From Mobula hypostoma (Eukaryota), in assembly GCF_963921235.1 (NCBI RefSeq), contig NC_086097.1, positions 135,968,001 through 136,032,000 on the forward strand: 64,000 nucleotides of DNA, in the 5' to 3' direction. Numbering within the stretch: position 1 is the first letter of the stretch; each line of letters opens with the position of its first letter. Below, piece by piece: positions 1-64,000 of this stretch. The notes beneath the pieces are model-generated. The model saw only the letters and a list, made by a program, of their open reading frames with translations. It made no database searches and was not told where the DNA came from. The position numbers and the translations under genes were made by a program.

Positions 1-307
1 CATGTCCTTCCACAGTTGCTGCCTGACCGATTTGAGTTCTTCCAGCATCTGGACTGATGGTTATAAGTTCTTGATTAATGCTTCCTTAACTCTCTCTGAA
101 GGTAATTTTGCCTGTTACATTTGTTACAACAGACTTTGTTGAAGAATGCTACTCTGGTTGAACTGTGAGGTTTCTTGTCTTTTGAATAAGAATATTGTGT
201 TCAACGCTTACTCACACAATCTCGGCTGACCTCACAACCGGGGGAAATTCCCATTGTAATGGTGAGGGCTACCAGGTTCAAATACAGAATAGGACTGAAT
301 TCAAGTC

Positions 308-540
308 ATAGAAACATCACAGAAACAGGCGCTTTAGCCCACCGTGCTGAACTTCAAGTACCCATTTACTAGCATTGATCCATTATTTGTAATGCCCTTG
401 CACATCTAGATACTTCATAAATGTTCTGGAAAAACCTGTTTCCAACATTCTAATGGGTGGATTTCAACCACCCCCTAGGTGAAAAAATTCATCCTCGGAT
501 CCTCTTTGAACCTCCTAATGCTTACCCTAAACCTAACCCC
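308..540 (-). mobile_element. Decayed CR1 LINE 3' end fragment
   Basis: Reverse complement resembles the CR1 3' ends elsewhere in the window (gaaacaggc...gccc hairpin/tail region; compare 33345-33600). Confidence 0.5.
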
Positions 541-1104
541 TTGAGACAAGCTATCAGGCTGTGATTCAAAGAGGTAAAGAGAATATTAAAATCCCAAACG
601 TAAGGCTCTTCGTTAACATTCCTCTCTTGTGTGACTGAAGAAGGTTCACACTGGTGTATTTGGAATCTTGCCCGTGATAATTGACGTCAGCCAACCATAA
701 TAAATTTGTGCAAACATTTTCAGATATTCTTTCCTTACAAATTAGTGGTTGTGAGGTTGGTTAGATCAAAATTAGAGTAACAAAACCCTTTACAGGCTGT
801 GGGTGAAGTTGTCCAATAGACAGCTCAATTAATCCTTTCAGTTTCAAATGCCATGTGATTTATGATGTCCCCAGGCCAGGAGAATGAGTATGGATGCAAA
901 TAAATGGAGAAAATACTGGAAACACTCAACAGGCCAGTCAGCTTCTGTGGAGAAAGACGAAACAGTCTGAGATTATTCATCAATATGGATACAAATCCTG
1001 GTACAAAAACTGTTCATTGAAGTGACTTAATTGTGTAACTGCTTTATTATTTCACCTATACCAAGAAGCAGTGAAGAGGTTTGTTCATGTGTCATCTCGA
1101 GGCA

Positions 1105-1247
1105 GACACAGTAGTGAAATTTAAGAGACTATTAGACAGGTATATGGAGGAATTTAAGGTGGGGGGTTATATGGGAGGTAGGGTTTATGGGTTGGCACAA
1201 CATTGTGGGCTGAAGGGCCTGTACTGTGCTGTACTATTCTATGTTCA
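1105..1247 (+). mobile_element. CR1 LINE 3' terminal fragment
   Basis: tttaagagactattagacagg (FKRLLDR), then gggctgaagggcctgtactgtgctgtactattctatgttc, the typical CR1 3' hairpin and short-repeat tail. Confidence 0.7.
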
Positions 1248-2099
1248 TATAAATAAATAAAATGCAAGGTAGGTTTGATGAGATTAGGAGTTATTCTTTA
1301 TTATATGAAACAGTGATCAGGAGCCCATCTTTCTCAATTTTAAAACCCACAAAGTCCAAGCAGATATACAAAACAGTCCCAAAACACGTTTTATATCACT
1401 ACGTGACTACTAAACCCACCCCGCCACCTCCTGCAATGTGTTGATGAACAGGCATCAATGTTTGGGTCAATGTTTTAGATCAGGTTTAATAACATACTTC
1501 TAAATTGAGGCAGGATGCACATTACATCTGCCTGTCTTTGCTAGCCAGTAAAAGCATTCTCAAACTCAGAGCACTTCTTGTTTTTAAAGTTTCGCCTTTA
1601 AGGTAACTTAAACCATTCTCTCCTGGCTGGTCCATTCTCACTGCCACCTTCCACAGGGAACTGAACATGATTAAATATCTACTCATGTTTTGATAAAATA
1701 TGCTGTGGTAAAGCAGAATGTGGAAGTGGTTAGTTGTAGCTTTGTCCTTTCTGTCCCGAGGTAGCGTTTCCACATCTCGCAAGGCAAGAGCAGCAATTGG
1801 CAAAGTATCAATTTAAACAGGGTTGTAATTTTGTTATTTCAAGTAATTTTTTGTGTGAAATCACAGCTTCTCCCAGGAAGGACTGTTGAGGAAACTCACT
1901 TAAAGTCACTCTTGCAACACTTTTTATTTGCATCCAGCAAGTATTCCTGCATTATGTGAAGTTACACAGGAATGTTTTGGAGAGCATAACATGCCAAAGC
2001 ACCTCAGACAGTCAAGTTTAATATTGGAGGCAGGTTTTGCCCTACTGTGATGGTGTAAACCATGCAGCAGGGCAGCACAGTGGAAGAGTGCAAAGTGGA

Positions 2100-3105
2100 C
2101 CAAGAGAATGTAGCCAGGAATTGAGGGTCTGAGTTATATAGAGAAACTGAACATGGTAGGACTTTATTCCTTGGAGTGGAGGAGACCTTCTTGGCTGTCA
2201 TATGGATCTGATGATGACAGCACATGGAGAAGGCTGTGCAGGGGAGTTTTTCAAAGTGTTGCACAGAGGCAGTTCCACTTTCTCAGCCCCAGAAGTCTGG
2301 ATCCAGTGATGAGAATAGTTGTCACAACTGGGGCCATCCTTGGTTGCAGTGGATGGACTGAACTTCTTCTGTGCCTTGTCGTGCCCTTCATTCTCCATGG
2401 AGCTTTGCAGAACTGCCTTCCAGGCTGTTGGTTCTCATCTGCCCAGAGTGCTAGAGTTGACTTTGCATGCTAGGACAGGCATGTCGTATCTCACCAGGGT
2501 ATGAAGCCGCCGGCTACCCTCTGCTGGTACATCCTGCCTGTTGAAATGGTGTACCGGGGTATGTCACTGTCACGTGCAAAGAGCTACTTGGGTCAACAGG
2601 CAAGAGCTGAATGTCCAGTGAAGAACAATGGTCAGAGATGGACATGACAAGCCCCTTCACCAGAGGTGTTACCCCTGGACACCCCATACACCTTTATAGA
2701 GTAAGTATGGTATAAAGTCATATGGGCATTGATAGTGTTTTAGTGTTTTACCCAGAGAGACAAATCTAAAACTAAAGGATATAGAACAGGGAACTATACA
2801 ACACAGGAACAGGTGTTTGTCTCATGACGTTGTGCCAAACTAATTATGCTACTGCCACTAATTAAATTAATCAGATGCATAGGTTTAAGGTGAGAGAGGA
2901 AAGATTTAAAAAGGAACTGAGGGACAACTTCTTCATGCAAAGGGTGTTACGTATTTGGAACGAGGTGCCAGAGGAAGTAGCTGAGTCAGGTACGATAATG
3001 CATTTAAAAGATGCAATAATGCATTTAAAGAATTTAAAAGATTTAAAACATCTTGGTCAGCATGGACCCCTAGACTGAAAAGCCTGTTTCCTTTCTACAA
3101 TACAC
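2100..3105 (+). mobile_element. Decayed CR1 LINE 3' region, interrupted by insertions
   Basis: LSYIEKL...GLYSLEWR (2130-2180) and HRFKVREERFKKELRDNFFMQRVLRIWNEVPEEVAESGT (2875-3000) are CR1 ORF2 C-terminal motifs. Confidence 0.7.
2190..2689 (-). mobile_element. Non-autonomous interspersed repeat (possibly RTE-derived) inserted in CR1
   Basis: Splits the CR1 GDLIE codons and is flanked by an ACCTT duplication (2185-2189 / 2690-2694); family assignment and strand are tentative. Confidence 0.4.
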
Positions 3106-3416
3106 TATAGCTCAGCTGCACTACTCTGTTTCAGGGTAAAAATGGGAGAGATCGTCTTCCCTGATCCCCATCCTCAAAGCACAGTGTGGCGCTACTCACA
3201 CTTGTGTTTTGTTAACATTACTTTTGACATCCGGAAGATTAATTGGTATGTCCTTTGGACAAATTCCCCCATAGAAAACGGCTTCCTTGCTCTGGTTATC
3301 TGCTTAAGACTCGCATCCTGTCATGGACAGAATACTCCACTGATTCGTCAGCATTTGGTTTGTAATAATGCACTGTCAAGAATGACCCCACCATCTCTTG
3401 CCAATCCTTGTCACAC

Positions 3417-3555
3417 GGGGCACAGTGGAATAACAGATAGAGCCATGCCTCTCAGCCGCAGTGATCCAGGATCAATCCTGACCTCCAGTGTTGTCTGTGT
3501 GGAGTTTGCACACTTTCCGTGTGATCCTGAAGACGTTTCTTTCCACATCCATAGG
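3417..3555 (+). mobile_element. tRNA-derived V-domain SINE fragment
   Basis: A/B-box-like head (ggggcacagtgg...ccaggatcaatcctgacc) followed by V-domain-like tgtgtggagtttgcacactttccgtgtg. Confidence 0.65.
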
Positions 3556-3564
3556 TAGCGAATT

Positions 3565-4067
3565 GGAATCAGAATCCGATATATTATCTCTGACGTGTGT
3601 GATACAAAATTTGTTACACATAAAATCAATATGAGTTGCAAAAATAAATAAGTAGTGCAGAAAAAGGAATGATGAAGACGTGATTATGGGTTCATGCGTC
3701 ATTCGGGTTCAGAGGGTTCATCCTGGGTAGTGAGGGTGCTTAGTGATGGATGATGCCTTCCTGAACCACAGTCTCTTGAAGAGATTCTTGATGGTGGGGA
3801 GGGTCATGCTCGTTAAGTTTTCAGCCCTCTAAAGCTGCTTGTGATCCTGGTCATTGGAACCTCCATCCTGTTCAGAATGTTCCCTACCCTATGTCAATAG
3901 AAATTTGTAAGAGCACGTTAAAGGTTCTGCACAACATTGTGGGCTGAAGAGGCTGGACTGCTGTAATGTTCTATGTTCTTTGGTGACATACTGAATCTCC
4001 TCAAATTTCTAACAAAGTAAAGCCACTGGCATGCCTTCTTCATAATTATATTGTGTTTTTCCCAGGG
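3565..4067 (-). mobile_element. Rex1/Babar-like LINE, 3' part (host of the ERV)
   Basis: Minus strand reads WEKHNIIMKKACQWLYFVRNLRRFSMSPK, in frame with 11748-11890; microsatellite-like tail near 3565-3580. Confidence 0.7.
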
Positions 4068-5152
4068 TCTGAGTGTATTAAATTTGCTGACTGTAAAGTT
4101 CTAAACTCAGATGAAGATCTGAAGCCCTATCTGATACAGATAACGATAGGTACCATCACCAAAAGGGAGGCTATACTGTAGCTACCTACTCTTCAAAGAC
4201 TGGGTCACTCACCTGTTTATCTTTCATGGCAAGTTTAGCTGCCAATACCCACCATTTGAGTGGTGGGTCTCCGCTCTGTACCAGGGATGAGATACTTACA
4301 GCTAACAAAGTAGTTTAAACACAATTCATTTATTTTTAGTGATACACATATAAATCCAGACAAAATTCTTCAAACACATTTAAAACTCATTCAGGATATC
4401 TATCTTATAAAATATTTTAAAATTACAAATGATTTCTAAAACACAAAGTACTTACAAAACAATTCCTGGAAGTTAAAAAGACAGGCCAACAAGTTGCTGA
4501 CAAATGAATCATCCATTGCAGAAAATGAGGGCAGAGGAACGGTTTCTAATCATCCCATCTTTCTGGCATTCTTCTTATTGTTCCTTGACCATTCCTAGCA
4601 AGCATGGTTGCTCTCTAACATTTATACTGTTTTTTCTGCCACTTGAGTGACATCGCATGCACGTAATATTTTTTCCGATCTTTTTACACAAATGATCTAA
4701 AAGATTCTGGTGATAGAGTTTCAGGATACCCACAACTAATGCTGTGAAGCTGATTCCATGAGCACACAAACGTTGCAACTGTTAACAAATCAGCTATTTG
4801 ATGTGCTATCTGATAGTATCAATCTGGTCTGCAAACTTACCAGCATTTCCTGTTTGGAGCAGGCTTACCAACATAACTCCATTGTCAGACTAGCACCTGT
4901 GTTCTATAGACAGTGCTGTTTGTTCACAAAGCTATCCTTTTAACTTCAGACTGATTATTGCTTGGCATTTACATTAAGAACTGAAGACTGTCTCCTGTTT
5001 ACAACAAGAAGCTGAATAAAGAAAATTAGTTGGAAGTTTGACTTTCTCAAAAAATAATTATTTGAGCTCTCGAAGTTTCAACTATTAGGTTAGAAAGCTG
5101 AGCTTGGCAAAAAAGAAGGTCTCCTGGCCCTGGACTGTGAATATCCATCACA
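4068..5152 (-). repeat. 3' LTR of foamy-like ERV (~1.08 kb)
   Basis: 4568-5152 aligns by eye to 10993-11747; preceded on the minus strand by a G-run PPT; AATAAA at 4334-4329; ends at the TSD (terminus reads GA instead of CA). Confidence 0.8.
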
Positions 5153-5167
5153 GCCCCCCCCCCCCTT
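5153..5167 (-). promoter_or_regulatory. Polypurine tract of foamy-like ERV
   Basis: Minus strand AAGGGGGGGGGGGGC immediately 5' of the LTR start TGTGATGG. Confidence 0.8.
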
Positions 5168-7750
5168 GCTAAGTGAAGACTTTTAGACCAGCTTCTCTTT
5201 ACGGAAATCAGTTTCGAGAGCAGACTCCTGCCAAGACTCCTCTTGGGATCACTCCACCAACCATTCCAGTAGATTACCAGTTCAAGAAGAGCTTTCCTTG
5301 ATCCAATGCTGAAAGAACTCATTGAGTACTTCCTAATGTGTGATTTTCTACTTAGAGAATTCACTTTCTTCATATTAGCTGCATACATTTCTGAAACCTC
5401 TAAGGAGTGTTACCATTATAACTTTTCCATAACTGTGCAACAACAAAGCATCAATGTCCAGTTTATAAATCCATGTTATTTCATCTTTAAGATTTTCTTC
5501 CTCACCTACAGTTTTTGCTCTTTCCTTGCTACAAGTTTATCTTTGCCACAGTCAGTTCATCAGGTCATCAGCTGGTAATGCACTTTACTGAGCTGAAGAT
5601 AGCTCATTTCTTTCACAGGGTGTTGGCATTGCTTTCAATGAGGTGGGCAAATACTATTCAGGTTTTCTGAAAGCAAATCTAGTAAACAAGTTACTGATTG
5701 TATATTCTTGTCTTTTTTCCCCTAAGGATTAATAATTTAACATCTTAGTTATAAAAAAGTATATTTATCAGTTACAAGATTTCACAATATGTTAATATAC
5801 AAAGAAGGTGAAACATTTATAGATGTAACCTGCCTCTTTATGGTAGTGAAGTAAGCAAGTGTACGGTTCTCCTGTTGAGAATTCTGTCTGTACTTTTGAC
5901 TCTGGGTGGACAAAAAAAATGTCGGAACACAGGGGTTGGTTATGGTCCTCCTAAAGGAGTGAACACCCTCTTTAGCCTCAGCCAAGGTGAGGAAGATCCC
6001 AGCCAGTGTAAAGCCATGCAAAGCTGTGGGGCCGGACAACGTACCTGGTCAGGTGCTGAGGAACAGCGTGGCCCAGGAAACAAAGAACGTAATGCACATT
6101 TCTATCTCCTTGAATCAGTCCACTGTCCCTGCAGGCTTCAAGGCAGCCACCATCATTCTGGTCCCCAACAGAAGGACAGTAACGGACCTAAATGATTACA
6201 ACCCAGTGGCACTGACTTCAACAAATAATGAGCCACTTTGAGTGGCTGGTAATAGATCGTATAAAATCCCACCTTCCAGCTAGAGTAGACACTTTCCTGT
6301 TTGCCTACCACTCAAACCAATTCATTGATGATGCCATAGTCTTGACCCTCCACTCCATCCTCTCCCACCTAGAAAATGATACCTCATACATCAGAATGTT
6401 CTTCATCGACTTCAGCTTGGTGTTTAACATGGTTATCACTCAAATGTTAGTAGGTAATCTCTTCATTGGGACTCAACACTATTTACCCCATTTTTCAACA
6501 TGTATTCAAGGTCAATCTGAAATATAATTGGATTTGCAAGCACACCACTAGTTCAGAACTAATATTTGTTATAAGGTATTATTCACACCATGGTATGAAC
6601 TATTCGTAGCTGTTTGACTAAGGGCAAATAGGAAATCTGGGTGGATCCAATAGTCTATGGGGCTAAAATCTCTAAAAAGCTCAGTTTCAGTTGACCATGG
6701 AAAGAAACAATTTTGTTTTATCTCACCTTCTATTTCAGTACACCTTTCCATCTTATCTTCCCATGCAAAAATCAGATCCGTGGCATTGCCAAGACATTCG
6801 GAATATAGAGCTGTAATGCAGAAAATTGTCATGTTACCTTGATGCTTAACAATGGAGTGGAATAGTGGCCATAAATGGAGAAATGGAAACATCTAAAATC
6901 CTTCAGCTAGTTGTTGTCTATTAAAGGAAAGTCCATTAAGATATCCAAAAGAGTCTTCATTAAAAATGTTTTTCCACAATGCTTCAGTCTAATGGTTTCA
7001 ATATCATGTTCCCATGAGTGGGACCATTCAATGTCATCACAGTCTCTATACTTTCCTTCAGGTGTGGAGGGATCCATGTCAAGTAATTCCTCTGTTAGCT
7101 TTCCTTCTGTAACTAGGCTGGAATATTTCAGTTTTGTTGGCATTGTCATTAATCATTTTCGCAAGTGATCCTTTGCCTTCCCATGGTTCTACGTTCACCT
7201 TGTCTGCAATGCAATCACAGTCAACGTTCAAGCGGACAGGAACTTTGCCAGAAGCAAAGATTAAGTGTTCTGTGTATTAGTTCAGATGTGACCAATGGCT
7301 AAAGACCATCCGGTGATACTTAAATTAGATTCTTCATTGGTCGCAGATCTTTGTCCTCTAATATTCTCTTAGTCATTAAATTTAGAGGCGTACGCACCAG
7401 ATGAAAAAATTTCCATAGTAAATGCAACTTTGTCTGCTGAAAAGGGAATGTTAAGTAAGCCAGCACTGAATAATATTTTTATAAGCACAATTTGTAAAAG
7501 TAAAGTATAGCAAGAGCAGCATTTCTTCCTGGAGTTGGAGTCTTTCTTACTCTGAAAACAACAACACATTCTGGATGTATTACCCTTGGGCAATGTACCT
7601 ATGAGATCTTCCTCAACTGACAGGAGTTATTACATTTTTTAAGATCTAAACTTGTGTTTTATCTTTCCAATAGATCTCAATGCCTTCCCACCGGGGTGTA
7701 GGGGCTCCTTGTTGGACCCATGTATTAGTCTAATATAAGGATTCCATTCA
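5168..7750 (-). pseudogene. Post-pol region of foamy-like ERV: decayed env and/or accessory ORFs, product unassigned
   Basis: Lies between integrase and the PPT; minus-strand ORF remnants at 7369-7593, 6907-7149, 6569-6892 and 5047-5388; no clear furin site or TM anchor recognised. Confidence 0.5.
5965..6485 (+). mobile_element. Rex1/Babar-like RT fragment inserted in the ERV
   Basis: KAVGPDNVPGQVL, VPAGFKAATIILVP, LNDYNPVALTS, FAYHSNQFIDDAI and YIRMFFIDFSLVFN are Rex1-type RT motifs. Confidence 0.85.
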
Positions 7751-10700
7751 ATCTGGGGGATAAATTCTGCTGGGACAGGTTTCATATGATCTATGGAGAC
7801 AGTTTTACTTATAGTATTGTAAGGGTTTCTTCTTTTATGTTACTGCTAAGGTGAATAAAATAGCTTCTCTGTACTGTTAACTGCTGAGACAGTGGTTCAC
7901 TATAGCAGTAAGTTTGGATTATAATTAGTGATAACGGGACATGTATTCATTTGTTAACCAATTGGGATAGATGTTACTTTTTCTGTCTGTGTGAAAGCTG
8001 TTAGTTTGCGCAGGCTTTGTGGGAGAAGGTGCAAAGAGGATGAAGAGAGAAGACGTAGCTTGAGGAGACGGTTGCCGGACCCGCTGGGGCTGGGCTCAGG
8101 GCAGGAGCCTAGGGGTCGACGATGAGCGAAGGAGGATCAGTGAAAGGGAATCCGTGAGCTCCAACGTTTGTGCACTGGACATGTTTATGAGATTATTGGC
8201 ACCTTTTATCTGTTTTCCTTTTCTTCTGTTTCTCTACTAACCCCATACTTAAATATAAAATCTTAATCATTTAACCGCACATTGTGGACTGAATGTTATT
8301 TTGGGGTACTGATGTTACACAGGGGACACAACACGCAGCATCCACACTAACTTGATTACCCAGTTTGGCGGGGCTGAAGGCTGCTCCTCCTAGGCGGGAG
8401 CGAGCTGAGTGAGCCTGAGGCTTACCAGGGGGCTACAGTATTGTTTACCCTTCCTGTCTTGATTGCCATAGTCCTATCATTGATAACCTTGGTAAGAAGA
8501 CGAGGAGGTTTCCATTTAGGATGGAAACCAGGGTTGGAATTATTTTTATGGAATTTCTTTTCTTGGACCCAGTCCCCTTTTTGAAGAGTTCAAGCTTTCT
8601 TGTCAGGTTTTTTTATTTTTCTTGGATTCCCATAAACTCTCTCAATCCCTTGAGAAGAGTTGTACTGGTGTAGACGCTGGCTGGTCTGAGTTAGGGATCT
8701 GGAGTATAATTAGGTAGACATTGTACATTACAAAATAAGGTGTAACATTCTTATGTATTCCTATTTTCACAATTGGCATATTGTTTACAGACAGTTGCAC
8801 TTCAGGGGCAAGTATAGCCCACTTTTAGCCTCTAGAGTAGACCAATTTTGCCAGGCCCTGCTTAATCTCCTGATTCCTTCCCTCCACCATGCCACTTGAT
8901 AGTGGGTGGAATGGAGTGATGATCTCCACTTGTGCAATATGCCTATTTGTTCATACTAGGTCTGAAAGCCTTCACCAATGAAGGAAGACCTTGGTTGGCG
9001 TCTATGTAGACGGGGGTGCCAGCATGTGGGAATATGGAGTTTTGGAATGCCCTGATGATTGTGGCCTTACTACAAGAAGTTGTGGGGACTAACTACAAAT
9101 ATCAATGATCACAAGGATGTGTCTATTAGGTTTCCAATACGGTAGGTTGCCTTGGGATGCCAGAAAAGGGACTACAGTATTTACTCAATTTGCCACACCC
9201 ATATTCTGCAGTTAGTTTTGATTGTCTTATAGGAGGTGGTCTTGTGAGTGCTCCTTTAATATAGGCCAGACATTTTTGACAATTTGCAACAAATTGCTTA
9301 CAATCACCCTCAACATATAAGGCCAGCTTCCGCATGAGTGGCTTGTCTGCCATTGTGATTGAGTCTGAATCCTTGGTGGGTTTCTTGAATCAGTTCTTCC
9401 CACTTGAGGGAGGATGGATTTGCTTCTTCATCCTTGTAGGACAGCAAACCCAAACCTTATCTTCTCCATCAGCTGCATTGAAAATCCTCTGGGATTTAGA
9501 TCAGAAGTAGCAACATCTTGGTTATTTTTTATTTGTTGCTTAGTTACCACTAAAGCCCTAGTGACCCTTAAGGTCCATCCTGACTTGTTCGCTTGTTCAT
9601 TGGTTTGTTTATTACCATAGCTGTGTAAGTTGCCTGCAGCATGTCCCAAGATGTGTAACAGCTGTACTAATGGTCAAGTCAATAATAATTCATAAATATT
9701 CTTCCATGTAGACAAATGTGGAAGCAGTTTACCTCTGTGTGTTCTCCATCTGGTAGTGGACCAGATGGGAAAATCTCTTTCTACTGCATTCCTAACTTAA
9801 CGAGGGTCAGTATTTATCAAGACTGGTTCTGTTGTATTTAACTGTTTTAAATATAACTCTGCAAATTAAGCTGTATGATTCCCTAAAGGATGAGCTTGCA
9901 ACTAATGTAGTTCAAATTCAGTTTCCGATGTAATTTTTCCTTTTATAATCCCTGCTCCTGCCTGTGATTGAGTGGATCCATCTTTCTGGATTTTCATTAC
10001 TAAGCCATCACAGTACTATATTTGAGAATGGTGCTCTAAAGGATATCATGCTACATTGGGTTGTGCGGATGATGGCTCTGCATCTTCCATGACAGGAAAG
10101 GATTGTAAGTTATAGCTCTCAGGAATGTATCCTCACCTTACAGTGTAGCATTATAAAAGTGTTTGCCATTTCACGTATCCAGTTATTGTAACTCTCTGTT
10201 TATTTTTGGCAATTTGTTATCACTCTTCATAGCTGCAAACTCTGTATAATGATTGGTTTGTCCAGTTGCAGTGGTCTTTTACAATAAGTGTATGGAATAC
10301 CATAATAAGACATCATTCTGAGACAGTAAATTTTTGTTCTGTTGGGGTGAGATTGTATGAGGTATAGTGTATAGGGCCTTTCTCCCTCATTATAGCAGAT
10401 GGCTACAACAGTTTTTTGGAGAAACATGAATTTGTAGAACAAGAGACTTTATTAGATCTTTTGTCTGGAGGTCTATTCCTTGATAGACTGCATTGACCAA
10501 TTTCTCTAGTGCCTCAAAAATTTCAGGGGTAAAACAAAAGGTTTTTCATTATTTGATGTACATCGATTGTATAATGATTTTGACATTTGAGTATAGCCAG
10601 GTATGAAAGCTCTAGCATAATTCTACAGTCCGAGGGTTGAATGTAAGACTTATAGGGTCTTTTGCTATCCTTCTTGAGCGACCTTTTATCTAAACCATAG

Positions 10701-10980
10701 ATAAACCATTGCATGGAATAATGGACATTTCTCTGTATCCTACAGGAAGAGAGAAAGGGTTAAACCATGTCCCTGATTGGTAATTGCCAACCTTTTAATG
10801 ACAGTCAAAATCTATGTTAAATGTTAGTGCAGTATACATCATCAACATATGCCCAAATATCTGGTGTTCCCTGTAGATTCAGAATGACTACTGTGGACTG
10901 TTCCAGCTGCAGACTTGTGGGAGATTGGCCCATAAGTCTGATATTGTAAGCCATCAGGTGCTGTAAAGGCTGTGTAGCAT
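7640..10980 (-). pseudogene. pol: Foamy-like pol (RT-RNase H-integrase), 5'-truncated, many stops and frameshifts
   Basis: Hand translation gives YTAFTAPDGLQYQ/WANLPQ, WAYVDDVY (YVDD 10849-10838), LGL*NYARAFIPGY, CYNEGERP, YCDG, AGAGII, PLGNHTA*FAEL (9889-9854), PVLINTD, CQKC, HILVIID, TPFHPLSSGMVE, GDWVQEK, PKWKPP and KTVSIDHMKP, colinear with prototype foamy virus Pol. Confidence 0.9.
7818..8437. mobile_element. Solo LTR (620 bp) of an unrelated LTR element, inserted in the ERV integrase C-terminus
   Basis: TGTAAGGG...GGCTACA termini; GTAT TSD at 7814-7817 and 8438-8441; integrase motifs resume on both sides. Confidence 0.85.
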
Positions 10981-10989
10981 CTGTCACTT

Positions 10990-11747
10990 GCTGTCATTCT
11001 TCTTGATGTTCTTTGACCATTCCTAACATGCTTGACTGCTCTCTAAAATTTATACTGTTTTTCTATCACTTGGGCGACTTCACATGCATGTGATAATTTT
11101 TCAGAAACTTTACACAAATCATCTAAAAGCATCAAGGGACAGAGTTCCTAAATCCCAGAATTAATGCAGTGAAGCTGACTCTCTGAGCACATAAACCTTC
11201 CAACTATTAATAGATCAACTATATTGATGTGCTAAGTTATAGTATCAATCTGGCCTGGAAGCTTCCTTAAACTAAGGGTCTGAGTGCAGGTTGGTGGGAC
11301 TAGGTGAGAGTAAGAGTTCGGCACGGACTAGAAGGGCCGAGATGGCCTGTTTCTGTGCTGTAATTGTTATATGGTTATATGGTTATAAATAATTTAGCCA
11401 TCGTTGTCTGGTTTGAAACAAGTCAATTAACATAATCCCTTTGTTTTGCACTACATCTCTTGGGCAGTCAGCCCGGTTGTTCTTGGCATCAGTCTGTGTT
11501 CTATAGACAGTTCTGTCTGTTTACAAAGCTCTCCTTTTAACTTCAGACTGATTATTGATTGCCACTTACATTAAGAACTGAAGACTGTCTCCTGGTTACG
11601 ACAAGAAGCTGAGCAAACAATATTAGTTGGAAGTTTATTTTAATCAAAAACAATTCTTTGATCTCCAGAAGTTTCAGATCCTATGTTACAAAGCTGAGTT
11701 TGGGAAAAGAAAGGCCTCCTGGCCCTGGATAATGAATATCCATCACA
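10990..11747 (-). repeat. 5' LTR of foamy-like ERV (U3 part only; R/U5, PBS, gag and protease deleted)
   Basis: Homologous to 4568-5152; joins directly to mid-RT sequence at ~10980; contains a CR1 tail insertion. Confidence 0.8.
11270..11390 (+). mobile_element. Young CR1 3' tip inserted in the 5' LTR
   Basis: ctaggtgagagtaagagttcggcacggactagaagggccgagatggcctgtttctgtgctgtaattgttatatggttatatggtt is nearly the reverse complement of 33345-33450 and is absent from the 3' LTR. Confidence 0.85.
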
Positions 11748-11890
11748 AGGGTTGATCCTCTGATACCCTGATAACCAGGAACTTGAAGTTGCTCACCCTT
11801 TCCACTGCTGATGCTTGATGAGGACTGATGTGTTTTCTCTCAACTTCCTCTTCCTGAAGTCCACAATCAATTCCTTGGTATTGCAGAGAC
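11748..11890 (-). mobile_element. Rex1/Babar-like LINE, upstream part (host of the ERV)
   Basis: Minus strand reads NTKELIVDFRKRK...AVERVSNFKFL...EDQP and continues at 4067. Confidence 0.8.
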
Positions 11891-12204
11891 TATTGGACAT
11901 TTTCCTGTACCCTAGAGGAAGAGAGAAAGAGTAGGCTACAGGAAAAAGCATAGACCTGATGGCTGGATTGCCTCCTTCTATGACGTATGAAATTTAAAAT
12001 TAACTACTGTTGATGTGTGGGCCAAAATTTGAATCTTGTTTCATTAACTGGGCCAGTATTTCAAATTACATCCACATGTACTTACTGGCATTTCTTCTAA
12101 AAGCAGCAGAAATGCAGTATTAGTTGCTAGTCTTGTGACTGAAAGGATCCCATAAGCCACACATCCTTTGAAGTCTGAAGGATTAATGTGCTTCATACCT
12201 CATT

Positions 12205-12490
12205 ATAAGGAAGAAGGCCACTCTGCCCATGAGTCTATGTTAGCTCTCAGAGTAATCCCATCAATCTCAATCCCCAGTTATTTCTCTTTCAGCAAATAAC
12301 ACCCACTGTGGGAAATTTACAGCCGCCAATTAACCTATCGAATGAGGACGTTGGAAGAAACCTGGTGCACCTGGTGGAAACCCATGCAATCACAGGGAGA
12401 ACGTGTATATTCCCTGGAGGTCGGGATTGAACCTGGGTCTGTGCTGGTGCTGTGAGCTAGTGGCTCTACTAGTTGCAATGTAGCCCCACC
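12205..12490 (-). mobile_element. V-domain SINE, decayed
   Basis: ggaaacccatgcaatcacagggagaacgtg and gggattgaacctgggtc are the reverse complements of the V domain and B box. Confidence 0.6.
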
Positions 12491-12597
12491 CCAATGTCTT
12501 TGTGCTCATAGATTCGGATGAAACTAGCAGGCTATTGTTTTAGTTATCCATGAAGTGTTGGATAAATGACAGAAATTCCACCTAGCTGCTGTATGTG

Positions 12598-13030
12598 AAC
12601 AAGATTCAGAGTCAGATTCAGATTTATACATGTATCACACGTATATTGAAACACACAGTGAAATGGCGAAATGTGTCATTTGCAGTAAGAATCAGTGGAC
12701 TCAAGGATGCTTTGGGGACAGCCGGCATGTCTTGCCACTGATTCTGGTGCCAACATAACAAGCCCACAAGGTTCACAGAACAACGTAAGCAGCAGCAACA
12801 ACATAGAGATCACAAGACAACAGCAAAGTAATCCTCTTTCCTGTTCCTCCCGCCCACACACCTACTTGGACACCCAGACAGGCTTCCAACACCAGTACGG
12901 GCTACCTCCGGGCCTTGTCTCTGGCTTCTCAGTCTCATAGACATCGGTCCTCCAGTTTCGGACTTCACCCCAGGACTCACTGATCACGGGTTCGATCTCT
13001 GGGATCTGACATCTGGGCTCACACAAATCC
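12598..13030 (-). mobile_element. Non-autonomous retroposon with (TCTGAA)-like tail
   Basis: Reverse complement is similar to 53620-53820; ends in ataaatctgaatctgactctgaatc. Confidence 0.5.
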
Positions 13031-14334
13031 CCATCATTTTTTTACCCTTCATTTTATAATTGTGCACAACTGCCATGGCAGAAAATTACTTGGCAGTTGC
13101 CACTAGTAACACAGTGATGGAGAGCTACAGCACAGATCCAGACCCTTTGGCCCTCTGACCGTCAAGCATCCAGCTACTCCGATCTCACTTTCTTTTATTC
13201 TTTCCACATTCCTGGGTATCTTTTGTTTCCTGATACAGAAAATATTCAAAATGAAGCAGGCTGTAAATAAAACTCACTTTAAAATAGGATTACTGTATAG
13301 TAGTGTTGATCAGAGGCTGATCCTGACCAAAGGGTTTCGCTGACACTGGACTTTCTGCAATGAGTTCAACTTCCACTAACTCTATCTCAGCTGTTGGTTC
13401 TTGAAGCAGTGAAATTAACAGGCACAAATTGACCTAATATGTCAATCTTAAGGTCTAGTTACCCACGGGAAATTTCAGACCTTCAAAGCATCTTAACTTC
13501 AAAAGACATCAAAACATAATCCTTATTCTAGGAACCTAATCAGCACGACCTTTTGCCAGTCCACATCTGTGACCTCCCCTGCCAACACATCTCCCTTATT
13601 AGTACAATAACAACTATTTATTTTGCAGCTGATTTTTTTTCTCCCCGGTTAAGGATCCTGCTCGGTGTCAATACACCATTATTGGCCACACTGCCTGATT
13701 ACTTTCTTGTCTCACCCGGAGCTTAGGGTGAATTTTGCTCATGATCGTGGAAAAGACCTTTCCCATCCTTCTCTGCATTAGGTACGATTATAGCTGGAAG
13801 CAAAATGTGTATGATAACACATTGTCTATTAGGCATGAAGCCTAGAGAGAGGAGTTGTAATTGTCATTTTAACAATACACAGTGCATTGAGGAAGGTGAT
13901 AGATTCGAAATACTTCACTAAAGCATCATCTTCGATGGTATTATGGACATTGTGCTATCAGAAGGGATTAGTTTCATTAGCCATTTGATTACTAATTTCA
14001 TTAGTTCAGCATAACATTGTAGGCCAAAAGGCCTGTTCCTGTGCTGTACTGTACTGCTCTTTGTCCTACTAGTAAGTCACCCTGAGATTCTAACTGGGCA
14101 CAAGTAGGAACTTGAGACTGGAGTGATTAAATTTAGGGGCCAGAGGATCAAGAGGCCAGAGTTGGAGGAATGTAAGCGAGGATTGGAGGATTGAAAGGCT
14201 GGAGGAGAGTAGTAGAAAAGAGAGGCGAGTGGAGGGAATTGAAGGCAAGGGTATGAATTCTACATATGTAGTTATAAAGTTGTTGGGTCATACGGCATGG
14301 ACTAGCCACCACCCATTTACACCAATCTCATTTC

Positions 14335-14775
14335 ACAGAACAGTACAGGAAAAGACCCTATGACCCTGTTGTGCTAAATTTATTCATCTAATGACACATA
14401 ATTGCTTCTACCCCCACATGGTCCATAACCCACCATTCACTGCATATTCATTAAGAGCCTCCTAATCCCCACTATCATATCATTGTCCACCACCACCTCA
14501 GGCAGCACATTCTATGCATCGAATACTCTCTGTGTTTAAAAAAAAACTTGTCCTACCCACCTCCCTTAAACTTTCTCCCTATCACCTTAAATGCGTGATC
14601 TTTAGTATTAAATATTTCAACCATAGTTTAAAAAAAAGATGCCAGTCGTCTACCTAATTTTATAAACTGCTCTCAGGCTCCTCTCACAGCCACCACCACT
14701 CCAGAGAAAACAACCCTAGTTTATATAGTGAATGCCCTCTAATCCAGGTAGCATCCTGGTAACCATCATTGTAAC
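14335..14775 (-). mobile_element. CR1 3' end, decayed
   Basis: Reverse complement encodes LGLFSLEW and VWN-LPEVV-like CR1 C-terminal motifs. Confidence 0.6.
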
Positions 14776-14829
14776 ATTAATTTAAATGTTACCACATTAC
14801 CATTAGAGCCTCCAGATTCAATCACTCAT

Positions 14830-15000
14830 CTATAAATCAGGAGCAATTGATAGTGGCCAGGTAACATACCAACCCGCACATCTTTGCGACGTGAGCAAAC
14901 CTGGAGCACCCAGAGGAAATGCAGATGGGCACAGGGAGAATGTGCAAACTCCGCACAGAAAGCATCTGAGGTCAGGTTTTGGAGTGAGTCTCTGGATCTG
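14830..15000 (-). mobile_element. V-domain SINE fragment
   Basis: ggagcacccagaggaaatgc...cacagggagaatgtgcaaactccgcacaga is the reverse complement of the V domain. Confidence 0.6.
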
Positions 15001-15021
15001 CACGAAACTGCAAGAAGCGGA

Positions 15022-15706
15022 GGGGAGGAGAAGATGGCGGTGCGACACAGTGCGCGCGGCCGCTCCAGAATGATATCGGTATTTGTTAAGTAGGTACCGT
15101 GCACAATCCTGATTTGATGGAGACGGACGTGAGAAGCACGGAGGAACATCTGGAGAAACTTCTGAAATGCCCGCTTCGCTGCCACTGCTTCTGTGCGATC
15201 GAAAATCTCCGGAGGGGAAGGCCTCAAATCCATAGCTTTGCCTATTGCTTGGCGGCCGGGGTTGGGGTCGAAGCGCTCGGCAGAGATGGTACTCGGTGCT
15301 CGGTGTTGGAGGGCTGGCGGAGGCTCGAAGTTTTCGGACGGACTCAAGAGTCGGCTGTGGTCAGATGCTTCCAGGGTGCTTCATTGGCAAGTTTGCGGCG
15401 CTGGAGGTTCATGGCAGGGAGAGTTTTTCTTCCTTCTACCGTCTGCGTGAGATGATGGGAATTTCGAGAGACTTTGAGACTTTTTTTTACCGTGCCCATG
15501 GTCTGTTCTTTATCAAGTTATGGTATTGCTTTGCACTGTTGTAACTATATGTTAGAATTATGTGGTTTTTGTCAGTTTTTCAGCCTTGGTTTGTCTTGTG
15601 TTTCTGTGATATCATACTGGAGGAACATTGCATCATTTCTTAATGCATGCGTTACTAAATGACAATAAAAGAGGACTGCGTGTCCTCATAATCTAATCTA
15701 ATCTAA
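15022..15706 (+). mobile_element. Young CpG-rich non-autonomous retroposon with AAGATGGCGG head and (AATCT)n tail
   Basis: Starts ggaggagaagatggcgg; CpG-rich 5' half; T-rich 3' half ending aaatgacaataaaa...ataatctaatctaatctaa, like Rex1-type 3' ends; no tRNA head and no recognisable ORF. Confidence 0.7.
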
Positions 15707-16786
15707 TATTCAAAGCCACAGCGTTGGAGAGTGGGGACTGTGGTGATCAGGATGAGTTAGTGCAGAGGGGTACACCCAGGGGCAAATCCAACCTAAAAAA
15801 ATCTACATGACTATCCTTGTCAGAAGTTTGTTCCTTTCACACTAGGTACCATGAAGTGTTTGAGCTGTCATTCTGAAGACAGCAAAGGCACTGTCTAAAC
15901 ATTTGAGTCTGCTGTTGGAAGTGTCCCTGAGGGCCTTATGTCCGGGGGGAGTTCCATAAGGTGAAGGTCAAACTATGGTGCCTACAAGATTGTCAGCACT
16001 CTTAGGACTAGGGGATGTGAGCCTACAACTAGTGGCAGTACAATGTCAGCTTAGTTGGTCCCTGGAGAAAAGGGAGCCAGTGAGTGTGTTCTTCAAGTAC
16101 ATGTTGAAGACGAACTCATGGTGGAGCCAATGGCGTCTAAAGCACTGAAGACTGAACAGTCATTCTGCCTCTCCAACCTCCACAGTCAGAGCCCACTGTA
16201 AATGTATATGGACTTAACAATTTTGGCTTCCTTGGGTCTCAGTTCCTTGGTTCATTTTGCAAAAGGGAGGTGCAACATTAGTCTCAGGTCAAAATGGCAG
16301 ATCAGTCCACATGATATCATTAACATACAAAATCTGTATTTGTGGAGGAACTCCCAGGCTCCCCCACATGCATGGTCAACATCCGCATCGGGTGGCTGAG
16401 TGCTGGTGTTGATGCACCAAAATTATCACAGTGCAAGTTAGCTTTGAAAGATGTGCTCGGGCATGGGAGAGGACCAACTCATCTCCCGTGCAGTAGCACA
16501 TTAACAACCAGCAGACCAGAACCAGGAAATTATACACAGTAGGGTGGAGCTCTAAGAACAGAAGCCCTGATTGGTGGCCTGATGTAGACCTTTAATCCTA
16601 GGATGAAGGCATTGAGGATATGTTGGTAGGCAAGGGTGTGACGTGAGAAGCAGTGGGAGGTGGGGGTGGGGTGGGTGGAAGGGAAGAATATTGAAAGCAT
16701 GTACATTGTCTTAGACCTCTTGGATTGACTGAATTGTTCCTGGGCTGTATATAACTGACTAGCTGTGCACATTATCTGAAACGTAC

Positions 16787-17135
16787 GCTTGAAAGGGCTA
16801 GATAAAGAGGATGTGGAGAGGGTGTTTCCAAGAGTAAGTAAGTCTAAGACCAGCGGACATAGCCTCAGAATACAAGGACGTGCCTTTAGAACAGAGCTGA
16901 GGATGAATTTCTTTAACCAGGGTGTGGTGAATCTGTGGAATTTTTTGCCACAGACAGTTATAGAGGCCAAGTCACTGAATACATTTAAAGCAGAGGTTGA
17001 TAGGTTCTTGATTAGTAAAGGCATCAAAAGTTACTGGGAAAAGGCAGGATAATGGGATTGAAAAATAAATCAGCCATGATCAAATGGTAGAGAGTTGATG
17101 GGCCAAATGGCCTATTTCTGATCTTATGGTCTTAC
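16787..17135 (+). mobile_element. CR1 3' end
   Basis: KGLDKEDVERVFPRVSKSKTSGHSLRIQGRAFRTELRMNFFNQGVVNLWNFLPQ; tail cttatggtctta. Confidence 0.85.
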
Positions 17136-17935
17136 GGAAGACAGATTAGTATACAGAAGCATGCAGAATATGAAATTTAGGAGCCAGCACTGACTTGGTC
17201 ACACATGTCAAGAAGAAAAATGATGTACTCAGGAAGGACTGATAAAATTCTTCGTTTCAGATTCCCCACAGTTGTTGAGCATTTATTGTAAGCTGAAACA
17301 CTTTCGAGGGAATTGCTGATGACGCTGGGCTCACAATCAACCACGTCACCATGTTAAAACCAGATGTGGTGTATTCCTTCAAGCCTGCCTTTGACATTTC
17401 TCTTAAGCTCCTCTGATTAATTTGTTGATGGATCGGCTTTGCGAATGTTTCATTCCTAATTCAAGGTTTAGGTCAAACATTGTCAGTCAGATTGAAACCA
17501 GACCCTTGCCAGTAACAGTAACAATTTCTTTCCTTCTGCCTGCCTCTCAAACGATCAAATACCTCCATTTTATCAATATATATTAGGTTCTGTCTCACTT
17601 AGATCTTGCATTATCTTAAACAGCAAGACTTATTCTTTCCATATCAACATCCTTGTTGTTGCAAGCATTGCATAGTAATAACACTGCCAATGTCATAGTT
17701 GTAGAGTCATAGAGCACTGTTGCACAGAAGTAGGCCCTTTGGCCCATCTACTCCATGCTGAACTGTTATTCAGCCTAGTCCCATCAGTGCAACACCAGTC
17801 AGGTCAAAATGGAAGATCAGTCAACGTGACCTGGACCATAGCCCTCCATACCCTTCCCGTCTATGTGCTTATCCTAGCTTGTCTTAAAGGATGAAATTAA
17901 ACCCCATATCTGCCATTTCCGTAGTTCTGACACTT

Positions 17936-18236
17936 GGACGCCATGGTAATGTATTGGTTAGCGTAAAACTATTATAACTCAGGACGTCGGGGTTCAGGGT
18001 GCAGTCCCGTGTCCTCTGTAATGAGTCTGGACTTACTCCCTGTGGAATGCATCGGTTTTCCCTGGGTGCTCTGGTTCCCTCCCACAGTCCGAAGATAAAC
18101 CGTGTAGGTTAGTTGGTCATTGTAAGTTGTCCTGTGATTAGGTTAGGGCTAAACTGGGGTTGTTGGAGGGTTGCTGGGGCAGCGCTGCTTGAAAGGCCCA
18201 AAGGACCTACCCCGTGCTGTGTTGCTAAGTACAAAC
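17936..18236 (+). mobile_element. V-domain SINE
   Basis: tRNA-like head, cctgggtgctctggttccctcccacagtccgaaga V domain, 3' hairpin and A-rich end; related to 19650-19925 (-). Confidence 0.7.
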
Positions 18237-18919
18237 GTTTGTAAATTAAATGAACCTGCTAGCAGCTCATTCTACACTCCTGCCGTCCTCTGTTCGCCGA
18301 CGTTCCATTTAGATACAGCATTTCACCTTTCACCCTTAACCTTTAACCCCTACTGTTAGTCTCATCTAACATGAGTGGAAAAAGGCCTGCTTGCATTTAC
18401 CCTATCTATACCCCTCATGATTTTATATACCTCCATCAAGTCTCCCCTCATTCTCCTCTGCTCCAGGGACTGAAGTCCTAACCTACTCAGCCTTTCCCTA
18501 TAACTCAGCTCCTCTGACCTGGCAAACTCCTTGTAAAATTTTCTCGGCACTCTTTCAAACTAATTGCTATCTTAACCATAGACAGGTGACAAAAACTGCA
18601 CACAATACTCCAAATTAAGCCTCACCAACATCTTATACAACTTCAACATAACATTGCAACTCCTGTACTCAATACTTCGATTTACCAAGGCTAATGTGCC
18701 AAAAGCTCTCTTTACAACCTATACTGTATACCTGTGACACCACTTTCAACCAAATATGCACCCGTATTCGCAGATCCCTTTGTTCTACCACACTCCTCAG
18801 TACCCTACCGTTTACAGTGTCAAACTACACTGGCTGGTCATACCACTGCGAGTGCAACAACTTGCACTTGTCTGCATTAAATTCCAACTGCCGTTTTTTT
18901 TCAAAATTGACATTGGGAT

Positions 18920-19558
18920 CAAATCCCATTCCCATTCTGATATGTCTATCCACGGCACACATTTTAATACTCATCCCATTCCCATTCTGATATGTCTATC
19001 CACGGCCTCCTCTAGTGTAAAGATGAAGCCACACTCAGGTTGGAGGAACAACACCTTATATTCCGTCTGGGTAGCCTCCAACCTGATGGCATGAACATTG
19101 ACTTCTCAAACTTCCGCTAATGCCCCACTTCCCCCTCGTACCCTATCCGTTATTTATTTATTTATATACACACATTCTTTTTCTCTCTTTCCTTTATCTC
19201 CCTCTGTCCCTCTGACTATATCCCTTGCCCATCCTCTGGATTTTTCCCCCCCTCCCCCTTTTCCTTCTCCCTGGGCCTCCTGTCCCATGATCCTCTCATA
19301 TCCCCTTTTGCCAATCACCTGTCCAGCTCTTGGCTCCATCCCTCCCCCTCCTGTCTTCTCCTCTCATTTCGGATCTCCCCCCCCCCCCCACTTTCAAATC
19401 TCTTACTCACTCTTCCTTCAGTTAGTCCTGACGAAGGGTCTCGGCCCGAAACGTCAACTGTACCTCTTCCTAGAGATGCTGCCTGGCCTGCTGCGTTCAC
19501 CAGCAACTTTTATGTGTGTTGCTTGAAATTCCAGCATCTGCAGATTTCCTCATGTTTC
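18920..19558 (+). mobile_element. Penelope-like element 3' fragment (GIY-YIG tail plus pLTR)
   Basis: Near-identical to 52180-52757 (SHSHSDMSIHG...RLEEQHLIFRLGSLQPDG); 5' junction has a ~34-bp duplication (18923-18956 / 18973-19006). Confidence 0.9.
19424..19459 (+). ncRNA. Minimal type I hammerhead ribozyme motif
   Basis: AGTC-CTGACGA-AGGGTCTCGGCCC-GAAA-CG-TC-AACT: conserved core and stem II, one mismatch in stem I. Confidence 0.7.
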
Positions 19559-19649
19559 CCATTTTTCCGGCCTGTTTATCCAGCTGATCCAGATTTCACT
19601 GCAAGCCATGATATTCTTCCTGCTGTCCACAATGTCCTCAATCTTATTT

Positions 19650-19925
19650 ATTTATTGAGATGCCAGTGACCAGGGTTATAGGCCCTTCGAGCCTTGCTGC
19701 CTAGCAATCCCCCGATTTAGCCCTTGCCTAATCTTGAGACAATTTACAATGACCAATTAGCCCACCAACCAGTATGTCTTTGGGCTGTGGGAGGAAACTG
19801 GAGCATCCGGAGGAAACCCATGAAGTCACGGGGAGAGCGTACTAACTCCTCACAAACAGCAGCGGGAATTGAACCCTGGTCACTGGTACTGGATAGCATT
19901 GTGCTAACCACTACCCCACTGTGCT
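19650..19925 (-). mobile_element. V-domain SINE
   Basis: gggaggaaactggagcatccggaggaaacccatgaagtcacggggagagcg and gggaattgaaccc are the reverse complements of the V domain and B box. Confidence 0.75.
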
Positions 19926-22234
19926 GCTGTCATCTGCAAATTTGCTAATCCATTTTGAGCACATTACCATCCAGATTGTTGGTATAGATGACAAACGACA
20001 ACAGACCAAGCACTGACTGTGACTAATGTGGTAGTAAATTGGAACAGACATTGGCTTCATGGGAGAAGCCCGAAACTGATAGTAGACAGTTACCTCTCTA
20101 ACTGGAGGTATGTAACTAATGATGTGCTGCTCTTCAGGATTGGTTAGACATGACCTACCACACAGAAAGCCATGGTGCCTATCACTAAACATGCCCTGTC
20201 TATCCAAATACCTCTATATCTGGTCCCAGGCTCACCAGCCTATAATTTACAGGCTTATTCTTAAAGACTTTGTTGAACAATGAAACAACATTAATTATCT
20301 TGCAATTCTCTGCCACTCACCCTACGGATGTTTTAAATACCTCTACTGGGGCCCCTGCAATTTCTGCACCAACTTCCACGACGTCCAGGGAACACCTTGT
20401 TAAGCGCTGGGGGTTTATCTCTCCTAGTTTGTCTCCAGACAGCAAGTACATCCTCTTTGAGAATCCATGCACAGTCTATGATCTCACTGCTGCTTTGCCT
20501 CAATTCTATAGATTTTGTCCATTTCCAGAGTAAATACAGGTGCAAAAAAATCCATCTGAGATCTGCCTCATCCATTTCGGCTCCATACATAGATACCTAT
20601 ATCAAAAGGACCAGTTTTGCCTCCTTGCTGTCCTTTTGCTTTTAACGTATCTGTAGAAGCCTCTGAGATTCTTCTTCACCTTGTCAGCCCCAGCAACCTC
20701 ATGCCTTCTTTTTGCCCTCCTGATTTCCCTCTTATACTTCCCAATCACGTCATTTGTTCCTTGCTGCCTTTACCTGCTATGCACCTCCTTCTTATTAACC
20801 AGAGCCTCAATATTTCTTGAATATCCAAGTTCCTTCAACCTGCTAGCCTTGCCTTTTATTCGGACAGGAACATATTCTCAAAATTTTTGAAGCATCCCTT
20901 TGCCAGAAAACAGCCTATCCCATTCCACACTTCTCAGATCCTTTCCGATGCCGTCAAAATTGGCCTTTCTCCAATTTAGAATCTCAACCCGATGACCAGG
21001 CCTATCCTTCTTCATAATTGTCATTAAACTAATGGAATTTTGATCACTCACTACATCCAAAGTGTTCCCCTATACACACTTCTGTCACCTACCCTGTCTT
21101 GTTCTCCAACAGAAGGTCCAGTATCAAGCTTTCTAGTTGGGACCCCAATGTAATGTTTAAGGAAACTTTCCTGAATACATTAGATAAATTCTATCCCATT
21201 CAGCCCTTTTATAGTATGGGAGTTCCAGTCAATATGTGGTAAGATAAACCTTATTTTTCTTTCAAATTTCCACTATCTCTTTTCAAATTTGCTCCTCTAA
21301 ATCCCACTAACCATTGAGTTGTCTATAATATAATCCCATCAACATGTCCACCCCTTTCTTACTCCTCACTTCCACCATACAGCCTCAGTAGATGAACCCT
21401 CCAGTATGTTCTATCCGAGCAATGCAGTGTCATTTCTCTAACTAGTAATGCCGCATCTTCTCCCTCAAATCCCTCACAATCTATCATGTCGAAAACAATG
21501 AAACCCTGTTACACTGAGCTACCAGTCCTGTCCCAAGTCCCATTAAAGGCTACAATGTCATAACTCGACATGCCCTAAGCTCATCTGCCTTATCTACAAT
21601 AGTCTTTGCTTTGAAATATACACAACTCAGAACATTAGTCCCATCATAATCAACCTTTTGATTCCTGTCTTTGTATGTAGGTTTAACAATATCTTCCACA
21701 CATCCAGTCCACTATTTGCCTTGGCACTCTAGTTCCCATCCTTCTGCAACTCTTGTTTAAGCTCCCTGGAGCAGCACTAAAAAACCTTCGTGCAAGGATG
21801 TTAGTCTCCCCCCAGTTCAGGTGCAAACCATCCCAACTATGTAAGTCCTATCTTTCCTGAAAGATGTACCAATGATCCAAAAATCTGAAGCCTTCCCTCT
21901 TAGACACATGTTAAACTGTACTATCTTGCCTCACAAGCATGTGGCACGGATAGCAATCCTGAGATTACCACCCTGGAGGTTCTGTCCCTTAACTTAGTAC
22001 CTAACTCCCCAAACTCACTTAGCAGGACCTTATCACCTTCCTAACTATGTCATTGGTTTACTGATTAGGACTATGACCTTTGGTTGGTCACTCTCCACTT
22101 AAGAATTTGATGGAATTATCTGAATTATCCCTGACCCTGTCACCAGGGAGGCAACATAGAATCCAGGAATACTGTTCTCATCCACAGAACTTCCTGTTTG
22201 TTCCCCTAACCAATGAATCCAATATCACTATTGA

Positions 22235-22464
22235 TTCAACCAACACATATCAAAGTTGCTGGTGAACGCAGCAGGCCAGGCAGCATCTCTAGGAAGAGGT
22301 ACAGTCAACGTTTCGGGCCGAGACCCTTCGTCAGGACTAACTGAAAGAAGAGCTAGTAAGAGATTACGTCTGAGTCAAAATGTGGTCGAAAAGTTGAAGA
22401 ACTGAAGAAATTACAGATTAGAGATGCTGCCTGGTCTGCTGCTTTCACCAGCAACTTTGATGTG
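22235..22464. mobile_element. Miniature Penelope-like insertion with inverted pLTR ends
   Basis: 22244-22291 is an inverted repeat of 22418-22465; flanked by a 12-bp duplication TATCACTATTGA (22223-22234 / 22465-22476). Confidence 0.8.
22303..22338 (-). ncRNA. Minimal type I hammerhead ribozyme motif
   Basis: Minus strand AGTC-CTGACGA-AGGGTCTCGGCCC-GAAA-CG-TT-GACT; intact core and perfect stem I. Confidence 0.72.
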
Positions 22465-22589
22465 TATCACTATTGACTGCCTCTTCAGTCCCCATGCCTC
22501 TGAGCCACAGAGCCAGACCTGACCTCTGTGGTTTTCTCCTGCTGTGTCATCCCCCTACCCCAAGAATTCAAGGCAGTATACTTGTTATA

Positions 22590-23338
22590 AGACTTTAAGT
22601 CCATTATGGCTAATTAATTATCCCTCTCAACCCCATTCTCCTACCTTCTCCCTGTAACCTTTGACACCCATACCAATCAAGAACCTATCAACCTCCACTT
22701 TAAATATACCCAACGACCTGGGCTCCACAGACATCTGTGGTGATGAATTCCATAGATTTACCACCTTTGGCTAAATAAATTCTTCCTCGTCTCTGTTATA
22801 AAGGAATGTCATTCCATTCTGCGGCTGTGTCCTCTGGTCCTAGACTCCCCCACTATGGAAGACATCCTAGTCACGTCCACTCTATCTACGCCTTTCAACA
22901 TTCACTAAGTTTGAATGAGATTCTCCTCATTCTTTCAAACTCTTCAGTGCTACCTGCCCCTCCACATATCTTCATATCATCTGCAAACTTGGCCACAAAG
23001 ACATCAATTCCATCCTCCAAATCATTGATATATAACATGAAAAGAAGCCGGCAGCGAAACACCACTAGTCACCAGCAGTCCCAACACTGACCCCTGTGAA
23101 ATACCACAAGTCACTGGCAGCCAAGCAGAAAAGGCCCCCTTTATTGGTATTCTTTGCTTCCTGCAATCAACCAATCTTCCATGCCAGTATCATTAGCTCG
23201 TACCTTGTTATGCAGCCTCATGTGCTTCACCTTGTCAAAAGCCTTCTGAAAATTCAAGTAACCAACATCCACTGATTCTCCTTTGTCTATCCTGCCATTT
23301 ACTTCCTCAAACAATTCTGACAGGTTTGTCAGGCAGTG
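22590..23338 (-). mobile_element. CR1 fragment (RT and 3' end, internally deleted)
   Basis: CLTNLSELFEEVNGRIDKGESVDVGYLNFQKAFDKV, VAKFADD and a CR1 C-terminus. Confidence 0.8.
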
Positions 23339-23442
23339 CGAATGTTTCAAGTGTGCATGTAGTCGAATGATCGTGCAGTTTATCGATTTGGCCTCCTATG
23401 CGTGTGAACACTTTGTTTTTACATGGGCTTTCAAGTGCACAG

Positions 23443-23764
23443 TGTAATATTGATGTGACTGGATACCGCTGTAGATTAAACAACCACGTTTGTTCACCAG
23501 ACTTCCATTTTTACTTCTCCACGTCCTAGTCATAGTCATAGTCATACTTTATTGATCTCGGGAGAAATTGGTTTTCGTTACAGTTGCACCATAAATAATT
23601 AAATGTAATAAAACCATAAATAATTAATAGTAATATGTAAATTATGCCAGGAAATAAGTCCAGGACCAGCCTATTGGCTCAGGGTGTCTGACCCTGTTGT
23701 AAAGTTGTAAAGTCCTGACGTCATACGCACTCTGATGCTACGAATACTCACACAATACATTACA
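23443..23764 (-). repeat. Gypsy 3' LTR (~135 bp plus ~185-bp insertion)
   Basis: Matches 28355-28496 except for the insert at ~23528-23712; PPT GAGAAGGGGGA at 23775-23765. Confidence 0.9.
23528..23712 (-). mobile_element. Rex1-like 3' tip with (TATGAC)n tail inserted in the Gypsy LTR
   Basis: Minus strand ggtcagacaccctgagccaataggctggtcctggacttatttcc...gatcaataaagtatgactatgactatgact; same 3' motifs as 27590-27780. Confidence 0.75.
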
Positions 23765-24029
23765 TCCCCCTTCTCAAGATTTTTTTTACAACACTGTGAA
23801 TTACCAAAACAATGCCTCTAGGTATGCCCTTCTTACAGTGCAACAACTCTGACATAAACTAAAAAAAATCTTACCCCGTACTGTATTCTGCATTGTATCT
23901 TACAATACTAACAGCAGTGTATTTTCTTTTACTAACATAGACTAATAAACCTTTTATTTCACACCTTGGAAGTTATGACATGTGTGACTTTGCCTCAAAC
24001 TGTGTGAGACTGTATGTATGTCTGGTCTC

Positions 24030-27000
24030 TGTATCTAACTGGAAGTTTGACCTGTCTCCCAGACCGTGTGTGATACAACTGTGACTGTGCTTGTCCTTCA
24101 TCCCTGTCAGTCTCTCCAGTGACCTCTGTGTCTTTGCCGTCTGCATCACTCTTGGTGTCGTCTGTTTCCATGTCTGTATCTGTGGAAATGTCCAGTGCAT
24201 CTGTACGTGGAAACTCATTCTGGCCTGTCTTCAGCAGATGCTTCCTGTTCCTCCTGTAGACTCTTCCATCCGGTGTGCGAACTATGAAGGATCTTGGTTG
24301 CTGATGTCTGTTCACAACCACAGCTGGTTGCCAAGTGTCCCCTCTCTGTATTCTGACATTTTCACCTGTATGCAGATCTGGCAACTGTCTTGTATGTCTG
24401 TCATAGTAGCTCTTTTGCTTTATTTGCTTGTACTTTTGCTTGTCATGTAGTTGAGCATTACCTCCAGGAGTCAGTAGAGTTGTGGATGTTGGCAGTTTGG
24501 ACTTCAGACGACGTCCCATCAGGAGAGAACCCCACACCCTCAATCGGTGTGTTGCGATATTCAAGCAGAGGAATGCAAGGGTCACCGTTGCTGCTTTGTG
24601 CCTTCTTGAGCATGTTCTTGACAGTTTGTACAGTTCTCTCTGCTTGTCCATTAGACTGAGCGTGCCCTGGACTGGAAGTAGCATGTTGAAATTCCCAGCT
24701 TTCTGAGAACCCTCTGAACTCACCACTGGCATATTGTGGACCATTGTCACTAACGACGATATCAGGAATCCCATGTCTTGTGAATGATGACTTCATTGCG
24801 GTAATGACACCTCGACTGGACGTGTCACTTAACTTGGTGATCTCCGGATATTTCGAATAGTAGTCCACACAAAGCAGATATTCTGCACCATTGTAGTGAA
24901 AGAGATCTGTGCTAATCTTCTCCCATGGTCTTCCTGGTAGTGGGGAAGTAGAGGCTCTCTTGGATTGCTGTTTTTGTTTTCATTACAGACAGCACACTGA
25001 GACACAATGTCTTCTATCTGAGTTGACATGCCTGGCCAATAGAGAATGTCTCTTGCTCTTTCTTTACATTTCACTATCCCCAGGTGTGACTCATGAATTC
25101 TGTTGAGCATTTCCTGTCTCATTTGGTTTGGTACGATGAGTTTTGCCGTTTTGAACATTAGTCCTGATGCATAGCTGATTTCCTCTTTAAATGTCCAGTG
25201 TTTCTGCATTTCCTTTGGAACATCTTTTCTTTCTGTTGGCCATCCATTCATTGTAATGTCTCTTAGCATTTGCATTTCAGGACCATCTGCAGTCGCTTTC
25301 CTGAACATGTTCAACTTCTCCTCAGAGATGGGTAGCTGAGGTGTAACCCAGTTGACCTCCAGCTCTCTTTCTAGCAACTCTTCCTTTTGCTCTTTGAGGT
25401 GAGCAGGGCTCAAAGCATCAGTGATGTACATTTCTTTTCCTGGCTTATAGGTGACTGTGAGAGTGTACGTCTGTAGCCTGAGAAGCATCCTTTGCAGCCT
25501 CATAGGAGCTTGGTGGAGTGGCTTTTTGAAGATGCTGTCAAGTGGTTTGTGATCACTCTCAACCTGGATTTCTTTGCCATATACATATTGCTGGAATTTC
25601 TCACACCCTCAAACTATGGCGAGTAATTCCTTCTCGATTTGAGCATACCTGCGTTGACAGTCCATAAGTGCTCGTAATACGCCACAGGCCTCCCATCCTG
25701 CAGTATAACAGCTCCTATTCCTTTCGAACTGGCATCCACAGACATCGTCACTGGTTTATCGACATCATAGAACTTGAGTGCTGGTGCATTGGTGACCAAC
25801 TGCTTCAATGTGTCAAAACTTTTCTTTTGTTCGTCTTCCCAGTGCCATTCAGTGTTGCTCTCTAGTAGCTTTCGGAGTGGAGCGCTGTCCTCTGATAAGT
25901 TGGGAATGAATTTGGCAAGATACTGTATCATGCCCATGAACCTCAATAGTTCTTGCTTGTCTTTGGGTGGTGGTAGCTGTACCACAGCTCTGACCTTTTC
26001 ATCATCTGATTTTAGCCCATCAGCACAGAGCACATGCCCTATGTATTTGATCTCTGCAGTTCTGATCTTATATTTACTTTTGTTCAGTTTTAGGTTGTAC
26101 TCACGTGCTCTCTCCAGGAGCTTCCTCAGTCTCTGATCAAGTTCCTCAATTGTTTCACCCCATATCAGCAAATCATCAATGATGTTGACCACCTCATCCA
26201 GGTCTTCAATCATTTGTGCCACGGATCTCTGGAATACCTCTGATGCAGAAGAAATCCCAAAGGGCAGACGCAGGAAACGATATCTCCCTATGGGCGTGTT
26301 GAAAGTGCATAATTTGGACTTTCGTCATCCAGTTTGATCTGCCTGAAACCTTGATTTGTGTCTAATACTGAAAAGTATTTTGCATTAGGCATGCGGGAGA
26401 CAACCTCTTCAACCGTGAGCAGCGGATAGTGCTCTCTTTTGATGGCTTGGTTGAGATCTTGTGGATCCATGCAAATCCTCGTCTTTTTTTCTGTGACCAC
26501 TGTCACCATACTATTCACCCAGTCGGTCGGTTCTATTTGTCTTGTTATGACTCCCATCTGTTCCATTCTGTGTAGCTCCACCACTACTCGATCCCTGAGA
26601 GCTACTGGAATCTTTCTCGGGGCATGCACGACTGGGGCAATAGTTGGATCAATCTGGATATGGTGTTTCCCTGGTAAACATCCTAATCCAGAAAACAAGT
26701 CATCAAAGTCTTTGAGAATGACATTTTCTTTTTCAATACCATAGATTCGCTTCACCAGGCCTAGCTTTGTGCATGTTGCTTTGCCCAGTATTGCTGAAAC
26801 ATGTTGCTGTACTATTTCAAACTCGATCTTGTATTGTTGACCCCTGTACACACAGGTGAGTGCTTTTTTGCCCAGTGGCGCCGTCTTGTGGCTGAAATAT
26901 GCAACAAGCTTGCAGGTGGATTTTTCCAGTCTTCCTCTGATGTCCAGTGGGTTGAATGTTTCTGTCGCCCCAGTGTCAAGCTTAAATGTCATATTCCTCC

Positions 27001-27060
27001 TGTTTATTATCAGATCTTGAGTACAATCATCTTCATCCTTCATCTCTGAATTGTCAATAT
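24030..27060 (-). pseudogene. pol: Gypsy pol (protease, RT, RNase H, integrase), frameshifted
   Basis: FKLDTGA; RICMDPQDLNQAIKREHYP; VVNIIDDLLIWG; VDASSKGIGAVILQ; HESHLG...CAVC; DYYSKY, SDNGPQY, NGQAERTVQTVK; YRRNRKHL. Confidence 0.93.
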
Positions 27061-28302
27061 TCTTGATGCATACCCCCTGTTCCGCTTCAACTGTGCCAAT
27101 GAACATGTCACTGTTGCCCTCACTCTGTTCCACAGCATGCATTTCCCTTGCGTGCTCCTTCGATTTGCACATCCTTGCAAAGTGATTTCTTTTCTGGCAT
27201 AACTTGCATGTCTGACCAAAGGCTGGACATTTTCTGTATCCATGTTTATAACCACATCCGTTGCAGTTAACTTCCTTTTGATCATCCTGTGGAGCTGGAT
27301 TTGTCCTACTCTTGTTAGTTTTCACAGTTTTTATTTTGTGCACTTCAATCTCTTCATTGAGCACATCGGGCTGACCGCGGTGCACTGAGAGCGGTAAGTG
27401 TAAAGGAGTTGGGTGCTTACTGTTCTGGTTAACAACAGATGCTGCAATCTGGGTCATATTACGATTGAGGAACGTGTTTGTAGACCAGATATTGAACTTT
27501 CGGCCATATTCCACCGAGATACAACACTGGGCGGCAAGGGAGGTCGTTCCTGCCTGTGGCCATCGAACTTTGCAGCTCCTCCCGTGGGGGGTCAGACACC
27601 CTGAGCCAATAGGCTGGTCCTGGACTTATTTTCCATCTGGAATAGTTTGCATTTTGTTGTTTGATTGTTTGTGGTTTTTGTATTGCTATATTATGCTCTA
27701 TTCTTGGTTGGTGGGGCTGTAACGAAACCCAATTTCCCTCTGGATCAATAAAGTACATCTATCTAGCTATCTATCTATCTAACCTGACTTGACGTGATCT
27801 CGCTGGCACGACAAACATCAATTGCCTTTTCTAATGTAAGATCCTCCTCTCTCAGTAGCCTGCGTCTCACTTGATCATCCCATATGCCGCATACAATCCT
27901 GTCATGTATTAAAGAGTCATGCAGTTGTCCGAACTCACAGTCTTTTGCCTTGCTCTTCAAATCTGTTACATAGGCATCTATGGTCTCTATTGGTCCTTGA
28001 GCCCTCGTGAAAAACCGGTGTCGGATGAACGGTAGTTTTTTTCTCGGTTCGCAGTAATCTTGAAACTTTTTTTTCAACACTTCAATTTTATCTTGCTCAT
28101 CATCTTGGAAGACAAACGTGTTGCAAACCTTTATTGCCTCTTCCCCCGCCACATGCAGAAACGTAGCACATTGCACTTTCTCCGTCTTTTCAGCTACGCC
28201 TTTAGCGGTGCAAAACAGCTCAAACTTCTGGATCCATATTTTCCAGTTCTCAGCAAGATTACCTTGTAGGCTTAAACTTGATGGTGGCTGTAACTGTAAC
28301 AT
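27061..28302 (-). pseudogene. gag: Gypsy gag (capsid-like plus zinc knuckles), interrupted by a Rex1-like insert
   Basis: ORF 27775-28302 (LQGNLAENWKIWIQKFELF...DRIVCGI) resumes after ~27365 as LNEEIEVHKI...CNGCGYKHGYRKCPAFGQTCKLCQKRNHFARMC. Confidence 0.88.
27365..27779 (+). mobile_element. Internally deleted Rex1/Babar-like LINE inserted in gag
   Basis: Endonuclease-like RADR...VLVNNRCCNLGHITIEERVCRPDIEL joined directly to C-terminal RSFLPVAIEL, a 3' UTR and a (CTAT)n tail. Confidence 0.7.
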
Positions 28303-28342
28303 CCTTTACGTGTCTTCTCTTCCTTTTTATTTTTCGCGTTTT

Positions 28343-28354
28343 CTTCTGACACCA
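28343..28354 (-). promoter_or_regulatory. Primer-binding site (tRNA-Leu type)
   Basis: Minus strand TGGTGTCAGAAG immediately after the 5' LTR, complementary to the 3' end of vertebrate tRNA-Leu. Confidence 0.8.
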
Positions 28355-28496
28355 TGTAATATTGATGTGACTCGGACACCGCTGTAGATTGAACAACCAC
28401 GTAACCACGTTTATTCACCAGACTTCCATTTTTACTTCTCCACGTCCTGCTGTCATATGCACTCTGACTTTACGAATACTCACACAATACATTACA
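28355..28496 (-). repeat. Gypsy 5' LTR (142 bp)
   Basis: TGTAAT/ATTACA inverted termini; matches the left LTR; AATAAA on the minus strand at ~28415-28410. Confidence 0.92.
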
Positions 28497-28527
28497 CACA
28501 GTGTTTCTGTCTTGGTGGGCCCAGTTC

Positions 28528-31500
28528 CATAAGACCATAAGACATAGGAGCAGAATTAGGCCATTTTGCCCATTGAGTCTGCTTCGCCATTGAATCATGG
28601 CTGATCCTTTTTTTCTCTTCTCTGCCCCACTCCCCAGCCTTCTCCCTGTAACCTTTGATGCCATATCAATCTCCGCCTTAAATACACCCAATAACCTGGC
28701 CTCCATGGTTGCCTGTGGTAACAAATTCCACAAATTCACCACCCTCTGGCTAAAGAAATTTCTCTGCATTTCTGTTTTAAATGGATGCCCCTCTATCCTG
28801 AAGCTGTGCCCTCTTGTCCTAGACTCCTTCAACATGGAAAACATCCTTTCCACATCTACTCTTCTAGGCCTTTCAACATTCAAGAGGTTTCAATAAGATC
28901 CCTCCTCAACCTCCTAAATTCCAGCAAGTACAGACCCAAAGCCATCAGAAGTTCCTCATATAATAACCTTTTCATTCCCAGAATCATCCTTGCAAACTTT
29001 CTCTCCAATGCCAGCACATTTTTTCTTAGATAAGGAACCCAAAACTGTTCACAATACTCAAGGTGAGGCCTCACCAGTGCCTTATAAAGCCTCAGTATCA
29101 CATCCCTGCTCTTGTATTCTGAACTTATTAAAATGAATGCTAACATTGCATTTGCCTTCCTCACCACTGACTTTACCAGCAAGTTAACCTTTAGGGTGTT
29201 CTGCGCAAGGACTCCCAAGACCCTTTGCATCTCCAATCTTTGAATTTTCACCCTGATTAGAAAATGGACTGTCAAAGTGCATGACCATGAATTTTCCAAT
29301 ATTGTATTTCATTTGCCACTTTCTTGCCCATTCTCCTAATCTGTCTAAGTCCTCCTGCAGCCTTCCTGTTTTGTCAACACTACCTGCCTCTTCACCAATC
29401 TTCATATCATCTGCAAACTTGGCAACAAAGCCATCTGTTTCTTATCTAAACCATTGGTATACAGCATAAAAACTAGCGGTCCCAACACCAGCCCCTGTGG
29501 AACACCTCTAGTCACTGGCTGCCAACCAGAAAAGGATTCTTTTATTTTCATCTCCTGCCTCCTACCAATCAGTCAATGCTCTAACCATGCCAGTAACTTT
29601 CCCGTAATACTATGGGCTCTTAACTTGGTAAGCAGCCTCATGTGTGACACCTTGTCTCAGGCCTTTTGAAAGTCCAAATATACAACATCCACTGCAACCC
29701 CTTCATCTATCCCACTAGTAATCTCCTTAAAGAATTCCAATGGGTTTGTCAGGCATGATTTTCCCTTAAGGAAACCTTGCTGACTTTGTACTATCTTGTC
29801 CTATATCACCAAGTACTCCATAACCTCATCCTTAACAATTGACTCCAACATCTTCCAGGATATCTGGTCTATAATTTCCTTTCTGCTGCCTCCCTCTTTT
29901 CAGAACCCTGGAGTGCAGTTTATCTGGTCTAGGTGATTTAGACATCTTTGGGTTTCTCATCTTTTGAGCACTTTCTCCCTTGCAATAGTAACTACACTCA
30001 CTTCTTTTCCCTCACACCCTTCGAAACCTGGCACACTGCTAGTGTCTTCCACAGTGAAGACGGATGCAAAATATTTATTTAATTCATCTGCCATTTCTTT
30101 GACCCCTGTTATTATTTCTGCAGCCTCATTTTACACCGGTCCTACATCCACTCTCATCTCTCTTTATTTTTTACATACATGAAAAAGCTTTTTCTATCCA
30201 TCTTGATATTGTTTGCTAGCTTGCTTTTATATTTCATCTTTTCCCTCCTAATGATACTTTCAGTTGCTTTCTGTAGGTTTTTAAAAGCTTCCCAATCCTT
30301 TATCTTCCCATTAATTTTTGCTTTGTTGTATGCCCTCTTTTTTGCTTTTACATTGACTTCCCTTGTCAGCCACAGTTGTACTATTTTGCCATTTGAATAT
30401 TTCTGATGTTTTTGGAATATATCTATCCCACATCTTCCTCATTTTTTCCCAGAAATTCATGCTTTGCTGCTCTTCTGTCGTCCTTGCCAGCATCTCCTTC
30501 CGATTTACTTTGGCAAACTCCTCTCTCATACCACTGTAATCTCCTTTACTCCACTAAAATATTGCTATGTTAGGCTTTACTTTCTCCCTATCAAATTTCA
30601 AGTTGAACACAATCATTTTGTGATCACTGGTTGCTAAGGGTTTTTTTTTACCTTAAGCTCCCTAATCACCTCCGATTCATTACATAACACCCAATCCAGT
30701 ATAGCATATCTCCTAGAAGGCTCAACAACAAGGTGCTATAAAAAGCCATCTCAAAGGCATTCAACAAACTCACTCTCTTGAGATCCATTTCCAACCTGAT
30801 TTTTGCAATTGACCTGCGCGTTGAAATCTCCCATGACTATCATAACATTGTCCTTTTGATATGTCTTTTCTATTTCCTGTTGTAATCTGCAGTTCACATC
30901 CTAGCTACTGTTTGGAGGCCTGTATATAACTGCTGCCAATGTCCTTTCGCTCTTGCAGTTTCTTAACTCAACCCACATGGATTCAACATCTTCCCATCAT
31001 CTGTCACATCTTTCTAATGATTTGATGCCATTCTTTACCAGCAGAGCCACGCTACCCCCTCTGCCTACCTTCCTGTCCCTCTGATACAATTTGTAACTTT
31101 GGTCATTCAGCTCCCAACTACAACCATCCTTCCGCATGATTTAGTGATGGCCACAATATCATACCCAACAATCTGTAAAAGTGCAACAAGATCATCCACC
31201 TTATTTCTTATACTCCATGCATCTTTGAGTACTGTACTTGCTGCCCTTTTTGATTCTGCATCCCTAATGCACTAATACTCATCCCGCTGGCTGCAATTTT
31301 GTCCTATCATCTGCCTGCCCTTCCTAACAGTCTGACTGCACGCTATCTTTGCTTTTTTACCATCCATCCTATCCCGAGTCCCTTCGCTCAGTTCCCATCC
31401 CCCTGCCAAATTAATTTAAATGCTCCCCAATCGTTCTATCAAATCTGCCTGTGAGAATATTGGCCCTCCTTGGGTTCAGATGCAACCCATCGCTTTTGTA

Positions 31501-31990
31501 CAGGTCATACCTCTCCCAGAAGAGATCCCAGTTTTCCAGGAATCTGAAGCCCTGCCTGCTACACCAGCTTCTCTGACATGCATTTATCTGCCAAATCATC
31601 CTGTTTCTACCCTCACTGGCATGTGGCATAGGTAGTAATCCAGAAGTTACTATCCTGGAGTTCCTGCTTCTCAGCTTTTTGCTACCTCTGTAAATTCTCT
31701 CTTCAGGACCTCTTTGCCTTTCCTTCCCATTCCTTGTCCTGACATTCACCCAGCTACTCGCCTCCTGCAACTTAGGGGTGACTACTTCCTTGTAACTCCG
31801 ATCAATGATCTTCTCACTCTCTCGAACAAGCTGAAGTTCATCCAGCTGCTGGTCCAGATCCCTAGCACAGTCTTCAAGGAGCTGCAGCTGGATGCATTTC
31901 ACGCAGATGTAGTTCCCCAGTGTGTACCGTGGCTGACATGACTCAGTAAAATCATTAATCCTGCTACTCTATTTTCCTTCTTTCTCAGCA
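28528..31990 (-). mobile_element. Near full-length decayed CR1 LINE (ORF1 esterase, EN, RT, tail)
   Basis: Tail (cataagac)n; RLYKALVRPHLEYCEQFW; VAKFADD; ORF1 remnant at 31411-31940. Confidence 0.9.
31411..31940 (-). pseudogene. CR1 ORF1 remnant (Cys-rich N-terminus plus SGNH-like esterase), internally deleted
   Basis: CVKCIQLQLLED...RIVTSGLLP...WCSRQGFRFLENWDLFWERYDLYKSDGLHLNPR (DxxH motif). Confidence 0.8.
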
Positions 31991-32014
31991 CTTACGTAAC
32001 AGAATCCATACTGA

Positions 32015-32520
32015 TTTCAGCCTGTTGAGGGGAATGGCCACACAGGTACCCTGCACTGACTGCCTATCCCTTTTCCCTCTCCTGATGGTCACCCAATTAC
32101 TTGTGCCCTACACCTTAAGTGTAACTCCCTCCTTCTACCTCCTGTCATCAACCCCTCAGCCTGCAGAATGATCCAGAGTTCAGAATAAGGATCCAGAATA
32201 AGAAGCAGCAGCAGGGTGCATTTCTAGCTAATGTAGTTGTCAGCTACACTGTAGGTCTCCCTGTCTTCCCACATCCTGCAAGTTGAGCATTCCATTGTCC
32301 TGAATGTCATTCCCACTACTCTAATTGCACCAAGAAAGAAAGAAAGAAAGAAATCAAGCAAAATCTCAACTAAGCCTGCTCTCACCTCTGCCTCTTGAGC
32401 CAAATCCTTAAGCTTTCTACTCTTAGCACTGACAGCTCTCACAATGGCCACTCCCACAATGGCTGCTCTGCTTAAACCTAACTTCTTTTTATTGACTCTT
32501 GCCACGTGCCTAATTACCTT
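32015..32520 (-). mobile_element. Second CR1 5' end (5' UTR and ORF1 N-terminus)
   Basis: MECSTCRMWEDRETYSVADNYI, a second ORF1 start upstream of the one at ~31940. Confidence 0.6.
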
Positions 32521-33344
32521 ACAATCTCAAGCCCTCCAAATATCCTTACTGGCGAGTTTCCAAAACTCACGCTCACAATCCACAAACCAATGGGTCTCAC
32601 CATCTCCAAAGTGTTTCAACAAAAGACAATATATGTTACATCTTCCCTTCATTGAAAAATTGCTATCTTCGCATTATAAATGAAGCTGGTCCAGAATGTC
32701 TGAGTTCCTTGCAGATTTGCAAACTGGATAGCCGTAGTGTGGCATAAAAAACACAGAAAGTACTGCAAACCCTCAGAAGATCAGGCAGCATCTGTGGAAA
32801 GACAAATACGAACGGTTCAGGTCTAGGATCCTTTGACAGAACATTTTTCACAGATACACTTCTGATTTTTATTTACAATTTCTAGCATCTGGAGTTATTC
32901 TTGATGTTCAGATAGCATGATGGCTTGGATATGCTAGTGAGGATTGAAGATTCTTTGCTAAAATACCATTGGAGTGTCCAAATCTTCCACACCATTTCCC
33001 ATCTCCCTATCAGCATTATGGGAGCTAAATCCATTGGGATCATTAAATCACCATCAAAATTTATGAAAGAAGTTAGAGAATGCTTAGAATTCTTAACACA
33101 TAGAGTTCATTCTCAAGCTGTAGACCTGAATGTTTCATGTTTGTCTTTCCACAGATGCTGCCTAATCTTCTGAGTGTTTTGTTGATGTTGGGAGGCTTGT
33201 ATCCATGAAGGGGCTGGCTTCATATCTACAACCTTCTGCAGCCTCATGTGATCTGTGCAGTGGAGCCTCTGTCCAAGGCTGTCATGCATCCAGTCAGATT
33301 GCATGGTGCATCTATAGAAACTTGTACAAGTTAGTGAAATGACC

Positions 33345-35045
33345 TATAACCATATAACAATTACAGCACGGAAACAGGCCGTCTCGGCCCTTCTACTCCG
33401 TGCCGAACGCTTACTCTCACCTAGTTCGACCGACTTGCACTCAGCCCATAACCCTCCATTCTTTTCCTGTCCATATACCTTTCCAATTTTTCTTTAAATG
33501 ACAATATCAAACCTGCCTCTACCACTTCTACTGGAAGCTCGTTCCACACAGCCACCACTCTCTGAGTAAGGAAGCTCCCCTAGTGTTACCCCTAAACTTT
33601 TGCCCCCTAACTCTCAACTCATGTCCTCTTATTTGTATCTCCCGTACTCTCAATGGAAAAAGCCGATCCACATCAACTCTATCTATCCCCCTCATAATTT
33701 TAAACACCTCTATCAAGTCCCTCAACCTTCTACGCACCAAAGAATAAAGACCTAATTTGTTCAACCTTTCTCTGTAACTCAGGTGCTGAAACCCAGGTAA
33801 CATTCTAGTAAATCTTCTCTGTACTCTCTCTATTTCGTTGACATCTTTCCAAAACTGTACACAATACTCCAAATTTGGCCTCACCAATGCCTTGTACAAA
33901 TTTAACATTACATCCCAACTCCTATACTCAATGCTCTGATTTATAAAGGCCAGCATACCAAAAGCATTCTTCACCACCCTTTCCACATGGGATTCCACCT
34001 TCAGGGAACTATGCGCCATTATTCCTAGATCACTCTGTTCTACTGCATTCTTCAACGCCCTACCATTTACCATGTATGTCCTATTTTGATTAGTCCTACC
34101 AAAATGTAGCACCTCACACTTATCAGCATTAAACTCCATCTGCCATCTTTCAACCCACTCTTCTAATTGGCTTAAATCTCTCTGCAAGCTTTGAAAACCT
34201 ACTTCATTATCCACAACACCACCTATCTTAGTATCATCTGCATACTTACTAATCCAATTTACCACCCCATCATCCAGATCATTAATGTATATGACGAACA
34301 ACATTGGACCCAGTACAGATCCCTGAGGCACACCACTAGTCACCAGCCTCCAATCTGACAAACAGTTATCCATCGCTACTCTTTGGCATCTCCCACCCAG
34401 CCACTGTTGAATCCATTTTACTACTTCAATATTAATACCTAACAATTGAACCTTCCTAACTAACCTTCCGTGTGGAACCTTTTCAAAAGCCTTACTGAAG
34501 TTCATATAGACAACATCCACTGCTTCACCCTTGTCAACTTTCCTAGTAACGTCTTTGAAACATTCAATAAGATTTGTCAGACATGACCTTCCATGCACAA
34601 ATCCATGTTGACTGTTCCTAATCAGACCCTGTCTATCCAGATAATTATATATACCATCTCTAAGAATACTTTCCATTAATTTACCCACCACTGACGTCAA
34701 ACTTACAGGCCGATAATTGCTAGGTTTACTTTTAGAACACTTTTTAAATAATGGAACAACATGAGCAATATGTCAATCCTTGGGCACCATCCCCATTTCT
34801 AATGACATTTGAAATATTTCTGTCAGAGCCCCTGCTATTTCCACACTAACTTCCCTCAAGGTCCTAGGGAATATCCTGTCAGGACCTGGAGACTTATCCA
34901 CTTTTATATTCCTTAAAAGCGCCAATACTTCCTCTTCTTTAATCATCATAGTTTCCATAACTTCCCTTACCTTACACAATTCAATATCCTTCTCCTTAGT
35001 GAATACCGAAGAAAATAAATTGTTCAAAATCTCCCCCATCTCTTA
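33345..35045 (-). mobile_element. Young 5'-truncated CR1 LINE
   Basis: Long RT ORF remnant; 3' hairpin and TATGGT-type tail at 33345-33360. Confidence 0.95.
33528..35039 (-). pseudogene. CR1 ORF2 reverse transcriptase (truncated; 390-aa open segment)
   Basis: KSPGPDRIFPRTL, QHGFVHGRSCLTNL, GVPQGSVLGP, KYADDTK, LVRPNLEYCVQFW. Confidence 0.93.
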
Positions 35046-35694
35046 TGGAAATCACTGAAGTGATTTCCATAAGTTTTGCTATGCTTATCCAATGTATTTT
35101 GCAGCCTCTGTAGTGATAGATTGAACAGGGAAGGAGGGGAAATTTCTGCTTATTTTCCAGGGAATGATTGGCCATCCTGGTGTTGTGTGATATTTACTTT
35201 CTTTGTTTACCAATAACAGGAAACTGAGTTTGTTCTCCATCTGCTCAATGTCTGTACTGCCGGTAGAATGCCCCAGAATGGCTATTTCTAATGTAAGTGG
35301 GAGGGTTTGTTTAAACTAAGAAGAAATTTAATTCCTTTCACTTTCTCCAAAATTATTTCATGAGGCAAAGTATTATGGAGTATTACATACACAGTTCTGC
35401 TTCTTAACCCAGAAACTCCTTTGCAGCAGGGCAGTCATTGTTGTAATGTAGGAAAGTGTCTAATGTTTGCACAGCAAGGTCCTACAAACTGCCAAAGTCA
35501 AACTAAAGTTGAGTTTATTGCCTCATGCACAGGTTTAATGAAAAACTTACTTGGAGCAGTATCATAGGCACATAGATTTAAAGGCACAACACTCATTAAT
35601 AATAAGTTATTCAAAATCATACAAAAAAGAAAGTAAATAGAATAAAAGAAATTCATTGTAGTGCAAAGTGGTCAAAGTATTGTAATCAGGCAAA

Positions 35695-36070
35695 GACAAG
35701 AGAAGGCAGTTGCTGGAATCTGGAGTATCACACAAGTTGCTGGAGGAACTCAAAGGCTCAGGCTGCATCTATGGAGGAAAATGGACAGCTGACGTTTTGG
35801 GTTGAGACCCTACAACTAAGTTGAAAGAGTAAGGAGATAGTTAGGATAAAAAGTTGGAAGGATGGTGGGGAGGAAAAGCTAGCAGGCAAAGGGAATAATG
35901 CAGGAAATTTTTCACATATTGGCTCTTCAACCCAGTTGCCACTCTCAGAAGTTGGCCTTACTTTGAGCCTATCATCCAGCTCAGAATTCAACAGCAAAGT
36001 CAGCTGCCTGTGTTTCCAGCATTTCACTTTTAATTTCAGGTTTCCAGCATCTGCAGCCTTTCTTGACTTT
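35695..36070. mobile_element. Decayed Penelope-like pLTR remnants in inverted arrangement
   Basis: gcagttgctggaatctggag...ctggaggaactc...gcatctatggagg...gacgttttgggttgagaccc, then tttccagcatctgcag in the opposite sense; similar remnants at 1-52, 895-985, 32750-32890, 43290-43560, 53210-53310 and 54660-55000. Confidence 0.5.
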
Positions 36071-36164
36071 CAGGGTCCTGTCTAAATGCATGTTGACATC
36101 CACTTGTGCATTTGTTCCAAGTTGAGCTAGCTGTCAGAGCTCTCAAAGTGTCTTTGAGACTTAG

Positions 36165-36725
36165 AGTCATGTAGTATGGAAGCAGACCCTTTGCTTAAAT
36201 AGCCCATGCCAACCAATATGTCCATCTATGTTAGTCCCACTTGCCCATGTTTAGCCTATCTTAACCTGTTCAAGTGTCTTTTAAATGTTGTTAATGTATC
36301 TACTCCTAGCACTTTCTTTGACAGCTCGTTCCATATACTGCCTATAGTCTGGGTTAAAAGTTGCCCCTCGGGTACCTATTGCCCCCTCACCTTAAGCACA
36401 TAACCTTTGGTTCTTATTTACCCAACCCTGGGAAGGATACTCTGTGCCTTCATTCTATCAATGCCCCTCCTGATTTTATACACACCTCATTCTCCTATGA
36501 ATAAAGTCCTGGTCCGTTCAATGTCTCCTTAAGATTCACTCTCTTGAGTCCTGACAACATTCTTTTCATTTGTTCTGCGCTCTTTCCAGCTTAACGGCCT
36601 TCTTTCTATAGCAGAGTGACCAAAATTGAACACAATACTCCAAGTATGGTCTTACCAATGTCTTGTACAACTGCAACATAATGTCCCAACTTTTACTCTG
36701 AATGTCCTGACTGTTGAAGGCCAGT
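36165..36725 (-). mobile_element. CR1 3' end, decayed
   Basis: Reverse complement encodes QLYKTLVRPYLEYCVQFWS and a CR1 C-terminus. Confidence 0.75.
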
Positions 36726-37096
36726 GGTTTCAGAGAGAATGTTTGTGAATACCTGAGACTATCATTAATATAGGCCCTCCCATGTTACGCTGTGTTCCAT
36801 TCCTGTGAATTGTGCATTACCCAGTAAGTTGGAAATGGGACCATGAACCAAATTCCCACACACTAGAAAATAGGTGCAGTAGCTGGCAAATATATCCCAC
36901 TGATCTCCTAAACTCACGATCAAATGTATGCGCTCTACATAAGTTGAGTATTCATAATCTGGGGAGATCGTGAATGTTAAAGTATTGAATGTCAAATATA
37001 CAAATAAATAACATATTAAAATTCTTAAAATATTTACCATCCTACCCTAACACCACCTCAAATTCGAAGTTGAGTTTCTTGTCATATACAGAAGTA

Positions 37097-37468
37097 CAGT
37101 ACTGTGCAAAAGTCTTAGGCTAGATTCTTTCAAAAATAATGAAATGGAAGTTTGTAAATATCAAAATATTTGCTATAAAGACCACTAAACAGTAAAAAAT
37201 GAAACCAAATCAATATTTGGTGTGACCTTTAAAACTGCATCAATTCTCTTTGGTAAGCTGTTGTGCAGTTTTATAAGAAAATCCACTGGTTGGTTGTTCC
37301 AAATATCTTGGAGAACTCTCCACAGTTCTTCTTTAGACTTTGGCTGTTCTGCTTGCTTCTGCCTCTTTAGGTAATCCCAGACAGATTCTATGATGTTGAG
37401 ATCAGGGCTCCTTGGAAGCCTGAAACTGTCTAAAAATAAAGGGTGCCTAAGACTTTTGCAACATGCTG
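37097..37468 (-). mobile_element. Internally deleted Tc1/mariner element
   Basis: TA followed by TIR cagtactgtgcaaaagtcttaggc; inverted gcctaagacttttgca at 37445-37460; transposase C-terminus SPDLNIIESVWDYLKR...LPKRIDAVLK. Confidence 0.85.
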
Positions 37469-37702
37469 AACATGTCTGCACAGGTGCCATGAAAAACTTC
37501 CTTTCCACAGCATCACAGGCACATAGTAGTATTTGCAAGTAAAACAAAGAATAAACAAATTTTTACACAATTTTAACAAGAAAGAACACAATTAGAACAA
37601 CAGTAAATTTTATTGCAATGACTAAAGTAGTCATTGTGTTGCGAAAGGGTTGTGCAGGATGGTTCAAAAAGTGAATGACCGAAGGAAATGAGTGTTCATG
37701 AA

Positions 37703-37774
37703 CCTTTGAACCTGATGATGTGGGACTTCTGTAAATCACCTTTGAACCTGATGATGTGGGACTTCTGTAAATCC
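37703..37774. repeat. Tandem duplication, ~36 bp x2
   Basis: cctttgaacctgatgatgtgggacttctgtaaatc occurs twice. Confidence 0.85.
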
Positions 37775-39439
37775 CCATTAAACACAGCCCTACTGTTCAC
37801 CTCAATCGTTCCAGATGGAACAAATTTCATATTCCCTCTGTAGTCCTAGAAGGGAAGTTCCCACTGATTTTTTTATTGGAATTATTGCCAACTTTCTCCT
37901 GTCAGTGTTTTAGCTGTTTCCTCCATTTGAAGATACTGTCTCCAGCTCTACTTTACAGAAACCTTCCACAGTTTCAAACACCTCAGCTCAGTCTGACCTG
38001 GTCTTCAAATGTCCCCTGTCATTGTCCCTCTTACATTTCAACCTATCAAAAATTCAGTGGCAGGTACTTAAGACCCCTGCTCAGCCACACAGACCAGTGA
38101 ATTACAAGCCTTCTTGCATCTTCAAATCTGCTTCACCATTCACTAAGATCATTGTTGGTCTCAATGTTATGTCAAATCTGCATACCCACTCTCCCCACTA
38201 ACCTGTGTAACTCTGCCTTCAAAACCTTCAAGGACTCTGCTTTCATCATCTTTGAGGAAGGCATTTCCAAATGGTCATGACCCTCTGAGCAAAAAGTCTT
38301 GCTCCATCTTGGTCTTAGTTGGGTGAAACTATCAGTGATCCTAAGCTCTAGTTTTTCTCAAGAGGGAACATCACATCTAGGCTGCCAGGGATCTAAGGAT
38401 CTAATGTTTTTTTTCAATATCCTGCTCTTCTAAACTCTGGCAGATACAAAACTAATCAGCCCAAACTATCCTCATTGGATAATGTGCCAATTTTATAGCA
38501 TGTTTCCATTTTTTTGAACAATGGACAATTTCCTATTTTTGGGCGTGACACCGTATTTACCTATTTACAATCTATCATTAGTTACTGTAAAAGGTCAAAT
38601 TTTTAGGATCATAGCTTGCATGCTTTAACGTGCCAAACATGAAATGGCAACAAATATCATGAAGGTAGCAGAATATAGGAGGATGCTTCCCATTGCCTTT
38701 CAATTGATGGAGGCAAAGGCTTTGGCTAGATCAGAGACAGGACATGGTGAGGTTGTGCTGTCCTCTCCATTTCTCTTGGAGTTACTACAGAGTGAAGATC
38801 ATGTCTACACTACTTTCAGGTGGATGGAACCCATACAATGACTTGGCCCAGCTCTTCATCCCTTGAGAGAAGGTGGTTGAGGAGAACTACACAGTTGCAA
38901 GATCCCTGTACCTTATCTAAACCCATCAAAATTCATTACATCCTTCAAAATCTCCCCCTAACTACTTGCTTTAAGAACAACTCCTCTAATTTCCACCAAA
39001 GTGCTTATTCCTGAAAACATTTTGGTACATGTCTTCTCCACATAACTGACCAGCACATCTTAACCCTAATTCAGCAACAGAGCATTGTGGATGGACCACC
39101 TCTAGCACTATTGTGGACTTGTTTTTAATTCTTTTTATTGTGCTAACATCTTGTTTTACAGTTTTTTTCTTTACTGCCTTGTATTATCTGTGAAAGAAGT
39201 GTCTCAGTCTGTGTGCCTATGATGTTGCTGCATTGTACCAGTACTTCATCGCACTTGTGAAAATGACAATAAACTCATTTTTTTAGACTAGTGTCATCAT
39301 GCATGTATTACCTCTCCCAATATCTTCTGCCAAAATGCTTCAACTTGCACCGCTCTGTAATTGTTATTTGTGAGCCTATTCTGCTTGCCTTTAGGCAGCT
39401 TGTTGATTGAATCATCTCTTTCACACTACATGCTGTCAC

Positions 39440-40016
39440 CGGAGAGGCCCTCTTTTGGTCCGAGTCGACTATGGATGCTGCGTCTCAGCTGACTAAGTGA
39501 AATGCAGACCAGGGCAGTACGATACGGACAGCCAGCTGTTGCTCATGTATAGCAGGCTCCCCTCTTCACGCAGCTGATGAATCCAAAGGAATTGCAGAGA
39601 CTGATACAATTTGGCACCAGCAACATGAGAGTTGCCAGTCAGCGTTGAACTCAATGTAAGACTGCCTAAGGGGATCCAGCTCCAGATTTTGCCTCAGGGC
39701 TAACTCCCAAAACCTTTCCCATGAGTGGGTATAGCTGCAAGGCAGTGGAAGTTTGAGATCAGAGTTTTTCTTCTCCTAGATGAGCTGCCAACCATGTCTG
39801 ACGAGCCACATCTGCCCAAAGCGACTGGTCTTAAAGCGCCAGTAACCTGCCTTTGCCCCTTCTCTAGTTGGTAAAAATGGTTCTACCATTGTATGAAGGA
39901 CAAGAACTGGACGTGGTTATCAGAGGCTTTTTGAGACGCACACCATTGGGAGCATTTAATAGGTAGTGGGAGCTTATCCCCACTACCACTCCCAGCTATA
40001 ACAACCTTAAGGAACC
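39440..40016. mobile_element. Non-autonomous interspersed repeat (possibly RTE-derived)
   Basis: GC-richer block with ttctcctagatgagctgccaacc...ctgacgagccacatctgccc, resembling RTE-type 5' regions; tentative. Confidence 0.35.
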
Positions 40017-40089
40017 TTGCATCACTAATTGCTACTATAATTGACAGAGTATGGAAATTTTTTTCTGTGTTCCAATGCCAAGTCATTCT

Positions 40090-42355
40090 GTGTAAATGAA
40101 GCAGCTGTTTCAGTATTGACTCAGCGGGGTACTTATTAGGGAGCTTAAGATAAAGGAGCCAGTGATCATGATATGATTGAATTCATACTGCAACTTGAGA
40201 TGGAGAAACATAAGTCTCACGTATCAGTACCGCAGTGGAATAAAGGGAATTACAGAGGCATGAGAGAGGAGCTTGTCCCAGTGGATTGGAGGAGGATACT
40301 GGTGGGGATGATAACAGAGCACAGGTGGCTGAAGTTTCTGGGAATAGTTCACAAGGCGCGGGATAGATACGTCCCACAGAAAGAGTTCTCAAATGGCGGG
40401 GGTACGTAACCATGGCTGATGAAGGAAGTTATGGGTTGCATAAAAGCCAAGGATAGGGCATATAAGGTAGCAAAAGTAAGTGGGAAGTTGGATGATTGGG
40501 AAGTTTTTTAAATCCAACAAAAGGTAACTGAAAATACATAAGAAGGGAAAAGACAAAATAATATAAAGCAGGATACCAGAAGTCTCTTTTAGTTATATAA
40601 AGAGTAAAAGGGAGGTGAGAGTTGCTATTGGACCACTGGAAAATGATGCTGGTGCAGTAGTAATGGGGGTCAAAGAAATGGCAGATGAACTTAATAAAGT
40701 ACTTTGCTTCAGTCTTTACAGTGGAAGACACTAACAGTGTGCCTGAGGTCCATGAGTGTCAGGGAACAAGAGTGAGTGCTATTGTTATTACAAAGGGAAA
40801 AAATGCTAGGCAAACTGAAAAGTCTTTAAGGTCGATAAGTCACCTGGACCAAATGATCTACATCTCAGAGTTCTGAAAGAGGTTGCTGAAGAGATAGCAG
40901 ATGCAATGGCCATGATCTTTCAAGAATCATTTGATTCTTGTATGGTCCCAGAGGACTGGAAAATTGCAAATGTCACTCCAATCTTTAAGAAGGGAGGAGG
41001 GCAAAAGAATGGAAATTATAGGCCAGTTAGCCTAACCTCAGTGGTTGGGAAGTGTTGGAGTCCATTATTAAGGATGAGGTTTCAGGGTTCTTGGAGACTA
41101 AATGATAAAATAAGTCACCGTCAGCATGGTTTCTGTGAAGGGAAATCTTGCCTGACGTATCTGATAGAGTTCTTTGAGGAAATAGAAAGCAGGGTGGACA
41201 AAGGAGAGGCAGTGGATGACATTTACTTGGATTTTCAGAAGGCATTCGATAAGGTGCCACACACAAGGCTGCTTAACAAGATAAAATCCCATGACATTAC
41301 AGGAAAGATACTAGCATGGATAGAGGAATAGCTGACAGGCAGGACACAGTGAATGGGAATAAAGGGGGCTTTTTCTGGTTGGCTGCTGGTGACTAGTTGT
41401 TTTCCTCAAGGGTCAGTATTGGGACGGCTACTTTACACATTGTTTGTCAATGATTTAGATAATGGAATTGATGGCTTTGTGGCAATGTTTGCAGATGATA
41501 TGAAGATAGGTGGAGGGGTAAGTAGGGAAGCAATGCAATTGCAGAAGGACTTAGACGAATTGGAAGAATGGGCAAAAAAGTGGCAGATGGAATACTGTGT
41601 TCGGAAATGTATGATAATACATTTTGGTAAAAGCAACAAACTATTATCTAAATGGAGATAAAATTCAAACATCAGAGGTGTAAAGGGACATAGGAGTCCT
41701 CATGTAAGACTCCCAGAAGGTTAGTTTACAGGTTGAGTCTATGGTAGAGAAGGCAAATGCAATGTTGCCATTCATTTCAAGGGGAACAGAATATAAAAAC
41801 AAAGAGAAAATGCTGAGCCTTTATAAGACACTAGTCAGGCTTCACTTGGAGTATTGCCAACAGTTTTGGGCCCCATATCTCAGAAGTGATGTGTTGTCAT
41901 TGGATAGGGTCCAGAAGAGGTTCACGACGATGATTCTAAGAATGAAAGAGTTAACATTTGAGGAGTGTTTGGCAGCTTTGGGCCTGTACTCACTGGAATT
42001 TAGAAGAATGCAAGGGTATCTCATTGCAATCTGCTGAACATTGAAAGTACTAGATAAGGTGGATGTGGAGAGGATGTTTCCTATGGTTGCGGTGTCCAGA
42101 ACTAGGGGGTCAGCTTCAAAATTGCAGGGCGGCCCTTGAGAACAGATGTAAGGAGGAATTTTTTTTAGCCAGAGAGTAGTGAATCTGTGGAATGCTCTGC
42201 CACAGGCCGTGGTGGAGGCCAAGACCGTGAGCATATTTGAAGCAAAAGTTGATAGTTTGCTGATTGGTCAGGGCACCAAGGGATATGGTGAGAGGACAAG
42301 TGTGTGAGGCTGAGTGAGATCCGGGATCAACCATGATGTCTTATAGTCTTATGAT
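40090..42355 (+). mobile_element. Decayed CR1 LINE (ORF2 and tail)
   Basis: VPEDWKIANVTPIFKKG..NYRPVSLTSVVGK, DFQKAFDKVPH, PQGSVLG, FADDMK, LYKTLVRLHLEYC; tail tcttatagtcttatg. Confidence 0.92.
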
Positions 42356-42604
42356 CAATTCCCACAACCACTATATGGAGGCTATTGCTGCCTCCATATA
42401 TTCCACAAGCCTTAGCTGTGTTAACTAGTTGTGTGGGATTTGTTTCATACATTTTCTTATAATACATATGTTTTAACCTTTCCAGTTCTTTCACCAATGT
42501 GTCTGATACTTTTTCAAACATTACTCAAACTCTATCTGCCTTTTAGAAATCCCAGTTAGTTTTTAATTCACTATTAATTCATTGCTTTCCAAGTGCTTGT
42601 TGAT

Positions 42605-42985
42605 ATGGAGCAGTCAGTATAATCAAGGACCCCTTCCACACCAGTTATCCTCTTTCCTGCCCTCTCCCTTTGGGCAGCCAATACCAAAGCTGGAGAGCAC
42701 ACATCAAGAAGGCTCAAGTACAGATTCCATCCTGCTGTTATCAGACTCTTGAACAGATTTCTCTTATGCTGAAAAATGAACTCTTGATCTCCCAATGTAC
42801 CTCATTGTGGCCCTTGCATTTTATTTGTCCACCTGCATTTCACTCTCTCTATAACTGTAACATTATATTGTGCATTCTTTTATTGCTTTTTACTAACTTG
42901 ATGTCATGATGTATCAAATTACCTGTCTGGGTGGCACACAAAAAAGATTTTCACTGCATATGTGACAATAGTAAAACTAAAGCCA
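42605..42985 (+). mobile_element. Rex1-like 3' end, decayed
   Basis: SIIKDPFHT..., RF(H)PAVIRLLN and 3' UTR; inverted relative at 44830-45060, further relatives at 46985-47265 and 48370-48670. Confidence 0.6.
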
Positions 42986-43734
42986 TTGACAATTATTGTT
43001 CCTGAAGCTTATTCACTGTGTCAACCTGAGCAGCTGGAGTTTAGTAGAAATGATTTAACATTTTGCCACTTTAAAATCCTGAAGCACTCGCCTGTACCTG
43101 GAGCAAAATGGAAGATTATAACAAATGCTATATCATCTCAACCATCCAGAATAGCTGTCTCCCCAAACCAGGCAGAGCCAACTTTTTGTTAACCCTACTA
43201 ATCAAACATTACCCATTCTGTTTCCTCAACCACCTCCACTTCTGTTGTCCATTTAGTAATTACCAACGCAATGTTTTCGCCAGGTATCCTAGTCTTGGCC
43301 TGCAGTCTAGGCCTTATAGATCCTTCACCATCTTTTCCAGTTTTTTTACTGCTTACAGGCAGATGAAAGTTCTTGTTCCACCCCTACCCTTTGCCTCTTT
43401 ATACTGGCTATCTCCCCTTTATCGTTCAGACAAGATGAAGGGTCTTGACCCAAAATGCCGACTGTCCATTTTCCTCCACAGATGCTGCCTGATCTGCTTA
43501 TTTCCTCCAGGATCTCATTTATTTCTCCAAATTCCAGCATCTGTAGTCTCTTATGTCTCCAAAAAAAATTTGGGGCTAATTTTTATTTTAAAAAATATGC
43601 CATTCTAATAACATTCCTCCACCAGTTTTATTTCCTTTTTGATTCTCCCCAACATATTGCATATAGCCTTACTCCCAAAGTGATGAACTCAGAAGGAATA
43701 AAAAAAAATTAGGGTAAAAGAGTTACGAAGACTT

Positions 43735-44025
43735 AAAGCATGAAAACAGAACCTTCACATCAGGTGGTCCGTCTCAACCAAGATGCCTGTCCGAGCTAGT
43801 CCCATTTGGTTATATCCTTCTAAACCCTTCCTATCCGTGCATCAGTCCAAATGCCTTTTAAAGGTTATTATTATACTTGCCTCAACCACATCCTTTGGCA
43901 GCTCATTCCACATATGTACCATCCTCTGTGTGAAAACGCTTCCCCTCAAGTTTCGATTAAATCTTTGCCCTCTTCACCTTAAACCTATGCCCTCTAGTTC
44001 TCGATTCCCTAACCTTGGGAAAGAA
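43735..44025 (-). mobile_element. CR1 3' end, decayed
   Basis: Reverse complement reads RTRGHRFKV...FTQRMVHMWNELPKDVVEASI. Confidence 0.7.
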
Positions 44026-45061
44026 TATCAAAAAGAGCCTTAGCTAAGCTTCACGTGATTGCTCTTTCTTGACCGATGTGTACGCATATTATATTGGGGT
44101 AGTTATCATGTTGAGAGAGGCACATTTGTTTTTCATTTCCATTATTCATGGGTGGTAAAAATCCTCCAAGTTTGAGTCAGGGTATCAGGTATCGCATGAT
44201 CCTGACAACTCACCATTGAAAAAGAGCATTTAATGTTGACTGAAGACATCTTAAGCTTCCTTTTCAATATTGTGACATGGAGGTATCACATTACCATTTA
44301 CAAAGTGCTTAGATTTAGATGGAGATAGTGGGGGAAACCTGGGATTGATTCAGAACTGAATCAATGATGGTCCTTTTTATTTTCATTACTAAAATCAAAA
44401 TCACTTTGGTTACGTTATAACTTTGACCCTGCTTTATTGCCAGCTTTTTCCTCTGATTACTGTTTATAAGTAAACAATATGAAGAGGTTGCAAAAATTTC
44501 ATCGTGCTAAAAGAAGACAACACCCACCTCTAGTCCATGGTCTCCACCGTTCGTGGGTTTGTGATTCGACAGACTATTCTCTTATCTGTTGTCCACAGGG
44601 TTTGTGTTCAAAGTACCATTCCAAAGATGTTTGCTTAAAGTCTAGATTATCCTATCAAGAAAGGTTTGACTGTTTAGGGGTTTGCATTTCATGGATTTTA
44701 GAAGGATGTGAGGTGACGTTATTCAAATCCTAAGTGGACTTCAAATTGGTGGGGGAACTCATGAACAAGGGGACACAAGGATAAGAAAAGGGATCGATCA
44801 GTTATGTAGATATTTCTTCTCTCAGCATGCAGTTGAAATTGGAAATGAATTATTATTTCACGATACTGAGATACAGTGAGATGCTTTTGTTTGCATGCCA
44901 CCCAGACAGTTATTAATATCAAGGTAGTAAAAAGGAAATATAGAATGCAGAATATAGTGTTACAGTTACAGAGACAGTGAAGTGCAGGCAGACAAACAAA
45001 GTGCAAGGGCCACAATGAGGTGCTTTGGGCTATTAAGGGACTTGGCTGCCGCAAGTGCAGA

Positions 45062-46635
45062 AAAGGCTGTTGGATGTTTCGGGGTTTGATGTTTCAAAAT
45101 GGACAGAAAGGGAGGTAAAATAGATGGGAGAGTGGCTTCGTTAATCAGGGAGAGCTTCACAACTGTAAAAAGGGATGAAGTCATGAACGGATTGTCTGTT
45201 GAGTCAGTGTGGGTGGAGGTCAGAAACAGGAAGGGATGAGTTACTCTTTTGGGAGTATTCTATAGGCCCTCCAATAGTAACAAGGACCCTAAGAAGCAGA
45301 TTTTGGAAAGGTGCAAAAATAACAGGGTTGTTGCCATGGGTGACTTCGACTTCCATAATATTGGCTGGCACCTCCTTGGTGTAAGAGGTTTAGATGGGGC
45401 AGAATTTGCTAGGTATCTCTGGGAAGGATTCAAGTCACAATATATGTACAGTCTGACAAGAGGAGAGATCATATTGGGTCTAATACTAAGTCAGGTGACA
45501 GATCTCTCAGTGAGTGTGCATTTTGGAGACAGATGACAACTCTGACATTTACCATAGCCGTGTACAGGGATAGGAGCAGACAGTGTAGGGAAATATTTAA
45601 TTTGGAGAGGTCAAATTATGATGTTATTATGCAGGAACTTGGGAGCGTAAAATGGGAGCAGATGTTCTCAGGGAAATGTGAAGGTTATTTAAGGAGCATT
45701 TGCATGAAGATTTGGATAGGTGTTCCATTGAGGCAGGGAAAGGATGGCATGGTGAAGGAATCATTGGTTGACAAGAGAGGTGTAACATTTAATCAAAATG
45801 GAGAAGAAAGCCTACCTAAGGTTTAGCAAGCAAGGTAGCCAGGAAGGAGCTTAAAAGGGGACTTTTAGGAGAGCTAGAACTGGACAAGAGAAGACCTTGG
45901 CAAATAGGATTAAGGAAAAGGACAAGATGCTCTGAACATACATTAATAACAAAAGAATGACTAGTGCCAAGGTAGGACCTATCAGGGATAAAACAGGAAA
46001 CACGTGCCTGGAGTCACAAGAGGCAGAGGAGGTCCTTTACTTCAGTATTCACCAGTGAGAGGGACCTTGATGAAAGTGAGGTCGGTGTATTACATTAGGA
46101 TAGATAATGTAATCCATATTACATTAGGATAGATAAATCCCTGGGATCTGACAGAATATACCTCAGGTTACTGTAGTAAGTGAGCGAACAGATTGCCACA
46201 GGAGTAGTATTAGAACATGGGAAGGTGGCAAGGAAGTTAATAGGGATAATCCCAGGAATTATAGACATCAATGGTTGCCGAACTATCAGAGAGGATTCAT
46301 TGGGACAGGACTTATGAGCATTTAGAGAAGCATGGTCTAATTAGGGATAGTCAGCAGGGTGTTGAGGGGGGCAGGTTGTGCCTCACAAGCCTGAATGACT
46401 TTGAGGAATTGACAAAACAAATGGAAGAAGGGGATATCAGAGGTGGGGGAGTATATTAAAAGGTTGGTGCAACATCATGGGCAAAAGGTCTATTCAGTGC
46501 AGTACTGTTCTATGTTCTATCTTCTGGCAAACATCTGGAATTCTCTGCCCCTGGGGGTGGCAAAGACCAGATCATTAAATGAATTTAATGAAGGGATAGA
46601 TAAATACTTGAAAGATCAAGGAATTGAGGGTCATC
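45062..46635 (+). mobile_element. Heavily decayed CR1 ORF2 (EN and RT fragments)
   Basis: GVFYRPSNS, VVAMGDFDF, HLEKHGLIRDSQQG..GRLCLTSL. Confidence 0.75.
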
Positions 46636-49600
46636 TCTTAAAAGGTTGTTACCATGGTTCTATTGTAGGAATTGTTGTCTATGCAAGTGGCTATCATGTT
46701 TCAAGTATTTGTCTGAAACAGTAAAGCACTTTAAAACAAGCATGCAAGCATGTGCAGGAATGCAAGCCTCAGTGGTATTCTTGTTTATGGATCAACCAGC
46801 AGTGTGAGTTGGTGTAGACATTCACCTAGAAGTTCGCCTCTGGATGATGGTACCAAGAGGCACCAGTGGATCTGTCCTGCCGCCAGCTTGCATTGCATTG
46901 AATTCAGTGGAGTGAACTTCTGAGTAAGTCTTCAAAGTCCTAGAAGGGTCATTAGGAACCAATAAGTACGTGCTTGGGTGTATGTACCACCAAGTTCAAG
47001 AATAGTTCCTATCCCACTGTTATAAACTCTTGAATGGACTTCCTGCATGATAAAGATGATCTCCCAGTTTGCCTTATCATAGCCCTGCGCAACTATTTTA
47101 ACAGATATTTTCCCTGTAACTATGAATTATGCATTCTACTATTGTTTGTTTCCTTTTGTATGACTTGATGTATTTACATTTGGAATGATCTGCTTGATAG
47201 CATGTAAACAAAACTTCTTCCTGTACCTCAGTATATATGACAATGATAAACAAGCTATCAATTACCAAGCCCTTAACACTGCAATTAGCACAGGAATCAA
47301 TCTCCCTGCAATTTTCCCTTCACCATTAAATGGGAGGAAATTTAGAATATTGAGGATCCCTTGATTATTCAGTGGGGACACACACTGACAGGGGATTCAT
47401 CTAAATGACGAACGTTCAATTTCAGTCGTGATTCCAGCTGTTGATGGCCTGGCTCACTCTGGGGGCTGCTCTTATCAGTTCTCTGAAGTGTATGGGACAC
47501 TGTGGGATGTCCATTCTCTGGCAGCATTAGATTGTTTGTGCTGCCCTAGGCACTCTAGTTTGGAGGAGAAACACTTGATCTGGGTTCTTGGCCGTTTTGC
47601 GAATGAATAAAATAAACATCAAGACGTTAAATCAAATTAATGTAACTCTCCTCTGTAGAAGAGTTCTATGTTGAAAAGATTTGGTTAAGCTGTTGGTTTA
47701 AAATCATGATTATAGATTTTTTTTCTAAATGTGATATATATTGAGGAACATGGGAAACCCCATCTGTAATTCAGAATCCTTATTAAGAAGCATTAGCATT
47801 GGATCCCGACCCATTTTGAGTTATTTACCACAAAAGTAGCTGATGTCTAGGAAATTCCTGAGGAAGTCGATCAATTTGTTCGTTAATGTTCCACCTTTCA
47901 CCCCAGCATCAGTGTGTCGCCAGTGGTATCAGTGAAAGTAGCAGGGTTTCAAAGCCCCAGTGGCCCAGTTACTAAGGAAAGCTGCTTCCCGTTCTCAGGC
48001 CCTTCGAAGAAGTGAGGTCAACCTTCTGAAGGGGGTCACCCTTTGACTGACACTAGCAGCCCATCTGATAACAGAGAACTGATAACATTTCATTAGTGGC
48101 AATATTTACGCTGTTGTGCTTCAAAGCAAATCTTCACATCTCTGTTTAGCTTTAAACTGGAAATTCACACGTGAAGACCTGTGATTTATTGTGATTTTTG
48201 TGGATCTTGATTACAAGTACACTCTGAAAAACTGTGAAATTGGTTCCATTTACCCAGGACTACCACACAAAATGTTTATTTCACCTGTTGTTAAATAGAA
48301 CAGTAAAGGAACTTTTAAAAAAATTGTCCTGCTAAAATCGGCCACTTTAAACATCCTCTCCAAGACAAAACCCTCTCCAACAGCATGCAGGACATTCTCT
48401 TTTCTCATAACCACCATCAGAGAGGAGGCACAGGAGCTGGGAGATACCCACTCAACATTTTAGCAACACTTTCCTGTATGCTGTTAGATTTCTGAATGGA
48501 CAATGAATCCATGAATGCAATCTTACTATTTTTTGCATGGCAATTTATTGCTTATTGCAACTTATAGTATATTTTATGAATTGTACTGTACTGCTGCAAC
48601 AAAGCAACAAACTTCATGACATATTTCATGCCAGTGATGATAAACTTAATTCTGACCCTGTTTCTGATTCTGTAGGGCTGAAGTGGTTCATGAATGTCGC
48701 TCAGCACCGCTCTCTCAACGGATGATTAATGTCAAGAAAATAATGCCCACTTCCTATAAATGAGCCAGCAAAGTGTAAAGAATTACTTGGAAATTACAAA
48801 ATTTTGAATGCTAGGCAGTGCTTAGACCATTTGTTTGGAATTTTGCCAGACAATAATTAAGTCCAGAAGTGTGGGGAATGGAATTCACTGATATACTGTA
48901 ATTGCAGACATCACTTAGTAACTGAGCAATACAAATGGTAAATGTTTCTTCTGTCTGAATCCACCCAGCCTGGTGACCAGGAAGCCTCCACCCTTTGTCC
49001 CCTGTCTTAAACATAACGAATATGAAACTGCTAAATGAATGGGAGTCAAGTACTTGGAAAAACCCTTCAGTTTTATTTACATTTGATTGGATTTTGCAAT
49101 CAGCGGTGTGGAATGGCCTGCAGTAATATTTATATTCTGGTTTACTGCTTAATGTTTTTAATAACTTTTGGAGCATCAAGTTATGGGAGTGGATTCATTT
49201 TGGGAGAACTGATGCCTTTTGTGAACAGCCTAGGTGGCAGTGCGACTCATCAATAAATCAGTACAAAGAATTTGAAGTAAGTCAAAGTCAAAGTCGAGTC
49301 CATTGACATATGCATAAGCAGATAAATGCAGAGGTGCAACGAAAAACTCACTTCCAGCAGTATCACAGACACAGAGCTTTAGATAAGAAGCACTCACAAG
49401 AAAAACATAAACTGAACAAACATTATGCACAAATTTTACAAGAACACGATTTAAACAAAAAAAAAATCACAGCTCATTTTACAGCAAAGTGGTGATAGTG
49501 TTGCTAAACCCTGGTGATTAGCAGTGTGCAGTTGGTTCAAGAGCCAATGGGTGAAGAGAAGTAGCTGTTCTTGAATGTGGTGCTGCTTGACTTCAGGTCT

Positions 49601-50009
49601 GTACATTCTGCCTGATGATAGCTACGATAAGGTGATGGTAGGGATCTTTAATTATGGATGCTGCTTTCCTGAGGTAGCTCCTCCTGTAAATATGACCAGG
49701 ATATATTGTATAAATGTGCCCATGATCTATAGCAGGGGTCCCCAACCATTTTTACACCGCGGACCGGTTTAATATTGACAATATTCTTGCGGACCGGCCG
49801 ACGGGGGACGGGAAGGGTGTTCAAGTAGGGTCTCACTCCCAAATAAGGGACAAAAGTAGCAGTCAAATACGGCAACACACATCAAAGTTGCTGGTGAACG
49901 CAGCAGGCCAGGCAGCATCTCTAGGAAGAGATACAGGTGACGTTTCGGGCCGAGACCCTTTGTCAGGACTAACTGAAGGAAGAGCTGGTAAGAGATATCT
50001 CTTACTATC

Positions 50010-52328
50010 CCATCGTCATCGTCAGCTCCTGGGTCCTCAGAGGCTCCATCTTCCTCTCACCCCAACCCTCCCCTCTCCATTGACACCCCCAGCCTCCCCC
50101 CTCCCCCCTCTGATCCCAGCTCTCATCCGTGCTGGGTCTTTACCATCCCCTCCGACCTTCAACTGTCGGAGGCAGAGCGCTCCGTCCTCAGTAAGGGCCT
50201 CACCTTTGTCCCCCTTCGCCCACACCTCAGCGAGTTCCGTGTTCGCCACGATGCGGAACTCTTCTTCTGCCGTCTCCGTCTCCGAGCCTACTTCTTCGGC
50301 AAGGACTCTTCCACCCCCACCGATGACCCCTTCTCCCGTCTTCAACCCTCCTCTTCTTTATGGACACCCCGCTCTGGACTTCTGCCTGCTCTGGATCTCT
50401 TTATTGCTAACTGCCGACGGGACATCAACCGTCTCGACTTCACCGCACCTTGTCCCCATTCCAACCTCACTCCTTCGGAACGCTCTGCTCTCCACTCCCT
50501 CCGCACTAATCCTAACCTTATTATTAAACCCGCCAATAAGGGGGGTGCTGTTGTAGTCTGGCGTACTGACCTTTACTTTGCCGAGGCACAGCGACAACTC
50601 GCGGATACCTCCGCTTATTTACCCCTCGATCGTGACCCCACTAAGGAGCACTAGGCCATTGTCTCCCATACCATCACCGACTTTATCCGCTCAGGGGATC
50701 TCCCATCCACTGCTACCAACTTTATAGTTCCCACACCTCGCACTTCCTGTTTCTACCTCCTACCCAAGATCCACAAACCTGCCTGTCCTGGCAGACGTAT
50801 TGTCTCAGCTTGCTCCTGCCCCACCAAACTCGTTTCTGCATACCTCGACACTGTTTTATCCCCCCTTGTTCAATCCCTTCCTGCCTATGTTCGTGACACT
50901 TCCCACGCTCTTAAACTTTTCGATGATTTTAAGTTCCCTGGTCCCCACTGCTTTATTTTCACCATGCATGTCCAGTCCCTATATACTTCCATCCCCCATC
51001 AGGAAGGTCTCAAAGCTCTCCGCTTCTTTTTGGATTCCAGACCTAATCAGTTCCCCTCTACCACCACTCTCCTCCATCTAGCGGAATTCGTCCTTACTCT
51101 TAATAATTTCTCCTTTGGCACCTCCCACTTCCTCCAAACTAAAGGTGTAGCTATGGGCACCCGTATGGGTCCTAGCTATGCCTGCCTTTTTGTTGGGTTT
51201 GTGGAACAATCTATGTTCCGTGCCTATTCTGGTATCTGTCCCCCACTTTTCCTTCGCTACATCGATGACTGCATTGGCGCTGCTTCCTGCACGCATGCTG
51301 AGCTCGTTGACTTTATCAACTTTGCCTTCAACTTTCACCCTGCCCTCAAGTTTACCTGGTCCATTTCTGACACCTCCGTCTCCTTTCTTGATCTTTCTGT
51401 CTCTGTCTCTGGAGATAGCTTATCCACTGATGTCTACTATAAGCCTACTGACTCTCACAGCTAACTGGACTATTTCTCTTCTCACCCTGTCTCTTGCAAA
51501 AATGCCATCCCCTTCTCGCAATTCCTCCGTCTCCGCGTCATCTGTTCTCAGGATGAGGCTTTTCATTCTAGGTCGAGGGAGATGTCCTCCTTTTTTAAAG
51601 AAAGGGGCTTCCCTTCCTCCACTATCAACTCTGCTCTCAAACGCATCTCCCCCATTTCACGTACATCTGCTCTCACTCCATCCTCCCGCCACTCCACTAG
51701 GAATAGGGTTCCCCTGGTCCTCACCTACCACCCCACCAGCCTCCGGGTCCAACATATTATTCTCCGTAGCTTCCGCCACCTCCAACGGGATCCCACCACT
51801 AAGCACATCTTTCCCTCACCCCCTCTTTCTGTATTCCGCAGGGATCGCTCCCTACGCGTCTCCCTTGTCCATTCGTTCCCCCCCCCATCCCTCCCCACTG
51901 ATCTCCCTCCTGGCACTTATCCATGTATGCGGAACAAGTGCTACACATGCCCTTACACTTCCTCCCTTATCACCATTCAGGGCCCCAAACAGTCCTTCCA
52001 GGTGAGGCGACACTTCACCTGTGAGTCGGCTGGGGTGATATACTGCGTCCGGTGCTCCCGATGTGGCCTTCTATATATTGACGAGACCCGACGCAGACTG
52101 GGAGACCGCTTTGCTGAACACCTACGCTCTGTCCGCCAGAGAAAGCAGGATCTCCCAGTGGCCACAAATTTTAATTCCACATCCCATTCCCATTCTGACA
52201 TGTCTATCCACGGCCTCCTCTACTGTAAAGATGAAGCCACACTCAGGTTGGAGGAACAACACCTTATATTCCGTCTGGGTAGCCTCCAACCTGATGGCAT
52301 AAACATCGACTTCTCTAACTTCCGCTAA
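50010..52328 (+). pseudogene. PLE reverse transcriptase-GIY-YIG endonuclease ORF with in-frame stops
   Basis: VLSKGLTFVP, IKPANKG, FYLLPKIHK, VQSLYTSIP, GVAMGTRMGPSYA, LRYIDD, VYYKPTD; linker CMRNKCYTC; GVIYCVRCSRCGLLYIDETRRRLGDRFAEH; stops at ~50652 and ~51462. Confidence 0.92.
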
Positions 52329-52620
52329 TGCCCCACCGCCCCCTCGTACCCCATCTGTTATTTATTTTTATACACACATTCTTTCTCTCACTCTCCTTTT
52401 TCTCCCTCTGTCTCTCTGACTATACCCCTTGCCCATCCTCTGGGTTCCCCCCCCCCGTCTTTCTTCCCGGACCTCCTGTCCCATGATCCTCTCATATCCC
52501 CTTTGCCAATCATCTGTCCAGCTCTTGGCTGCATCCCTCCCCCTCCTGTCTTCTCCTATCATTTTGGATCTCCCCCTCCCCCTCCAACTTACAAATCCCT
52601 TACTCACTCTTCCTTCAGTT

Positions 52621-52656
52621 AGTCCTGACGAAGGGTCTGGGCCTGAAACGTCGACT
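52621..52656 (+). ncRNA. Minimal type I hammerhead ribozyme in the pLTR
   Basis: AGTC-CTGACGA-AGGGTCTGGGCCT-GAAA-CG-TC-GACT: intact core, stems I and II, GUC cleavage triplet. The inverted copy at 49935-49970 has a core mutation (CTGACAA). Confidence 0.75.
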
Positions 52657-53312
52657 GCACCTCTTCCTAGAGATGCTGCCTGGCCTGCTGCGTTCACCAG
52701 CAACTTTGATGTGTGTTGCCTGTATTTCCAGCATCTGCAGAATTCCTCGTGTTTGCGAGTCAAATACGGGACACTTGTGTTTACCCCAAGAAAGATTACC
52801 AAGACCATGAAGCCTTGCACGGGCACCTGTGCGCGCATACATGACGTACACAAGTGTGTACGTGCTGATTTTTTTTTCTACAAATTGGTTTTGGCTTAAT
52901 CTTCCCGATTCTATTAAGTGAAACTACACTGTGCATACATTATTTCTACTTTATACAGGCTGTGTATTTATCATATCATTCCTGCTTTTACTATATGTTA
53001 GTGTTATTTTAGGTTTTATGTGTTATTTGGTATGATTTGGCAGGTTATTTCAAGTTCAACAGTGCGTGACAGGGAATGAGGAAAGGTGCAGCTGACTCAT
53101 ATAGTTTCCTCGCAGCCCGGTGGTTGGGGACCACTGATATATAGGGCTGAGTTCACTACTCTCTGAAGCCTCTAATGTCTGGGTCTAAACCAGGAATTGT
53201 AAATTTGATGCAAAAAGCAAACTGCAGTTTGAGCAACATCTGTGAGAGGAAGGAATTGTTGATGTTATGGGTCAAGACCCTACATCTCGATAGAGAGTGG
53301 AAAGGGAAAATA

Positions 53313-53547
53313 GTGTGTGTGAGTGTGTGTGTGAGAGTGAGTGTGTGTGAGAGTGAGTGTGTGTGTGTGTGAGTGTGAGAGTGAGTGTGTGTGTGTGTGC
53401 ATGTGAGTGTGAGAGTGTGTGTGTGTGAGTGTGCGTGTGTGAGTGTGAGTGTGTGTGTGTGTGTGCACGTGTGTGAGTGTGTGAGTGTGCGTGTGTGAGT
53501 GTGTGTGTGTGTGCGTGTGTGAGTGTGCGTGCGTGAGTGTGCGTGTG

Positions 53548-53585
<38 letters not shown>

Positions 53586-53621
53586 TGTGTGAGTGTGCGT
53601 GCGTGAGTGTGCGTGTGTGTG
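53313..53621. repeat. Compound (GT)n microsatellite with GA/GC interruptions
   Basis: Directly visible. Confidence 0.97.
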
Positions 53622-54211
53622 TTGGGAAGGGGAACGGGGCTTGTTTTGCTGCTGTTGCTTGTGTTGTTCTGTGAACATGATGTGTCTGCTGGAATGTGTG
53701 GTGACACTTGTGGGCTGCACCCCCAGCACATTCTGGAGTTGTGTTGCTTCTTCACGCGAGTGCTGCCTTTCACAAATGTTTTGGTGTACGTGTAAGAAAT
53801 AAATGAATGTGAATCGGAATGAAGAGGAGAGCGGCGAGGTTTCGACTAGGGCCAATAGATGGAACCAGGTGAGGAAGGAGAGGAGGGTGGAGTTGGGAGA
53901 CTGAGGCAGGATGGTGATGGGTGGAAGCAGCAATCATAAATAAAGAGGGAGATGGAACCAGGTGTCAGTGGGGAGGAATGAAAATGGAGACAAAGACCGC
54001 AATTCCTCCCTCCCCATCACCTGCCCACCCCTGAGTCTCAAGAATTGGGGGGCCGAGTGGAGCTGGCAGGCTGAGTAGACTCACTCTCTCACTGTGTCAG
54101 TAAGGATTCTTGGTTCCTGCTCTTCCTGTGCCTGCACACTCTCCCGTCATGGCTGTGTCTCACACACACTGCTTCTGCTCATTTCTGACTAGTGAAAGAT
54201 TCTGGAACAGG

Positions 54212-54562
54212 AGCCTGTTTTAATTGGGGTCTGCCTGTATAACAGTGTCAGCATGTTGTAACTGGGGGTCTGTCTGTTTAACAGTGCCAGCATGTTTTAA
54301 CTGGAGTCTGCCTGTATAACAGTGTTAGCCTGTTGTAACTGGCGTCTGCCTGTATAACAGTGTTAGCCTGTTGTAACTGGGGCCTGCGTGTATAACAGCA
54401 TCAGCTATGTTGCAACTGGGATCAACTTGTATAATAGTGTTAACCTGTTGTAACTAGGGTCTGCCTGTGTAACAGCGTCAGCCTGTTGTAACTGGAGTCT
54501 GCCTGTGTAACAGTGTCAGCCTGTTGTAACTGGAGTCTGCCTGTGTAACTGTATCAGTCTGC
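54212..54562. repeat. 38-bp tandem repeat, ~9 copies
   Basis: Unit gcctgttgtaactggagtctgcctgtgtaacagtgtca. Confidence 0.9.
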
Positions 54563-55199
54563 ATTAAGTAGAGTGTATGAGCGTTTTCAACCCTAGAATG
54601 AAAAAAAGAAAGCTAGCCATGTCACACATCCTCAAGAGCAGGAGGAGAGTCTCCTTAGTATACAGGAGACTGCAGATGCTGGAATGTGGCGCACACAGAA
54701 CCTGCTGGAGGAACTCAGTTGAGTCAAGCAGAGTAGCACCTGCAGGAGGAAATGAGTGAGAGTGGAAAGGGGAGATGGCCAGAACAAAGAGGAGAAAGAG
54801 GATGACGAGAGGGGATTCTGAGGAGGGGTGAAAGATGATGGACCGATAATGCAAGGTAGGGCAGGTGAACAATAGATAGAGGACACAAAAGGGTAAACAA
54901 CAGATTGAGCAAGGTGATAGGGGGAGTGTGTCTGGAGAGAGTCAGGATAGGTGACAGTTGCTGGAGGGAAATACGCAGATACATAAAGATGTAATAACAA
55001 ATACGTCTGTAAGGTTGCCACTCATTTTTTTACAGTTCAAGGAATTAAGACCCATCCTGGCAATATCTGTGTGACTCCTTTCTACACTCTTTCCAGTTTA
55101 AGTGTATTTTTTCTCTAACAGGGTGACCAAAGCTCTACACAATACTCCAAGTGCAGTCTCGCCAGCGACTAATGCACCATGACATAACGTTCCAAACTC

Positions 55200-58100
55200 T
55201 ATACTGGCTGCATCACAGCCTGGTATGGAAACACCAATGTCTTTGAACAGAAAGTCCTACAAAAAGTTCATCATCAGTAAAACCCTCCCAACCAGTCCAT
55301 CAGGGGTAAAACCCTCCCAACCAGTCTGTCATGGGTAAAACCCTCCCAACCAGGCGGTCACGGGTAAAACCTTCCCAACCAGTCCATCAGGGGTAAAACC
55401 CTCCCAACCAGTCTGTCATGGGTAAAGCCCTCCCAACCAGTCCGTCACGGGTAAAACCCTCCAAACCAGCCCGTCACGGGTAAAACCCTCCCAACCAGTC
55501 TGTCACGGGTAAAGCCCTCCCAACCAGTCCGTCACAGGTAAAACCCTCCCAACCAGTCCGTCAGGGGTAAAACCCTCCCAACCAGTCCGTCACAGGTAAA
55601 ACCCTCCCAACCAGTCCGTCAGGGGTAAAACCCTCCCAACCAGTCCATCAGGGGTAAAGCCCTCCCAACCAGTCCATCAGGGGTAAAACCCTCCCAACCA
55701 GTCCGTCACGGGTAAAGCCCTCCCAGCCAGTCTGTCACGGGTAAAGCCCTCCCAACCAGTCCATCAGGGGTAAAACCCTCCCAACCAGTCCGTCAGGGGT
55801 AAAACCCTCCCAACCAGTTCGTCACAGGTAAAACCCTCCCAACCAGTCCGTCAGGGGTAAAACCCTCCCAACCAGTCCATCAGGGGTAAAGCCCTCCCAA
55901 CCAGTCCATCAGGGGTAAAACCCTCCCAACCAGTCCGTCACGGGTAAAACCCTCCCAACCAGCCGGTCACGGGCAAAACCCTCCCAACCAGTCTGTCATG
56001 GGTAAAGCCCTCCCAACCAGTCCGTCAGGGATAAAACCCTCCCAACCAGTCCGTCAGGGGTAAAACCCTCCCAACCAGTCCGTCACGGGTAAAGCCCTCC
56101 CAACCAGTCTGTCACGGGTAAAGCCCTCCCAACCAGTCTGTCACGGGTAAAACCCTCCCAACCAGTCTGTCACGGGTAAAGCCCTCCCAACCAGTCTGTC
56201 ACGGGTAAAACCCTCCCAACCAGTCCGTCATGGGTAAAACCCTCCCAACCAGTCTGTCACGGGTAAAGCCCTCCCAACCAGTCCGTCACGGGTAAAGCCC
56301 TCCCAACCAGTCCGTCACGGGTAAAACCCTCCCAACCAGTCCGTCACGGGTAAAGCCCTCCCAACCAGTCCGTCACGGGTAAAACACTCCCAACCAGTCC
56401 GTCACGGGTAAAGCCCTCCCAACCAGTCTGTCACGGGTAAAACCCTCCCAACCAGTCTGTCACGGGTAAAGCCCTCCCAACCAGTCTGTCACGGGTAAAA
56501 CCCTCCCAACCAGTCCGTCATGGGTAAAACCCTCCCAACCAGTCTGTCACGGGTAAAGCCCTCCCAACCAGTCCGTCACAGGTAAAACCCTCCCAACCAG
56601 TCCGTCAGGGGTAAAACCCTCCCAACCAGTCCGTCACAGGTAAAACCCTCCCAACCAGTCCGTCAGGGGTAAAACCCTCCCAACCAGTCCGTCACAGGTA
56701 AAACCCTCCCAACCAGTCCGTCAGGGGTAAAACCCTCCCAACCAGTCCATCAGGGGTAAAGCCCTCCCAACCAGTCCGTCACGGGTAAAACCCTCCCAAA
56801 CAGCCAGTCACGGGCAAAACTCTCCCAACCAGTCTGTCACAGGTAAAACCCTCCCAACCAGTCCGTCAGGGGTAAAACCCTCCCAACCAGTACATCAGGG
56901 GTAAAGCCCTCCCAACCAGTCCATCAGGGATAAAACCCTCCCAACCAGTCCGTCACGGGTAAAGCCCTCCCAACAAGTCTGTCACGGGTAAACCCTCCCA
57001 ACCAGTCCATCACGGGTAAAACCCTCCCAACCAGTCCGTCAGGGGTAAAACCCTCCCAACCAGTCCGTCACAGGTAAAACCCTCCCAACCAGTCCGTCAG
57101 GGGTAAAACCCTCCCAACCAGTCCGTCAGGGGTAAAACCCTCCCAACCAGTCCATCAGGGGTAAAGCCCTCCCAACCAGTCCATCAGGGGTAAAACCCTC
57201 CCAACCAGTCCGTCACGGGTAAAGCCCTCCCAACCAGTCTGTCACGGGTAAAGCCCTCCCAACCAGTCCATCACAGGTAAAACCCTCCCAACCAGTCCGT
57301 CAGGGGTAAAACCCTCCCAACCAGTCCGTCACAGGTAAAACCCTCCCAACCAGTCCGTCAGGGGTAAAACCCTCCCAACCAGTCCATCAGGGGTAAAGCC
57401 CTCCCAACCAGTCCATCAGGGGTAAAACCCTCCCAACCAGTCCGTCACGGGTAAAACCCTCCCAACCAGCCAGTCACGGGCAAAACTCTCCCAACCAGTC
57501 TGTCATGGGTAAAGCCCTCCCAACCAGTCCGTCAGGGGTAAAACCCTCCCAACCAGTCCGTCACAGGTAAAACCCTCCCAACCAGTCCGTCAGGGGTAAA
57601 ACCCTCCCAACCAGTCCATCAGGGGTAAAGCCCTCCCAACCAGTCCATCAGGGATAAAACCCTCCCAACCAGTCCGTCACGGGTAAAGCCCTCCCAACAA
57701 GTCTGTCACGGGTAAAGCCCTCCCAACCAGTCCATCACGGGTAAAACCCTCCCAACCAGTCCGTCAGGGGTAAAACCCTCCCAACCAGTCCGTCACAGGT
57801 AAAACCCTCCCAACCAGTCCGTCAGGGGTAAAACCCTCCCAACCAGTCCGTCAGGGGTAAAACCCTCCCAACCAGTCCATCAGGGGTAAAGCCCTCCCAA
57901 CCAGTCCATCAGGGGTAAAACCCTCCCAACCAGTCCGTCACGGGTAAAACCCTCCCAACCAGCCGGTCACGGGCAAAACCTTCCCAACCAGTCTGTCATG
58001 GGTAAAGCCCTCCCAACCAGTCCGTCAGGGGTAAAACCCTCCCAACCAGTCCGTCACAGGTAAAACCCTCCCAACCAGTCCGTCAGGGGTAAAACCCTCC

Positions 58101-61100
58101 CAACCAGTCCATCAGGGGTAAAGCCCTCCCAACCAGTCCATCAGGGGTAAAACCCTCCCAACCAGTCCGTCACGGGTAAAGCCCTCCCAACCAGTCTGTC
58201 ACGGGTAAAGCCCTCCCAACCAGTCCATCACAGGTAAAACCCTCCCAACCAGTCCGTCAGGGGTAAAACCCTCCCAACCAGTCCGTCACAGGTAAAACCC
58301 TCCCAACCAGTCCGTCAGGGGTAAAACCCTCCCAACCAGTCCATCAGGGGTAAAGCCCTCCCAACCAGTCCATCAGGGGTAAAACCCTCCCAACCAGTCC
58401 GTCACGGGTAAAACCCTCCCAACCAGCCGGTCACGGGCAAAACCCTCCCAACCAGTCTGTCATGGGTAAAGCCCTCCCAACCAGTCCGTCAGGGGTAAAA
58501 CCCTCCCAACCAGTCCGTCAGGGGTAAAACCCTCCCAACCAGTCCGTCACAGGTAAAACCCTCCCAACCAGTCCGTCAGGGGTAAAACCCTCCCAACCAG
58601 TCCATCAGGGGTAAAGCCCTCCCAACCAGTCCGTCACGGGTAAAGCCCTCCCAACCAGTCTGTCACGGGTAAAGCCCTCCCAACCAGTCCGTCACGGGTA
58701 AAACCCTCCCAACCAGTCCGTCAGGGGTAAAACCCTCCCAACCAGTCTGTCATGGGTAAAGCCCTCCCAACCAGTCTGTCATGGGTAAAGCCCTCCCAAC
58801 CAGTCCGTCACGGGTAAAGCCCTCCCAACCAGTCCATCACGGGTAAAGCCCTCCCAACCAGTCCATCACAGGTAAAACCCTCCCAACCAGTCCGTCACGG
58901 GTAAAGCCCTCCCAACCAGTCCGTCACGGGTAAAACCCTCCCAACCAGTCCGTCACAGGTAAAGCCATCCCAACCAGTCCGTCACGGGTAAAGCCCTCCC
59001 AACCAGTCTGTCACGGGTAAAACCCTCCCAACCAGTCTGTCACGGGTAAAACCCTCCCAACCAGCCCGTCACAGGTAAAGCCCTCCCAACCAGCCGGTCA
59101 CAGGTAAAGCCCTCCCAACCAGTCCATCACGGGTAAAGCCCTCCCAACCAGTCCGTCACGGGTAAAAACCCTCCCAACCAGCCGGTCACAGGTAAAGCCC
59201 TCCCAACCAGCCGGTCACAGGTAAAGCCCTCCCAACCAGTCCATCGCGGGTAAAGCCCTCCCAACCAGTCCGTCACGGGTAAAGCCCTCCCAACCAGTCC
59301 GTCACGGGTAAAACCCTCCCAACCAGTCCGTCAGGGGTAAAACCCTCCCAACCAGTCCGTCACGGGTAAAACCCTCCCAACCAGTCCGTCAGGGGTAAAA
59401 CCCTCCCAACCAGTCCGTCACAGGTAAAACCCTCCCAACCAGTCCGTCAGGGGTAAAACCCTTCCCACCAGTACATCAGGGGTAAAGCCCTCCCAACCAG
59501 TCCATCAGGGGTAAAACCCTCCCAACCAGTCCGTCACGGGTAAAACCCTCCCAACCAGCCGGTCACGGGCAAAACCCTCCCAACCAGTCTGTCATGGGTA
59601 AAGCCCTCCCAACCAGTCCGTCAGGGGTAAAACCCTCCCAACCAGTCCGTCACAGGTAAAACCCTCCCAACCAGTCCGTCAGGGGTAAAACCCTCCCAAC
59701 CAGTCCATCAGGGGTAAAGCCCTCCCAACCAGTCCATCAGGGGTAAAACCCTCCCAACCAGTCCGTCACGGGTAAAACCCTCCCAACCAGTCCGTCATGG
59801 GTAAAACCCTCCCAACCAGTCCGTCAGGGGTAAAACCCTCCCAACCAGTCCGTCACGGGTAAAGCCCTCCCAACCAGTCTGTCACGGGTAAAGCCCTCCC
59901 AACCAGTCCATCACGGGTAAAACCCTCCCAACCAGTCCGTCAGGGGTAAAACCCTCCCAACCAGTCTGTCATGGGTAAAGCCCTCCCAACCATTCCATCA
60001 CGGGTAAAACCCTCCCAACCAGTCCATCAGGGGTAAAACCCTCCCAACCAGTCCGTCACGGGTAAAGCCCTCCCAACCAGTCCGTCACGGGTAAAACCCT
60101 CCCAACCAGTCCGTCACAGGTAAAGCCATCCCAACCAGTCCGTCACGGGTAAAGCCCTCCCAACCAGTCTGTCACGGGTAAAACCCTCCCAACCCGTCTG
60201 TCACGGGTAAAACCCTCCCAACCAGCCGGTCACAGGTAAAGCCCTCCCAACCAGGCGGTCACAGGTAAAGCCCTCCCAACCAGTCCATCACGGGTAAAGC
60301 CCTCCCAACCAGTCCGTCACGGGTAAAGCCCTCCCAACCAGCCGGTCACAGGTAAAGCCCTCCCAACCAGTCCATCACGGGTAAAGCCCTCCCAACCAGT
60401 CCGTCACGGGTAAAGCCCTCCCAACCAGTCCGTCACAGGCAAAGCCCTCCCAACCAGTCCGTCACGGGTAAAACCCTCCCAACCAGTCCGTCACGGGTAA
60501 AGCCCTCCCAACCAGTCTGTCACGGGTAAAACCCTCCCAACCAGCCGGTCACAGGTAAAGCCCTCCCAACCAGTCTGTCACGGGTAAAGCCCTCCCAACC
60601 AGTCTGTCACGGGTAAAAGCCTCCCAACCAGCCGGTCACCGGTAAAGCCCTCCCAACCAGTCTGTCACGGGTAAAACCCTCCCAACCAGCCGGTCACGGG
60701 TAAAACCCTCCCAACCAGTCCGTCACGGGTAAAGCCCTCCCAACCAGTCTGTCATGGGTAAAACCTTCCCAACCAGTCTGTCACGGGTAAAGCCCTCCCA
60801 ACCAGTCCGTCACGGGTAAAACCCTCCCAACCAGTCCGTCAGGGGTAAAACCCTCCCAACCAGTCCGTCACAGGTAAAACCCTCCCAACCAGTCCGTCAG
60901 GGGTAAAACCCTCCCAACCAGTCCGTCACAGGTAAAACCCTCCCAACCAGTCCGTCAGGGGTAAAACCCTCCCAACCAGTCCATCAGGGGTAAAGCCCTC
61001 CCAACCAGTCCATCAGGGGTAAAACCCTCCCAACCAGTCCGTCACGGGTAAAGCCCTCCCAACCAGTCCGTCACGGGTAAAACCCTCCCAACCAGCCGGT

Positions 61101-63245
61101 CACGGGTAAAACCCTCCCAACCAGTCTGTCATGGGTAAAGCCCTCCCAACCAGTCCGTCACGGGTAAAACCCTCCCAACCAGTCCGTCACAGGTAAAACC
61201 CTCCCAACCAGTCCATCATGGGTAAAACCCTCCCAACCAGTCCGTCAGGGGTAAAACCCTCCCAACCAGTCTGTCAGGGGTAAAGCCCTCCCAACCAGTC
61301 CATCACGGGTAAAACCCTCCCAACCAGTCCGTCAGGGGTAAAACCCTCCCAACCAGTCCGTCACGGGTAAAGCCCTCCCAACCAGTCCGTCACGGGTAAA
61401 GCCCTCCCAACCAGTCTGTCACGGGTAAAACCCTCCCAACCAGTCTGTCACGGGTAAAACCCTCCCAACCAGCCGGTCACGGGTAAAGCCCTCCCAACCA
61501 GCCGGTCACAGGTAAAGCCCTCCCAACCAGTCCATCACGGGTAAAGCCCTCCCAACCAGTCCGTCACGGGTAAAGCCCTCCCAGCCAGCCGGTCACAGGT
61601 AAAGCCCTCCCAACCAGTCCATCACGGGTAAAGCCCTCCCAACCAGTCTGTCACGGGTAAAGCCCTCCCAACCAGTCCGTCACGGGTAAAACCCTCCCAA
61701 CCAGTCCGTCACGGGTAAAACCCTCCGAACCAGCCGGTCACAGGTAAAGCCCTCCCAACCAGTCTGTCACGGGTAAAGCCCTCCCAACCAGTCTGTCATG
61801 GGTAAAACCCTCCCAACCAGCCGGTCACGGGTAAAGCCCTCCCAACCAGTCTGTCACGGGTAAAACCCTCCCAACCAGCCGGTCACGGGTAAAACCCTCC
61901 CAACCAGTCCGTCACGGGTAAAGCCCTCCCAACCAGTCTGTCATGGGTAAAACCCTCCCAACCAGTCCGTCACGGGTAAAACCTTCCCAACCAGTCCGTC
62001 ACGGGTAAAACCCTCCCAACCAGCCGGTCACAGGTAAAGCCCTCCCAACCAGCCGGTCACAGGTAAAGCCCTCCCAACCAGTCCGTCACGGGTAAAGCCC
62101 TCCCAACCAGTCTGTCACGGGTAAAGCCCTCCTAACCAGTCCGTCACGGGTAAAACCCTCCCAACCAGTCCGTCACGGGTAAAGCCCTCCCAACCAGTCC
62201 GTCACGGGTAAAACCCTGCCAACCAGTCCGTCACAGGTAAAGCCCTCCCAACCAGTCCGTCACGGGTAAAACCCTCCCAACCAGTCCGTCACGGGTAAAG
62301 CCCTCCCAACCAGTCTGTCACGGGTAAAACCCTCCCAACCAGCCGGTCACAGGTAAAGCCCTCCCAACCAGTCTGTCACGGGTAAAGCCCTCCCAACCAG
62401 TCTGTCACGGGTAAAACCCTCCCAACCAGCCGGTCACGGGTAAAGCCCTCCCAACCAGTCTGTCACGGGTAAAGCCCTCCCAACCAGTCCGTCAGGGGTA
62501 AAACCCTCCCAACCAGCCGGTCACGGGTAAAACCCTCCCAACCAGTCCGTCACGGGTAAAGCCCTCCCAACCAGTCTGTCATGGGTAAAACCCTCCCAAC
62601 CAGTCCGTCACGGGTAAATCCTTCCCAACCAGTCCGTCACGGGTAAAACCCTCCCATCCAGTCCGTCACGGGTAAAGCCCTCCCAACCAGTCCGTCACGG
62701 GTAAAACCCTCCTAACCAGCCGGTCACGGGTAAAACCCTCCCAACCTTTGAGCACACCTACATGAAGTGCTGTTACATGAAAGCAGTATCCATCATCAGC
62801 AACACCCCCACCGCACCCCACCAGCCACGACATGCTCTCTGCTCACTGCTGCCATCAGGAAGGAGGTACAAGAGTCTCAAGACTCAGATCGCCAGGTTCA
62901 GGACCATTTATTACCCCTCAACCATCAGACTCTTGAATCAAAGGGGATAACTTCGCTCAGCTTCACTTCCCCTATCATTGAAATGTTCCCACAACCAGTG
63001 GACCCATTGTCAAGGACGCTTCATCTCATGTTCTCAATATTTATTGCTTATTCATTTATTATTAATGTTGCTTCATTTCGTATTTGCACAGTTTTGCCAT
63101 CTTCTGCACATTGGTTGAACGCCCTGGTTGCGCGGTCTTTCATTGATTCTGTTATGGTTATTATTCTATAGACTTCTTCAGAGTGCCCACATAAAAATGA
63201 AGTTCAGGGTTGGATAGGGTGATATATACGTACTTTGTTAATATA
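55200..63245 (+). mobile_element. Rex1/Babar-like LINE 3' part hosting the minisatellite
   Basis: GCITAWYGNTNVFEQKVLQKV before the array; TLPTFEHTYMKCC..KAVSII..HALCSLLPSGRRYKSL..RFRTIYYPSTIRLLN and 3' UTR after it. Confidence 0.88.
55268..62746. repeat. 29-bp minisatellite, ~258 copies (~7.5 kb)
   Basis: Consensus cagtccgtcacgggtaaa(a/g)ccctcccaac; variation confined to a few positions. Confidence 0.98.
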
Positions 63246-63331
63246 TTTACTTTGAATATTCAATGGAAAAACTTGATATTCAATGCAAAACATCTTGGAA
63301 GATGTTTCAGGTTGAGGACCAGCCCAAGATA

Positions 63332-64000
63332 TTCAAGTCAAGTCAAATCAAGTCACGTTTTATTGTCATTTCGACTATAACTGCTGGTACAGTACACAGT
63401 AAAAATGAGACAACGTTTTTCAGGACCATGGTGCTACATGAACAATACAAAAACTACACTGAACTACGTAAAACAACACAAAAACTACACTAGACTACAG
63501 ACCTACCCAGGACTGCATAAAGTGCACAAAACAGTGCAGACTTTACAATAAATATAAACAGGACAATAGGCACAGTAGAGGGCAGGAGGTTGGTGACAGT
63601 CCAGGCTCTGGGTATTGAGTAGTCTGATGGCTCGGGGGAAGAAACTATTACATAGTCTGGTCGTGAAAGCCCGAATACTTCGGTGCCTTTTGCCAGATGG
63701 CAGGAGGGAGAAGAGATTGTATGAGGGATGCTTGGGGTCCTTCATAATGCTGTTTGCTTTGCGGATGCAGCGTGGGCTGTAATTGTCTGTAATGGCGGGA
63801 AGAGAGACCCCGATGATCTTCTCAGTTGACCTCACTATCTGCTGCAGGGTTTTGTGATCCGAGATGGTGCAATTTCCGAACCAGGCAGTAATGCAGCTGC
63901 TCAGGATGCTCTCAATACAACCTCTGTAGAATGTGGTGAGGATGGGGGGTGGGAGATGGACTTTTCTCAGCCTTCACAGAAAGTAGAGACACTGCTGGGC
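63332..64000 (-). mobile_element. Young Rex1/Babar-like LINE 3' end (runs off the window)
   Basis: RSTEKIIGVSLPAITDNYSPRCIRKANSIMKDPKHPSYNLFSLLPSGKRHRSIRAFTTRLCNSFFPRAIRLLN; 3' aaatgacaataaa and (TGACT)n tail. Confidence 0.9.

Follow-up and report, generated by a model that had tools for sequence, protein, structure and literature searches.

A decayed provirus from a high-copy, very probably foamy-clade family with gag and pol in one frame across a stop codon

Organisation of the locus

The window, the 64,000-nucleotide stretch of Mobula hypostoma DNA that we analysed, carries on its minus strand at positions 4068-11747 a decayed provirus with a 4-bp target site duplication (TSD), a polypurine tract (PPT) and two LTRs, complete at the 3' end and truncated at the 5' end (Table 1). 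The boundaries at 11747 and 4068, the TSD (CCCT) and the PPT (G-rich) agree with the original prediction, and every Pol motif named there was located on the minus strand, in order and spread over three frames. At the sequence level these motifs are far beyond chance, because the RNase H frame and the integrase frame match foamy structures. For the RNase H frame, the foamy RNase H structure was followed only by bacterial RNase HI (E 0.046), while the integrase frame matched integrase of prototype foamy virus (PFV); RNase_H was the sole Pfam match of the window frames. A HMMER search identified feline foamy virus Pol as the closest representative for the window RNase H, whereas a word-based homolog search with the same frame returned no matches.

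Since the 5' LTR is joined at 10988 straight to RT, the window copy lacks the primer binding site (PBS), gag, protease and the N-terminal half of RT; the same joint is also spanned in two other organisms. Depth over the bin of the short repeat within the 5' LTR exceeded 100,000. The nested solo LTR matches, at 90-93% identity, 39 further loci that were scored; candidates number 5,544. We read the provirus flanks as one interrupted LINE-like element, and an ALKBH8_N-type LINE tail match lies at 3918-4100.

Table 1. Features and Pol motifs of the window provirus, listed from its 5' to its 3' end
Feature	Position	Strand	Remark
TSD, 5' side, CCCT	11748..11751	-	4-bp length supported family-wide
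5' LTR, LTR positions 1-594 only	10988..11747	-	fused directly to RT; rest of LTR also deleted
Short repeat of very high copy number (SINE or LINE tail)	11277..11385	-	later insertion within 5' LTR
RT C-terminal remnant	10593..10988	-	includes YVDD
YVDD (RT)	10849-10838	-	motif
Foreign stretch, ~63 nt, repeat	10695-10757		inside RT remnant
NYARAFIPGY (RT)	10622-10593	-	motif
Connection (tether) domain remnant	10051..10592	-	
CYNEGERP (connection domain)	10397-10374	-	motif
RNase H, foamy type	9570..10050	-	PDB 2lsn, E 1.7e-16; Pfam RNase_H, E 5e-4
YCDG (RNase H)	10015-10004	-	motif
PLGNHTA (RNase H)	9889-9869	-	motif
Integrase, zinc-binding through C-terminal domain	8438..9480	-	frameshifted; PFV integrase, E 1.6e-10; motifs
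TPFHPLSSGMVE (integrase)	8917-8882	-	motif
GDWVQEK (integrase)	8577-8557	-	motif
PKWKPP (integrase)	8520-8503	-	motif
Nested solo LTR, 620 bp	7818..8437	.	younger unrelated family; TG..CA ends; ATAC duplication
Integrase C-terminal end	7760..7817	-	colinear with sister copies after skipping nested insert
KTVSIDHMKP (integrase)	7806-7777	-	motif
env N-terminal half (leader and surface/receptor-binding part)	6480..7770	-	broken; foamy Env profile
LINE fragment	5968..6479	+	in place of ~1.85 kb of provirus (rest of env); joints spanned in other species
3' internal region with candidate accessory gene(s)	5169..5967	-	common to sister copies
TATAAA in 3' internal region	5821 and 5467		
PPT	5153..5168	-	
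3' LTR, 1,085 bp	4068..5152	-	TATAAA at 4626, AATAAA at 4334
TSD, 3' side, CCCT	4064..4067	-	

A provirus family and its placement

The window provirus belongs to a high-copy family. A genome search for further copies, which had been proposed together with the prediction, found sister copies, some of them gag-complete; in the course of its spread the family would have left internal copies in the hundreds and LTRs probably in the thousands. The same provirus insertion was found in related species, and the split of several host species would have come after the loss of gag, protease and half of env from the window copy. K2P distances of 0.19-0.21 correspond to about 45 Myr at a rate of 2.2e-9 and to about 450 Myr at 2.2e-10, the rate assumed in PMC4422223. 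The locus is best explained as the fossil of an enveloped foamy-clade retrovirus, fixed and without coding capacity. In the available text of PMC3386198 and PMC6669660, the coelacanth and tuatara endogenous foamy viruses (EFVs) are given as the only two high-copy EFVs; a high-copy foamy element with insertions common to several host species is of use for dating.

Sister copies retain several foamy features outside the gag-pol junction. The Gag central domain (PF20672, Gag_FV_central), which is deleted in the window copy, scored above the cut-off at three sister loci, and the best PDB match of a sister-copy Gag was 5m1h, a weak one (E 0.19). A Cys-His (CCHC) box was present in none of 15 copies and a VN|V-type p3 cleavage motif lay at most 30 codons from the stop in eight of 15; the lack of a Cys-His box and a p3 site near the Gag end are among the foamy features listed in section 3.4 of PMC5210030, as far as its available text goes. 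The foamy Gag N-terminal domain gave no better score than shuffles in hhalign of the Gag-N piece of one copy. With the foamy Env profile the window scored 5.0 bits and the best sister copy E 5.5e-8, against -2.5 bits for the best reversed control; that profile detected no homology in the Env transmembrane (TM) part. The sole PDB match of a sister-copy env was foamy Env gp130 (E 0.008), and a basic cleavage-like site occurred in env of five of the eight copies searched. A genome-wide search with PF03408, run at reduced sensitivity, was empty.

The sister-copy PBSs, decay allowed for, match the foamy tRNA-Lys1,2 PBS. Among 25 LTR loci examined, both ends were found at 13, one of them being the 3' LTR of the window provirus, which should not give a match; the 4-bp duplication was perfect in four of these 13 and had at most one mismatch in eight, and perfect duplications of 3, 5 or 6 bp were found in none. 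The ancestral provirus would have been primed by tRNA-Lys1,2 and integrated with a 4-bp duplication. LTRs are 1,085-1,282 bp long, and the PPT-LTR border is G-rich in five copies, with the exact GGGTG motif blurred by decay. About 0.8-1 kb containing TATA boxes separates env from the PPT; profiles found no Tas or Bel2 homology in this 3' internal region, and an Atlas search of the 3' ORF gave no match. In the protease profile test, 16 of 30 pieces fitted foamy and 14 gamma/epsilon profiles best.

The RT/IN phylogeny suggested with the prediction rejected Gypsy and epsilon placements. The family grouped with foamy viruses in the RT tree (support 88), in the RNase H and IN trees (88-89) and in the RT-only mixture-model tree (90/92), and with foamy viruses plus tetrapod foamy-like elements in the concatenated RT+RNase H+IN tree (93/97). 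Rows below set fill thresholds were left out of the trees; one further row (R_C2), which the IN tree placed with Gypsy, probably because a nested insert contaminated it, was left out of the concatenated, AU and mixture-model trees. Rows P0013 and P0099-P0103 would be foamy-like endogenous retroviruses (FLERVs), as judged from motifs and trees. Taken together, the family very probably belongs to the foamy-virus clade. The spumaretrovirus-like reading originally proposed is upheld by the structure matches, the foamy Gag domain in sister copies and the trees. In its DNA layout the family lacks one defining foamy trait, which the window sequence alone could not reveal: a pol gene that stands apart from gag and begins at a start codon of its own.

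It is improbable that the family lies outside the tetrapod-type foamy clade, either among the more distant fish FLERVs (of ray-finned fishes or the elephant shark) or as a lokiretrovirus. Pointing that way, fish FLERV-like rows were not rejected as the closest group by the AU test on RT alone (p 0.157), the support of 88-93 for the foamy grouping is below the starred level, the tree references contained no lokiretrovirus, CmiFLERV or CoeEFV sequences, and a catshark ERV-Spuma clusters with ray-finned FLERVs according to the available part of PMC10699275. Nevertheless, the concatenated AU test rejected a grouping with these rows (p 0.019), and mean identity was higher to mammalian foamy rows than to fish rows both in RT (0.35-0.39 vs 0.28-0.30) and in IN (0.31-0.34 vs 0.18-0.21). 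Foamy homology is furthermore detectable in Gag and Env, which teleost elements lack in the available text of PMC5210030, and a Pfam scan of three sister env regions (broken frames) gave no match to the paramyxovirus-fusion domain PF00523, a lokiretrovirus marker in the part of PMC7947760 at hand. Ray-finned-fish foamy-like elements as the group of the family are partly excluded only; among viral contigs no fish FLERV relatives were found. That the element is Gypsy, epsilon or ERV-L, with foamy likeness confined to short motifs, has been largely refuted and is hardly credible: the in-frame TAG junction described below is an epsilon/gamma trait and the trees held no ERV-L rows, but the concatenated AU test rejected a grouping with epsilon (1e-6) or Gypsy (0.005) rows, tblastn on the window pol gave 108-159 summed bits for foamy Pol and no signal for five Gypsy-like proteins, and the Gag and Env matches are foamy-specific.

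The gag-pol junction in sister copies

As the window copy has lost the gag-pol junction, any read-through mechanism rests on sister copies. In their DNA, gag and pol occupy the same frame on either side of a stop codon, and pol has no AUG of its own. The 15 copies covering the junction codon have TAG (7), TAA (1), CAG (3), TAT (2), TGG (1) and GTG (1), and the catalytic Asp follows 26 codons on, with an ATG in between in one of 12 covering copies. The modal length from Gag-N to the junction was 1,476 nt, a multiple of three, with three of four probes and 1,475 nt with the fourth; a cruder majority-column count over seven copies gave a length not divisible by three. All 12 foamy control genomes have pol overlapping gag in +1, whereas an in-frame TAG-G followed by the Asp after 27-40 codons was found in all six control contigs from IMG/VR (L062, L073, L081, L088, L090 and L093) that we take to be gamma-, epsilon- and snakehead-type retroviruses. 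No RNA structure signal was detected 3' of the stop (mean z -0.26, 13 copies).

We consider it rather probable, from this layout, that Pol was made by read-through of the stop at the gag-pol junction, which appears to work like that of the gamma-, epsilon- and snakehead-type viruses. An independent Pol of the foamy type is unlikely; YAG|G at the Gag stop would then be a splice acceptor, and translation would start at an upstream-exon AUG or at a non-AUG codon. TAG or CAG, both YAG, stands in 10 of 15 copies, several copies have, as judged by eye, a branch-point-like CTAAT about 26 nt upstream, eight of 15 copies read ATA at the position that corresponds to the start of foamy Pol, foamy control genome L129 likewise has no ATG ahead of the catalytic Asp, and spliced pol is the foamy norm in the available text of PMC3705302. 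On the other hand, none of the 15 copies has ATG at that position, the post-stop sequence follows gag in all 12 copies and is never joined to an upstream exon, the common deletion joint about 66 nt further on is without GT-AG ends, and the pyrimidine tract is weak. CAG is slightly commoner at the junction (3/15) than its background of 5.5% (p 0.045), which suits a YAG acceptor or an open frame. The latter, an infectious ancestor with a sense codon in an open Gag-Pol frame and a stop that arose as a lesion of a defective master spread in trans, is less likely still. Sense codons in six or seven of the 15 copies, the clear spread of deleted forms within the family, and five fish FLERV-like proteins annotated, at the protein level, as single products of 2,168-2,206 aa argue for it. 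However, the CAG copies are no closer to one another (0.781) than to the remaining copies (0.785-0.786) and so do not form a sub-lineage, the sense codons vary and are mostly one step from TAG, and the TAG-G context and spacing are those of gamma/epsilon viruses. Moreover, a retrovirus producing Gag-Pol alone would lack the usual excess of Gag.

Salamander, ray-finned-fish and mammalian relatives all carry pol as a gene apart, starting at an AUG of its own, so that the simplest reading of the layout is fusion expression regained secondarily. The single long products annotated for the five fish proteins imply that the fusion may be older than this. No read-through junction in endogenous foamy viruses appears in the available portions of PMC7947760, PMC6955096, PMC3386198 and PMC5210030 or in the literature listings, a set to which the text of the 2023 paper discussed below does not belong.

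Comparison with known elements and a deletion form

Wang, Chen and Cui reportedly described in 2023 (J Virol 97:e0181622, PMC9972966) a cartilaginous-fish endogenous foamy virus, placed by its title at the root of vertebrate foamy viruses. In our trees the family takes a like root position, the 2023 element being known by title, and is likely the same lineage or its sister. The foamy-type find in itself is probably not new, because such an element has already been published; of the original wording, "possibly undescribed", this basic part probably does not stand. The family resembles exogenous foamy viruses (prototype/simian, feline, bovine, equine) in RT, RNase H, integrase, Gag central and Env surface domains, as well as in the Lys1,2 PBS, long LTR, 4-bp duplication, p3-like Gag motif and missing Cys-His box. 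It differs from them in its pol, which continues the gag frame past a stop without its own AUG in place of the +1 overlap, in lacking Tas or Bel2 homology and detected Env TM homology, and in its high copy number. The gamma-, epsilon- and snakehead-type viruses share its junction and similar Asp spacing; they are phylogenetically distant, with other Gag (a Cys-His box in gamma rows), Env and LTR size.

Salamander NviFLERV and teleost AciFLERV and AliFLERV are alike in foamy-like Pol, long LTRs and 4-bp duplications in the available text of PMC5512871. In the concatenated tree the family's clade includes the salamander-type row P0015, and ray-finned-fish rows branch outside that clade there and in the RT tree. 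Unlike in the family, pol of the salamander and cichlid/killifish elements (NviFLERV-2, AciFLERV, AliFLERV) is annotated in that text with its own ATG in a different frame, and the pol start of NviFLERV-1 is marked uncertain.

According to the part of the review PMC3705302 at hand, it is the textbook view that independent expression of Pol from spliced RNA separates foamy viruses from all other retroviruses, and engineered Gag-Pol fusion mutants of PFV are cited. A natural foamy-clade virus with an orthoretrovirus-like junction would, if true, be a fossil counterpart of those mutants, and the origin of independent Pol expression could be examined by comparing this short junction among elements of sharks, rays, coelacanths and amphibians. 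If the junction is a splice site or is already in the 2023 paper, the family is an ordinary additional member.

Furthermore, at least 25 loci, 25 of 30 fetched, share one in-frame Gag-N/protease deletion. In the derivative, protease would follow in frame on about 100 codons from the start of Gag; it probably originated in a template switch at a shared short motif and may have multiplied with Gag supplied in trans. Tentatively, spliced Gag-independent Pol might have been lost in this lineage or have arisen more than once, separable from the remaining foamy strategy, and the same layout might have let the in-frame Gag-N/Pol deletion form succeed as a parasite of the family. Like the family, the coelacanth and tuatara EFVs are high-copy foamy-clade elements, but no common in-frame Gag-protease deletion form is described for them in the available text of PMC3386198 and PMC6669660. 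The deletion joint of the family was ruled out as a splice product, having no GT-AG and a short microhomology. Spacing across it is identical in 23 loci, and the tree of deleted and gag-complete copies is star-like, with four of the five gag-complete loci forming a starred group.

Structure and age of the window provirus

The original prediction had placed a provirus on the minus strand between flanking CCCT duplications, with a G-rich polypurine tract (PPT) directly ahead of the 3' LTR, and both its limits and these boundary features were borne out (see the table). Every Pol motif listed there was also found, in the order stated. The 5' LTR, which carries a short-repeat insert, ends at LTR position 594 and abuts the reverse transcriptase (RT) directly, hence the copy lacks the primer binding site (PBS), gag, protease and the N-terminal half of RT. 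Furthermore, RT is interrupted by 63 foreign nt, a solo LTR of 620 bp from a younger family is nested in integrase, env is represented by its N-terminal half, and a LINE fragment stands in place of about 1.85 kb of the provirus. The longest open frame across positions 3500-12500 is at most 159 codons, and the window provirus is a dead fossil.

Coordinates of features in the window
Feature	Position	Strand	Remarks
Foamy-like provirus	11747-4068	-	3' LTR of 1,085 bp
5' LTR-RT joint	10988	-	
Nested solo LTR	7818-8437		much younger family; 90-93% identity; 5,544 candidates
Open frame	5047-5409	-	120 codons
Gypsy element	23995-28305	-	separate, fairly intact, frameshifted
LINE ORF2 fragments, CR1/L2-type	28470-34772	-	RVT_1 E 4e-31 for 33528-34772
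LINE ORF2 fragments, CR1/L2-type	40819-41331	+	
Retroelement with RT	49992-52328	+	RT from a weak RVT_1 match; probable GIY-YIG end
Satellite array	55277-62746		29-bp unit, ~258 copies, 91% match

Contigs of four other organisms map to the locus and diverge from it by about 1-3% in B, 4-7% in C, 6-9% in D and 6-10% in F. In D and F, contigs at single-copy depth span both the 5' LTR-flank junction and the deletion joint between LTR and RT; such contigs also span the joint of env with the LINE in these two organisms and in B. Thus the insertion and its large deletions are older than those splits; their age in years varies with the substitution rate assumed. LTR-pair divergence (K2P) is 0.19-0.21 for the window copy and 0.155-0.28 for four other copies of the family, whose target duplication is 4 bp.

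Searches of the 3.48-Gb assembly containing the window yielded 432 pol, 339 env, 240 3' internal region and 5,078 LTR matches, which are candidates and not copy counts; among the 40 scored per search, the best family copies were mostly 70-76% identical. LTR copies L162-L181 share about 80% identity with one gag-complete provirus; at 1,150-1,280 bp they exceed the window's LTR, which suggests LTR subfamilies. Some pairs of the nested LTR family lie 3-6 kb apart, suggesting short internal regions, and its depth in organism F is far below that in B, C and D. Like foamy accessory ORFs, the 120-codon open frame extends out of the 3' internal region, across the PPT and into U3; a search with it returned no homolog.

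Affinity to foamy viruses

Foamy structures were the top matches, by wide margins, for RNase H and integrase of the window copy and for RT of a sister copy elsewhere in the genome, and feline foamy virus Pol was the best match among 1.84 billion representatives. Gag_FV_central scored above its cut-off at three sister loci. A profile built from 12 foamy Env proteins matched the N-terminal half of env at corresponding positions in many copies (best E 5.5e-8; reversed controls no higher than about -2.5 bits), and the sole PDB match of a sister env piece was foamy gp130. Profile searches of the family copies detected no Env TM half, Tas or Bel2. The PBS of sister copies is of the Lys1,2 type and resembles that of foamy genomes.

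In trees with individual copies as rows, the family was 100% monophyletic for RT, RNase H and the concatenation. It joined the foamy viruses of mammals and the foamy-like elements of tetrapods with support of 88 (RT), 88-89 (RNase H and integrase), 93/97 (concatenation) and 90/92 (RT under a mixture model), among references that lacked CoeEFV, CmiFLERV, loki and ERV-L. Feline foamy virus was the seed of the alignment profiles, a possible bias in favour of foamy. As predicted, Pol groups with foamy viruses and not with epsilon or Gypsy elements, both of which the AU topology test rejected on the concatenation; grouping with rows resembling FLERVs (foamy-like endogenous retroviruses) of fish was rejected on the concatenation but not on RT alone (p 0.157). 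The element works like a foamy virus in its priming and integration as well as in its Gag core and Env surface, and its position is in the foamy clade. Three further proteins were placed inside the tetrapod foamy clade: the frog proteins P0004 and P0005 (Spea bombifrons and Pelodytes ibericus, annotated as uncharacterised) and P0045, an intact 1,156-aa Pol.

The gag-pol junction and an amplified deletion form

The gag end was covered by 15 of the 26 copies examined. Its frame is Arg/Pro/Gly-rich and without a Cys-His box, with a p3-like VN|V motif nearby in eight of the 15. The junction codon is TAG in seven copies, TAA in one, CAG in three, TAT in two, TGG in one and GTG in one. The protease Asp follows 26 codons later in the gag frame, the remaining two frames hold stops common to the copies just upstream of the junction, and only one of 12 covering copies has an ATG between stop and Asp. 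Measured from the frame of the Gag N-terminus, the junction codon lies at a modal distance of 1,476 nt with three probes and 1,475 with a heavily deleted fourth; a cruder majority-column count over seven copies placed the two off frame. Gag and pol thus occupy one frame with a stop codon between them. Among control genomes, pol lies at +1 and overlaps gag in 12/12 foamy viruses, with an early ATG in the ORF in 11, and an in-frame TAG-G is found in 6/6 of gamma, epsilon and snakehead type. The foamy-like Pol P0045 has its starting Met 17 residues ahead of its Asp. One exogenous foamy genome (L129) has a pol frame without an ATG before the protease Asp, reflecting either initiation at a non-AUG codon or an error in the sequence.

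We infer that Pol of the family was made by read-through of this stop. Counting against read-through, sister copies showed no folding signal downstream of the stop, and CAG is slightly in excess at the junction (p 0.045). The same excess also suits a YAG splice acceptor. The most parsimonious reading makes the fusion layout a derived state inside the foamy clade, unless the long single products annotated for fish FLERV-like proteins are genuine fusions. On DNA layout the family does not show the separate pol of spumaretroviruses, and for this reason we do not class the element as a canonical spumaretrovirus.

In five of eleven fully mapped copies, the initial ~330 nt that follow the PBS lead directly into the protease active-site motif. 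A search with this joint gave 26 spanning matches among 40 scored, and the joint was present in 25 of 30 fetched loci, with identical spacing in 23. It lies at a 4-5-nt motif common to both ends, has no GT-AG and keeps the Gag N-terminus in frame with protease; the protease of the putative fused Pol is short of ~20 N-terminal residues. Since a single deletion has spread to many sites, this form appears to have replicated using Gag supplied in trans. The window copy may belong to either form.

Known relatives and neighbouring elements

A cartilaginous-fish foamy element of this kind is probably already known: Wang, Chen and Cui (2023), judging by their title, reportedly describe an endogenous foamy virus of cartilaginous fish placed at the base of its vertebrate counterparts. 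Among the papers listed by literature searches, none dealt with stop read-through in foamy viruses of this endogenous kind. If the 2023 paper lacks them, the junction with its in-frame stop and the deletion form that was amplified in frame are new, and that paper may affect all novelty claims made for the element.

Foamy-like endogenous retroviruses are reported, in the portions consulted, from elephant shark (PMC5512871), catshark (PMC10699275), teleosts (PMC5210030) and coelacanth (PMC3386198). In the consulted part of the PMC5512871 supplement, NviFLERV-2, AciFLERV and AliFLERV are annotated with pol starting from its own ATG in a different frame, whereas pol of the window family lies in the gag frame after a stop. 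Portions of further literature were also consulted (PMC8227577, PMC7947760, PMC10581153, PMC11468914, PMC12386078, PMC6955096, PMC6669660, PMC3705302, PMC4422223).

Elsewhere in the window, the Gypsy element retains gag, protease, RT, RNase H and integrase (Pfam matches). The plus-strand retroelement with RT is presumably of the Penelope-like class, and 38-bp and GT-rich repeats lie ahead of the satellite array.
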